In this document: in pieces, positions 1 through 64,000 of the stretch | Layout: every line of letters begins with the position of its first letter | Numbering within the stretch: the first letter of the stretch is position 1 | IMG/VR virus record: IMGVR_UViG_3300027904_000001 | Source of the DNA: a virus | Reading direction: 5' to 3' (one strand) | Length of the DNA stretch: 64,000 nucleotides | Translations under genes and position numbers: made by a program | Notes under the pieces: model-generated | Seen by the model: only the letters and a program-made list of their open reading frames with translations | Told to the model about the DNA's origin: nothing | Databases searched by the model: none

Positions 1-568
1 TTTCCTCAGAAGAATGATCATGTAAAACTGCATCTGAAAAAAAATCTTTAACAACAACAACTGGTTCTTTATTTTGTTTATATGTTGTTGTTGTTTCTTT
101 TTTATTTATTTGTTGGGTACCCAATTGTATCCCACTTGTGGTACCCAATTGGGTACTAGCTGTGGTATATGTTTGGGTACCACTGTGGTACATGTCTGGA
201 TACCAGTCTTTTTGTTCTGTGGTATCCTTTTGAGTACCACTCATTTTATTTTTAGCCCATTCATCATAATCAATGTTTAATTTTATAAATCTACCTTTTG
301 TATGAGTGTTTTCTCGAACTACTATAATTACATTATCTTGTTCTAACTTTTTCAATGTCTTTTTTATATTGCCTATAGACGTTTTTATAGCATTTGATAA
401 AAAGGTAACGCTTAATTCTGCATTATCCCTATCTTTATAACCATAAGTAAAGCGTATTACGCAACAAACAATACTTAGTTCAGTTCCATTAAAGCCATAT
501 GAATATATTGCTTCAAACAACTCATTTATTACTTTAGTATATCCATTATCAAGGTGAGGACTAGCCAT
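1..568 (-). CDS. Phage replisome organizer / replication initiator, N-terminal domain; 3' end runs off the window edge
   Basis: ATG at 568 (rc) with GGTGAG RBS. N-terminus MASPHLDNGYTKVINELFEAIYSYGFNGTELSIVCCVIRFTYGY matches the Phage_rep_org_N wHTH pattern. GGTACC-type iterons lie inside the gene. Confidence 0.6.
   Translation of the reverse strand, partial: MASPHLDNGYTKVINELFEAIYSYGFNGTELSIVCCVIRFTYGYKDRDNAELSVTFLSNAIKTSIGNIKKTLKKLEQDNVIIVVRENTHTKGRFIKLNIDYDEWAKNKMSGTQKDTTEQKDWYPDMYHSGTQTYTTASTQLGTTSGIQLGTQQINKKETTTTYKQNKEPVVVVKDFFSDAVLHDHSSEE
100..260. repeat. Iteron-like direct repeats (TGGGTACCC / TGGTACC / GAGTACC, at least 8 copies) inside the replication-initiator gene; putative origin of replication
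   Basis: Read directly: gggtacccaattgtatcccacttgtggtacccaattgggtact...tgggtaccactgtggtacatgtctggataccag...gtggtatcc...gagtaccact. Confidence 0.55.
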
Positions 569-584
569 TTACTCACCTGCTTTA

Positions 585-743
585 AATAAATTGAACATTT
601 ATTAATGAATGTTCAATTTTTAACATAATTTGGCTATTGACGATATCTTTATCACATGATACAATATCATTAACATTATATTGTGATAAATATTTGCCTT
701 GGTTGCTTTGGGCGGCATCAAGGCTATTATTTTTTTCTACCAT
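585..743 (-). CDS. Small hypothetical protein (52 aa)
   Basis: ORF MVEKNNSLDAAQ... with GGAG RBS, between the Cro-like gene and the rep gene. Below the ORF-track size cutoff. Confidence 0.25.
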
Positions 744-756
744 AAGTTATTAACTC

Positions 757-981
757 CTAGTCATTAATTATTTCATATTCGAAAATATCTCTTATGTCGT
801 TTTTATTGAAAATGGTCATTAATTTTATTAAATTATCAAATTTAGGATTTTTAGTTGTGCCGGCTTCAAATCCTTGTATATGTCTAAGTGTCATTCCCGT
901 TAAGTCTGATAATTCTTTTTGTGTAAAGCCTGCTTCTTTTCTTAATTTTCTTACATTATTTTCAGTTATTTGTATTTCCAA
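757..981 (-). CDS. XRE-family (Cro/CI-type) HTH transcriptional regulator
   Basis: LRKEAGFTQKELSDLTGMTLRHIQGFEAG is a classic HTH_3 motif. Confidence 0.7.
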   Translation of the reverse strand: MEIQITENNVRKLRKEAGFTQKELSDLTGMTLRHIQGFEAGTTKNPKFDNLIKLMTIFNKNDIRDIFEYEIIND

Positions 982-1100
982 AATATTAATCCTCCTTAAT
1001 TAATACTCTTTAATTTTATCATGAAATGTATTACATATCAAGTATTACACATAAAACATTAATTGACAAATCATAGCAATTAAAATTCGTAAACCCAACC

Positions 1101-1132
1101 AAATAATAAAACAAAAGCCCTATTCTAGGGCT
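1101..1132 (-). terminator. Rho-independent terminator for the minus-strand operon
   Basis: Hairpin agccctattctagggct, followed on the minus strand by a T-rich run. Confidence 0.5.
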
Positions 1133-1147
1133 GAAGTTTAGTCAATA

Positions 1148-1372
1148 TCATATTTGCAAATCTCTTGAATCCCCGCTTCCTGGGGAAAAGCCGCCATATA
1201 CATTATTATTGAAACAGCATGGACATTGCGTTTTATATTCATTATCATTATGTCTTTCATGAATAACGGTATATTCCGTATTATCAGATTTGAATTTGCA
1301 TCCACATTTATGGCATTCAAAAACCCTGTATTCTTTAACTTTATTCGGATTTCCGAGTTTTAATATTTCCAT
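1148..1372 (-). CDS. Small zinc-ribbon protein, paralog of 8943..9167
   Basis: CHKCGC...CPCC cysteine pairs. EYRVFECHKCG resembles EYRVWECIVCG in 8943..9167. Confidence 0.5.
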   Translation of the reverse strand: MEILKLGNPNKVKEYRVFECHKCGCKFKSDNTEYTVIHERHNDNEYKTQCPCCFNNNVYGGFSPGSGDSRDLQI

Positions 1373-1374
1373 TG

Positions 1375-1881
1375 TTATTCAACCCTTTCTACTATTAAAA
1401 GCTCTGTGGCCTGAAGCTTTTCGCCGCCATTACAGTAAATAATATCATTATAATCTATATGTTTATCCCGTGTTCTTAATCCTCTTTTATTGATATTTTG
1501 ATTTATTTCACTTAGAGCGCCATCATAAATATCAATTACTTTTAGATTAACTTTTGCCTTTGGAAATTTTTTCAACATATCTGATATTTCATAAAATGGC
1601 ATGTTTGACTCCATCAAAGCCCAGAAACAATCTTTATTTTCTTTTTCAGGCCTTTTGACTGAAGCAATTAAATAATATTTTTCTTCATATTCTATCCATT
1701 GATCAGATAAAATTTCCTTAAAATCCCATCTAACTGAATCACTGCAATCATCATATTTCCTATAGATTTTGTCATTTGTGAAATCTATCCAAATATAATT
1801 CCCGGGTGTCCAATTAGGCATAGCAATTCTTTTACCTTCTCTCAATAAAGGCAATACCTGTTCAAACAACATTTTCATCAT
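1375..1881 (-). CDS. Hypothetical protein with a DUF2829-like (Tad2-like) N-terminal domain
   Basis: LFEQVLPLLREGKRIAMPNWTPGNYIWIDF ... ILSDQWIEYEE resembles the DUF2829 pattern (FEEALKALKEGKKVRR..W ... EDWEIV). Confidence 0.4.
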   Translation of the reverse strand: MMKMLFEQVLPLLREGKRIAMPNWTPGNYIWIDFTNDKIYRKYDDCSDSVRWDFKEILSDQWIEYEEKYYLIASVKRPEKENKDCFWALMESNMPFYEISDMLKKFPKAKVNLKVIDIYDGALSEINQNINKRGLRTRDKHIDYNDIIYCNGGEKLQATELLIVERVE

Positions 1882-2347
1882 CCTTTCTTAATAAATCGAG
1901 ATTCTCATAAATATTTCCCAAATTTTCTATTCTGCTAAAATCATGAACTATACTTAATTGATAATCGATAAATTCTGCTATTGGTATTATCAAATTCAGA
2001 TAATCAATATATATCGACCAGCATCCGAGACCTGACATTTTTACTATTCCTATTTCATTCCTAGATGGTTCGGGATAGTTTTCCATAAGTATAACGAATT
2101 CATTATTGTTATATGCTTCAAGAATATCTGATTCATAAATTAATTTTCCGTTTTTGTCTCTTAGCCCAGTGCATTGCATTAATGCAAATCTCTTTTGCTG
2201 ACCCGTTGCATCATCTAATACTAACCAGCTATTCCAATCGTCAGACATATCATACCACCATTCATCTGCATCAACGATATCTTTGAGTCTTAAATATATC
2301 ATTTTTTGGGCTTCTTTATCCCAAATTCTGAACATAAATCTATTCAT
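1862..2347 (-). CDS. YopX-family phage protein
   Basis: MFRIWDKEAQKMIY ... LMQCTGLRDKNGKLIYESDIL matches the YopX domain hallmark. Confidence 0.65.
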   Translation of the reverse strand: MNRFMFRIWDKEAQKMIYLRLKDIVDADEWWYDMSDDWNSWLVLDDATGQQKRFALMQCTGLRDKNGKLIYESDILEAYNNNEFVILMENYPEPSRNEIGIVKMSGLGCWSIYIDYLNLIIPIAEFIDYQLSIVHDFSRIENLGNIYENLDLLRKDDENVV

Positions 2348-2613
2348 TGTTTTGCAATACGCTCCTTATTTTTATAATAATCTAGCCCATATCCACATCT
2401 TGTCATTGCATTAACAATTTTTATCGGCTTTAACTCTTGAACCATTTTTTCTATCATATCAGCAGATTTTAAAGTATCTTTATTAAATTCTACTGTTGAT
2501 TTATATTGATTATAATAGTCATCCAGCGGGTTATCATGATAAAAAATCACCATAATATTGTCGCTCTTTCCATACATTACATGATATTTTTGATTTTTAA
2601 AAATTCTGGTCAT
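2344..2613 (-). CDS. Hypothetical phage protein
   Basis: ORF in operon context, overlapping its neighbour by 4 bp. Confidence 0.4.
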   Translation of the reverse strand: MTRIFKNQKYHVMYGKSDNIMVIFYHDNPLDDYYNQYKSTVEFNKDTLKSADMIEKMVQELKPIKIVNAMTRCGYGLDYYKNKERIAKQ

Positions 2614-2869
2614 TTATTTTATCATCCTTTAATCTTTTTATTTTTAGCCTCATTTCAATTATATTCTTAGCGATATACCCTTCGTTAGGAATTAATTTAT
2701 AAGCTTTGATAATGTATGATTCTTCTCTACCATCTAAGAAATTTTCGATTGCTTTATCTTTCATCGACAGATATCCATCAATGTTTTTGTATGAGCCAAT
2801 TATATTTGCGTAAAACGCTGGCTCATCGTTGGTGGTATGTTTGGCAATTAGAATTATTTCGTTATTCAT
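2597..2869 (-). CDS. Hypothetical phage protein
   Basis: ORF in operon context. Confidence 0.4.
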   Translation of the reverse strand: MNNEIILIAKHTTNDEPAFYANIIGSYKNIDGYLSMKDKAIENFLDGREESYIIKAYKLIPNEGYIAKNIIEMRLKIKRLKDDKINDQNF

Positions 2870-2888
2870 AATTCAAGTGCCTCCTCTT

Positions 2889-3137
2889 TTATTTAATTAA
2901 TATTTCGCCTTCTTCAAATAATTCCTTTTCTGACAAGTTTAAATATTCTGCTATCTTTTCCCTGTAAGCGGGGAACCAAGGATACTTCCCTTTAAAACAT
3001 CTGTTTAAACTTGCTGGGTCTATCCCCGTTTCACGAGCTAATTTTGCTTGAGAAATAGCTCTTTGAAACATTATAATTTTTAATCGTATTATTTTTATTC
3101 CCTCCTTTCTTATACGCCTAATGAAATTGTACTTCAT
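2889..3137 (-). CDS. XRE-family HTH DNA-binding protein (true start may be the internal Met)
   Basis: MFQRAISQAKLARETGIDPASLNRCFKG is an HTH motif. Confidence 0.55.
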   Translation of the reverse strand: MKYNFIRRIRKEGIKIIRLKIIMFQRAISQAKLARETGIDPASLNRCFKGKYPWFPAYREKIAEYLNLSEKELFEEGEILIK

Positions 3138-3315
3138 TTTTATTGTATTGTCAACACATTAAATAATTTTATTATTTGTCTACATGTCAAAAAATCATTA
3201 AACTGCATTAGTCTGATTTTGTTTATTGGTGGTTCGTCAAATGTCCTAAATTATTTTTCATTTTATCTCATAATAAATTACAGTTATTTCCTTAAAAGAG
3301 AGGAGTTATCTAAAT

Positions 3316-4080
3316 ATGTATTATCCAAATTATTATCCGAGTTACAATACAAATCCACCGCCGCGGATGAATTATAACAGTCCGTATGTTGTATATGATG
3401 AATTTGGGCGTCCAGTTCCATTGTCGCGAAAAGTTTTGCAAGATTTACAGGCAGACTTTGAACAGCGGCAAAATCCAAGACAGCCTTATAATGATCCTTA
3501 TTCAATGAATCAACCTAATTATAATCAACCTATTCAACAATCGAATATGCCATCTGGTGTTCCGTCAGCCATGCCTGCTGCACAGCCTCCGCAAGTTCAA
3601 CAACGCCCGATAAATCTGGAAGACGTAATGATATCAGTTAATAACGAAGAAGAAGCATGGAATTATAGCATTGATCAAAGTGAATGGATTAAAGGCGATA
3701 AATATTATTTTTGCAATAAGACAACTGGTGATTTCTATGTTAAATATTTTGGATTTGCGCCTGATACAGGTATTCCAAAAGAAATTAGAGAAATTTATCC
3801 AAAAAAAACGAAAGCTATTGATGGAGCCTCTGTGAAAGCTGAAAAAAAAGAAATTGAGACTGATCGCTTAGATGAAGTTGTACACCGGTTATCAAATATA
3901 GAACATAAATTAAACGAGTTTGATTTATTGAAAGAGTTTGCAATGAGCATGGTAAGTCCGCAGCAGATTAAAGGCGATAATTTTACCATGACAACGACTG
4001 ACGATAGTGTTTATCCAATTAATAAAGCAAGCAAAGGGAGACCGAGAAAAACGGAAAATAAAGAAGGTGAATTAGAATGA
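3316..4080 (+). CDS. Low-complexity Q/N/P/Y-rich protein with C-terminal AT-hook (GRPRK)
   Basis: RBS agaggag before ATG. N-terminus YYPNYYPSYNTNPPP...; C-terminus KGRPRKTENK. Confidence 0.5.
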   Translation: MYYPNYYPSYNTNPPPRMNYNSPYVVYDEFGRPVPLSRKVLQDLQADFEQRQNPRQPYNDPYSMNQPNYNQPIQQSNMPSGVPSAMPAAQPPQVQQRPINLEDVMISVNNEEEAWNYSIDQSEWIKGDKYYFCNKTTGDFYVKYFGFAPDTGIPKEIREIYPKKTKAIDGASVKAEKKEIETDRLDEVVHRLSNIEHKLNEFDLLKEFAMSMVSPQQIKGDNFTMTTTDDSVYPINKASKGRPRKTENKEGELE

Positions 4081-4388
4081 TTCATGGAATATTGCAAAAA
4101 GGATGGAAAATGTTAGAATCTGTATTCCCTGATGCGAATCAAGTATTAGATAAAGCTAAAGAAATAGGAGAATCAGAAAAAAGTGTTCCCGCTGTTTTAA
4201 ATTTTCTTGAAGGTGTGGCAAAACAAAAAGGCGCAAGTGGAGCACTTGATAATCAAATATGGAACTCATTAAAAAATATAAAAAGTGTAAATGAAGTGAT
4301 TCCGCATGTTGAAAATTTAATTAAACAACCAGAGATTGCGAAATTATTACCTAACATTTTATTTTCAAATAACAAAAACGATAATTAA
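4077..4388 (+). CDS. Hypothetical protein
   Basis: ATGA overlap with the upstream gene. Confidence 0.4.
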   Translation: MIHGILQKGWKMLESVFPDANQVLDKAKEIGESEKSVPAVLNFLEGVAKQKGASGALDNQIWNSLKNIKSVNEVIPHVENLIKQPEIAKLLPNILFSNNKNDN

Positions 4389-4444
4389 AGTTATCCATTT
4401 TAGCTTTAAATATAAAATTAAATCAAGAAAGGAATGAAAAAATA

Positions 4445-4546
4445 ATGGCAGATTATTCAGATGATAGAGTCCAAGTCGGCAGCGGATACGGTGGCGGCAA
4501 TTGGGCTATGATTTGGGTATGGGCAATATTTGCGTTAGAGAACTGA
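4445..4546 (+). CDS. Small hydrophobic Gly/Tyr-rich peptide (33 aa), YjcZ-like sporulation-peptide pattern
   Basis: MADYSDDRVQVGSGYGGGNWAMIWVWAIFALEN. A GYGGG motif precedes a hydrophobic helix. RBS aaaggaa. Confidence 0.3.
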   Translation: MADYSDDRVQVGSGYGGGNWAMIWVWAIFALEN

Positions 4547-4559
4547 CGCACTAATTAGA

Positions 4560-4880
4560 AATAGTTAGTTAAAAACTACGTGAAACGGGGAAGCCTAAGT
4601 ATAAAAGTTTTATATATGGTAATCCTATTCCAAGCCAGAAAGGGATTTCTGGAAGGATCAGAGACTAGGGGAATTAAGCTAGAACAGCCGAACCCCCCAC
4701 GAGTGCGTAGCACCTAAACAAGTAAAGTTGTAGGTGAAGAGATAGTCCGAACCCTAAACAATGCAAGCTTGATTTAACGTTTTATGCATTGTTTCCCTGA
4801 AAAGGTAGGAGACAGAATAAAGAGTCTGTCATATATAATAATGAATATTATATAATAAGAGTTCTTATATTTTTTGCCCT
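4560..4880 (+). ncRNA. Candidate structured non-coding region (multiple stable hairpins, relatively GC-rich)
   Basis: Nested hairpins: atcct..ccagaaa GGGA tttctgg..aggat; aacaatgca...tgcattgtt; gacaga...tctgtc; caccta...taggtg. No ORF. The class could not be assigned. Confidence 0.3.
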
Positions 4881-4887
4881 AGTCTTC

Positions 4888-5322
4888 ATGTGGGGCCGTG
4901 GTGAAAAGCGTCATCACAGTAATGTAGGCGAATATTTAGCTCCTGTATTAGCCGCAACAGCGATGAATCAGCCGAAGCCATGCTATGACTATGGATATGA
5001 TCGTAATGGTTATGAACATTGGGACATAGTTCGAGATGAAAATCGGGAATTTGGGAATATCAAGAAAGAAATTGCCGAAACCGGCTGGACTATTTCAAGA
5101 GAAGCCGACAGGAATTTTTATACTACGAGTAACCTAATCAATGAATCAAAGTATGAAAACGCCCGTCAAGCCGATCTCAACACATTTAATATTATACGGG
5201 AAATTAATCAAGGAACGCAAGCCGTATTAACAAAATTAGCAAACGATACCGAGCAAAGGTTGAGAGATGAACTATATGAGGCGCGGCTTAACTTGCCAAG
5301 ACCGCCTTATGGATATTGCTAA
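4888..5322 (+). CDS. Hypothetical protein with Tyr/Gly-rich motifs (start uncertain)
   Basis: ORF in the GC-richer island. Motifs YDYGYDRNGYEHW and PRPPYGYC. Confidence 0.35.
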   Translation: MWGRGEKRHHSNVGEYLAPVLAATAMNQPKPCYDYGYDRNGYEHWDIVRDENREFGNIKKEIAETGWTISREADRNFYTTSNLINESKYENARQADLNTFNIIREINQGTQAVLTKLANDTEQRLRDELYEARLNLPRPPYGYC

Positions 5323-5491
5323 TTTTAAAGGTTTTAAAATTCAATAAAAACAATGAACTATCAATCGTTAACTAAAGATTGAAATCATTATTTGTAAATC
5401 TGATGTCCGCCCGATGTTAGTCGGCTGGCGCCAAAACATATATGAGTCGGGTGATGTTGGGTTGATAAATAAATGATAGGAGAAATGTAAT

Positions 5492-6328
5492 ATGAATCAT
5501 TGTAAAAGAAATTTTCATGCACCTGTTTACAGGGGTAATGAAAGGGTTCAACGCATGGTTAGCTGTGGTTTTAATGCGGGTTTTGCACATTTTGAAAGGA
5601 AACCATGTTGCGAAAATAAAGCATTAAGAAGTGGTGCAGTGCATGAATATCCAATAGTGTGTAGACCTCCAGAAAGAATAGACATTGAAAGGGTAGTTTC
5701 TATTCCGGGGATCGATGACTCCTTATTTTTGGTTGGGGATGTAGCAAATTACAAAATGAACAAAAATTTCCAAGTGGAAATTTCTGGTGATGCAATTAAT
5801 GTTGTATCAGGTAATTTCGCGACATACTTACTCCTAAAAAATGGGTCAATGCATACATTAGGTTTTTCAACAGCCAATATTGAAAAATGCTTGCGTAGGA
5901 ATAGCCATATGTTTACGAAAGATGGAATCCGTAACCATGATTTAGAATTGCTTTACCCAGATTTAGCACCGCAGGATGAGAATGTGGAATTGGAAGAAAA
6001 AGAATGTGCTCCAAGGAGATATGCAAGAGAAACCATTATAAGTAATTCAACACTGGCAGATAACTCTACTACAATCCGCATTGATATTTATGAATGTGAT
6101 CAATTGGTAGATACTGAAATATGGTTCTTAATTAAAATGGTTTGTGAAAACGTAAATACTGTTAGAGGAATGAATGTAGCGGCTTGGGATGATTCACCAC
6201 GTACATGTGGAGAAGTTGTCTTTTTGTTAGGTCGCAGTACAAATAATGGTCTTTTTGTCCTTGCAGGTTATCCTACAAAGAGTTGCGGGTGTCACAATAG
6301 AGGATATAATTACGGTTATAGAGGCTAA
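5492..6328 (+). CDS. Cys-rich hypothetical protein with Gly/Tyr-rich C-terminus
   Basis: 278 aa with RBS aggag. C-terminus CGCHNRGYNYGYRG. Confidence 0.45.
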   Translation: MNHCKRNFHAPVYRGNERVQRMVSCGFNAGFAHFERKPCCENKALRSGAVHEYPIVCRPPERIDIERVVSIPGIDDSLFLVGDVANYKMNKNFQVEISGDAINVVSGNFATYLLLKNGSMHTLGFSTANIEKCLRRNSHMFTKDGIRNHDLELLYPDLAPQDENVELEEKECAPRRYARETIISNSTLADNSTTIRIDIYECDQLVDTEIWFLIKMVCENVNTVRGMNVAAWDDSPRTCGEVVFLLGRSTNNGLFVLAGYPTKSCGCHNRGYNYGYRG

Positions 6329-6336
6329 ATAGTTTT

Positions 6337-6356
6337 GAGGCGGGTTAACCCGCCTC
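6337..6356. terminator. Palindromic hairpin between convergent genes
   Basis: gaggcgggttaacccgcctc. Confidence 0.45.
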
Positions 6357-6359
6357 AAT

Positions 6360-7007
6360 TCATAAAATATCATTGAGTTTGGCAAACTCTCCAAAGTATT
6401 TTGTAGCTAATTCATTATAAACTAAGGCAGCTTTTTCTTCTGAATCAAAAAGAATGGCAATCTTTACTTCCCATTTATTTTGATCTTTGTTCCAATATAC
6501 GCCTTTATACTTGGATGTTCCGATTTTGCGTTTTGTTCGATTGCGAGTATTTTCAGATTGTGTACAAAGTCTTAAATTTTCTTTTCTGCAATCTGTTTTA
6601 TTACTATTTTTATGATCGACTATTGCGCCATCTGGTGCATTAATTATAAATCTATGCAAATATAATATTTTTCCGTCTTTGGTTCGGCAATGGATATAAC
6701 CGTGAGATGTTGCACTCCAATATGCTAAACTCATTACTTTATCTAAATCATCATTGTCAATTAGAAATTCTGTTTTGTGTTTAGTATTTGGATTTAATAC
6801 TTTAGAATATGCATCAAAATGTATAACAATCATTGGGCATTTTACATAACCACGTTCAAAATCTTTATATCTTGTTTTTCTAGTTTCGCCGTTTTCAAAT
6901 TCAATGATAATATCATTGGTAGTTTTGTAATGAATAATAGTTGCATTAAGTCCATTTTTCATTGTACGAACTTCACCAGTTCTGTCATTTAATTGATTTT
7001 TGTGCAT
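6360..7007 (-). CDS. HNH homing endonuclease with AP2 DNA-binding domain
   Basis: VDHKNSNKTDCRKENLR is an HNH_3 motif. SKYKGVYWNKDQNKWEVKI...KYFGEFAKLN is an AP2 domain. Confidence 0.7.
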   Translation of the reverse strand: MHKNQLNDRTGEVRTMKNGLNATIIHYKTTNDIIIEFENGETRKTRYKDFERGYVKCPMIVIHFDAYSKVLNPNTKHKTEFLIDNDDLDKVMSLAYWSATSHGYIHCRTKDGKILYLHRFIINAPDGAIVDHKNSNKTDCRKENLRLCTQSENTRNRTKRKIGTSKYKGVYWNKDQNKWEVKIAILFDSEEKAALVYNELATKYFGEFAKLNDIL

Positions 7008-7136
7008 AAAAAATAACCTCCAACCTCATATATTTATCGGGAAAGGACGATGAGGTAAAGTCGCCCACAGGTTTGCAACCCTGCCCGATTTGTATATATA
7101 TTATAACATAAAGATACCAAAAAATCAACCAAAGGA

Positions 7137-7325
7137 TTGATATCAATGCCGGATTACAAATGTGCCGAAAGTGCAAAAAGATATATAAAAGCTTACTTCA
7201 CCGACTTTTGGGGTAAAGTATCCGTCGTTTACAATAATTGCAATATCGATGAAAGACCAGAAATAAAAAAAGAGATTCTACTTTTGGCAGAACGAATTAA
7301 TTATTTAATAAACAAATCTCAATAA
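7137..7325 (+). CDS. Hypothetical protein
   Basis: Small ORF. Confidence 0.35.
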   Translation: MISMPDYKCAESAKRYIKAYFTDFWGKVSVVYNNCNIDERPEIKKEILLLAERINYLINKSQ

Positions 7326-7355
7326 ATTAACATAAATACGAAAGGATGATAAATA

Positions 7356-7682
7356 TTGGAAAGGATACACAAATACCGCGAAGACCTGCATGATCATATA
7401 TTAGAAAGGGCTGGAGAAAAAGGGTTTCAGCCGCATCCGCAGGCGAGAAAAGAAATAGATGATCTCATCGATCACCACGAGCGTGTATGCGACTATATCG
7501 GCGATGCTGAGCATCATGCAAGACGCGGACGCAGTGGCGGTCGTCAAGAAAGATATGACATGTATGATTATGATGGCGGATATGGCGGCGGACGCCACGA
7601 AGTATATGCCATGGAAGACGATTATATGGAAAGAGAAAGATACGCAAAAAGAGGAGTAGGAAGACCGAGAAAAAGACGTTAA
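7356..7682 (+). CDS. His/Tyr/Gly-rich protein with C-terminal AT-hook (GRPRKRR); TTG start
   Basis: RBS aaagga 9 nt before TTG. Motifs RSGGRQERYDMYDYDGGYGGGRH and VGRPRKRR. Confidence 0.45.
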   Translation: MERIHKYREDLHDHILERAGEKGFQPHPQARKEIDDLIDHHERVCDYIGDAEHHARRGRSGGRQERYDMYDYDGGYGGGRHEVYAMEDDYMERERYAKRGVGRPRKRR

Positions 7683-7696
7683 GCGGGGTGACTTAA

Positions 7697-8161
7697 GTGA
7701 AAGCAATATATGAAAAAATATTAAAAGACGCGGAGCAAGATAGAGACGATTGGGCAAAAGAAGGCGTTGATCTTGACGATATACCCGAATTTGTCAGACT
7801 TGTAGAAAGCTGCGAAACACTTAAGAAATACGTTGTTACAATAAAAGAGCAACCCGCAACCCGCGAAAAACGCGGAGGCAGTGATATAATCGATGCAAGT
7901 TACATATTTAGCACCGTTCAGGACGAAATTGAAGGTGCTGAAAAATATTATAATTTGTATGTTAGAATAAAGCAGGAAGGTCAAGATAAAGAACGCATCG
8001 GTAGCCTGCAGGCGGAAACGCTCAAGCAGATGGCTAAAGATGAGGTGCGGCACGCTGATACTTGGCTGAAATTAGCACAAGAACAAGGTCTTGATCAATC
8101 TAAGGTTGCACAGCTTAAACAACGATTATCCGCTGTAATGTCTAAATTAAGAACTATTTAA
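7697..8161 (+). CDS. Hypothetical protein
   Basis: 154 aa with RBS ggggtg, followed by a terminator. Confidence 0.5.
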   Translation: MKAIYEKILKDAEQDRDDWAKEGVDLDDIPEFVRLVESCETLKKYVVTIKEQPATREKRGGSDIIDASYIFSTVQDEIEGAEKYYNLYVRIKQEGQDKERIGSLQAETLKQMAKDEVRHADTWLKLAQEQGLDQSKVAQLKQRLSAVMSKLRTI

Positions 8162-8192
8162 AGCCTCTATACGGGGCTTTTTGATTTTTTTT
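8162..8192 (+). terminator. Rho-independent terminator
   Basis: agcctctatacggggct followed by ttttgatttttttt. Confidence 0.55.
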
Positions 8193-8212
8193 GAAACGGC
8201 AGGTGAATTAGA

Positions 8213-8417
8213 AGTGCCTGAAAAGAATAACAGTAAATGCAAGTACCCTAATAATTGCATTTATCACGGGTCTGGTTGCTATCATTTCAGTAATCAGCCG
8301 GATCACGATAAAGAAAAGGTACCGATTGAAATCAAAGATTTGACCTTTTCGGCAAGTGTTATAAGCCTGCCGGAAGGTTCAGAACCAACAATAAAAATAA
8401 TCAAAACTGGAAAATAG
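8213..8417 (+). CDS. Hypothetical Cys/His-containing small protein (GTG start)
   Basis: aggtga RBS then GTG. Sequence VPEKNNSKCKYPNNCIYHGSGCYH. Confidence 0.3.
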
Positions 8418-8432
8418 GAAGGAGGAAAAGGA

Positions 8433-8672
8433 ATGGCTACAAATATACATTTTGAATTCGGTATACCGATGGCAGCAAAGAAAGGTGCTGACGGAGATGA
8501 CGGAAAATCTGCTTATGAATTGGCAGTAGAAGCTGGGTTCCACGGAACTTTAGAACATTGGTTGGCAAGTTTGAAAGGTGCCGATGCAGAACCGTTAGAT
8601 TTGACAGCAACAGCACATTTAACAATGCTCGATTCCGAAGAAGAACCATCAATCAAAGTAACGGTAACATAA
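8433..8672 (+). CDS. Small protein carrying one phage tail-fibre repeat
   Basis: GADGDDGKSAYELAVEAGFHGTLEHWLASLKG matches the phage tail-fibre repeat consensus (GKSAYEIAV.NGF.GTEEEWL.SLKG). Confidence 0.45.
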   Translation: MATNIHFEFGIPMAAKKGADGDDGKSAYELAVEAGFHGTLEHWLASLKGADAEPLDLTATAHLTMLDSEEEPSIKVTVT

Positions 8673-8680
8673 TAAAAAAA

Positions 8681-8708
8681 AGAGCCTTTATTGGCTCTCT
8701 TTTTTTTA
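8681..8708. terminator. Bidirectional rho-independent terminator
   Basis: agagcctttattggctct, flanked by an A-run and a T-run. Confidence 0.55.
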
Positions 8709-8731
8709 GCAGATAATATATTATTATTTGA

Positions 8732-8923
8732 TTAATCCAGATACTCTCCAGCAAATATCATTCTAACGATTTCTGATTCGATTTCATCACTAATTCGATC
8801 ATATGCTATTTTAAGCATATAATCAGCTGTTGAATTGCTTTTTAATTCATTACGTTTATCATGGAGAGCATTAGATGCCTCTCTCAAGATATCAATTTGT
8901 TTGATTTGTTTTAAATTATTCAT
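8732..8923 (-). CDS. Hypothetical protein
   Basis: Small ORF. Confidence 0.35.
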   Translation of the reverse strand: MNNLKQIKQIDILREASNALHDKRNELKSNSTADYMLKIAYDRISDEIESEIVRMIFAGEYLD

Positions 8924-8942
8924 TTCACTTCCCCATCTTCTT

Positions 8943-9167
8943 TTATTTTTTTACTTTCTGGGATGCACCGCATACAATACATTCCCAAACTCTATATTCC
9001 ATAGTGTTTTCAATATTAGCGTGATTAAAATTTTTTTTGCATTTTTTACAGTAGAACGGTCTAGCTGTCCACAGCCCTCTACTATGAGCATTGGCTTCCC
9101 GATTATATTCCCTTGTTTCCATTTCAAACTTCCTCCTTATAAATTTTTTTATTATCTTCCCCACCAA
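8943..9167 (-). CDS. Small zinc-ribbon protein (paralog of 1148..1372)
   Basis: FYCKKCKK...EYRVWECIVCG. Confidence 0.45.
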   Translation of the reverse strand: MVGKIIKKFIRRKFEMETREYNREANAHSRGLWTARPFYCKKCKKNFNHANIENTMEYRVWECIVCGASQKVKK

Positions 9168-10012
9168 TTAATTGAGAAGTTTTCTTTTTGTACTTTTTCT
9201 TTCATTGCTGCCCATTCTTCTTCAGTTGTTTCTGGAGCATAACTTTGGGCATATGCAATTTGTTCTCCGACTTTGGCGATTTTTTCTTCAGTTTCTTTTA
9301 TGTCTTGCTTCCATTTTCCGATTTTATCGGAAGTAGGGCGTTTTTCAATCCATGTTTTTAATCTTTCTATTTGCCTTTCGTATTCTAGGATATTGCTATC
9401 CAGGTATAACAGCCTTTTGGCGATAGCCCGTGTAACAACATCCGGTTTCATCCACCGACACGGAATCAAATCGACGAAGGTGCCGTTTTGTAGTTCCAAC
9501 GCACCTACGTCCCCACTATCTTTGTGGGTTACATAGATGCGGCCGATTGTTCTTGCCCATGGTTGGCGGCCTTGAAAATTCTCTAACCATGTTACAACAT
9601 TAGCAATGTCAGCCTTAATCTGAGTTAGGTCGATATCTTCTCGTTGGCCTACTGAAGCGGTTAAAAAATCTCGCTGTCCAATACGGATCCACTCGGGTAC
9701 GTCTTCGTCTCCTTCTTCATCAAAGGTTTCAAAGAAATTATCGTATCTTTTACGGAATTCTCTATTTATTTCCTCTTGGAAATTACTTAAAGAGATTTCA
9801 TTATGATGTTCGCCGGCATAACAAAATCTAATGTTATATCTCCGGCCAGTATAACCCTCTTGGATTGCATCGTAAAATGCTATTCTTTCCTCGATTACTT
9901 TTATGATTAAATCTAAATTATTAAACATTTTTATGCCTCCTGCGATATTATAATGCTTAATACAATTAGTACATCGACAGATAGTGTCACGAACATTTGT
10001 CATACTAACCAT
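9152..10012 (-). CDS. Hypothetical protein (286 aa)
   Basis: Long ORF; no motif recognised with confidence. Confidence 0.5.
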   Translation of the reverse strand: MVSMTNVRDTICRCTNCIKHYNIAGGIKMFNNLDLIIKVIEERIAFYDAIQEGYTGRRYNIRFCYAGEHHNEISLSNFQEEINREFRKRYDNFFETFDEEGDEDVPEWIRIGQRDFLTASVGQREDIDLTQIKADIANVVTWLENFQGRQPWARTIGRIYVTHKDSGDVGALELQNGTFVDLIPCRWMKPDVVTRAIAKRLLYLDSNILEYERQIERLKTWIEKRPTSDKIGKWKQDIKETEEKIAKVGEQIAYAQSYAPETTEEEWAAMKEKVQKENFSINWWGR

Positions 10013-10205
10013 ATCAATTGTATCCTTTTGCCCTTACGTAACGGGATACCAAAACGTCACGCCCTGTAAGTTTATACTCTATTCACATCTATTAGGCATT
10101 AGAGTTATTGATCATAATCTATGGGGAACTAGATTATGCGTTACAGGTATATGAATTCATCGTGAATTATTATTCATAAACCACTTGCCCACAACTAATT
10201 ATGTG

Positions 10206-10496
10206 TTAAAACAATACCCTCAAATTTCTTGGTGACCTATAGCAGTCTGGCGCATCGCCAAAAATAAGGGTATAACGTTCAACAACTATTATGTCACCGT
10301 TGTCAAACTCTGCAAAAAACACTGTATTGTCAGGCATAGTATCATTATTGTCTAAAAATCGAGCATCATTAGAGTGCTTATCTGCTAATTCTTCTGCTAC
10401 TTTGATTGCTAGAGAAGATTTTTCATAAAATCCCTCAATGGCATCTCGACCATCAATAAATGTTGTTAATAAAAATACGTTCATGTTATCCTCCAT
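10206..10496 (-). CDS. Hypothetical protein
   Basis: ORF with RBS. Confidence 0.4.
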   Translation of the reverse strand: MEDNMNVFLLTTFIDGRDAIEGFYEKSSLAIKVAEELADKHSNDARFLDNNDTMPDNTVFFAEFDNGDIIVVERYTLIFGDAPDCYRSPRNLRVLF

Positions 10497-10535
10497 TATA
10501 TAATTGCCGATAGCCGATCGGCGGCGGGTAATATT

Positions 10536-10949
10536 CTACCACTCTATTAATTGATCTTTAAATTCTTCTACCCATGTTCCAGCAAAATACTGGCTTAGGC
10601 AATCATATTCTATGCGTTCCCATTCTCCGTCATTATGCTTATCGAAATAAGCTTGAAGGATATCAGTTACGTCTACAAATTCTACTTTGCTAAAATCGAA
10701 AATTCCATTTATTTCTTCTTCAGATAGCATCCAGTTATCGTCTGAAGAAATTATGTCTTCATAAATTTCGCGCAAGGCTGCATATCTATGGCAACCTGTT
10801 ACTAAGTTATCGTCTGTTACTAATATTGGCATTCCATTCCAGCCGTTGTTTAGAAGACTTTCTTTTATTTCACTGAGGTAATCTTGATCTACCTCGTGAA
10901 TAGGTGTGTAATATATTGATGAATTAAAACTTTCTGTGTAATATTTCAT
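10536..10949 (-). CDS. ParB-like nuclease (ParB N-terminal domain) protein
   Basis: GWNGMPILVTDDNLVTGCHRYAA matches the ParBc DG[HC]HR motif. Confidence 0.5.
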   Translation of the reverse strand: MKYYTESFNSSIYYTPIHEVDQDYLSEIKESLLNNGWNGMPILVTDDNLVTGCHRYAALREIYEDIISSDDNWMLSEEEINGIFDFSKVEFVDVTDILQAYFDKHNDGEWERIEYDCLSQYFAGTWVEEFKDQLIEW

Positions 10950-11200
10950 CTCTTATTCCTCCGTTTAGTTTATGTGTTAATAACAGTATATACCTTATTC
11001 CGTATACTGTCAAGTGTTTTTTTGAAATTTTTTAATTTTTTTTTGAGATTTAAAAAACGCTTTAAAATCGATTTTAAGGTACTTATTTTATTAGGCAATG
11101 TTTTATACCAGAATGTTTTTTATGTTTAATCTCGGGGCGATTTAGGACATTGTAGGGGCATATAAAATAAACTGTTGATTTGTTAAAAGATACAAAAAAA

Positions 11201-11231
11201 AGACCGTCATCCCTTAAACGGTCTTTTTTTG
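11201..11231. terminator. Bidirectional rho-independent terminator
   Basis: aaaaaaaa agaccgt catcccttaa acggtct ttttttt. Confidence 0.55.
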
Positions 11232-11315
11232 AGAGGTTGGTTTGCTTTTTGAATATAGGTAATTACTAAAGATAATACAGCAAAATATTGTTGCTGTCAA
11301 ATAATTTATTAGATT

Positions 11316-11933
11316 TTAATTTTGCCATCTATCCAAGCCGCGTTTTTCTTTTTTGATTTCAAAATAATTAGTTTCTTTTTTAACCGCGGTTACATCTTTA
11401 CCCAAATCGAAATCCGGATTCTGTATTGCCCAAATCAGCCAGCGGGGGACATTCTTGATGTCACTGACTTGTTTCTGTAATTGTGGCATGATATTTTTTA
11501 ATCTTTCTATGCTAAAATCACGTGTATTAGCAATGTTTCTTAACTGTATCTCCGTCAACGGTTCCAACGGCACAATACAATCCATTATGATAGCCTCAAT
11601 TTCTTGCAACAAAGAAGAAGAGACAACAACGGACGAAGAAAAATCTGTAAAAGAATTTAAAGAATCTGAAGTATTGTAGTTAGTTGTTGTTTTATTTATA
11701 TTTGTTTTTGTTTGTTGGGCATCTAAATTGATGTGACTGGACACATCTAAATTAATGTTTCTGGTCACATCATTTTTGATGCGAGAATGTACGTTCGTCA
11801 CATCGAAACTGATTTCTCCAGTTTTGTATTTTAACCATTCCATATAATTTTGATTAATACTTAATATTTTACCTTTATTATTAGTATGCTCTTCAATCAC
11901 AATAACAATATTATGATCTATAAGTTTTTTCAA
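11316..11933 (-). CDS. Replication-initiator-like protein with internal iterons and conserved C-terminal tail KKEKRGLDRWQN
   Basis: C-terminus VPRWLIWAIQNPDFDL...KKEKRGLDRWQN is shared with 31668..32501 and 54947..55807. Direct repeats lie inside the gene at about 11718..11805. Confidence 0.5.
   Translation of the reverse strand: MKKLIDHNIVIVIEEHTNNKGKILSINQNYMEWLKYKTGEISFDVTNVHSRIKNDVTRNINLDVSSHINLDAQQTKTNINKTTTNYNTSDSLNSFTDFSSSVVVSSSLLQEIEAIIMDCIVPLEPLTEIQLRNIANTRDFSIERLKNIMPQLQKQVSDIKNVPRWLIWAIQNPDFDLGKDVTAVKKETNYFEIKKEKRGLDRWQN
11718..11805. repeat. Iteron-like direct repeats (CATCTAAATTRATGT and GTCACATC-type) inside gene 11316..11933
   Basis: gcatctaaattgatgtgactggacacatctaaattaatgtttctggtcacatca...cgtcacatcg. 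Confidence 0.4.
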
Positions 11934-12112
11934 AGAACGTTGTACTTGTTGATACGTTGAACATCCTATAAAATTGTCAATAAATGATATACTTAATTGA
12001 TCCTCCAGTCTGGAAAATCCAAATGTATATCTTACAATACAGTCAAATATTGCACGTTCCGTGGCATTCGCTTAACTACCTTTTGGGAAAATATAAAAGG
12101 GAGGAATGATTT

Positions 12113-12322
12113 ATAGATTTAACATTTGGTGAGCAATTAAAAGTGCACCTAAATAGAAAAAATATAACGATTAGTGAATTGTCAAAAATAACAGGCACAT
12201 CAAGGCAGAATCTGACAAATAAATTTACTCGAAATGATTTTCGAGAAAATGAAATGCTAAAGATTGCTAAGGCCGTTAATTTAAAATTGACAATATCACT
12301 GGATAATAAAAGCGATGGTTAA
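12113..12322 (+). CDS. XRE-family HTH regulator; no canonical start codon (ATA after GGGAGG RBS) or a pseudogene
   Basis: Frame FIDLTFGEQLKVHLNRKNITISELSKITGTSRQNLTNKF is a typical XRE N-terminus. The upstream in-frame stop is at 12107. The only ATG (12106) is out of frame. Confidence 0.4.
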   Translation: MDLTFGEQLKVHLNRKNITISELSKITGTSRQNLTNKFTRNDFRENEMLKIAKAVNLKLTISLDNKSDG

Positions 12323-12338
12323 ATAATCATCGCCTTTT
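12312..12338 (+). terminator. Rho-independent terminator
   Basis: gcgatggttaaataatcatcgc followed by cttttt. Confidence 0.45.
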
Positions 12339-12348
12339 TAAAATATTT

Positions 12349-12900
12349 TTATTTTATTTTAATTCTGATATCATAGTGATTAAATTCACTATCTATCGTA
12401 TTTAATAATAGACTAAAGATTTCATAAATTGCATTTGCAACATCTTCTTCCGCAATTCTATAATACTCTTCAACCATAAGCTCTTCTCTCATAGATTCCA
12501 TTATAGATATATATAGTTCGCTAGATTCGTATAATGATATTTCCGCATCATTTATTACAAACCAGCCTTTATCCGGCGTAAAAACTTCTATATCTGTAAT
12601 TTCAACTGAGTTAATTTCAGGCTTGTTTATTTGAATCACTATTATTTTCTTTGTGTCGTCAACCACAATGTCATTTTCCACAATTGTTGATAAATCTGTA
12701 GAATACTTTCCTACTCCGTAAAAATTCATTTTTTGTATCCGTCTAAAGAATTTATCATTTAGGCTATCAATGATACCACCTTCCTTAGTATTTTCAGTTC
12801 TAAATATATCAAACGGTTTTGCACCGTCATTAAACTCGGTTTCCTGTTTCAATATAATTTCCGTTACTATTAAATCTTTCTTTTGCTTAATCTCTGTCAC
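12349..12900 (-). CDS. Hypothetical protein; ORF stays open to about 13050 and encodes a signal-peptide-like N-terminus with no canonical start
   Basis: Track ORF starts MTEIKQKKD. The in-frame upstream IYKALFYIFIGAFVALYLFGNLGKSTPKE is signal-anchor-like, preceded by aggag and ATT. Confidence 0.45.
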   Translation of the reverse strand: MTEIKQKKDLIVTEIILKQETEFNDGAKPFDIFRTENTKEGGIIDSLNDKFFRRIQKMNFYGVGKYSTDLSTIVENDIVVDDTKKIIVIQINKPEINSVEITDIEVFTPDKGWFVINDAEISLYESSELYISIMESMREELMVEEYYRIAEEDVANAIYEIFSLLLNTIDSEFNHYDIRIKIK

Positions 12901-13075
12901 TAATATTTCTTTGATATTTATTTTTTCTTTAATCTCCTCAACTATTTCAGGGCTATTTATGATATATTGTTCTTTTGGCGTAGATTTGCCGAGATTGCCA
13001 AATAAATATAATGCAACAAATGCCCCGATAAAAATGTAAAATAATGCTTTATAAATCTATATCATCTCCTCTTTC

Positions 13076-13243
13076 TATAAATTTAACTTTATCTCGGTTA
13101 TCAGCGAATCAATGATTTTCCGATAATCAAGAATTGTGATTCCTAAAAACCTATTGATTAATTCTAAAAATAATATGCCTACGGCTAGTGTTATAATAGC
13201 AAACAATAACCAGCTAAATAATTTACCTATCATTTAATCTCTC
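13076..13243 (-). CDS. Small membrane protein (55 aa)
   Basis: MIGKLFSWLLFAIITLAVGILFLELINRF... Below the ORF-track size cutoff. Confidence 0.3.
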
Positions 13244-13246
13244 CTC

Positions 13247-14374
13247 TTATTTTGTTAAAACTGTATATAATACATCCGCTAGCGGAACCATGGCATTGGT
13301 TGCCTCGCCTATTGAATTCTTGTCAGAGCCAACTTCGACCAATATTGACTTAGCCCGCTGAAACGTAGAATACCTATGCTTATGCAAGTATATAGGCCGC
13401 ATCAAACCTGGATATTTCTCGTTAGCTTCTAAAAATAGTTGCAACGAAAACGCAGTATTTTCAAAAACATAGGGATTGTACAATCCACCTTTTGACAACC
13501 CGTTAAAAAACATAATTCTTGCAGTTGGCCTGTCGTCGAACATTGTCATAAATTTGCTCGGAGTGCCGTCACGGTGCATATCGATCACAATTTCTATGGA
13601 CGGATACATAGCGAGAGCTTCTCTTATTACTTCTTCTGAATATTCATAACTGCTGTAAAACTCGCCTGGCGGCACATATACATTTTCTATATGCAAAACA
13701 GATACTTTATAGTTTGTTTTCAAAATATTTGTAAGCATCTTTCCTACCCCTACGATAGAATCTGCTAATTCACCTGGTCTGCTATTTGAAAATGTTTCAT
13801 GACTGTGAGTATGAATGATCAATATCTTATAATCATCCCCGCTTAAATCTGTTTTGCAGTTATATGATAACATTTTATCTATAGGAAAATCTGATATACT
13901 AACGGAAACTTCTGCATCTACTATATACACATATCTTTTTAGTAAATCTAAGTTGTCTTTTATCCCTAGAATACCTAAGCGTGTAACCCCCTCAGCCGCT
14001 GGAGCTATTGGTATTGATGGCAGATTTTCTTGTTCTGACCTTGTTGTGATTTCGCCCTCTGTCCCATCCCAATTTGTTATCTTTGTAACCGTAACGTTAG
14101 ATGAAATATCCCGAGCTGATGCCAAAATCTCATCATTTATTCCGTACAGTGGATCATCTGAATTAATCGGATTCTTGTCACCTTCATTCTCCTTATATGA
14201 CAATTCGAGATTTATTTTACTTGCATTCCCAACAATAGATAATATCTCATCTGGAATAATTTCTGTAAATTCTTGTTTGATTTGCTCAACAACTGCATCT
14301 TTTTCTGGTGTTGGATTGAAATTTACTATTATATAGATGATGATAATTATAATTGCAACATCACCTATCTTCAT
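13247..14374 (-). CDS. SpoIIP-family protein (stage II sporulation protein P-like cell-wall hydrolase), membrane anchored
   Basis: N-terminal TM segment. KILIIHTHSHETFSNSRPGE resembles the SpoIIP (I/L)YHTHS.E(S/A)(Y/F) signature. Confidence 0.6.
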   Translation of the reverse strand: MKIGDVAIIIIIIYIIVNFNPTPEKDAVVEQIKQEFTEIIPDEILSIVGNASKINLELSYKENEGDKNPINSDDPLYGINDEILASARDISSNVTVTKITNWDGTEGEITTRSEQENLPSIPIAPAAEGVTRLGILGIKDNLDLLKRYVYIVDAEVSVSISDFPIDKMLSYNCKTDLSGDDYKILIIHTHSHETFSNSRPGELADSIVGVGKMLTNILKTNYKVSVLHIENVYVPPGEFYSSYEYSEEVIREALAMYPSIEIVIDMHRDGTPSKFMTMFDDRPTARIMFFNGLSKGGLYNPYVFENTAFSLQLFLEANEKYPGLMRPIYLHKHRYSTFQRAKSILVEVGSDKNSIGEATNAMVPLADVLYTVLTK

Positions 14375-14610
14375 TCAGTTAACTCAACCCCCTTCATAAT
14401 ATTAATTATTATCACATACACAAAAATCCCTATAAAAATCATCATCCTTCCTTTCATACATCTTTCTTCATTGATTAAATAATGGTTACTTTTATAGTTT
14501 ATCCACGGAAGTGCTTTTATATACCAATATTTTTTCGCTATGGTAAAAATTATTAATATCCCAATTCTTATGCACCAGAATATTAAATTTTTATCCAAGT
14601 TATACATCAC
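14371..14610 (-). CDS. Membrane protein
   Basis: Two hydrophobic segments. Confidence 0.4.
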   Translation of the reverse strand: MMYNLDKNLIFWCIRIGILIIFTIAKKYWYIKALPWINYKSNHYLINEERCMKGRMMIFIGIFVYVIIINIMKGVELTE

Positions 14611-14855
14611 TCCTTATTTTTTGCTTTATCAATTACATTTTGGATTGATGCCGGCATAGTAAAATTTGCCTGAACCATACCATCATCATTTTTTATAAAA
14701 AATGTTTTATAGCCTATTATTATGGCTATAAGTAATACCGCTGTTTTTAGCACGAAGCTTATATTCCTTGTTATCCTCTGAATAGTATCATCGTTGAAAA
14801 CAAATATTCCGAATAGCAGAAACGCGCCTATAAAATAAATCATGTTTTCTTTCAA
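14607..14855 (-). CDS. Membrane protein
   Basis: Two hydrophobic segments, with RBS ggagg. Confidence 0.4.
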   Translation of the reverse strand: MKENMIYFIGAFLLFGIFVFNDDTIQRITRNISFVLKTAVLLIAIIIGYKTFFIKNDDGMVQANFTMPASIQNVIDKAKNKE

Positions 14856-14860
14856 AAATT

Positions 14861-15055
14861 TTATTCCTCCTTTTTTTTTATAGTTTCAGTAGAATCAATA
14901 TATTTTTCCCATTCCTCAGCTTTTATTAAATATCGTCTTCCAATCTTAAAAGCTGGTACTTTCTCTTGATTTATCAGCCTCCTTATAATTCTTTCGTTTA
15001 TTTCTGGATGCAATGTCGCCAACTGCTTCACAGAATATAAATTCTGGTTTATTAT
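14861..15055 (-). CDS. Excisionase/MerR-like HTH_17 DNA-binding protein; non-canonical ATA start after AAAGGAG (or GTG at 15031)
   Basis: LYSVKQLATLHPEINERIIRRLINQEKVPAFKIGRRYLIKAEEW matches the HTH_17/Xis pattern. There is no ATG in frame after the TGA at 15059..15061. Confidence 0.4.
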   Translation of the reverse strand: MINQNLYSVKQLATLHPEINERIIRRLINQEKVPAFKIGRRYLIKAEEWEKYIDSTETIKKKEE

Positions 15056-15462
15056 ATATCACTCCTTTATTTGCGATTACATATCATAGCGTATCATAGT
15101 GTATTGTAATTGTCAATAATGATTTGTTGCAAATAATAACATTAAAAATACTATATTGTTCATTAAAGCAAATATAAAACATATCCTTTATATATTATTT
15201 TGCTGGGAAAACTTATATTTTTAGATATATTTCTATTCCCAGCGAACCTATCAGCGAACAATTCGGCAAGTTATTCAAAATAAACATAATAAATTGCATA
15301 CTATTACAAATATTATATTTTCATCTATTTATTTTATTTGTCATATTATAATATATAATATTATATGAAACTATATAAAAATATATTGACATTTATAAAA
15401 TTCTGAGATACCATGGAATAAATTATAAAAATAAATATAAAATATTAAAAACGGAGGTAAAA

Positions 15463-16512
15463 ATGCCAGAAAATAGTAATAGTATCAATTTTTATGCAGG
15501 AATCGATTTGGGAGCTGGTCAACTAAATAGCGTGACGATTCCCGATGCAGATATTAAAAATGTAAAACAATTTAAACCGGGGGCAATCGTAACATTTCCG
15601 TCATTGATTCAAGACGGATGTGATAAGTTTGATCAAAGACAAAAAATCAAAGTAGAGTATGATGGCGGGATTTATAGTATAGGAATTGGTAATGATATTA
15701 TACATGAAGCTAAGTATATTACTAAGCAATATGAGACAATATTGTTAACATCTATAGCAATGTCAGCTATTCCGTCCAATGTTATTGCAAGTATAGCAAT
15801 CGGAATGCCTATTTCGCATTTCAGGAATGAAAAGCTAGTAGGTGGCGTTATTCAGCATTTACAAAGTTTAAGAAATAAAAAAATAGCTATTACCCCAAAT
15901 GGTAACAGTGAAATTGCGAAAACAATAACTATACAAAAGGCAAATGTATTGCCTGAAAATTCAGTTATTGTAATCAATCCAAACGCATATCAGGTAGGGA
16001 AATATTTGTTCATTGACATTGGAAATCGCACTATAGATTTCACTTTGTATAAAATAACAGAAAAGACAATCAACAAAGAAAATCGGAAAGTGGCAGAAAG
16101 AAGAGGGGCATATACATTAAATAAGGGTATTTTGACACTTAAGAAAAAAATAGTTGAAGAACTTGAAGGTGATTATAACGTAAAATTAAGTTTTGACGAT
16201 TATGACGATCTATTTACAGCCGCCATGGAAGGCTCAGAATTCTACTTAAATTTAATTGGCAATGTTCCTACGACAAAATACAAAAAAACTATAGACAATT
16301 ATGTAAGTAATAACATTTTTAGTGAACTAACCCGACTTTACAGCGATGAAATTGCTGGATCAAGATTAGTATTCCATGGATATGGTTCTGTATTGTTAGA
16401 ATCAATCCTAAAAAGCGATATATATAGAAGTGTATATATGTTGGGATTGCATCCTGATAAGCAATTTGCAAACGCAAAGGCGAATTTTATAGTAGCAACG
16501 CAATGCAAATAA
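15463..16512 (+). CDS. ParM/StbA-family actin-like ATPase (plasmid segregation)
   Basis: GIDLGAG ... IDIGNRTIDF are actin-fold phosphate motifs. RBS ggaggt. Confidence 0.6.
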   Translation: MPENSNSINFYAGIDLGAGQLNSVTIPDADIKNVKQFKPGAIVTFPSLIQDGCDKFDQRQKIKVEYDGGIYSIGIGNDIIHEAKYITKQYETILLTSIAMSAIPSNVIASIAIGMPISHFRNEKLVGGVIQHLQSLRNKKIAITPNGNSEIAKTITIQKANVLPENSVIVINPNAYQVGKYLFIDIGNRTIDFTLYKITEKTINKENRKVAERRGAYTLNKGILTLKKKIVEELEGDYNVKLSFDDYDDLFTAAMEGSEFYLNLIGNVPTTKYKKTIDNYVSNNIFSELTRLYSDEIAGSRLVFHGYGSVLLESILKSDIYRSVYMLGLHPDKQFANAKANFIVATQCK

Positions 16513-16524
16513 AAGGGGGATAAC

Positions 16525-16899
16525 TTGTCAATGTCTGATAAGGAAAAAGATAATCTAATTAATGAACAGAAAAAAAAAGCACGATTGAATTTGCAAGAAG
16601 ATGATCCCAGGCCTATCACATTAACATTTGATAGGCTAAAAGGGAATGACATGTTAATCTGGCGATGGCTTATAAATGAAGTGAAGAAAAAAGGTCGACA
16701 ACAAGCAATAAAAGATGTTCTATTGCCATATGCTATAGAATATAAAAAAATGTTAGAAATAAAAGAAAATGAATATCCGTTTGATTCAGTACTTATTCAA
16801 CAAGAAATCCATAAAAAGCCGAATCAAGATAAAGCCGAAGACAATCTCAGGCAAGAAGTAATTGATGAAATATTAATGAATGATATTTTCGAGAAATAA
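16525..16899 (+). CDS. Putative partition adaptor (ParR-like) downstream of the ParM-like gene
   Basis: Position and size only. Confidence 0.3.
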   Translation: MSMSDKEKDNLINEQKKKARLNLQEDDPRPITLTFDRLKGNDMLIWRWLINEVKKKGRQQAIKDVLLPYAIEYKKMLEIKENEYPFDSVLIQQEIHKKPNQDKAEDNLRQEVIDEILMNDIFEK

Positions 16900-16921
16900 A
16901 AAATAAAAGGAGAATGAAATA

Positions 16922-17431
16922 ATGATCAATATAACAGAAATGAGAAAAGAAAGAAGAACCATAACATCAATTATGCAAAATATTGAAAGGAAAGAAAAAA
17001 TATTACAGACAATAAAAATAATCACAGCTTCTATAACGGCATTCATCCTATTAGCTTGCTGCTTTCCTCATGATGTAGGAATTTTAGGATTAATGACAGC
17101 TAATATATTTACATCACTATTTGGCAATAGCATGAGATGGATGTATATAGCAGGGCTTGTTTTGATTGAAGCATTATATGTTTTACATGATGCTCAGATC
17201 AAAAAATTACAAAACAAAATAATTAGTTTGTTTGCGTGGCTTATATCTTTATCCATAACATTTAGTGGAATATTCGATACCGGTTTGGTTGGAAGCTTGA
17301 TTAACCATTTTATAGTGACAGTTATTGGTATAATCCCGCTAATTGTTGTAAGTATTATAACAACAATGTATTTTTCTATAGAATGGTTTGGCATAAAGCT
17401 GGAAAATATACAGAAAGTTTTGTTAAGTTAA
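16922..17431 (+). CDS. Membrane protein, paralog of the N-terminal membrane domain of the FtsK-like gene
   Basis: MRWMYIAGLVLIEALYVL...ISLFAWLISLSITFSGIFDTGLVGSLINHFIV resembles MKWIYLAGAGVLELNFLL...INSVAWLTSISTTLGGHYDMGVFGAVLNYV in the FtsK-like gene. Confidence 0.5.
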   Translation: MINITEMRKERRTITSIMQNIERKEKILQTIKIITASITAFILLACCFPHDVGILGLMTANIFTSLFGNSMRWMYIAGLVLIEALYVLHDAQIKKLQNKIISLFAWLISLSITFSGIFDTGLVGSLINHFIVTVIGIIPLIVVSIITTMYFSIEWFGIKLENIQKVLLS

Positions 17432-17615
17432 AAATAATAAATAAAAAGAGAGGAGCATTATTATTTTAGCAAAATCAAAAAGGAGGACACAGAGTAAAGC
17501 AATAATATGTATAACAACGACAGCATTTGTTGGATGGTCATGTCTTGCACCCGACTATGCCGGGGCGTGGGGCAGAGTAGTAGAAACATCCATAACTGAT
17601 TTTTTTGGCTATCAT

Positions 17616-27096: not shown

Positions 27097-27123
27097 AAAG
27101 CCTAATATTGTAATTAGGCTTTT
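27097..27123. terminator. Bidirectional terminator
   Basis: aaagcctaatattgtaattaggcttt. Confidence 0.55.
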
Positions 27124-27126
27124 ATT

Positions 27127-27387
27127 TTAATATAAAAGGGCTCTTTTTGCATCGTTAATAATGCCTTTCCATTGTCTTTTTTGTTTGCTTGTATAGTTTT
27201 TGCCGTTTAATCTTAGATTAGATTCTATACCTTGAATGCATTCCTCCAACTCTCGATTGAACCTATTTCTTTTCGATGGATTATCTATAAATCTTTTCTT
27301 ATTTTTGATGATTTGGTTAACTTTACTAGCATCCCATTGAATATCTTTGTCATAAGATGCCAATAATTCAGTTCTATTTTTTTTCAT
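27127..27387 (-). CDS. Hypothetical protein
   Basis: ORF. Confidence 0.4.
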   Translation of the reverse strand: MKKNRTELLASYDKDIQWDASKVNQIIKNKKRFIDNPSKRNRFNRELEECIQGIESNLRLNGKNYTSKQKRQWKGIINDAKRALLY

Positions 27388-27518
27388 TTTATGCTCTCCT
27401 CAATTATTTATTTTGACTTTTTTAAAAATCTGTTGTATACTTTTAGGGAATTCTCAAAGGTTTGTTTTAATCTCATTCTCCTAAAAAGATCGATTCGATA
27501 ATCGGTCTTTTTTGCATT

Positions 27519-27728
27519 TTAATCCGGAACATACTCAATTAGGTCGCCCGGCTGACATCCAATTAATGAACACAATCTGTCAATTACCCTTGCGTCCATT
27601 CTAACTAAATCATTGTTTAGATCAGATATAGTAGATTGCGCCAGTAAATTTTCTTTTCGTATCCTATACGTATTATATCCCCTTTTTTTTAATTCTTGTA
27701 AGATATTTACTTTTTGCCTTAACGCCAA
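27519..27728 (-). CDS. XRE-family HTH regulator (repressor-like)
   Basis: YRIRKENLLAQSTISDLNNDL...IDRLCSLIGCQPGDLIEY. Confidence 0.6.
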   Translation of the reverse strand: MALRQKVNILQELKKRGYNTYRIRKENLLAQSTISDLNNDLVRMDARVIDRLCSLIGCQPGDLIEYVPD

Positions 27729-27835
27729 TTTATCACCCCTTTTATTATTTTTTTCTTATTATACCATAATGTTTATACGTTATAAAGTGTATAATATATA
27801 CAAAAAATAATATGGAATTTTGGTTAATATTTCTA

Positions 27836-27864
27836 TTGACTATATACGCCTAAAAGAGTATAAT
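27836..27864 (+). promoter_or_regulatory. Sigma-A-type promoter (TTGACT, 17-nt spacer, TATAAT) for the rightward early operon
   Basis: ttgact atatacgcctaaaagag tataat. Confidence 0.6.
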
Positions 27865-27899
27865 AGAATTAATAAAATAAATAAAGGAGATGAAGAAAA

Positions 27900-28088
27900 A
27901 TGAAAGGAACATATGACTTAAACGGAAGGATTTACTTAGAAAGAGATAGTGGTGAGGTAGTAACACATACTTATCAAGAAGCTCTAGAGATATTTTTAAC
28001 CTTAGCGGATGTAAGGTCAGTCGAATTTGATCGAGATAAGATCGCAGAGCAACTTGCAGAGGCTCTTGGAATAGAGTTGCAAGACTAA
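27900..28088 (+). CDS. Hypothetical early protein
   Basis: RBS aaaggag. Confidence 0.5.
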   Translation: MKGTYDLNGRIYLERDSGEVVTHTYQEALEIFLTLADVRSVEFDRDKIAEQLAEALGIELQD

Positions 28089-28134
28089 TAACAAGCGGGT
28101 GAGATTCCCGCTTTATCATAAAAGGAGAATGAAG

Positions 28135-28374
28135 ATGAAAAAAATAGATAAAAAGCAAGTCATGATAAGGGCTTGGGAAATAAAAAGAAACACAGATTTA
28201 AACTTTGCACAATGTCTAAAAAGAGCTTGGGATGAAGCAAAATTTAGCAGTATAGATTTCATAAGCTTAGTAAATTATGCACCAGCAACTAGGCTTAATA
28301 AAAAAAATTTAGCATATCAAGCTAGAAAAGAAGTCGGATATGCCAAAGAATTGTGCTGGGAAGGCGCAATTTAG
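28135..28374 (+). CDS. Hypothetical early protein
   Basis: RBS aaaggag before ATGAAGATG. Confidence 0.4.
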   Translation: MKKIDKKQVMIRAWEIKRNTDLNFAQCLKRAWDEAKFSSIDFISLVNYAPATRLNKKNLAYQARKEVGYAKELCWEGAI

Positions 28375-28403
28375 AAATAATTATTAAAAAAGGAGAGTAA
28401 ATA

Positions 28404-28598
28404 ATGAAAACTGCGGAAGACATTTTAATTTCAGTAGAAAGGGAACGCGTCGAATCAATGAGGCAAAATGTAAGTCTCATGATTGAAAATGAAAATTTAA
28501 GATGCGAAATAAGAAGACTTAATGATTATATTGACGACTTAGCAAGTTCCAATGCAGAGCTTGAAGAGCTATTAGAACAATCTAGTAGACGATTATAA
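28404..28598 (+). CDS. Small coiled-coil protein
   Basis: RBS aaaggag. Confidence 0.4.
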   Translation: MKTAEDILISVERERVESMRQNVSLMIENENLRCEIRRLNDYIDDLASSNAELEELLEQSSRRL

Positions 28599-28773
28599 AA
28601 AGGAGAATGTAATATAGGATGATGAAGGATTGTGAAGAAGGGCTAAAGAGATTGCAAAATATTTGGTAATATTTAAGGATGGCGTGTAGACATTGGTAAC
28701 AGCGATTTGTGAATCAGATGCTAGGTTCAAGGCTTGTTTGTTACAATGTCATGAATAAGGAAGGAGGAATGTA

Positions 28774-29019
28774 GTGGATATAAGGGAAATTCCTTTTGCA
28801 ACAATTAAAAGGAATTCGTACAGAGAATTAAAGGAATTGTTAGAAGAGTATAGGGCGGCTGAAGAATCAAATAATGCGTTTGATTTGCTTTCAAAAGTTT
28901 TATTATTAAACGAAATGAAAGAAATTACAAAAAGGGAAATGATTATTCAGCCGCAAAATAAAAAATTAAAAGTATTTTTGGCTGCTTTGATGACTGTAAA
29001 CGAAATGAAAGGACGTTGA
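28774..29019 (+). CDS. Hypothetical protein
   Basis: RBS aaggagg. Confidence 0.4.
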   Translation: MDIREIPFATIKRNSYRELKELLEEYRAAEESNNAFDLLSKVLLLNEMKEITKREMIIQPQNKKLKVFLAALMTVNEMKGR

Positions 29020-29219
29020 AATATATAAGATCTAAATGTATAAAATACGTTGAAAATTTGATAAATTATTATGAATCAGAGCTGGAAGCGCATAGGGATT
29101 TGGATACTGACAAATTTCCTTATGAGCAATTACTGATTTACAAAAAAAACGTTAAGAAATTCCAAGAAAGAATTGGAATTTATCAATATATTAAAAAAAT
29201 GTTAGAGGAGAATGAATAA
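29016..29219 (+). CDS. Hypothetical protein
   Basis: Overlap-coupled ORF. Confidence 0.4.
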   Translation: MKYIRSKCIKYVENLINYYESELEAHRDLDTDKFPYEQLLIYKKNVKKFQERIGIYQYIKKMLEENE

Positions 29220-30172
29220 TGGCTAAATTTGAAAAAGCCGTTAAAGAAAAAATATGGCTTAAAATATTACTTAACGGCCCGAGCGGGAGCGGCAAGACAT
29301 ATTCCGCACTACGTTTGGCAACCGGAATTGCCAAACGAATGAATGCCCGGATAGCAGCAATTGACACAGAAAACGGACGCATTAGATATTATGCGGACGA
29401 ATTTGATTTTGATGACATGGAGCTGTTTGCACCTTATAAACCAGAGGATTATATCCAAGCAATTACTGATGCAGTTGAAGCGGGATATGGAGTTTTGATA
29501 ATTGATTCCATTAGTCATGAGTGGAATTACTGTTTGGATGTGCATTCCAAGATGACAGGTAATTCTTATACCAATTGGTCTAAGATAACACCTAGGCATG
29601 ATGCATTTACGGAAAAGATATTACAATCTAAAATCCATATAATCTCAACTGCACGCGGGAAAGACGAATATATTTTGGAAGAAAGAAACGGGAAGCAGGT
29701 TCCTAAGAAAGTCGGAATTGGATACCGCCAAAGAGAAGGTTTAGAGTATAATTATAGCATTGCATTTAATATCGATCAGGCTACACATGTAGCCGAGATA
29801 ACTAAAGATAATACTAAATTGTTTGAAAACCGGTATGAAATGTTAACCGAAAAGGATGGAGAAGCAATGTTTGAATGGGCGAACTCCTCCAAAATAGAAC
29901 CAACAAGAGAAAAACTCCGAAACATCTTATCCGCTATAGATATTATGGCTAGGCAATTAAGTGAACAACTAGGTAAAGACAAATTGATGGATTTTATTAA
30001 GATCCTTAATCATGGCAGTGCTAATTACAAAAAAATAAATAATATCGAAACAGCAGAAATTCTATTAGAAGGATTAAAAGGTATAGATATTTCAAGAAAA
30101 GATGAAGGATTACAAATAATAGGAGAAATTGTTGATATACAAGCAGGAGAAACTGGTTTAGACGGATTCTAG
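29219..30172 (+). CDS. Sak4-like AAA_24 RecA-fold ATPase (phage recombination protein)
   Basis: LLNGPSGSGKTYSAL is a Walker A; Walker B is VLIIDSISH. Confidence 0.65.
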   Translation: MAKFEKAVKEKIWLKILLNGPSGSGKTYSALRLATGIAKRMNARIAAIDTENGRIRYYADEFDFDDMELFAPYKPEDYIQAITDAVEAGYGVLIIDSISHEWNYCLDVHSKMTGNSYTNWSKITPRHDAFTEKILQSKIHIISTARGKDEYILEERNGKQVPKKVGIGYRQREGLEYNYSIAFNIDQATHVAEITKDNTKLFENRYEMLTEKDGEAMFEWANSSKIEPTREKLRNILSAIDIMARQLSEQLGKDKLMDFIKILNHGSANYKKINNIETAEILLEGLKGIDISRKDEGLQIIGEIVDIQAGETGLDGF

Positions 30173-30335
30173 AGATGGTTAAAATATCACGCACTTCAAA
30201 TTATGATTGAAGTCAGTTATATGTATTCCTAATCAAGCATACCGTTATGTTTAATTAACGGTATGCCACATGAAATATTAAAGGAAGAGTTGATAAAAAT
30301 AGAAAAAATATTAAAAATTTATGAAAAATATATAG

Positions 30336-31286
30336 AAGAAGCAAAAGAGCCTTGAATGGTATAAATACTGGAATAACCAAGTTTATGTATCGTTTAGCGG
30401 GGGCAAGGATTCAACTGTATTAACAGAATTAACAGCACGTATTTGTTTTGCTAATTGTTTACCATTAAGATTATGCTTTGTTGATACTGGTCTGGAATAT
30501 CCAGAAATTCGGAAATTTGTACCCGAATTTAAAGATTATTTGCATAACAAATATAATATTGAAATTATTATTGATATTATTAAACCTGCCATGCGATTTG
30601 ATGAAGCCATTAAAAAATATGGCTATCCCGTAATTAGTAAAGACGTTTCAAAAACAATTGAATATGCTCAGAAAGGTGCTATTTGGGCAATAAATGCTTT
30701 AGATGGACTTGAAAAAGATGGAACTCTGTACGGGAATAAGAGTTTTAAAAAACGTTACAAAAAATATAAGTATTTATTGAATGCTCCGTTCAAGATATCT
30801 GAAAAATGTTGCAAATATATAAAAGAACAACCAATCAAAGTCTATGAAAAGCAAAATGATTTAAAACCAATCATTGGAACAATAGCGGATGAAAGCAAGA
30901 GAAGACTTGATGGTTGGCTTAAAGTAGGGTGCAATGCCTTTGATATTGAAAGACCAAGATCAACCCCACTTGCTTTTTGGACAGAACAAGACATTTTACA
31001 ATATGTTTATTTGACTAAATTGCCGATATCCAAAATATACGGTGATGTAGTGCCAATTTCTGATCAACTAAATTTCTTCGATGAAATCGGTAAATTGCAA
31101 ACAACTGGTGAATCAAGAACAGGATGTATGTTCTGTATGTTCGGATGTCATAGGGATAATCCGAACAAATTTCAAAGGATGAAACACGCACATCCTAAAT
31201 TATATGATTACTGCATTAGAGATGTAGAAGAGCAGGGTTTAGGATTAGGCAAAGTCTTAGATTATATCGGCGTTAAATATGATTAA
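30336..31286 (+). CDS. PAPS-reductase-family protein; N-terminus unresolved (no canonical start; track ORF starts at internal Met 30540)
   Basis: In-frame upstream VYVSFSGGKDSTVLTEL is a PP-loop. C-terminal Cys cluster CMFCMFGCH. The reading frame opens after the TAG at 30333. Confidence 0.5.
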   Translation, partial: KKQKSLEWYKYWNNQVYVSFSGGKDSTVLTELTARICFANCLPLRLCFVDTGLEYPEIRKFVPEFKDYLHNKYNIEIIIDIIKPAMRFDEAIKKYGYPVISKDVSKTIEYAQKGAIWAINALDGLEKDGTLYGNKSFKKRYKKYKYLLNAPFKISEKCCKYIKEQPIKVYEKQNDLKPIIGTIADESKRRLDGWLKVGCNAFDIERPRSTPLAFWTEQDILQYVYLTKLPISKIYGDVVPISDQLNFFDEIGKLQTTGESRTGCMFCMFGCHRDNPNKFQRMKHAHPKLYDYCIRDVEEQGLGLGKVLDYIGVKYD

Positions 31287-31289
31287 GGC

Positions 31290-31318
31290 TCTGGCAGAGA
31301 GGGGCTCTGCCAGACAAT
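31290..31318 (+). terminator. Hairpin terminator
   Basis: ggctctggcagagaggggctctgccaga. Confidence 0.4.
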
Positions 31319-31427
31319 TTGGGGGATGGGTTTTTGTAATATTATGGCGGTTTATTTTTTTGTAAAAAAGATTGACAGATAGCGTAGATAATGATAATAT
31401 AGTAACGAATGAAAGGAGTGAAATATT

Positions 31428-31613
31428 GTGAACGAAAAATTACTCACACCACAAGAAGCGTCCGAATTATTAAATGTAACTACACATACATTAAGGAATT
31501 GGTCAATTGCTGGAAAAATAAGAGCATACGTATATCCTGTGAGTGGCAGACGGATGTATCCAGAAAAAGAAATATTGCGGATGCAATTGAAAGAAATTAA
31601 TAGGGAGGATTGA
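31428..31613 (+). CDS. MerR/excisionase-type HTH_17 DNA-binding protein (GTG start)
   Basis: LLTPQEASELLNVTTHTLRNWSIAGKIRAY. RBS aaaggag. Confidence 0.55.
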   Translation: MNEKLLTPQEASELLNVTTHTLRNWSIAGKIRAYVYPVSGRRMYPEKEILRMQLKEINRED

Positions 31614-31667
31614 TTAAATAATATATTTTTATTATAGGGGGAATTTAAAAACAGGTAAGGTGGTTTA

Positions 31668-32501
31668 ATGGCAAGACCGATTAAGCAAGGTTTGGATTAT
31701 TTCCCTTTAGATGTTGATTTTTTGCAAGATATTAAGATAAGAAAAATATTAAGAGCATGTGGTTCAGGTTCAATTACTGTACTAATCTGCCTGCTCGGTA
31801 ATATTTACAGAGATTGTGGGTATTACATGCAGTGGGATGAAGATATTTGTTTTTTAGTGGCTGACACGGTTGGTACTACTGAGCGAGCAGTAACAGAAAT
31901 TGTAAAAAAATCCTTGCAGGTTAAATTTTTTGATCAAAATATCTTCGACAAATATACAATATTGACATCAACTGGCATACAAAAAAGATATTTTGAGGCG
32001 GTTGAGCGAAGAAAGGAAGTCCAAATTAATAAGGATTTAATTTTAATAAATCTTACTAAGTATAAATTTTCAAATTTGATTAATGTTAACAATAACTTGA
32101 TAAATGATGACATTAACTTGATAAATGATGACACAAATGAACAAAGTAAAGGAGAGGAAAGTAAAGAAAACAATAGCATTAATAATGTAAATACCGAAGT
32201 TAATGTTTACAAATATATTCAAACGCATTTTGGCACATTGCCTAGCGGAATAGCCGTAGAAGAAATTAATTCCTTTATAAGTGACGGTATGCAACCAGAA
32301 CTTATATGCAGAGCAATAGATGAAAGTGTTAATAATGGTGTTCGAAAATGGGTATATGCTAAAAAAATCTTAAATACTTGGTTAAACAGTAATTGGTTGA
32401 CTCTTAATGATTATTTATTATTTGGAGACAAGAAAAACAATACAATTCCAATTAATCAACCTAAAAAAGAAAAGAAAGGGTTAGATCAATGGCAGAATTA
32501 A
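31668..32501 (+). CDS. Replisome organizer (N-terminal wHTH plus C-terminal DnaD-like domain) with internal iterons and KKEKKGLDQWQN tail
   Basis: MARPIKQGLDYFPLDVDFL...; DnaD-like ...RKWVYAKKILNTWLNSN. The 21-bp direct repeat aacttgataaatgatgaca occurs twice, at 32094..32133. Confidence 0.65.
   Translation: MARPIKQGLDYFPLDVDFLQDIKIRKILRACGSGSITVLICLLGNIYRDCGYYMQWDEDICFLVADTVGTTERAVTEIVKKSLQVKFFDQNIFDKYTILTSTGIQKRYFEAVERRKEVQINKDLILINLTKYKFSNLINVNNNLINDDINLINDDTNEQSKGEESKENNSINNVNTEVNVYKYIQTHFGTLPSGIAVEEINSFISDGMQPELICRAIDESVNNGVRKWVYAKKILNTWLNSNWLTLNDYLLFGDKKNNTIPINQPKKEKKGLDQWQN
32090..32136. repeat. Iterons inside the replisome-organizer gene
   Basis: taacttgataaatgatgacattaacttgataaatgatgacac. 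Confidence 0.5.
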
Positions 32502-34630
32502 AGACAGATTTTAACGAAACTCAAAAAGCGTTAGCATTATTAAAGCAGGATCATGGTAATAGCTTGGTTGAAGTTCGGTTATTTAAAGGTAAATACGTAA
32601 AAAGCGGGTATTTTAAAGATTATAACAATTTATTAAAATCGTTGTCGACACTTGATTATGATAATTGCTATATAACCTTAAATACAATCAATGACGCTTG
32701 TTATGCCCGAACTCAAAAGGAGACAATGAAAGCAAATTGTAAGGCTACAAGTGATCATGACATTATTAACCGCGATTGGCTTTTGATTGATGCGGATCCC
32801 AAAAGACCAAGCGGGACATCAAGTACAAAAGAGGAAAAATATGCGGCAGCGGTTAAACTTGCTAAAGTAATGGATTATTTGTCAAGTATGGGGTTTTACA
32901 ACCCAATAGTAGCTGATTCAGGGAACGGTTATCATTTGCTGTACAAAATAAATATGATAAGCAATACAGACAGTGAAAAGAGTATAACCCCACTTATACA
33001 ATACTTTTTAAGTGCACTTGATATGATGTTTTCTGACAAAGAAGTGGAGATTGATATAAGCGTATCAAACCCAAGCAGAATGACTAAACTGTATGGTACA
33101 ATGGCGAAAAAAGGAAGTAATGAACCCGATAGACCACACAGGATAAGCCGAATAATAAAAGTACCGGATGAGATCAAAGCGAATCATTATAAAATGATAC
33201 AAAAAATAGCTGACTTACTTCCAAAGCCAGCTAATGCAGATACAAGGCGGTATCATGGGCAATATCAAAATAATTTTAACATTGATGACTTTGTAAGTCA
33301 ATACCTAAGTGTTACAAATGTCATACAATCTAATAATTATACAAAATATTTGCTTGCAGAATGCCCGTTTAATCATGAGCATAAATCGCCTGAAAGCATG
33401 ATAACGGTTGGTTCTAATGGTGCTATCGGATTTCATTGTTTCCACAACTCATGTTCTGGTTATAAATGGCCGGATGTTAGACAAAAGTTCGAACCAGACG
33501 CGTATAATAAACAAAAGTTTGATGATAGACGTACAACTGCACCAATGATGATTAATACTGCAAAATCAATTGCAGAATATTCACTGGCAAAAAAAGAGGG
33601 GGGGAAGCCAGAGCTGAAACAATATTTACAAATGCACGAAATTCAAAGGCGAGATCGTTCTAAGATGGTATTTATGCCTACGGGAACGAAGGGAATAGAC
33701 AAAAGGATAGTTGGTATGTGTAAAGGTGAAATCACTGTTATATCAGGGACAAATGGTTCAGGAAAATCAACACTGGTAACATATTGGATATTAAACCATA
33801 TACAATGTGGGTACAAATGTACATTGTATAGTGGTGAACTTGATGCGGATCGGCTCCAAGCTTGGATACATCTTCAAGCAGCGGGACGTAATCACAATAA
33901 ACAAAGTCAATTCGGCGAACACATATTTTATACGCCGAATGACATTGCAGATCAAATAAACGAATGGATGAAAGGAAAATTCTTTCTCCATAACAACGAA
34001 AAAGATTATGAAAATGTTGCCAATATGTTTGGCAATGGATATAAAAATGTAATGGATACTATCATAGAAACGGTAGAAAAGGAAGGCTCTGATATAGTTT
34101 ATATCGATAATTTGATGGCAATGGACATCGAATTATTAGATATAAAAGAACTGGAAGCCCAAAGGAAAATGCTTTTGTACCTGAGAAATTTAGCGAGAAA
34201 GTATAAAATTCATGTTGTATTAATTTGTCACCCGAAAAAACAAAATGGTTTTTTAAGAAAAATTGATGTGTTCGGTAGCGGACATATTGTAAATATAATT
34301 GACAACCTATTCATGATGCATAGATGTAATCGGGATTTTGTAAAATCGTTTACTGAATTCATAGACGATAAACAATTTTGTCAAGAATTTCTTAATCAAG
34401 ACTATACAAATGTTTGCGAAATCATGAAGAATCGTGAATTCGGTATAGTTGATGAGTTCATAGGAATGTATTATGAAAAAGAATCAAAAAGATTCCTAAA
34501 TGAACTTCATGAATATCAAAGCTTAGATTGGAAAAACAATCATGATATTAATAATACTATATTTGATCTAAACAATGATAAATCATTTAAGCAGGTAGAA
34601 ATAAAAGACATGCCTGAGTCAATGAGATGA
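32489..34630 (+). CDS. Primase-helicase (prim-pol-like N-terminus, zinc-binding middle, DnaB-like C-terminal ATPase)
   Basis: WLLIDADPKRP is DxD-like. CPFNHEH...HCFHNSCSG is a zinc motif. Walker A ISGTNGSGKST. Confidence 0.65.
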   Translation: MAELKTDFNETQKALALLKQDHGNSLVEVRLFKGKYVKSGYFKDYNNLLKSLSTLDYDNCYITLNTINDACYARTQKETMKANCKATSDHDIINRDWLLIDADPKRPSGTSSTKEEKYAAAVKLAKVMDYLSSMGFYNPIVADSGNGYHLLYKINMISNTDSEKSITPLIQYFLSALDMMFSDKEVEIDISVSNPSRMTKLYGTMAKKGSNEPDRPHRISRIIKVPDEIKANHYKMIQKIADLLPKPANADTRRYHGQYQNNFNIDDFVSQYLSVTNVIQSNNYTKYLLAECPFNHEHKSPESMITVGSNGAIGFHCFHNSCSGYKWPDVRQKFEPDAYNKQKFDDRRTTAPMMINTAKSIAEYSLAKKEGGKPELKQYLQMHEIQRRDRSKMVFMPTGTKGIDKRIVGMCKGEITVISGTNGSGKSTLVTYWILNHIQCGYKCTLYSGELDADRLQAWIHLQAAGRNHNKQSQFGEHIFYTPNDIADQINEWMKGKFFLHNNEKDYENVANMFGNGYKNVMDTIIETVEKEGSDIVYIDNLMAMDIELLDIKELEAQRKMLLYLRNLARKYKIHVVLICHPKKQNGFLRKIDVFGSGHIVNIIDNLFMMHRCNRDFVKSFTEFIDDKQFCQEFLNQDYTNVCEIMKNREFGIVDEFIGMYYEKESKRFLNELHEYQSLDWKNNHDINNTIFDLNNDKSFKQVEIKDMPESMR

Positions 34631-34667
34631 AAAAATAAGTCTGAAATGATACGGGAGGGTATAAATA

Positions 34668-34838
34668 GTGAATAAAACATTGAAAGAAGACTTGTCAATA
34701 TACACCAAATCAGAAATAATCAGTTTATTGCAAAAAGCAATTGATGAAATCCGCAGGCTGGAAAAAGATAGTAAGATTTTACGGGCTGAAATTAAAGAGT
34801 TGCGTGAAGAGATATGTACCATGGTATATATTTAGCTT
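34668..34838 (+). CDS. Small coiled-coil protein (GTG start)
   Basis: RBS gggagg. Below the ORF-track size cutoff. Confidence 0.3.
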
Positions 34839-34855
34839 TAAACGGGGTGATTATT

Positions 34856-35611
34856 ATGAGAACAACAAAAATAGAATGGACTGAGAGAACATGGAATCCT
34901 ATTACAGGCTGTACAAAAATATCAGCAGGTTGTGCCAACTGTTATGCAGAAACAATGGCGCGTCGGCTTAAAGCGATGGGCGTAAGCAAGTATGAAAATG
35001 GTTTCTCACTGGCTCTCCACAATGATGTCCTTAACGAGCCATTGAAGTGGAAAAAGCCTCATACCGTCTTTGTTTGCTCTATGGCAGACTTATTCCATGA
35101 GGCTGTGCCATTTGATTTTATTGATAAGGTGATGGACACAATCAAGCAATCTAAACACCATCGCTATCAGATACTTACTAAACGAGCCAACAGAATGGCA
35201 GAGTATTTTTCAAAAGTTGATATACCTCGGAATGTTTGGCTCGGGGTAACTGTTGAAGCACCGTCTGAGTTATTCCGTATTGATTATCTTCGAGGATTGC
35301 ATGCATCTATCCGTTTTTTGTCATGTGAACCACTTATCGAAGGCCTTGGTATTATTGACTTAACTAACATTGATTGGGTGATAGTCGGCGGAGAGAGCGG
35401 AACAAAAGCTCGTCCGATGAAACCTGAATGGGTGCATTCAATTTTGCGGCAGTCTGAAGAACAAGGCGTGGCTTTCTTTTTCAAACAATGGGGCACATGG
35501 AGTTCAGACGGGATTAAACGGAATAAAAAAGCTAATGGCAAGTTAATTGATGGCAAGATTATACAAATGATGCCAAGCCACTATAATGGTGATAATAATG
35601 TCAGAGAATAA
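34856..35611 (+). CDS. DUF5131 (phage Gp37/Gp68-family) protein
   Basis: IEWTERTWNPITGCTKISAGCANCYAE. Confidence 0.65.
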   Translation: MRTTKIEWTERTWNPITGCTKISAGCANCYAETMARRLKAMGVSKYENGFSLALHNDVLNEPLKWKKPHTVFVCSMADLFHEAVPFDFIDKVMDTIKQSKHHRYQILTKRANRMAEYFSKVDIPRNVWLGVTVEAPSELFRIDYLRGLHASIRFLSCEPLIEGLGIIDLTNIDWVIVGGESGTKARPMKPEWVHSILRQSEEQGVAFFFKQWGTWSSDGIKRNKKANGKLIDGKIIQMMPSHYNGDNNVRE

Positions 35612-36575
35612 GCAATTAACATTTATTGATTTTTTTGCAGGTATCGGAGGTTTTAGGTGCGGTCTGGAGCAAGCGGGACACAGATGCCTTGGATATATAG
35701 AAAATGACAAATATGCGATGAAATCGTATCGTGTAATGTATGAGACGGGAGATGAGTTCTATCATGATGATATCGCAACATTACGAGCAGATGAACTTCC
35801 ACGATCTGACATTTGGGCAGCGGGATTCCCTTGCCAAGATATCAGTATTGCTGGGAGAAGAAGCGGACTTGAGGGAAATAGAAGTGGATTGTTCTTTGAA
35901 TTTATTAGACTTGTCAATGAATTCAAAGAAAAAGATAGACCCGACTATCTTATCCTTGAAAATGTTAAAAATTTATTATCAATCAATGGAGGATTTGATT
36001 TCCTGCGGGTACAAATTGAATTGGGCGAAAGCGGGTATGATGCAGAATGGCAAGTACTCAACGCTTGTCATTACGGAGTCCCACAAAATCGAGAACGATT
36101 ATTCATTATCGGACATAATCGAAACCGAAGTACCCGAAAAATATTTCCTCTCACAGGCTCAACAACAGGTACTCTTAAACAGATTATCGGAGGAGCGCAA
36201 GGACAACGAGTGTATGATACAAATGGAATTGCGGTGACATTGGGCAGTCAAGGAGGTGGGATGGGTGCTAATACCGGACTGTACTTTATTGATCTGTCTA
36301 AAGAAAATCCCAAAATAACAGCAAATGCTCGATGCATACAAGCTAAATATAATAAGGGCTGTACTAACTGGAAGGGTGAAATTAGTGGGGTTTTAGTCAA
36401 TAAAAGGATCCGCAAGCTTACGACAAAAGAATGCTTCCGGCTTCAGGGCTTTCCGGATGAGTTATTTTATAAGGCTCAAGAGGTTAATTCTGATAGTCAA
36501 TTATATAAACAAGCTGGAAATTCTGTAGTAGTCCCTATCATCAAAGTTATTGGGGATAAGATGATAAGCAATTGA
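35598..36575 (+). CDS. dcm: DNA (cytosine-5)-methyltransferase
   Basis: FIDFFAGIGGF is motif I, GFPCQDIS is motif IV, and ENV is motif VI. Confidence 0.75.
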   Translation: MSENKQLTFIDFFAGIGGFRCGLEQAGHRCLGYIENDKYAMKSYRVMYETGDEFYHDDIATLRADELPRSDIWAAGFPCQDISIAGRRSGLEGNRSGLFFEFIRLVNEFKEKDRPDYLILENVKNLLSINGGFDFLRVQIELGESGYDAEWQVLNACHYGVPQNRERLFIIGHNRNRSTRKIFPLTGSTTGTLKQIIGGAQGQRVYDTNGIAVTLGSQGGGMGANTGLYFIDLSKENPKITANARCIQAKYNKGCTNWKGEISGVLVNKRIRKLTTKECFRLQGFPDELFYKAQEVNSDSQLYKQAGNSVVVPIIKVIGDKMISN

Positions 36576-36597
36576 TGATGTACCGTAAATACATCGA

Positions 36598-36654
36598 AAC
36601 AACCGCTTGTTCAGCACCAAGGTTAAACGAAAAAAGATTTTAGGTATAAAATTA
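36598..36654 (+). promoter_or_regulatory. Palindromic operator-like site AACAACCGCTTGTT plus a -10-like GGTATAAA, copy 1
   Basis: Same element, with the same 29-nt spacing to GGTATAAA, at 38600..38653. Confidence 0.4.
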
Positions 36655-36965
36655 TGGCTGGTGATTTAGTCCGCGTAGCGACGATTTTAGAAAGGATAAT
36701 GATTATGACTATTAAAAATGTAAAGTGTTACGGCTGTGGAGCTGATATAGAAATTGATTTTAATTATGAGCCAGAATTTTGTTGTAGTGGACGCGATTGT
36801 TTATGTAGAGGTGAGATTACAAATCCGTTGTTTTGTGATGATTGTTGGAGGAAAATTGAAGAATACGAGCGGCAATATAAGAATTTTCTTGAAACAAAAA
36901 CTTTAAAGAGAAGGGGCATGAGAAAGGATAATGAGAAAAAAAAGGAATGTTTTGGTAGAAATTAA
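36654..36965 (+). CDS. Small Cys-rich (zinc-ribbon-like) protein
   Basis: CYGCG...CCSGRDCLC...CDDC. Confidence 0.4.
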   Translation: MAGDLVRVATILERIMIMTIKNVKCYGCGADIEIDFNYEPEFCCSGRDCLCRGEITNPLFCDDCWRKIEEYERQYKNFLETKTLKRRGMRKDNEKKKECFGRN

Positions 36966-37122
36966 TTATGCACCGGAACCTCGTTGTGATCGGCATTTTT
37001 GTGAATGCTCGGGTTTTCGGACAGACCCGTTCTATTGCAAAAAGCGAGAAGATAAAATAATAGAGCATAATAGAATCGAAGCTGAAAAACTAGAGGAATA
37101 TTATCTAAAATATTATTATTGA
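36931..37122 (+). CDS. Small Cys-rich protein
   Basis: CDRHFCEC. Confidence 0.35.
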   Translation: MRKKRNVLVEINYAPEPRCDRHFCECSGFRTDPFYCKKREDKIIEHNRIEAEKLEEYYLKYYY

Positions 37123-46491: not shown

Positions 46492-46968
46492 GTGGAATTT
46501 GAAGAAATATTGCTGGAATTAAAAAAAGGAAAGCGTGCAAGGCGCAAACAATGGCATAAAAACAATATGCCAACAGCAAATATTTTCATAGACAATGATA
46601 TTATAAGATACGAATGTTTAGATGCGGGTTATGAGATTTGTAAAATGTGGAGTCCAGTTGATATTAGTTCGGATGATTGGGAAATTATTGAAGTTAAATC
46701 GCCATCATTGGAATTACAAAATATATCAAAGGCGATGGCGGAAAGCATATCAGAGAATATTAGAAATACTGGTTTATTAGATATATCAAATAAAGACAAT
46801 AATGATGCTTTTTCGCGAGAAGAAATTAAAAATATACTTGAAAAAGAATTAGAAGAAATTAACAGTCAGTATAAAATAAGCAATAAATATTTAAAAGGAT
46901 ATTTGCTTGGTAATTTAGATGGCAGAAAAAATACAATATTAAATATTTTAACATTATTAATTAAATAA
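46492..46968 (+). CDS. DUF2829-domain protein (Tad2-like anti-defence sponge family) with C-terminal extension
   Basis: MEFEEILLELKKGKRARRKQW...ISSDDWEIIE matches the DUF2829 consensus (FEEAL.ALK.GKKVRR..W ... EDWEIV). Confidence 0.55.
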   Translation: MEFEEILLELKKGKRARRKQWHKNNMPTANIFIDNDIIRYECLDAGYEICKMWSPVDISSDDWEIIEVKSPSLELQNISKAMAESISENIRNTGLLDISNKDNNDAFSREEIKNILEKELEEINSQYKISNKYLKGYLLGNLDGRKNTILNILTLLIK

Positions 46969-47253
46969 AGAATGGTGACGAAATGCTTTATTTAGCAAGA
47001 AGGTTTGAATAATATTATTTAAATTATAAATTAAAATTAAATAAATTAAAAAACAAAAAACATTTGACTCCAATAGAAAAGCGAAGAGGTAAATATAAAA
47101 CGGAAAAAGAATACGAAAACGAATATTATAATTTGTTATAAAATTTTCCTTGTAAAGGACACTGAAAACGCTTATACTGAAAAAGTGAAGCTTTGTTTAT
47201 TCCTAAAAACAGATAATATCCTAATATCTAGATTCAATATCGGAAACCCAGAA

Positions 47254-47290
47254 AAACGGCTTCTTGGCTCCTCGGAGGCCGTTTTTTATT
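47254..47290 (+). terminator. Rho-independent terminator (possible 3' end of a small RNA starting about 47150)
   Basis: aaacggcttcttggctcctcggaggccgtttttt. Confidence 0.45.
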
Positions 47291-47328
47291 TTTACTTTTT
47301 GAGGAAATGTAAATAGGCAGGTGCCTTT

Positions 47329-47934
47329 ATGAACATTAAGTTGTTAAAGAAATTATTAATTATATCGCCAATTGTAGTATTAATTACTATGCTTTTTTTA
47401 ATCAATCATACTGTTAATTATTTTGTTGAAACAGAATACGATTTCGTGTTTGAAGGTAATAAAAAAAGTATCCAAACATTTTCTCGGGAAATAGAAATGT
47501 TGGATGAACAATTTAGAAGAGATATAATCGAAGTCTGTATCAAAACGCTCGTGGATAAATATTCAGTCTATGGATTTTTGGTCGAAGCTGATAGCACCAT
47601 ATATTACAGTAATGACGATTCAAACCGGGAATATATTTCTAAAACATTGAGCGATATTGATAAGCAATCATTAATTAGTCAAGAAAACCAGATTTTAAAC
47701 ATTGGTGATTTAGTCTTAAGTGGTCAAAAATGGTATTGCCATACTATAGCAAGCGGAGGCGATAGCCATTATTATATATTCATGACAGTTGATAAAGATT
47801 TGATACGGGAAGCATTAAACACATGGCAGGTTACTGTACCGATAAGTATAATAGGATTATTGTTATGGATTTCCGTGCATGATTCAATTTGGCAGCGGAT
47901 GGTGAGGCACAATGAAAGATATAAACGCGATTGA
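47329..47934 (+). CDS. Membrane protein (N- and C-terminal TM segments)
   Basis: Hydrophobic segments at both ends. Confidence 0.45.
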   Translation: MNIKLLKKLLIISPIVVLITMLFLINHTVNYFVETEYDFVFEGNKKSIQTFSREIEMLDEQFRRDIIEVCIKTLVDKYSVYGFLVEADSTIYYSNDDSNREYISKTLSDIDKQSLISQENQILNIGDLVLSGQKWYCHTIASGGDSHYYIFMTVDKDLIREALNTWQVTVPISIIGLLLWISVHDSIWQRMVRHNERYKRD

Positions 47935-48220
47935 AGTATTGATTAATATCGTTCTGGCAAGTTTTGGAGGATTGGTCAAACGACTATCTGAGATGGAAAA
48001 GAATCCGGAAACGAAAGTTACCTTTGCATATTATATGACAGGTTCAATTATTTCTATGTTTGTAGGAGTTGTGGTATATTTTGTTTGCCTTAACTTTAAT
48101 GTATCATCACTATTGACAGCCGGAATTACGGCATTATCGGGCTATATGGGCACTCCTGTTCTGGATTTACTGTCGAGTCTGTTAAGTGATAAGATGAAGA
48201 AATATACTGATAAATTGTAG
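47912..48220 (+). CDS. Holin-like small membrane protein
   Basis: 102 aa with 2–3 TM segments and a charged C-terminus. Confidence 0.35.
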   Translation: MKDINAIEVLINIVLASFGGLVKRLSEMEKNPETKVTFAYYMTGSIISMFVGVVVYFVCLNFNVSSLLTAGITALSGYMGTPVLDLLSSLLSDKMKKYTDKL

Positions 48221-48233
48221 AAAGGGAGTAAAT

Positions 48234-49430
48234 ATGGAAATAATAAAATTGCCAATAAACTCTATAAAAAAGTATGAAAATAATGCCAAAATTCATACTG
48301 AAGAACAGATTCAACATATAATAAATAGTATTAAGCAATTTGGCTTTAATGACCCCATAGGTGTCTCAACTGATCAAAATATATGTGTCGAGGGACACGG
48401 CCGGCTTGAAGCATTAAAACAATTAGGTTATAAGGATGTTGAATGTATTCGGCTTGATCATTTGACGGATGAAGAAAGACGTGCATATGCTTTAGTTCAT
48501 AATCAAAGTACGATGGAAACGCATTTTGATGATGATTTGTTGAAAATAGAGCTTGATAATATATTTGATTTAGATATGTCTGATTTTGGTTTCGACTGGG
48601 GAGGGGCAGAATCGTTGGGCTTTAGTGGTGAAATTATTGAAGATGATATTCCTGATATACAAGACAATCTGATTGTTCAATTGGGTGATGTTTGGCAATT
48701 AGGGCAACACCGACTTATGTGTGGGAATTCAACTATTTTAAAAGATGTTGACAAGCTAATGAATGGCAATAATACGGATATATCTTTTACAAGCCCACCA
48801 TATAATATGGGAAAATCGCCAAGCAAAAATGTCAACAAAAATAATAGTAAATATATTAATAATGATGATAACATGTCAGAAATAGAATATGTTGAGTTTC
48901 TTCAATTATTTACTAATTTAGCACTTGATTATTCTGAATATTGTTTTGTAAATATTCAGTCATTATCAGGTAATAAAATTGCATTAATTGAATATCTATA
49001 TAAAATGAAAAAATTATATGCTGATACCATTATATGGGATAAACAGATTTCAGAGCCAGCAATGGGTGAAAACATATTAAATAGTCAATTTGAGTATGTG
49101 CATATATTTAGCAAAAAAGCGAACAGACGAATTGGCACAAGACCATTCAGGGGTACAATCAACAATATTTTAAATATTAATAAGCAAAATGATAATAAGC
49201 AATCGGATATTCATGGTGCAACATTCCCGTTAGAATTTGCGATGTATTTTGTAGAAAAATTTAGTGAAAAATCAGTATTTGAGCCTTTTAGCGGTTCGGG
49301 TACAACAATTATAGCATGTGAACAGATACACAGGAAATGCTATGCTATGGAATTAGAACCAATATATTGTGATATTGCGATTAAGCGATGGGAAAATTTA
49401 ACAGGAAATACAGCAATAAAAATAGAGTAG
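48234..49430 (+). CDS. ParB-like N-terminal domain fused to DNA N6-adenine/N4-cytosine methyltransferase
   Basis: ParB motif VEGHGRLEAL. Methyltransferase motif IV FTSPPY and motif I FEPFSGSGTT. Confidence 0.7.
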   Translation: MEIIKLPINSIKKYENNAKIHTEEQIQHIINSIKQFGFNDPIGVSTDQNICVEGHGRLEALKQLGYKDVECIRLDHLTDEERRAYALVHNQSTMETHFDDDLLKIELDNIFDLDMSDFGFDWGGAESLGFSGEIIEDDIPDIQDNLIVQLGDVWQLGQHRLMCGNSTILKDVDKLMNGNNTDISFTSPPYNMGKSPSKNVNKNNSKYINNDDNMSEIEYVEFLQLFTNLALDYSEYCFVNIQSLSGNKIALIEYLYKMKKLYADTIIWDKQISEPAMGENILNSQFEYVHIFSKKANRRIGTRPFRGTINNILNINKQNDNKQSDIHGATFPLEFAMYFVEKFSEKSVFEPFSGSGTTIIACEQIHRKCYAMELEPIYCDIAIKRWENLTGNTAIKIE

Positions 49431-49553
49431 GTGAAATAATGCCAGCGGGAAGACCAAAAAAAGAGATAGATCAAAAACAATTTGAAGTAGAGTAGGTGAA
49501 ATAATGCCAGCGGGAAGACCAAAAAAAGAGATAGATCAAAAACAATTTGAAGT
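49424..49553 (+). repeat. Perfect 65-bp tandem direct duplication spanning the terminase-small-subunit RBS and first 17 codons
   Basis: agagtaggtgaaataatgccagcgggaagaccaaaaaaagagatagatcaaaaacaatttgaagt occurs twice, back to back. Confidence 0.85.
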
Positions 49554-49968
49554 ATTGTGTTATATGCAAATGACAAAAAAAGATATATGTGAAGTATTAG
49601 ATGTATCTGAGAATAAATTAAGTGCATGGTGCGAAGAAAAATATGGTGATAAATTTTGCGTAATCTATTCCCAAAAAAGGGTTCTAGGAAAAGCATCATT
49701 TAGGAAATCCTTTTATGAGTTGGCGAAAAAAAATGCAACTGCTGCAATTTATGTAGATAAATCGTGGTTCAATGGAAGTGAATTGTCAGAATTAGATATA
49801 GAAATAAAACAGGCTCAGCTTGCGAAGCTTAAAGCCGAAACCGAACTCATAAACAGTAAACTAAATAATACATTTGAAGAAGAAGCACTACAAAAATTAG
49901 ATATGTTATTAGAGCAAAATAAGCAAGGTGCTGAAGCTGATGCCGAAATTCACGAAGAAACAGAATGA
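49504..49968 (+). CDS. terS: Terminase small subunit (HTH)
   Basis: Sits immediately upstream of the large subunit. MPAGRPKKEIDQKQFEVLCYMQMTKKDICEVLDVSENKLSAW. Confidence 0.6.
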   Translation: MPAGRPKKEIDQKQFEVLCYMQMTKKDICEVLDVSENKLSAWCEEKYGDKFCVIYSQKRVLGKASFRKSFYELAKKNATAAIYVDKSWFNGSELSELDIEIKQAQLAKLKAETELINSKLNNTFEEEALQKLDMLLEQNKQGAEADAEIHEETE

Positions 49969-51238
49969 ATATATTAGAAATGCGAACGCACGTTGGAATC
50001 TGAAGACAGGAGCCGTTAGAAGTGGAAAATCATACGTCGATATGTTTCATATGATACCAATGAGAATTAGAGAGCGAGCCAGAAAAGAAGGATTAATATT
50101 TATCATGGGCGTCACTGAAAGTACTATAGAGCGAAATTTACTTGACCCTATGCGAAAAGTATTTGGCGATTCACTTATTGGTAGAATAGGTAAAAATAAT
50201 AAATGCAGATTATTTGGTGAAACCGTATATTGCATTGGTGCCGAGAAGATATCACAAATAAGTAAGATTCAGGGAAATTCTACAAAGTACTTGTATTGCG
50301 ATGAATTAGCAAAATGGAACAAAGAAGTATTTAATTTCCTAAAAACAAGACTTGATAAGCCTTATAGTTTATGCGATGCAACATGCAATCCTGAAGGACG
50401 TAAACATTGGTTAAAAAAATTTATTGATAGTAAGAAAGATGGCATTGATTTATATGTGCAAACATATCGAATAGAAGATAATGCTGAAAACTTAGGTGCA
50501 GATTTTATTGAAAACTTAAAAAAAGAATTATTTGGTACAATCGCATATGACAAACTTATAGAAGGACGTTGGATTCAAAGTTCTGGATTGTGCTTCCCGC
50601 TTTTTGCCAATGATAACAAAAGATATATAAATGATTTAGATTCATACTTGACAGAATCACAGCAACAATTAGCGAGAGTTTATTGCGGAATTGACTATGG
50701 TTTTGGTGAAGGAAAAACATGTATGGTTTTGACGGCTGTTACAAAAAATTATAAAACACTTATAGCATTAGAAGAAAAGTCCATAGAAAAAGAAATTAAC
50801 CCCGCTCAACTTGAAAATATATATTGTGATTTTATTGAAAAAGCTTTTAAAAAATATCACTTGCCGATTTATGCATTTGCTGATACAAGTGACCAAATTT
50901 TAACAAAAGGACTTTCTAATGAGTCAAAAGTTCGTAGATTGCAAGCAGTGACCATATCAGTTACCAAAGTTGAAATAGTGGACAGGATCGCAATTATCAA
51001 TAAATTATTAGCTACGGACAGATTCAAGATAATGAATAATTGCAAGGAATTGATAGGTGGACTTAATGATGCATCATATGACGAAGAAAAGTCAATTGAT
51101 AAAGATGTTCGATCAAAAGACGGTTCATACAATGATCATATCGTAGATGGGTTTGAATATTCATTTAGCCACATCATAAATCAACTTGAAAATGCAAGCC
51201 TGCATAGAAATAAAAACTTGAAATCATTTGTAATTTAA
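49928..51238 (+). CDS. terL: Terminase large subunit
   Basis: Walker A GAVRSGKS, Walker B LYCDE, C-terminal nuclease domain. Confidence 0.75.
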   Translation: MLKLMPKFTKKQNEYIRNANARWNLKTGAVRSGKSYVDMFHMIPMRIRERARKEGLIFIMGVTESTIERNLLDPMRKVFGDSLIGRIGKNNKCRLFGETVYCIGAEKISQISKIQGNSTKYLYCDELAKWNKEVFNFLKTRLDKPYSLCDATCNPEGRKHWLKKFIDSKKDGIDLYVQTYRIEDNAENLGADFIENLKKELFGTIAYDKLIEGRWIQSSGLCFPLFANDNKRYINDLDSYLTESQQQLARVYCGIDYGFGEGKTCMVLTAVTKNYKTLIALEEKSIEKEINPAQLENIYCDFIEKAFKKYHLPIYAFADTSDQILTKGLSNESKVRRLQAVTISVTKVEIVDRIAIINKLLATDRFKIMNNCKELIGGLNDASYDEEKSIDKDVRSKDGSYNDHIVDGFEYSFSHIINQLENASLHRNKNLKSFVI

Positions 51239-51411
51239 CATAAGCTTATCAGTGCAGCAATACCACACAAAAGACAAGCAAATAATAAGAGCCTTAAAAT
51301 TGGCAACCAGGTTAATAATGGTGGTATCTGCACTAAATTTACTGCGTAGCAAGCAGAGCATAGTCTTCTGCCAGAAAAAGTAAAAATAATTATCAAGGAT
51401 TAATAAAAATT

Positions 51412-51681
51412 ATGAAGATGAATCTGGAAGCAATTGTTCAACTTGAAAATTTAATAAATGAAATCTCTGAAAGAGACTTCCCTAATGATTACGCACCTTT
51501 AAAAAAATGTAAATTAATATTGTCACAAGAGTTACCTTATGCAATACTATATTATCGTAGATGGAATGATGAAACAGGCGTCTTTACAAAATATAAATAT
51601 TATGTCGAGTGTTTTGACGATGAATGGCGTATATATAGAAAAAATATATGTATAAGTGAGAAGATAAAAGATGAACAATAA
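51412..51681 (+). CDS. Hypothetical protein
   Basis: ORF. Confidence 0.4.
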   Translation: MKMNLEAIVQLENLINEISERDFPNDYAPLKKCKLILSQELPYAILYYRRWNDETGVFTKYKYYVECFDDEWRIYRKNICISEKIKDEQ

Positions 51682-51895
51682 AAAAAGTTTGGATAACAAT
51701 ATTATGAATATAGAACTTAACAGTAATATAGAAAAAATATATGATGAATATGTAACGGATATATGGGAAATGTTAGAACCTGCAGTTATATATCTTAGAA
51801 AATATCGCGATCCCCATATGAAGTTCTTAATTACAATCGACGGGATAAAGGCGGTGATTAATATTTATGAATGTTACAATCCAAATATCGGATGA
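51671..51895 (+). CDS. Hypothetical protein
   Basis: ORF. Confidence 0.35.
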   Translation: MNNKKSLDNNIMNIELNSNIEKIYDEYVTDIWEMLEPAVIYLRKYRDPHMKFLITIDGIKAVINIYECYNPNIG

Positions 51896-52433
51896 AGCAG
51901 TAAATGAATTGATTAATGGTAATTTGATAAAAGTTCCGAATGAAGATTTGAATCAAATAATAATAAAAGCCGTAAGCGAATATTTAAACAATCAATATCA
52001 TCGGCAGTATTTTCTCGACGATGTAATTGGTAAAAATTATCAATTGGCGCAAGATATAGTGAAAATGATTAAAGATGCTACTGGTGAGATTACGCCAGAT
52101 GACGTGAAGGAAATTATTAAAGACAGAGCTATAAATTATATAGAAGATTGTATTCTTGATAAATTATTGTTTAAAGATAATCACGCTCCAGTTCCTGAGT
52201 TCCAAAAAGTAATTGATGGTGTATTCAAAAGTGAAGAATTAAAATTAGCCGTTCATAATAGAGCCATAAAATTGACAGAAGAAATGGAAGATATTGATTT
52301 AAACTGGAATGCAATTATGAATGAAATTATAATTGATTTTGTTAAATATAATATATTTACTCATCATAGTATCCATCAAGCAATTGACGACAAGTTAAGA
52401 AACTTATCAAGCAATCTACGAAAAACTTTTTGA
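51867..52433 (+). CDS. Hypothetical protein
   Basis: ORF of 188 aa. Confidence 0.45.
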   Translation: MNVTIQISDEAVNELINGNLIKVPNEDLNQIIIKAVSEYLNNQYHRQYFLDDVIGKNYQLAQDIVKMIKDATGEITPDDVKEIIKDRAINYIEDCILDKLLFKDNHAPVPEFQKVIDGVFKSEELKLAVHNRAIKLTEEMEDIDLNWNAIMNEIIIDFVKYNIFTHHSIHQAIDDKLRNLSSNLRKTF

Positions 52434-52502
52434 CACAAATAACACCCGCTTTTCCTGCTTATTATTTAATTGCGGGTTTTTTGACATATAATATTAGAAT
52501 AG

Positions 52503-52718
52503 GTGATTATTATAAATGTTAAAATTCAATATGAAGAAGCTCACGAATGTTATAATATACAAGTATTTATACCAAAAAATGTATTAGATATTTATGACAA
52601 TGAAACATTAAAAAAAATTATAAAAGGTTGTATAATCGAACATATTGATGATAATTTTAATATGCACGAATTAGATAATAATATCTTGAATAAATCAAGC
52701 GGGGGCAAATTAAGATGA
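52503..52718 (+). CDS. Hypothetical protein
   Basis: ORF. Confidence 0.35.
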   Translation: MIIINVKIQYEEAHECYNIQVFIPKNVLDIYDNETLKKIIKGCIIEHIDDNFNMHELDNNILNKSSGGKLR

Positions 52719-52891
52719 CTAACGAAGAAATTATGCAATTTAAGTGTAATATTTTTGAAGATAAATTAAGTGAAGTCATGGAAGAAGTATATAATATTTA
52801 TTCTGCGGCAGATGACCAATTGCAAAAATATGCTATACATATTGTTGAAAGATTGGGAAATGGAGATATCAAGGAATACGGCAGAATTTAA
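52715..52891 (+). CDS. Hypothetical small protein (58 aa)
   Basis: Below the ORF-track cutoff; ATGA overlap. Confidence 0.3.
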   Translation: MTNEEIMQFKCNIFEDKLSEVMEEVYNIYSAADDQLQKYAIHIVERLGNGDIKEYGRI

Positions 52892-52962
52892 ATTCAAACA
52901 AAACTTAATGAAGAATGTTTAGAAATAACTCAAGCTTATTGAAGGTTCCAGCTGGGGAATGA

Positions 52963-53208
52963 TTGAAAATGAATATAGTTAAACATGGTAAGATTAAAAA
53001 AGGGACAAAACTAGCTAAAATTTTTAGATGCAATAATTGCGAATGCATATTTGTAGCGAATAAAGATGAATATTATATTACAGTAGAATGGTATGAATAT
53101 GAATATTCAAATACTGTAAGATGGCACGGAGATATTTATTATATGTGCAATTGTCCAGAATGTAATTTTAAAGCTTATGAAAAACGATTATCGGGTAAAA
53201 ATCATTGA
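52963..53208 (+). CDS. Small zinc-ribbon protein
   Basis: CNNCEC...CNCPECN. Confidence 0.4.
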   Translation: MKMNIVKHGKIKKGTKLAKIFRCNNCECIFVANKDEYYITVEWYEYEYSNTVRWHGDIYYMCNCPECNFKAYEKRLSGKNH

Positions 53209-53265
53209 CTATATTTATTTGGATACGGCGTCTTTGTGATTCATTTAAAAAAAAGAGAGGCGAAA

Positions 53266-53445
53266 GATGAATATTAAGATTTGTAAAAGATGTAATCATT
53301 CTCAAGAATTGAAAGGTAAATTATATTGTCTTAAAGATTTAAATCCTAAGTATCGTCCTAATGATATTGTCCCATTGTGTAGAAAAATAGAATCATGTGA
53401 TTTGATTGAGGATACCCCAAAAAAAATGTTAGGTGATAAAAAATG
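53266..53445 (+). CDS. Small zinc-ribbon protein (59 aa)
   Basis: CKRCNHS...CRKIESC. RBS gagagg. Confidence 0.3.
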
Positions 53446-53661
53446 ATTAATGAAATGTTGCTAACAAGTAAAGACATTGAGCAAGTTCTGTCAAAAACAG
53501 AACCAATAATAAATGATTATAATCTTTGTAAGACGGTAGAGAGCCGGGAATTATTGGCTGAGTATATTTTTGGTAAAGTTCGCCATGCGTTGCATATGCT
53601 TCGAGTTGTTAATTACAAAGATAATAATTTGACTGATAAATATGTAGATGAGTTGAGCTAA
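53443..53661 (+). CDS. Hypothetical protein
   Basis: ORF. Confidence 0.4.
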   Translation: MINEMLLTSKDIEQVLSKTEPIINDYNLCKTVESRELLAEYIFGKVRHALHMLRVVNYKDNNLTDKYVDELS

Positions 53662-53762
53662 TAGACGGGACTGATTAAAATAAATATAATTGAATATAGC
53701 AATATATAAATATTGTTAAACATAATTTAAACATAATTTAAATTGAAAACAATCCCATTAAC

Positions 53763-53794
53763 CCCGCTTATCAATTGATTTAGCGGGCTTTTTA
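53763..53794 (+). terminator. Rho-independent terminator
   Basis: cccgcttatcaattgatttagcggg followed by cttttt. Confidence 0.5.
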
Positions 53795-54050
53795 TTGTAT
53801 AATAGAAATAAAAACCGAGGTTATGTATATGAATTACATAATAGAAAGACAATTACAATTGCCAGATACGATAGAGGGTTTAAGTAAATTTGTTCTTATA
53901 TCAATTGAAAAGGTTAGCGCGATACGTGCAGAAATCCGGGCTATAAAAAACCGATGAAGACCCTGATAATGAAAATGATTAAAAAGTAAACAGGTCGCAA
54001 AATTAAACATTGCCTATTGAAATATTGATAAGCCTATTGTATAATTATAT

Positions 54051-54461
54051 ATGAGAAATTACCAAAAACATATTGAGGAGATTATAATGGGTTATATTAC
54101 AATTGATAATATTGATTCAGTTATGAAAGAAATGCAAGAAGATAGTTTTTATATTCCTAAAGTGCTTTTTAAGGACAAGAAATATAAAAAGATTAGCGTT
54201 GATAGCAAAATATTATACGGTCTATTGTTAGACAGACAAATTCAAATCAAAAAAGAGTTTAATGATCCTATAATTAATAAAATTTACTTTAGTTATGCAT
54301 TAAACGAAATTGCAAATGATTTAGGATGTAGTTGCAATAAAGCACTTAAATTATTAAACGAATTATTGAGTGTTGATCTCGTTGAAAAGCAAAAACAAAC
54401 GATTGGAAAACCCGCTATGCTTTATGTGAACGAATTAGGCTTAGAGGGTATTGAGATATGA
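54051..54461 (+). CDS. RepA_N-type replication initiator (winged-helix N-terminal domain)
   Basis: IPKVLFKDKKYKKISVDSKILYGLLLDRQ...IYFSYALNEIANDLGCSCNKALKLLNEL...GKPAMLYV matches the RepA_N pattern. Confidence 0.55.
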   Translation: MRNYQKHIEEIIMGYITIDNIDSVMKEMQEDSFYIPKVLFKDKKYKKISVDSKILYGLLLDRQIQIKKEFNDPIINKIYFSYALNEIANDLGCSCNKALKLLNELLSVDLVEKQKQTIGKPAMLYVNELGLEGIEI

Positions 54462-54718
54462 AAATAAATATGGAAAAATTTGAAAAATTTAATCGTTGTG
54501 GATATGGAGTTTCACCATCCTTATTGCATAAAGATCAAAACTTAACAATTGAAGCTAAAGGCATTTATTGTTATTTTATGTGTTTTCTAATGACTGTCAA
54601 CAATGAACCTTGTTTACAGCTACCTAAAGTTGAAGAGATAGTTAAAGACCTGAATATATCTGAAAATAGATACTATAAACATTTGAAGTTGCTAAAAGAA
54701 AATGAATATATAATTTAA
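54458..54718 (+). CDS. Replisome-organizer N-terminal-like wHTH protein
   Basis: GYGVSPSLLHKDQNLTIEAKGIYCYFMCF...ENRYYKHLKLLKENEYI. Confidence 0.45.
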   Translation: MKINMEKFEKFNRCGYGVSPSLLHKDQNLTIEAKGIYCYFMCFLMTVNNEPCLQLPKVEEIVKDLNISENRYYKHLKLLKENEYII

Positions 54719-54842
54719 AGAATTAATTGGCTAAATGTATTATTTTGTTTGTGGATTTTACTTTTGGGCAATTCTAGATTTACATTGAACTAATTATAAT
54801 ATATACTAACTACATAGTGCAAAACGCAGTCGCGAGCGTTGA

Positions 54843-54872
54843 GGTAGGCATTTCCTATTCACCTACCTTTTT
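54843..54872 (+). terminator. Rho-independent terminator
   Basis: ggtaggcatttcctattcacctacc followed by ttttt. Confidence 0.5.
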
Positions 54873-54946
54873 AAGCACTAATTTTTTTATGAAGAATAGG
54901 AAAAAGGATAAAAATAAAATTTATTAAATGAATAGGAGTCTTTATA

Positions 54947-55807
54947 ATGAAAGATGATGAAATAAGAGATCGATTAGAAGTCGATGGTATTTTAGCCATG
55001 GGATATGGCAATAGTCCGAAAATATTGCATAAAGATCGTAGATTAACTATGGAAGCAAAGGAAATTTATTGTTACTTATCAAGTTATTGCGGTGGTGGTT
55101 CAGTTGCATTCCCAAGCCGTAAAACCATTTTATATGATTTAGTTACATCAGAAACTAGATTTTATAGGCATTTCCAGTTACTAAAAGATTATGGATATAT
55201 AGAAGTTACACGTATTAGAAAAAATAATAAATTCGGACATAATGTTTACAAATTAATTCAAAATCCTTCTCTATGCCCTCGTTTTGAAGGCATAGAAAAT
55301 GAATGCATACAAAAACAATGCATAGAAAATGAGGGCACTAATAAAAACAGTACTAATAAAAACAAAAAAAATAAAAACAACAACAACATTACAGATCAAA
55401 TTTCAAACACTGATACTTCTCAGTCCTCAAACGTTGTTGTTGTTAAAGACTTTCTTTTTGAAGACTCTTCTATGATTCCACACAGATCAGTTGACAACAG
55501 TTCTGGGGTGGAGTCGGTTGACATACAAGCGATTGATGATTTAATTAAGAAATATATAACTCCGAAACAAGATATAGATCATGCCAGCCTGAAAAGTATA
55601 AGTGCTGCCAGCGGGTTTAGCATGGAAAGATTAGAGAAAATACTAAAAACAGTACAAGGACAAGAAAATAAAATTAGGGGGATTGTCGGTTGGCTTATTA
55701 AAGCTATCAGTAACCCCGCTTTTGATTTAAGCAAAGTTGAGATTGAAGAAAAAAAATATGAACCGGTTAAGAAAGAAAAAAAAGGGCTGGATAGATGGCA
55801 GAATTGA
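54947..55807 (+). CDS. Replisome organizer (Phage_rep_org_N-like) with internal iterons and KKEKKGLDRWQN tail
   Basis: GYGNSPKILHKDRRLTMEAKEIYCYLSSYCGGGSVAFPSRKTILYDL...; C-terminus IVGWLIKAISNPAFDL...KKEKKGLDRWQN. Repeats gcatagaaaatga occur twice, at 55290..55331. Confidence 0.6.
   Translation: MKDDEIRDRLEVDGILAMGYGNSPKILHKDRRLTMEAKEIYCYLSSYCGGGSVAFPSRKTILYDLVTSETRFYRHFQLLKDYGYIEVTRIRKNNKFGHNVYKLIQNPSLCPRFEGIENECIQKQCIENEGTNKNSTNKNKKNKNNNNITDQISNTDTSQSSNVVVVKDFLFEDSSMIPHRSVDNSSGVESVDIQAIDDLIKKYITPKQDIDHASLKSISAASGFSMERLEKILKTVQGQENKIRGIVGWLIKAISNPAFDLSKVEIEEKKYEPVKKEKKGLDRWQN
55288..55375. repeat. Iteron-like direct repeats inside gene 54947..55807
   Basis: ggcatagaaaatgaatgcatacaaaaacaatgcatagaaaatgagggcactaataaaaacagtactaataaaaac. 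Confidence 0.4.
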
Positions 55808-55815
55808 GGTGGCAA

Positions 55816-64000: not shown

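Follow-up and report, generated by a model that had tools for sequence, protein, structure and literature searches.

Candidate AUA and AUU start codons behind strong Shine-Dalgarno sequences in at least five intact genes of a Firmicutes phage-like element

Genes without a canonical start codon

The analysed DNA, in the following called the window, is the 64,000-nt stretch of IMG/VR record IMGVR_UViG_3300027904_000001. The element is a ~89 kb Firmicutes phage or phage-plasmid with about 85 genes and a GC content of 32.5%. Its host is uncultured and known from a metagenome MAG annotated as 'Firmicutes bacterium'. Inspection of the gene starts revealed at least five intact genes, including that of the portal protein, to be devoid of an ATG, GTG or TTG start. 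Besides the portal, the affected proteins comprise two membrane proteins and two or three small HTH regulators. The relevant features are as follows.

12096..12111, plus strand: extended Shine-Dalgarno (SD) sequence of the XRE gene, AAAGGGAGGAATGATT, with the core GGGAGG at 12099-12104
12113..12322, plus strand: XRE/Cro-type HTH_26 regulator, proposed start ATA 12113-12115
12349..13056, minus strand: DUF4230 membrane protein (Pfam DUF4230), 235 aa, proposed start ATT 13056-13054
13061..13072, minus strand: extended SD of the DUF4230 gene, AGAGGAGATGAT, with AGGAG at 13070-13066; -12.9 kcal/mol
14861..15055, minus strand: Xis/excisionase-type HTH_17 protein, proposed start ATA 15055-15053 or ATA 15052-15050
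15058..15068, minus strand: extended SD of the Xis-like gene, AAAGGAGTGAT, with AAAGGAG at 15068-15062; -12.2 kcal/mol
17448..17455, plus strand: SD of the FtsK-like gene, GAGAGGAG, followed by C and three ATT codons; -12.7 kcal/mol
17457..19451, plus strand: FtsK/SpoIIIE-like membrane ATPase (Pfam FtsK_SpoIIIE and FtsK_alpha), 664 aa
59586..59592, plus strand: SD of the portal gene, AGGTGAT, with a 5-nt spacer to ATT; -12.5 kcal/mol
59598..61211, plus strand: portal protein, 537 aa, proposed start ATT 59598, outside the region of the preliminary description
2889..3111, minus strand: second HTH_26 regulator, an ambiguous sixth case with ATA ATA (3092, 3089)

A preliminary description had named four cases, namely the XRE, DUF4230, Xis-like and FtsK-like genes, in which an SD followed by ATA or ATT replaces a canonical start, and all four sites were confirmed. 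Each of these genes opens just after a stop codon and has no in-frame ATG, GTG or TTG for 8-53 codons after the ATA or ATT. Counting the portal gene, five genes have no such codon from the preceding stop up to the conserved N-terminal sequence.

In the XRE gene, the GGGAGG core is separated from the ATA by AATGATTT (8 nt), and its duplex with the 16S 3' tail (-14.0 kcal/mol) ranks among the top 9% of 76 canonical sites. TGA 12107-12109 is the preceding stop in this frame, and a canonical codon is first met at GTG 12143. The Pfam HTH_26 match (6.9e-6) begins two residues upstream of that GTG, the TFGEQLK motif of helix 1 is likewise upstream of it, and the 10-codon extension scores as coding, with a codon-usage log-likelihood ratio (LLR) of 0.40 per codon. 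A terminator is located at 12312-12333. Since the extension is short and GTG 12143 is preceded by a weak SD-like GGTGAG (-7.6 kcal/mol), a slightly truncated XRE product is conceivable.

The Xis-like gene, which is the first of a minus-strand operon ending with the DUF4230 gene, has a 6-nt spacer (TGATAT) between AAAGGAG and ATA. Upstream, the frame is closed by TGA 15061-15059; GTG 15031, its first canonical codon, is without an SD (-1.4 kcal/mol). Position 1 of the Pfam HTH_17 profile falls three residues upstream of this GTG, and PHROG excisionase families also match the protein. For the 8-codon extension, the LLR (-0.15 per codon) is not informative. Support from coding signal and homology is weaker for the XRE and Xis-like extensions, which comprise only 10 and 8 codons.

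For the DUF4230 gene, the ATT was previously placed at about 13051; its actual position is 13056-13054, 9 nt (ATGATATAG) from AGGAG and preceded by TAG 13059-13057. The first canonical codon, GTG 12900, is codon 52, and the 52-codon extension scores as coding (LLR 0.31). The nearest homolog, P0131 (247 aa, E=3.5e-31), has a GTG start behind an SD, and its alignment with the query begins at residue 1 of the latter. Family members whose match spans most of the protein, six of which were aligned, measure 220-247 aa and carry an N-terminal transmembrane helix; what had been described as a signal peptide is, as in this family, a transmembrane anchor.

The FtsK-like gene would start at one of the triplets ATT ATT ATT at 17457-17465, the third of which has a spacing of 7 nt to the SD. 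Its frame is closed upstream by TAA 17442-17444; ATG 17616, the first canonical codon, is codon 57 of the open frame and without an SD (-4.0 kcal/mol). The adjacent ORF 16922-17431 is a paralog of the N-terminal domain from residue 4 on (E=3e-26). The paralogous part extends to 50 residues before the first ATG, in a stretch that scores as coding (LLR 0.21).

In the portal gene, the PHROG_533 portal family aligns from residue 7, and the first ATG is codon 21, without an SD. Relatives have ATG, GTG or TTG at the position aligned to ATT 59598, which thus sits exactly in the start-codon position. An SD of the GGTGA type is shared by the window portal and the two relatives inspected in detail, and the length from the start to Gly13 equals that in the nearest relative.

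The second HTH_26 gene has the strongest SD of the window, AAGAAAGGAGGG (3111-3100; -17.4 kcal/mol), with a 7-nt spacer, and its domain begins five residues upstream of ATG 3071. This case is ambiguous because an in-frame ATG 3137 exists upstream, which is without an SD and lies inside a TTGACA-17-TACAAT promoter-like site.

Two further genes that had been listed with the pattern do not belong to it. The PAPS reductase gene (30336; 30263-31286) has a normal ATG 30263 followed by a +1 frameshift, whose junction falls in an A4 run, and a 14-aa deletion relative to homologs; it is probably a decaying paralog. Programmed +1 frameshifting of the prfB type was considered and rejected, as no shift occurs in the C. 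difficile and Ruminococcus phage homologs that were inspected, 14 conserved residues are missing and the junction lies in the A4 run. The gene 41460-41852 (listed at 41523) lacks an SD as well as any near-cognate codon at a suitable position.

Ribosome-binding sites, coding content and sequence reliability

Comparison of the SD duplexes revealed values of -12.2 to -17.4 kcal/mol for the ATA/ATT sites (-12.2 to -14.0 for the four initially noted genes alone) versus a median of -10.85 kcal/mol for the 76 canonical sites, the former being stronger (Mann-Whitney one-sided p=0.002). SD strength followed a gradient by start codon, from ATG (-10.4) over TTG (-11.4) and GTG (-12.35) to the near-cognate codons (about -12.8). 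The first downstream canonical codons reached only -1.4 to -7.6 kcal/mol, and four of the five (-1.4 to -4.0) fell short of every one of the 76 canonical sites in strength.

LLRs of 0.21-0.42 per codon were obtained for the longer extensions (10-53 codons; XRE, DUF4230, FtsK and portal), with a reference of 0.30 ± 0.10 for coding segments and -0.76 for off-frames. The probability of 52-53 codons being open by chance is about 0.003. ATA and ATT together account for 8.1% of in-frame codons. In any one gene, the probability that either occurs by chance at the two in-frame sites with functional spacing is about 0.15; for five genes it is about 9e-5. When ORFs were screened automatically by a strict criterion, 4 of 110 qualified in the window and 1 of 575 across 486 kb of related phage loci (Fisher p=0.0028).

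The window is matched without gaps and at 100% identity over 5170-24374 by three contigs, each from a different assembly: two made with megahit (ENA ERZ27257344 and ENA ERZ27257345) and one by JGI (3300002127). This stretch covers all four initially noted sites, which implies that these are not assembly indels; the systematic indels that had been considered as a cause are thereby dismissed for these four. Other contigs match the window identically at 58200-59371 and 60312-64000. The starts of the portal and of the HTH_26 gene at 3092 lie outside the multi-assembly stretch, each being seen in one assembly, and a search of JGI metagenome contigs for the portal start gave no match.

When conservation of the non-canonical codon was tested, the portal relatives (≤48% identity) proved to use ATG, GTG or TTG. 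The preliminary description had held that ATG in related genomes would mean a sequence error; such codons are indeed present in the portal relatives, but ATT 59598 is not thereby an error. Orthologs of the FtsK-like, DUF4230 or SpoIIP-operon genes were searched for and not found, so that purifying selection on ATA or ATT is not demonstrable for the non-portal genes. A conserved non-canonical codon is typical of the best-studied cases but not required, the AUA of S. aureus citZ being lineage-specific (PMC13009471).

Alternative explanations

The absence of ATG, GTG and TTG, together with the ATA or ATT that comes after a strong ribosome-binding site, makes it most likely that weak near-cognate codons are used as starts. 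One alternative, which we regard as unlikely, is that the genes are untranslated pseudogenes of a decaying prophage or plasmid, in which ATG was changed to ATA or ATT by AT-biased mutation. Some decay is under way in the element, as seen from the frameshifted, internally deleted PAPS reductase gene and an N-terminally truncated RepO-like gene without an SD; moreover, the portal relatives have canonical starts, and G-to-A and G-to-T are the expected directions of change at 32.5% GC. Yet each of these two clearly decayed genes is backed by an intact paralog or analog in the window. The portal is essential, and open reading frames of 664, 537 and 235 codons have remained free of stops and frameshifts. 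Decay would have had to strike 3-nt starts in five or six separate events; with an estimated 2-20% of inactivating substitutions per gene hitting the start, the joint probability would be about 1e-6. All changes would have led to AUA or AUU, the best non-NUG near-cognates, and none to AAG, ACG, AGG or CUG. The tandem ATA ATA and ATT ATT ATT are not derivable from a single ATG, and the SDs are above average in strength.

It is less probable still that GTG 12143, GTG 12900, GTG 15031, ATG 17616 and ATG 59658 are used and the stretches upstream of them remain untranslated. Gene callers and the NCBI annotation do pick these codons, giving 517 aa for the portal (MCL2310904.1), 611 or 600 for FtsK, 183 for DUF4230 and 56 aa for Xis; the XRE and Xis-like proteins would lose only 2-3 domain residues, and the XRE codon has the weak SD-like site (-7.6) described above. 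The other four codons have essentially no SD (-1.4 to -4.0), and the skipped stretches are coding by codon usage, homologous to the paralog, to DUF4230 N-termini including the transmembrane anchor and to portal N-termini, and in the longest cases improbably open by chance (P about 0.003).

Recoding, either by read-through of TAG or by a +1 frameshift from an ATG or GTG abutting the SD (12106, 15062), was judged very improbable. In one automated Logan gene call (P0130, 294 aa), both TAGs are translated as Gln and the two ORFs are fused; ATG-ATA-TAG-ATT and ATG-AAA-AAT-ATA-TAG share the frame of their ORFs. Read-through would join ORF 13075-13233 to DUF4230 and let the PAPS reductase start at ATG 30321. 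However, the SD sits between the two TAGs, DUF4230 relatives measure 220-247 and not 294 aa, and long ORFs are without in-frame TAG. As stated in the preliminary description, the upstream stops are mixed (TGA, TAG, TGA and TAA for XRE, DUF4230, Xis-like and FtsK-like), which speaks against stop-codon recoding; TAG, TGA and TAA end 11, 27 and 45 of 83 genes, and the window contains no tRNA. For the frameshift, ATG 12106 and GTG 15062 each precede a codon boundary of the ORF frame by one base, which would have to be skipped, but no slippery motif is present. Both triplets are out of frame, ATG 12106 at 1 nt from the SD core and GTG 15062 inside the SD; ATG 13065, which opens ATG-ATA-TAG, abuts its core with zero spacing and runs into a stop. 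At 0-1 nt from the core they are too close for initiation and match the UGAU extension of the SD. We conclude that ATG 12106, ATG 13065 and GTG 15062 are parts of ...GGAGGUGAU-type extended SDs and not start codons.

Sequencing or assembly indels or miscalls at the starts are hardly credible. The portal and HTH_26 3092 starts were seen in one assembly, and the PAPS frameshift lies in an A4 run, but the identity of three assemblies across all four noted sites and the further identical contigs at 58200-59371 and 60312-64000 argue against errors, which would not pick start codons behind strong SDs.

Near-cognate initiation and its precedents

The intact genes thus probably start at near-cognate AUA or AUU, driven by a strong or extended SD. 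The SD, partly extended, would pair with the 16S 3' end; with about 6-9 nt between the GGAG core and the weak codon, the latter would come to lie in the P site, where initiator tRNA would read AUA or AUU; low translation would be the expected outcome. Weak initiation, as put forward in the preliminary description, is the best-supported reading for all four of its genes and extends to the portal. From the sequence, we infer initiation at ATA/ATT and a lowered dosage, and 'deliberate dosage control' is to be read at that strength.

In S. aureus, AUA starts of infC, ccpN and citZ and an AUU start of cvfC1 were shown experimentally, and extended SD motifs are predicted for infC, cvfC1 and ccpN (PMC13009471). 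Reporters for cvfC1, ccpN and citZ yielded about 10-30% of AUG output, and ccpN, an HTH repressor, has a near-cognate start also in B. subtilis (PMC13009471). The element resembles these genes in that AUA or AUU stands at functional spacing behind a strong SD extended toward the start, the targets include small HTH regulators, the hosts belong to one phylum and attenuated translation is expected. AUA/AUU initiation is a known mechanism; what is unusual is its density in one element, with five or six candidates among about 85 genes versus four sites in the whole bacterial genome of S. aureus. Unlike in S. aureus, the candidates include a structural gene (the portal), and its non-canonical codon is not shared by relatives, whereas infC, ccpN and cvfC1 are conserved across species.

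Phages with recoded stops (code 15, TAG=Gln; code 4, TGA=Trp) are similar in that standard-code callers give truncated or split genes; in the element, by contrast, all three stops terminate ordinary genes, there is no suppressor tRNA and the upstream stops are mixed.

In E. coli, infC starts with AUU, at which IF3 discriminates initiation and thereby autoregulates its own synthesis, and pcnB reportedly also has an AUU start; the pcnB work and Hecht et al. 2017 are cited by PMC13009471. As for infC and pcnB, a weak AUU start would limit expression and make it sensitive to the IF3 level. E. coli infC, however, forms an autoregulatory loop on a translation factor, whereas the phage genes have no known tie to IF3, and the host here is Gram-positive and more SD-dependent.

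After the two longest weak starts, 52-53 codons contain no ATG, GTG or TTG (P about 0.065 each); as a speculation, this could reflect selection tied to the weak starts. A bolder and rather doubtful idea is that AUA/AUU might be a regular start-codon class of the phage or of its uncultured Firmicutes host (at least 6% of genes), forming a regulon that responds to translation status or to the level of IF3. If true, such a regulon would link the portal, the lysogeny and excision regulators and the partition- and sporulation-like membrane proteins (FtsK-like and the DUF4230/SpoIIP operon) with host physiology.

Candidate near-cognate start sites and their Shine-Dalgarno sequences

The preliminary description had proposed starts at ATA or ATT behind a Shine-Dalgarno sequence (SD) for four genes, and on re-inspection of the sequence all four sites were as described, the sole correction being that the ATT candidate of the DUF4230 gene lies at 13056-13054 and not at about 13051. 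A scan of the whole window revealed the portal gene as a fifth clear case. A second HTH_26 regulator gene was recorded as a sixth site and counted as ambiguous because an in-frame ATG (3137) is also present.

Candidate near-cognate (ATA/ATT) starts with SD duplex energies in kcal/mol; canonical codons are ATG, GTG and TTG
XRE, HTH_26 regulator gene (+): frame opens past TGA 12107-12109; TTT ATA(12113) GAT TTA ACA TTT GGT GAG...; first canonical codon GTG 12143; SD -14.0
DUF4230, membrane protein gene (-): ATT 13056 directly past TAG; first canonical codon GTG, codon 52; SD -12.9
Xis-like, HTH_17 gene (-): frame opens past TGA; TAT ATA(15055) ATA(15052) AAC...; first canonical codon GTG 15031; SD -12.2
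FtsK-like, membrane ATPase gene (+): frame opens past TAA; AAA GAG AGG AGC ATT ATT ATT, with the three ATT at 17457-17465; first canonical codon ATG 17616; SD -12.7
Portal gene (+): frame opens past TGA TAA; GCA ATT(59598) AAA GAT...; SD AGGTGAT 5 nt upstream, -12.5; first ATG at codon 21, without SD (-2.3)
Second HTH_26 regulator gene (-): ATA ATA 3092/3089; SD AAGAAAGGAGGG, the strongest in the window, -17.4; 7-nt spacer

Duplex energies were computed against the Firmicutes-type 16S tail GAUCACCUCCUUUCU, with 76 canonical starts of the window (65 ATG, 6 GTG, 5 TTG) as the reference set, for which the median was -10.85 kcal/mol. SDs were stronger at near-cognate than at canonical sites (one-sided Mann-Whitney p=0.002). 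The first canonical codons downstream were preceded by duplexes of -7.6 (XRE), -2.3 (DUF4230), -1.4 (Xis-like) and -4.0 (FtsK-like), weaker than those of 93-100% of real starts. By start codon, the energy shifted from -10.4 for ATG through -11.4 for TTG and -12.35 for GTG to about -12.8 for the near-cognates, a gradient that would be expected if SD strength compensates for a weak start codon. ATG 12106, ATG 13065 and GTG 15062 lie 0-1 nt from the GGAG cores, and each is out of frame or soon meets a stop. Their sequence corresponds to the UGAU extension of the SD (...GGAGGUGAU), and they are therefore not start codons; their use for a mini-ORF or a frameshift was rejected.

The FtsK-like leader carries a second strong SD-like element, AAAAAGGAGG, at 17476-17485 (+; -12.2); the nearest in-frame ATA codons follow at 15-18 nt, a distance too great for initiation of the normal kind. 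The ORFs 4801-5322, 41460-41852, 47077-47316 and 52503-52718 (+) were excluded, lacking either a well-placed strong SD with a near-cognate codon or supporting homology; database searches returned homologs for none of the four. ORF 41460-41852 (+) is the gene listed under 41523 in the preliminary description as a further case of uncertain start. Its first ATG comes after 68 coding-like codons; an SD and a suitably placed near-cognate codon are both absent, and the gene does not belong to the group. ORF 52503-52718 (+) reads AGGTGATTATTATAAATG, with a GTG within the SD and ATT ATT ATA following.

Coding evidence, reproducibility and departure from chance

The open stretches between near-cognate and first canonical codon were compared by codon-usage log-likelihood per codon (LLR), which was 0.30 ± 0.10 for the confident genes of the window and -0.76 for off-frames. 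The longer extensions, of 10-53 codons (XRE, DUF4230, FtsK-like and portal), gave in-frame values of 0.21-0.42; the Xis-like extension (-0.15) has 8 codons, too few for the value to carry information. Homology likewise reaches upstream of the canonical codons. Pfam HTH_26 begins 2 residues upstream of the XRE GTG, HTH_17 3 residues upstream of the Xis-like GTG, and the domain of the second HTH_26 regulator 5 residues before ATG 3071; the in-frame ATG 3137 of the latter lacks an SD and lies inside a TTGACA-17-TACAAT promoter-like site. The N-terminal membrane domain of the FtsK-like protein aligns from residue 4 with the adjoining ORF 16922-17431 (E=3e-26), the alignment reaching 50 residues upstream of the first FtsK-like ATG. 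A search for orthologs of this protein returned, besides the protein itself, no relative above 25% identity.

For DUF4230, a word-based search matched only the protein itself, and an exhaustive HMMER search aligned the homolog P0131 (247 aa, E=3.5e-31) from query residue 1; in the P0131 gene, an AGGTGAT SD and, behind it, a GTG in frame precede the annotated ATG. Six relatives could be aligned over most of the protein; they are 220-247 aa long and carry an N-terminal transmembrane helix. This length fits the 235-aa product from the ATT, and neither the 183-aa product from the GTG nor a 294-aa read-through fusion. For the portal, the PHROG_533 alignment begins at residue 7. Its relatives in related phages have ATG, GTG or TTG at the homologous position, preceded by a GGTGA-type SD in the two inspected in detail, and in the nearest relative the residue count from start codon to conserved Gly13 is equal; ATT 59598 thus occupies the start-codon position of an essential gene.

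Systematic indels, which the preliminary description had considered, do not account for the four sites. Three contigs from three assemblies (ENA ERZ27257344, ENA ERZ27257345 and JGI 3300002127) agree with the window at every position of 5170-24374 (100% identity, no gaps), which makes all four reported sites reproducible. Further contigs exactly match 58200-59371 and 60312-64000; the portal start at 59598 and the HTH_26 site at 3092 are known from one assembly. Exact-pattern searches that allowed any base (N) in third codon positions gave no match, either for FtsK-like start variants in genome contigs or for portal start variants in metagenome contigs.

ATA and ATT together account for 8.1% of the codons in frame. 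For a single gene, one of them would fall by chance into the two suitably spaced in-frame positions with a probability of about 0.15, and for five genes with one of about 9e-5; 52-53 codons would stay open by chance with P ~0.003. ATG, GTG and TTG are absent from the 52 (DUF4230, 12901-13056 -) and 53 (FtsK-like, 17457-17615 +) in-frame codons past the ATT (P ~0.065 each, at 5.1% usage); this gap may be due to chance or, more speculatively, to selection tied to the weak starts. A strict automatic criterion demanded an SD of -12 or stronger, a near-cognate codon in the first 12 codons and, no fewer than 5 codons beyond it, a first canonical codon without SD. It was passed by 4/110 ORFs of the window, against 1/575 in related phage loci totalling 486 kb (Fisher p=0.0028).

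The same arrangement was observed in an unrelated Firmicutes-phage membrane protein gene (L071, IMGVR_UViG_3300007961_000332, 4465-4992 -), where ATT ATT follows a strong SD (-15.5) and 25 codons pass without a canonical start; the arrangement is thus found sporadically outside this element.

Decay, truncation and recoding as alternatives

That the genes are start-codon-loss pseudogenes is unlikely. The window does hold decayed genes, namely a PAPS reductase paralog and a RepO-like gene, each with an intact counterpart in the window. Neutral decay of the candidate genes, however, would require a very unlikely set of five or six independent events confined to start codons in otherwise intact ORFs (664, 537 and 235 codons), all of them changes to AUA/AUU, some in tandem, and all behind above-average SDs. 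The PAPS reductase paralog (30263-31286 +), put forward at 30336 as another gene of uncertain start, proved to be a different case. Its start is an ordinary ATG (30263), whose frame (LLR 0.58) stays open for about 28-30 codons; the remainder is in the +1 frame, and the junction GCA AAA G|AGC (30341-30350) falls in an A4 run. Missing from the paralog are 14 conserved residues (PLEAKIILTKKRIR-like) that unshifted homologs from C. difficile and Ruminococcus phages contain. ATG 30263 is not preceded by an SD and is located in the 3' arm of a hairpin (ATACCGTTA...TAACGGTAT). The paralog probably arose as a duplicate of the intact gene 21868-23061 and is now decaying. The RepO/DnaD-like gene (11316-12071 -), which adjoins XRE and is transcribed divergently from it, has the look of a truncated remnant: it does not cover the first 28-47 positions of the profile, there is no SD, and 46 codons pass without a start codon. 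An intact replication initiator with DnaB-like helicase is encoded at 31668-34627.

Shorter products from the first canonical codons, the starts chosen by annotation pipelines, are conceivable only for XRE and Xis; those codons lack SDs, and homologous N-terminal sequence would be lost. Read-through of stop codons was also considered, since a small transmembrane ORF (13075-13233 -) is in frame with DUF4230, with only TAG-KEEMI-TAG between them, and one Logan gene call (P0130, 294 aa) took both TAGs as Gln. This reading was rejected: TAA (45), TGA (27) and TAG (11) all terminate ordinary genes, no tRNA was found in the window, and the P0130 fusion falls outside the DUF4230 length range. The earlier exclusion of stop-codon recoding was thereby upheld.

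The element and known near-cognate initiation

The window has a GC content of 32.5% and encodes terminase, portal, scaffold and capsid; replication initiator, DnaB-like helicase, methyltransferases and ParB-like proteins; a ParM/Alp-like partition ATPase; and the sporulation-like FtsK/SpoIIIE-like, SpoIID and SpoIIP proteins. It represents a phage or phage-plasmid of a Firmicute. The closest cultured relatives of the portal are from phages of Acutalibacter, Bacillus and Clostridium, and the parent contig of ~89 kb lies within an NCBI MAG annotated 'Firmicutes bacterium'. Near-identical DNA was not found in phage and plasmid collections, nor were SpoIIP relatives in IMG/VR, nor tRNA or Rfam elements in the window able to explain recoding or special initiation. 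A promoter scan was uninformative in this AT-rich window (48 matches vs 37.7 ± 5.7 expected).

An 851-aa protein (43142-45694 +) matched the Pfam major-vault-protein shoulder domain (1.2e-22) and a Vault_3 repeat (4e-9), a vault-type family unexpected for a Firmicutes phage. A Tad2-like (Thoeris anti-defence 2) domain protein is encoded at 46492-46965 (+; Pfam match 4e-8); a second such candidate at ~58503-58757 (+) gave a weak match, recorded for the gene in locus L079.

In S. aureus, AUA/AUU starts of infC, ccpN, cvfC1 and citZ were shown by Ribo-Ret mapping and reporters; ccpN, an HTH repressor, is conserved in B. subtilis too, and infC, cvfC1 and ccpN have predicted extended SD motifs (PMC13009471). 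Reporter output for cvfC1, ccpN and citZ was ~10% of that from AUG; with rich medium, ccpN reached up to 30% (PMC13009471). This is the closest established system, and the phage sites share its defining sequence features; in contrast to S. aureus, the phage starts are predicted from sequence, and the portal relatives carry canonical codons in place of the weak one. We suggest that they belong to the known near-cognate mechanism, their notable feature being a predicted density of 5-6 in ~85 genes, including the portal. The S. aureus genome holds roughly 2,800 genes; if the phage starts are real, AUA/AUU would be used at ~40 times the rate documented there (4 sites in ~2,800 genes). Gene callers and NCBI annotation would therefore truncate or miss the portal, FtsK-like, DUF4230 and HTH proteins, and start-codon models for AT-rich Firmicutes phages should admit ATA/ATT behind strong SDs. 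Weak starts may be an under-appreciated means for temperate elements to keep regulators and membrane proteins at low dosage.

Follow-up and report, generated by a model that had tools for sequence, protein, structure and literature searches.

Tad2 sponges are a major route by which phages disarm signalling immunity (Thoeris, CBASS and Pycsar), and modest alterations to the pocket and the insertion are known to redirect their specificity. SPO1 Tad2 (Gp34.65; PDB 8SME/8SMF/8SMG and 8WJE) is a single domain of 89 aa, with a core comprising helix α1, an antiparallel sheet and α3. A 24-residue insertion between β2 and β3 carries helix α2, which forms a dimer interface. The ligand 1''-3' gcADPR is contacted by W25, N26, I63, T65, D67, H71, W73, S76, T78 and D79 (10.1101/2023.05.01.538930). 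HgmTad2, also called AcrIIA7 (8KBI-8KBM and 8WJC), and SptTad2 (8WJD) bind cyclic dinucleotides via an insertion of 35-41 residues located between β2 and β5. In HgmTad2 the substitutions W21A/N22A and S90A/T92A/D93A each led to markedly less gcADPR binding; W21 and D93 correspond to SPO1 W25 and D79, while W87, the equivalent of the second tryptophan, is a reported contact that was not among the mutated residues (10.1101/2023.11.15.567273). MoTad2 (9EIB/8V3E) is a sponge for His-ADPR and for cUMP/cCMP. It forms a tetramer of 89-aa chains with the insertion present and no C-terminal tail, and its second pocket, which takes the Pycsar signals, lies at the A-C interface and is built partly by the insertion.

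The family has been sampled more broadly in a survey of sponge diversity covering 84 proteins (Table S2 therein), where Tad2_79 (80 aa) blocked Thoeris of both type I and type IV; Tad2_80 (73 aa), the sole tested member without the insertion and also without the second tryptophan, inhibited none of seven systems, and Tad2_69, Tad2_75 and Tad2_84 were likewise inactive (10.1101/2025.08.24.671296). Membership of the family alone therefore does not predict sponge activity. DUF2829 domains are also found in multi-domain proteins, where the added part is either N-terminal (PF25311 followed by PF11195, and the crAss-like csAssE-Sib protein WOZ57315.1) or a second DUF2829 domain. Domains of 62-66 aa that lack the insertion occur in these N-terminally extended or tandem proteins, a modular use of the domain. 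The tandem DUF2829-DUF2829 proteins in IMG/VR (loci L111, L087, L094, L046, L109, L055 and L130) have 160-230 aa, and comprise a short insertion-less first domain (…PSWSGYWYWD…DIRETQRVEYTLSNILSDEW…) followed by a canonical second domain with the motif GWNGKGM. From its sequence, such a fusion would be a covalent pseudo-dimer of a normally tetrameric protein.

The gene described here lies in a 64,000-nt stretch of viral DNA (IMG/VR record IMGVR_UViG_3300027904_000001; the window), with a GC content of 30-32%. The features of the locus are collected in Table 1. The open reading frame put forward in the initial annotation, 46492..46968 on the plus strand, stands as a complete gene, with a GTG start, 158 aa and a stop codon, preceded by a Shine-Dalgarno sequence. 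The probability of an intact 158-codon frame arising by chance at 30% GC is about 1e-6, and that of the 92 extra stop-free codons past the domain is 3.7e-4 given the base composition of the window. No long alternative frame in the list of open reading frames overlaps it. The identical protein is encoded by two independently assembled ENA contigs of 89 and 19 kb and by a JGI record; each contig has one mismatch to the window, outside the 46492 gene, and a 65-bp indel near 49485, and is otherwise identical. The gene is real. Its product carries all of the family-invariant, fold-determining residues F3, L7, G13, W21, P55, D57, D62 and W63. The DUF2829 label is already known from the NCBI annotation, where the protein is entered as MCL2310877.1, 'MAG: DUF2829 domain-containing protein [Firmicutes bacterium]'. 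The ~65 extra bases in the ENA contigs are apparently a short duplication (window ~49485..49489 compared with L001 12929..12998), situated between the methylase gene and a 154-aa open reading frame that precedes the terminase.

Table 1. Positions in the window of the 46492 gene parts, the flanking signals and the other DUF2829 genes
Feature	Coordinates	Strand	Description
Minimal Tad2-like (DUF2829) domain	46492..46689	+	Residues 1-66; helix α1, β-sheet, short α3
Orphan C-terminal extension	46690..46965	+	Residues 67-158, 92 aa; predicted 4-5 α-helices
Shine-Dalgarno GAAGGAGG	46474..46481	+	10 nt 5' of the GTG start; direct sequence reading
Upstream gene	45996..46451	+	151 aa, phrog_11237, function not known; PHROG E 7.8e-10
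Sigma-70-like promoter candidate	45890..45918	+	TTGACT-17-TATAAT, 11/12 matches; upstream of unit 45996..46968
Intrinsic-terminator-like hairpin	47253..47291	+	GC-rich stem 47265-47281, T-run; about 290 nt past the stop
Diverged DUF2829-like paralogue	1375..1881	-	168 aa, ~100-aa C-terminal tail; Pfam score below cutoff
Third DUF2829 gene	58503..58757	+	84 aa, stand-alone, canonical; portal gene about 0.9 kb downstream

Judged by profile comparison, residues 1-66 of the 46492 protein belong to the DUF2829/Tad2-like family. The first ~70 aa had been placed there in the initial annotation, and a search with Pfam PF11195 ('Tad2-like', formerly DUF2829) upholds this: the score of 34.1 bits (E 4e-8) clears the gathering cutoff of 25, and residues 1-66 align with positions 1-73 of the 73-position profile. 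An independent family HMM, built from 118 homologues, none of them from the window, gave 38.7 bits (E 2.7e-11 among the 549 window open reading frames of at least 40 aa). A phmmer search of the PDB sequences with the single 46492 protein returned no Tad2 at E ≤ 10. A DUF2829 profile of six sequences that includes the 46492 domain matched all seven solved Tad2/AcrIIA7 sequences with E values from 1e-12 to 1.5e-16, comprising MoTad2 (8V3E/9EIB), SPO1 Tad2 (8SME, 8WJE), HgmTad2/AcrIIA7 (8KBI and related entries, 9KZR) and SptTad2 (8WJD). As the single-sequence search finds no Tad2, the link between the 46492 protein and the solved structures is by profile and fold comparison only.

An AlphaFold2 model calculated from the single sequence was too poor to use (pLDDT 50). 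With an alignment of 121 sequences, pLDDT was 72-91 over most of residues 1-70, and 59 for residues 41-50. The predicted model contains the elements of the Tad2 fold, i.e. helix α1, an antiparallel β-sheet and a short C-terminal α3. Its top matches in a search of BFVD folds are Tad2-like proteins and Foldseek against the PDB ranks Tad2 first, the latter without significance (E 0.84), and part of the fold match stems from the family alignment that went into the model. Residues 1-66 are predicted to form a maximally reduced version of the Tad2 fold.

What the domain lacks is the insertion. The β2-β3 site is occupied by 0-3 residues in the alignment, compared with 24 in SPO1 Tad2 and 41 in HgmTad2, and there is no β2-β3 or β2-β5 segment that carries helix α2. 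At 66 aa the domain marks the lower end of the family's size range: in an IMG/VR sample of 117 full-length domains the median is 95 aa, and just 3 have 70 aa or fewer. The 46492 protein shares its Pfam family and its core of α1, antiparallel sheet and α3 with SPO1 Tad2, along with the motifs G-K-x-hydrophobic-R and D-D-W-E-I, and both are encoded by accessory genes of phages; it differs in lacking the insertion and in having 92 additional residues at its C-terminus.

Of the set of SPO1 contacts, only W25, W73 and D79 are kept, as W21, W53 and D57 respectively. Relative to SPO1, N26 is replaced by H22, D67 by Y47, H71 by K51 and T78 by V56, and the position of S76 is lost in a two-residue deletion, the sequence reading W-S-P-V-D where SPO1 has W-x-P-S-Q-T-D. 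Three members of the conserved gcADPR set (SPO1 W25/N26/W73/S76/T78/D79, equivalent to HgmTad2 W21/N22/W87/S90/T92/D93) are therefore retained. Only the aspartate of the HgmTad2 triad S90/T92/D93 survives, and the identity with HgmTad2 is only about 30% over 60 residues. By alignment, about half of the pocket side chains of experimental importance are conserved. The evidence on conservation of the ligand pocket, a point raised in the initial annotation, is mixed: the two tryptophans and D57 are present, and the equivalents of N26, S76 and T78 are changed or deleted.

These differences bear on which signals might be bound. Without the β2-β3 insertion and its cyclic-dinucleotide pocket, the protein is unlikely to rescue a phage from CBASS in the known way. 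The CBASS-sponge mechanism of HgmTad2 and SptTad2 cannot be transferred to a protein in which their insertion is absent, and from its sequence the 46492 protein is unlikely to be a CBASS sponge of the HgmTad2 type. A more general role as an immune-signal sponge is plausible but unproven on the same grounds. Tad2_79, which comes from IMG/VR, is instructive here. With W-S-K, Y, W, T, I, E in the pocket columns, it deviates at four of six pocket positions (N→S, S→T, T→I and D→E), keeping both tryptophans only. It is active all the same, so a non-canonical pocket can still work. Tad2_79 and the 46492 protein have in common a lysine after the first tryptophan (K27; W-S-K in one and W-H-K in the other), a tyrosine at the D67 column (Y67) and a hydrophobic residue at the T78 column. 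Unlike the 46492 protein, Tad2_79 has an insertion of ~15 residues and a threonine at the S76 position, and ends directly after the domain.

The remainder of the protein is a tail for which the model predicts helices at residues 73-93, 95-99, 109-127, 131-144 and 148-157. They are amphipathic, and were predicted consistently in two runs, without and with an alignment. The AlphaFold2 confidence is low to moderate, with pLDDT of 41-75 overall, 60-75 up to about residue 130 and <50 after residue 140. Family members typically end within about 10 residues of the motif D-W-x-[IV], and the 46492 protein does not. It has 95 residues after the terminal D-W motif, compared with ≤10 in all 118 of the best family matches from outside the window. 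Among 120 IMG/VR loci identified through the GWNGKGM motif, 116 of 128 domain matches end within 10 residues of the D-W motif, and the seven that are followed by more than 60 residues are all the first half of tandem DUF2829-DUF2829 proteins. Just one protein in these loci (L063, 148 aa) has a C-terminal tail of >30 aa that is not DUF2829; this tail, of 59 aa, looks unrelated to that of the 46492 protein. The extension was flagged as unusual at the outset, and a frequency of none in 118 best family matches and about one in 120 IMG/VR loci bears this out.

No credible homologue of the tail was found in 1.84 billion representative proteins, in Pfam or in PHROGs. Searched in full, the 46492 protein retrieved only identical copies and a Piromyces finnis protein (P0002) from 5.8 billion clusters in a word-indexed search, and only the identical protein and P0002 from the 1.84 billion representatives in an exhaustive phmmer search. 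When the tails of the 46492 and 1375 proteins were each compared alone with Pfam, PHROGs and NCBIfam, nothing rose above noise. PADLOC found nothing, and neither megablast nor tblastn with the region and the protein gave a match at E ≤ 0.01 in 50,697 phage records. P0002 was considered as a relative of the tail and rejected. It is a repetitive protein in which one E/K-rich motif of 37 aa (EKELEEINxQ) is counted five times, and the best single BLASTP alignment has 33 bits and a pairwise E of 2e-6, which is not significant against 1.8 billion sequences and is attributed to chance. The tail is a lineage-specific extension of 92 residues, predicted to be helical and without detectable relatives.

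The phage has three divergent DUF2829 genes, i.e. 46492..46968, 1375..1881 and 58503..58757. That 1375..1881 contains a more diverged DUF2829-like copy had been suspected from the start, and comparison with the 46492 protein bears out the relationship. The Smith-Waterman score against the N-terminal 66 residues is 64, compared with 24.6 ± 4.9 for shuffles (z≈8), and BLASTP of the two proteins gives 32% identity over 95 aa (E 6e-5). The match to PF11195 is sub-threshold at 20.7 bits (cutoff 25), with residues 4-38 aligning to the first 32 positions of the profile, and the independent HMM gave 22.6 bits (E 2.5e-6). Common ancestry of the tails of the 1375 and 46492 proteins was also considered; their Smith-Waterman score equals the shuffle mean, and they are unrelated. 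Residues ~84-108 of the 1375 protein give it a second, faint similarity to α1 of DUF2829 (MPFYEISDMLKKFPKAKV), so that by sequence this tail may be a degenerate tandem DUF2829 domain. The gene at 58503..58757 had been missed previously. It scores 32.6 bits with PF11195 (cutoff 25), residues 1-68 aligning with profile positions 1-72 of 73, and E 3.1e-5 with the independent HMM. The pocket columns vary across the three paralogues, with H/D/T after the first tryptophan, and V-D / E-D / K-E at the positions of T78-D79.

The window contains the genes of a tailed phage, including those for the large terminase (49928..51238), the portal (59658..61211), the major head protein (61992..62948), a primase-helicase and a LydA-type holin. 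The relatives of the portal, with ≤36% identity, are found in genomes of Lachnospiraceae, Oscillospiraceae and other Clostridia. At 42442..43140 (+) there is a gene for a protein with the C-terminal, DNA-binding domain of Spo0A (93.7 bits), which suggests manipulation of host sporulation and an endospore-forming host within the Clostridia. The portal relatives and the Spo0A-domain gene both point to a Clostridia host, and the 46492 gene is probably an accessory gene of a tailed phage of gut Clostridia.

Starting on the 5' side, the promoter candidate is preceded by an inverted repeat with a run of T after it (AATAGCCCT/AGGGCTATT, ~45806-45851), as read from the sequence. Such promoter sites are no commoner in this region than in shuffled sequence, so the candidate is suggestive only. 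The 151-aa gene and the 46492 gene have the same orientation, are separated by a gap of 40 nt and are probably co-transcribed. Homologues of the 151-aa gene lie between terminase and portal in the gut phage MT835477 (L140 7992..8411), and near a portal in a Peptococcaceae MAG (L150 2..406). The gene seems to encode a protein of the packaging module or a late regulator, and not a partner of the DUF2829 gene. On the 3' side, the terminator-like hairpin folds with a stem of 14 bp. The 3' untranslated region of the 46492 gene folds no better than shuffles (z -1.4), and no RNA family was found by Rfam between 45600 and 47400. There follow the genes for a membrane protein, the holin, a ParB-N/N6_N4 methylase and the terminase.

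The neighbourhood has several further features. Directly after the holin, 48234..49430 (+) encodes a fusion of a ParB-N-like region, which at 21.7 bits stays under the Pfam cutoff of 26.3, with an N6/N4 DNA methyltransferase domain (71.2 bits). Its sequence makes a further counter-defence (anti-restriction) function in this neighbourhood likely. Directly 5' of the operon, 43112..45697 (+) encodes a protein of 861 aa with the shoulder of the Major Vault Protein (80.5 bits) and Vault_3 repeats. Its relatives, with 36-47% identity, are in 13 IMG/VR loci, mostly large phage contigs of 130-400 kb, and such a protein is unusual for phages. The ~8.4 kb between the large terminase and the portal (51239..59657) consist of small open reading frames, with genes for RepA_N and HTH_36 proteins and the third DUF2829 gene, and form an unusually large accessory block within the packaging module. 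The early or replication region includes a PAPS-reductase-like gene (21865..23061, minus strand; phrog_2302, E 3.8e-87), whose product could be part of a DNA-modification pathway, and a gene for an FtsK/SpoIIIE-like protein (17616..19451, plus strand). No DUF2829 gene was found nearby in the relatives of the vault-like gene (13 IMG/VR loci), of the 151-aa gene (MT835477 and L150) or of the portal (21 Clostridia genomes). In this respect the 46492 gene behaves as a lineage-specific accessory insertion, which is typical of anti-defence genes.

By analogy with characterised Tad2 proteins, the N-terminal domains of the 46492 protein would associate along helix α1. We infer this pairing because the gcADPR pocket of SPO1 Tad2 lies between protomers interlocked through α1, and not paired through α2, and because α1 is well conserved here. 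Two protomers would then form a shared pocket lined by W21, W53 and D57, and this pocket would sequester the ADP-ribose-derived signal of a TIR-based (Thoeris-type) system, so that the host effector would never be activated. As the equivalents of N26, S76 and T78 are changed, the ligand probably differs from the one bound by SPO1 Tad2. The helical tail would most likely supply the missing α2 oligomerisation or stabilising contacts, holding the protomers together, and probably adds no second known activity. An oligomerising role of the tail is suggested purely by inference. As a whole, an α1-paired pocket that sequesters an ADPR-derived signal, with the tail compensating for the lost α2 interface, is a tentative reading whose chances we place a little below even. 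In its favour are the three core pocket residues that are retained, the non-syntenic position of the gene, the near-consensus promoter candidate of host type and the presence of three paralogues with differing pockets. Against it are the half-conserved pocket, the absence of the insertion, and the inactivity of Tad2_80 and several other DUF2829 proteins. We know of no Tad2 without the insertion that is active or tetrameric.

The same properties could be read as reuse of the DUF2829 fold for something other than signal sequestration, with the orphan tail as the functional part, for example in binding a host or phage protein, and the domain serving as a scaffold or as a binder of an unrelated small molecule. 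The half-diverged pocket and the missing insertion would fit this, as would the many tested DUF2829 proteins without anti-defence activity, and the location of the gene beside lysis and packaging genes and not in an obvious early block. That two of the three paralogues have long, mutually unrelated tails suggests modular reuse of the domain, which elsewhere follows unrelated N-terminal domains such as PF25311 or is fused in tandem. All biochemically characterised DUF2829 proteins are nonetheless nucleotide-signal sponges, the three most conserved pocket residues are kept and no fold or family that would hint at an activity is recognisable in the tail; we regard such reuse as somewhat unlikely, while giving it appreciable weight. 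A different view of the tail makes it a new functional module, either an oligomerisation device that replaces the α2 insertion or a binder of a second target that would make the protein a bifunctional anti-defence protein, with the three paralogues acting together, possibly as hetero-oligomers, and covering several immune signals. In this composite form the proposal is quite improbable.

Should the 46492 protein instead be a decaying or neutral paralogue with no selected function, another copy would do the work, most likely the canonical 84-aa one. The protein is an orphan, matched only by identical copies among about 15 billion proteins; its pocket departs from the canonical residues, and the low-confidence C-terminal end could be a product of read-through. 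The strong Shine-Dalgarno sequence and the intact frame (P about 1e-6) speak against decay, however, as do the retention of every fold-determining residue from F3 to W63 and the amphipathic tail helices seen in two independent predictions, and we consider this unlikely. The name AcrIIA7 raises inhibition of Cas9 as an anti-CRISPR activity, since HgmTad2 was first reported as AcrIIA7, and 8kbi and 9kzr, which match the family profile, are so named. This we hold to be very improbable: neither in vitro nor in vivo could the anti-Cas9 activity of HgmTad2 be reproduced (10.1101/2023.11.15.567273), those who discovered Tad2 make the case that the family acts against Thoeris and not against CRISPR, and the only connection is the shared DUF2829 domain, at about 30% identity to HgmTad2 over 60 residues. 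It is scarcely credible that the long open reading frame is an artefact, whether an assembly or sequencing fusion of two genes or a chance frame. Such an origin might be suspected from a tail without homologues in a family that normally ends right after the D-W-x-I motif, but the sequence is identical in the window, in both independently assembled ENA contigs and in the JGI record, 92 open codons are expected by chance at 3.7e-4 with no overlapping long frame as an alternative, and the paralogue at 1375..1881 has the same layout of domain plus tail.

What is new here is a minimal Tad2-like domain with an orphan helical extension at its C-terminus, in a phage that has three divergent DUF2829 genes. 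The 46492 protein would be a reasonable candidate for a next round of sponge screening, and would not be surprising to a specialist. If the tail does replace α2, this would be a structurally new route of assembly for a sponge of the Tad2 type. Either outcome would be incremental rather than field-changing. Were the protein to bind a signal, it would be the smallest working Tad2 core, with a new solution to assembly and perhaps a new ligand specificity. Were it to bind nothing, it would help to mark where DUF2829 stops being a sponge, a boundary that is important now that databases apply the name 'Thoeris anti-defense 2-like' to the entire family.

Follow-up and report, generated by a model that had tools for sequence, protein, structure and literature searches.

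The question raised by this locus is why the start of a small terminase gene should be preceded by a perfect copy of itself: whether such a repeat belongs to the machinery of DNA packaging, whether it is a recent accident of replication or recombination, or whether it arose only during the assembly of the sequence. The repeat lies in a 64-kb window (the whole stretch of viral DNA analysed here, 64,000 nt), which is part of the 89-kb circular genome of a large Firmicutes phage. By sequence inspection and repeat search it consists of two units of 65 nt, arranged head-to-tail without a spacer at 49423-49552 and 100% identical, copy 1 occupying 49423-49487 and copy 2 occupying 49488-49552, both on the + strand. 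Since the unit opens with TA and the same dinucleotide follows copy 2 at 49553-49554 (+), the identity spans 67 nt, and Tandem Repeats Finder reports the array as 49423-49554 with a period of 65, 2.0 copies, 100% matches, 0 indels and a score of 264, the runner-up tandem array anywhere in the 64-kb window scoring 81. The pair is the sole long perfect direct repeat detected in the window by the repeat search, and the chance expectation for tandem matches of 65 nt in it is ~1e-31. The sequence-only reading, which had noted a perfect back-to-back duplication of 65 bp spanning the ribosome-binding site and early codons of the small terminase gene, is thus confirmed by both searches, the unit taking in the ribosome-binding site together with the opening 16-17 codons of terS; the site that it gave, 49424-49553, was right, while its exact ends were each one base short, an immaterial difference.

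The unit straddles a gene boundary. The upstream gene (48234-49430, +) encodes a protein with a ParB_N domain and an N6/N4 DNA methyltransferase (ParB-MT; Pfam PF01555, 1.6e-19; phrog_498, 4e-92). Copy 1 contains the last 5 nt of this gene and its TAG stop (49428-49430), which overlaps a Shine-Dalgarno sequence (SD), AGGTGA, at 49429-49434, followed by an ATG at 49439 and by 16 codons plus 1 nt identical to terS. Copy 2 bears the functional SD and the start of terS, a gene of 154 aa (49504-49968, +), the assignment of which as small terminase depends on its position directly before terL and on two weak profile matches (phrog_309, 5e-5; phrog_2538, 1.5e-4); profile searches for Pfam and NCBIfam families gave no match. 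The large terminase gene terL (49940-51238, +, 432 aa) is matched by phrog_2 (3.5e-34), by Terminase_6N (1e-6) and by the PBSX-family model TIGR01547, in the last case with 84.5 bits and so below the cutoff of 105. Its product has distant relatives among the terminases of Firmicutes siphoviruses, and its nearest phage relatives are at no more than 40% identity. A scan for promoters and terminators found none at the repeat, and the counts were at or below shuffle expectation.

One product of the duplication is an ORF of 18 codons at 49439-49495 (+), the translation of which is MPAGRPKKEIDQKQFEVE. It ends at the second copy of the ParB-MT TAG (49493-49495), which overlaps the SD of terS (49494-49499) and lies 8 nt before the terS ATG, such that the parental spacing of stop, SD and ATG is reproduced exactly one more time. 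The earlier proposals that copy 1 generates an 18-aa decoy ORF just after the methyltransferase stop, and that copy 2 starts the real terS, are both borne out by these coordinates. ParB-MT and terS remain intact despite the duplication, because the unit itself holds the stop of the upstream gene, the SD and the terS start. As the parental geometry is simply repeated, the duplication probably has little effect on terS translation, and is probably near-neutral as a variant.

Which arrangement is parental can be judged from other assemblies of the same phage. Exact-protein look-ups recovered contigs of this phage in two ENA metagenome assemblies, of which the first, ERZ27257344 contig k141_5718961 (89,136 nt; MEGAHIT, k=141), was tiled with seven loci for comparison to the window. 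When one 65-nt copy is taken out of the window, there are 0 differences between the two over 63,935 bases, so that the duplication is their sole difference; the contig carries one unit only (locus L072, with the end of ParB-MT at 19133 and the start of terS at 19142). The second, ERZ27257345 contig k141_2551998 (19,432 nt), corresponds to the window from 40805 to ~60300 with 1 SNP in 19.4 kb, and likewise carries one unit, its terS ATG coming 8 nt after the ParB-MT stop. The terS gene of the single-copy assemblies is identical to that of the window. A further contig of 1,155 nt from JGI (sample 3300002127) is identical to the window along its length. The closest relatives, ERZ27257344 and ERZ27257345, thus give a single copy as the parental state, as would be expected of a sporadic tandem duplication, and the window itself is the only sequence bearing the duplication among those compared. 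The single-copy outcome, which had been put forward as the result that would overturn the duplication if seen in long reads, was obtained in these two short-read assemblies rather than in long reads.

The single-copy arrangement may be written as ...AAAAA/TAGAGTAGGTGAAATAATG...CAATTTGAAG/TATTGTG..., the slashes marking the limits of the unit; between AATAAAAATAGAGTAGG and CAATTTGAAGTATTGTG it has one unit, and 8 nt separate the ParB-MT stop from the terS ATG. The junction between copy 1 and copy 2 reads ACAATTTGAAG/TAGAGTAGGTGAAATAATG, or, written from the other side, ...CAATTTGAAG/TAGAGTAGGTG..., and the only sequence common to the two breakpoints is TA, a microhomology of 2 nt. On this evidence, we favour a very recent and probably near-neutral duplication at this 2-nt microhomology, carried by some genomes of the phage, and put its probability at roughly 0.55. 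The parental single unit would probably have been duplicated by replication slippage or by illegitimate recombination at the TA microhomology, whereupon copy 1 would become the 18-codon ORF with its stop lying over the SD of the real terS. A tandem repeat of 65 nt would be expected to be unstable and easily lost, and the two states could then be accounted for if both alleles occur in the population and each assembler picked a different one. That the duplication is present in one assembly and absent from an otherwise identical one suggests, in the same sense, that it is carried by part of the population.

An otherwise base-identical assembly lacking the duplication, maybe derived from the same reads, is also the look of an assembly error. 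According to this explanation no two-copy molecule exists, and the second copy would have been introduced into the source contig during or after assembly, by contig merging, scaffold gap closing, consensus polishing or a spurious graph loop. We consider this a substantial possibility, if one held at rather less than even odds. In its favour, the MEGAHIT k141 contig differs from the window over 64 kb by the duplication alone, and the zero SNPs relative to ERZ27257344 suggest the same population, perhaps even the same reads. An array of 132 nt, had it been dominant in those reads, would by our reasoning have survived uncollapsed at k=141. There are also indications of further oddities in the source contig. 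The exact TerS sequence is found in NCBI as MCL2310881.1 in a MAG labelled 'Firmicutes bacterium', the longest contig bearing it being 89,217 nt long. If this is the source contig, as we presume, its length amounts to 88,995 + 65 + 157 nt, the last of these being an unexplained surplus relative to a clean circular contig, and one that equals no common assembler k.

Other features of the repeat speak against an error of this kind. From the way in which de Bruijn graph assemblers generally work, such a junction would be expected to require reads that contain it, and since only 2 nt are common to the breakpoints, the junction should be beyond invention by a pure de Bruijn assembler. The length of 65 nt differs from the k (141) of the comparison assembly, the rest of the window contains no further discrepancy, and the repeat lies well inside the record. 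The suggestion, made from the letters, of an artefact where a contig or a circularly permuted genome was joined finds no support in the comparison assembly. The ends of the ERZ27257344 contig overlap by exactly 141 nt (= k), and this overlap maps to window positions 5170-5310, 44 kb away from the repeat. The window runs unbroken across this join, so that a reading of the repeat as the circular join of that assembly is rejected; by the same continuity, the genome closes as a circle of 88,995 bp, which contains a single copy of the 65-nt unit. The terminal k-mer overlap of circular de Bruijn assemblies resembles the present case in that it, too, gives the assembled genome of a circular phage a perfect direct repeat. 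The true instance, however, is the 141-nt overlap at the ends of the ERZ27257344 contig, whereas the 65-nt repeat is internal and tandem.

A different kind of explanation would give the repeat a function in packaging or regulation, either as a duplicated pac or TerS-binding site, as a short direct terminal repeat in tandem, or as a regulatory leader ORF for terS. Its position invites the idea, as many phages, for example SPP1, P22 and lambda, have their pac or cos sites at the 5' end of terS. The motif CAAAAAAAGA[G/T]ATA could be cited in the same direction, since it occurs once in each unit (49455-49468 and 49520-49533) and again 54 nt downstream inside terS (49574-49587). One occurrence per unit and one in downstream terS mean that the single-copy parent has two copies of the motif, and its recurrence in A-rich coding sequence could be due to chance. 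We regard a function of this type as very improbable. The otherwise identical genome in ERZ27257344 and the near-identical one in ERZ27257345 have one copy each, although their TerS is 100% identical, and the genome circle closes without the second. The resemblance of terL to the PBSX family and Terminase_6N suggests headful packaging, with which PBSX-family terminases are associated and for which no exact terminal repeat is required.

More distant relatives give the same picture. We scanned 66 of them, namely 65 IMG/VR contigs and one MAG, all with a TerS of 41-60% identity. Exact direct repeats of 12 nt or more were sought up to 400 nt from the start of the terS match, and none of the loci (0 of 66) had its terS start spanned by a duplication. 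All repeats that the scan did detect belong to an unrelated coding microsatellite, ~200-300 nt upstream of terS in ten IMG/VR loci (L023, L025, L028, L032, L042, L046, L048, L054, L058 and L059), in which a 15-nt tandem unit, e.g. (GAAAAGGCTGCTGCG)n, is present in just over one to seven copies. A 30-mer spanning the junction of copy 1 and copy 2 occurred neither in IMG/VR nor in any of the 81 loci fetched, and exact and degenerate DNA patterns for the terS start likewise matched nothing in IMG/VR or among the metagenome contigs of JGI. Annotated phage and plasmid collections contained no megablast match to the region, and a search of GTDB species genomes with the TerS protein yielded one relative, which at 41% identity is too distant for DNA comparison. 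A search of the literature on tandem duplication at terS or at pac yielded general terminase papers only.

The zero divergence between the copies gives the repeat no evolutionary age, and the lack of a second copy in the identical genome, the near-identical one and the relatives implies that it is no conserved element of the pac or terminal-repeat kind. The suggestion that it is associated with pac or the initiation of packaging thus finds no support. The pac sites that lie within terS or beside it, such as SPP1 pacL, pacC and pacR and the pac of P22, and the terminal repeats of T7-like phages, share with the 65-nt repeat the connection to the 5' end of terS, but the latter is not conserved and its terminase is PBSX-like rather than of the T7 type. 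Similarly, the 18-codon ORF, in ending on the SD of terS, recalls leader peptides and upstream ORFs that are coupled in translation to the gene after them. This ORF, however, is a by-product of the duplication, repeating the coupling of ParB-MT stop and terS start already present in the parent, and is absent from the ERZ27257344 and ERZ27257345 contigs.

A more speculative possibility links packaging and accident. The duplication, if real, could be the repair scar of a double-strand break made by the terminase at pac, the ends having been rejoined or re-primed at the TA microhomology. We would give this idea only a slim chance. Were it true, the duplication would mark the point of pac cleavage at the terS start of an uncultured phage, and such phages would be generating packaging-site duplications at a raised rate.

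A recent sporadic duplication, the explanation that we prefer, requires nothing out of the ordinary. Microhomology-mediated tandem duplications of the class ascribed in phages and bacteria to slippage or illegitimate recombination have the same head-to-tail arrangement, identical copies and 2-nt microhomology at the junction. As in sporadic tandem duplications generally, neither the otherwise identical genome nor the sister assembly has the second copy, and both genes survive intact although the duplicated unit crosses the boundary between them. As judged from assembled sequence, no feature separates the 65-nt repeat from this class. The evidence fits an ordinary sporadic microhomology-mediated tandem duplication, or its assembly look-alike, and nothing novel. 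The biological weight of the repeat is consequently small, and its main import is one of caution, in that the record has a 65-nt duplication which is absent from an assembly matching every other base of the window. In annotation, neither the 18-aa ORF nor the 65-nt repeat should be mistaken for a signal of packaging or regulation. Should the duplication be confirmed in reads, it would exemplify near-neutral structural polymorphism within a phage population that is otherwise clonal.

The remainder of the window has several features that stand apart from the repeat. Downstream of terL are the portal gene (59658-61211) and the major capsid gene (61992-62948). The gap of ~8.4 kb between terL and portal (51239-59657), unusual for a packaging module, is filled mostly with small ORFs, including those for RepA_N and HTH_36 proteins, and contains a 55-nt repeat in two copies, 80% identical, at 54522 and 55023. 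The replication genes in the window comprise a DnaB-like helicase, Lin1244/DnaB_2 and AAA_24; two DNA methylases and a LydA-type holin are also encoded. An actin-like ALP_N protein (15463-16512, +) suggests segregation of the plasmid type and a possible phage-plasmid lifestyle. There are two Tad2-like genes with the Thoeris anti-defence domain, at 46492-46968 (+) and ~58503-58757 (+), the second being a weak match, and a set of three genes at 20865-23061 (-) encodes a ParB_N-like protein (a faint match), an acetyltransferase and a PAPS-reductase/DUF3440 protein.

Genes of sporulation type are represented by SpoIIP (13247-14374, -), FtsK/SpoIIIE (17616-19451, +), SpoIID (19448-20842, +) and a protein with the C-terminal domain of Spo0A (42442-43140, +). 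Just after the last of these lies a homologue of the major vault protein (MVP; 43112-45697, +, with the start placed by gene callers at 43142), 851-861 aa long and of the same overall length as rat MVP. It is matched by the Pfam families MVP_shoulder (1.3e-22) and Vault_3, and its residues 444-781 match the solved eukaryotic MVPs at E ~5e-16. Bacterial and phage homologues of MVP are reported in two preprints (bioRxiv 10.1101/872010 and 10.1101/2023.11.10.566534), and so a protein of this kind is already known.

Lastly, a direct repeat of 54 nt, 76% identical between its copies, is found at 36597-36650 and 38600-38653. Its start, AAACAACCGCTTGTTCA (17 nt), and its end, AGGTATAAA, are identical in the two copies, both of which lie between listed ORFs of at least 90 aa. 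The repeat may represent a regulatory element common to both sites.
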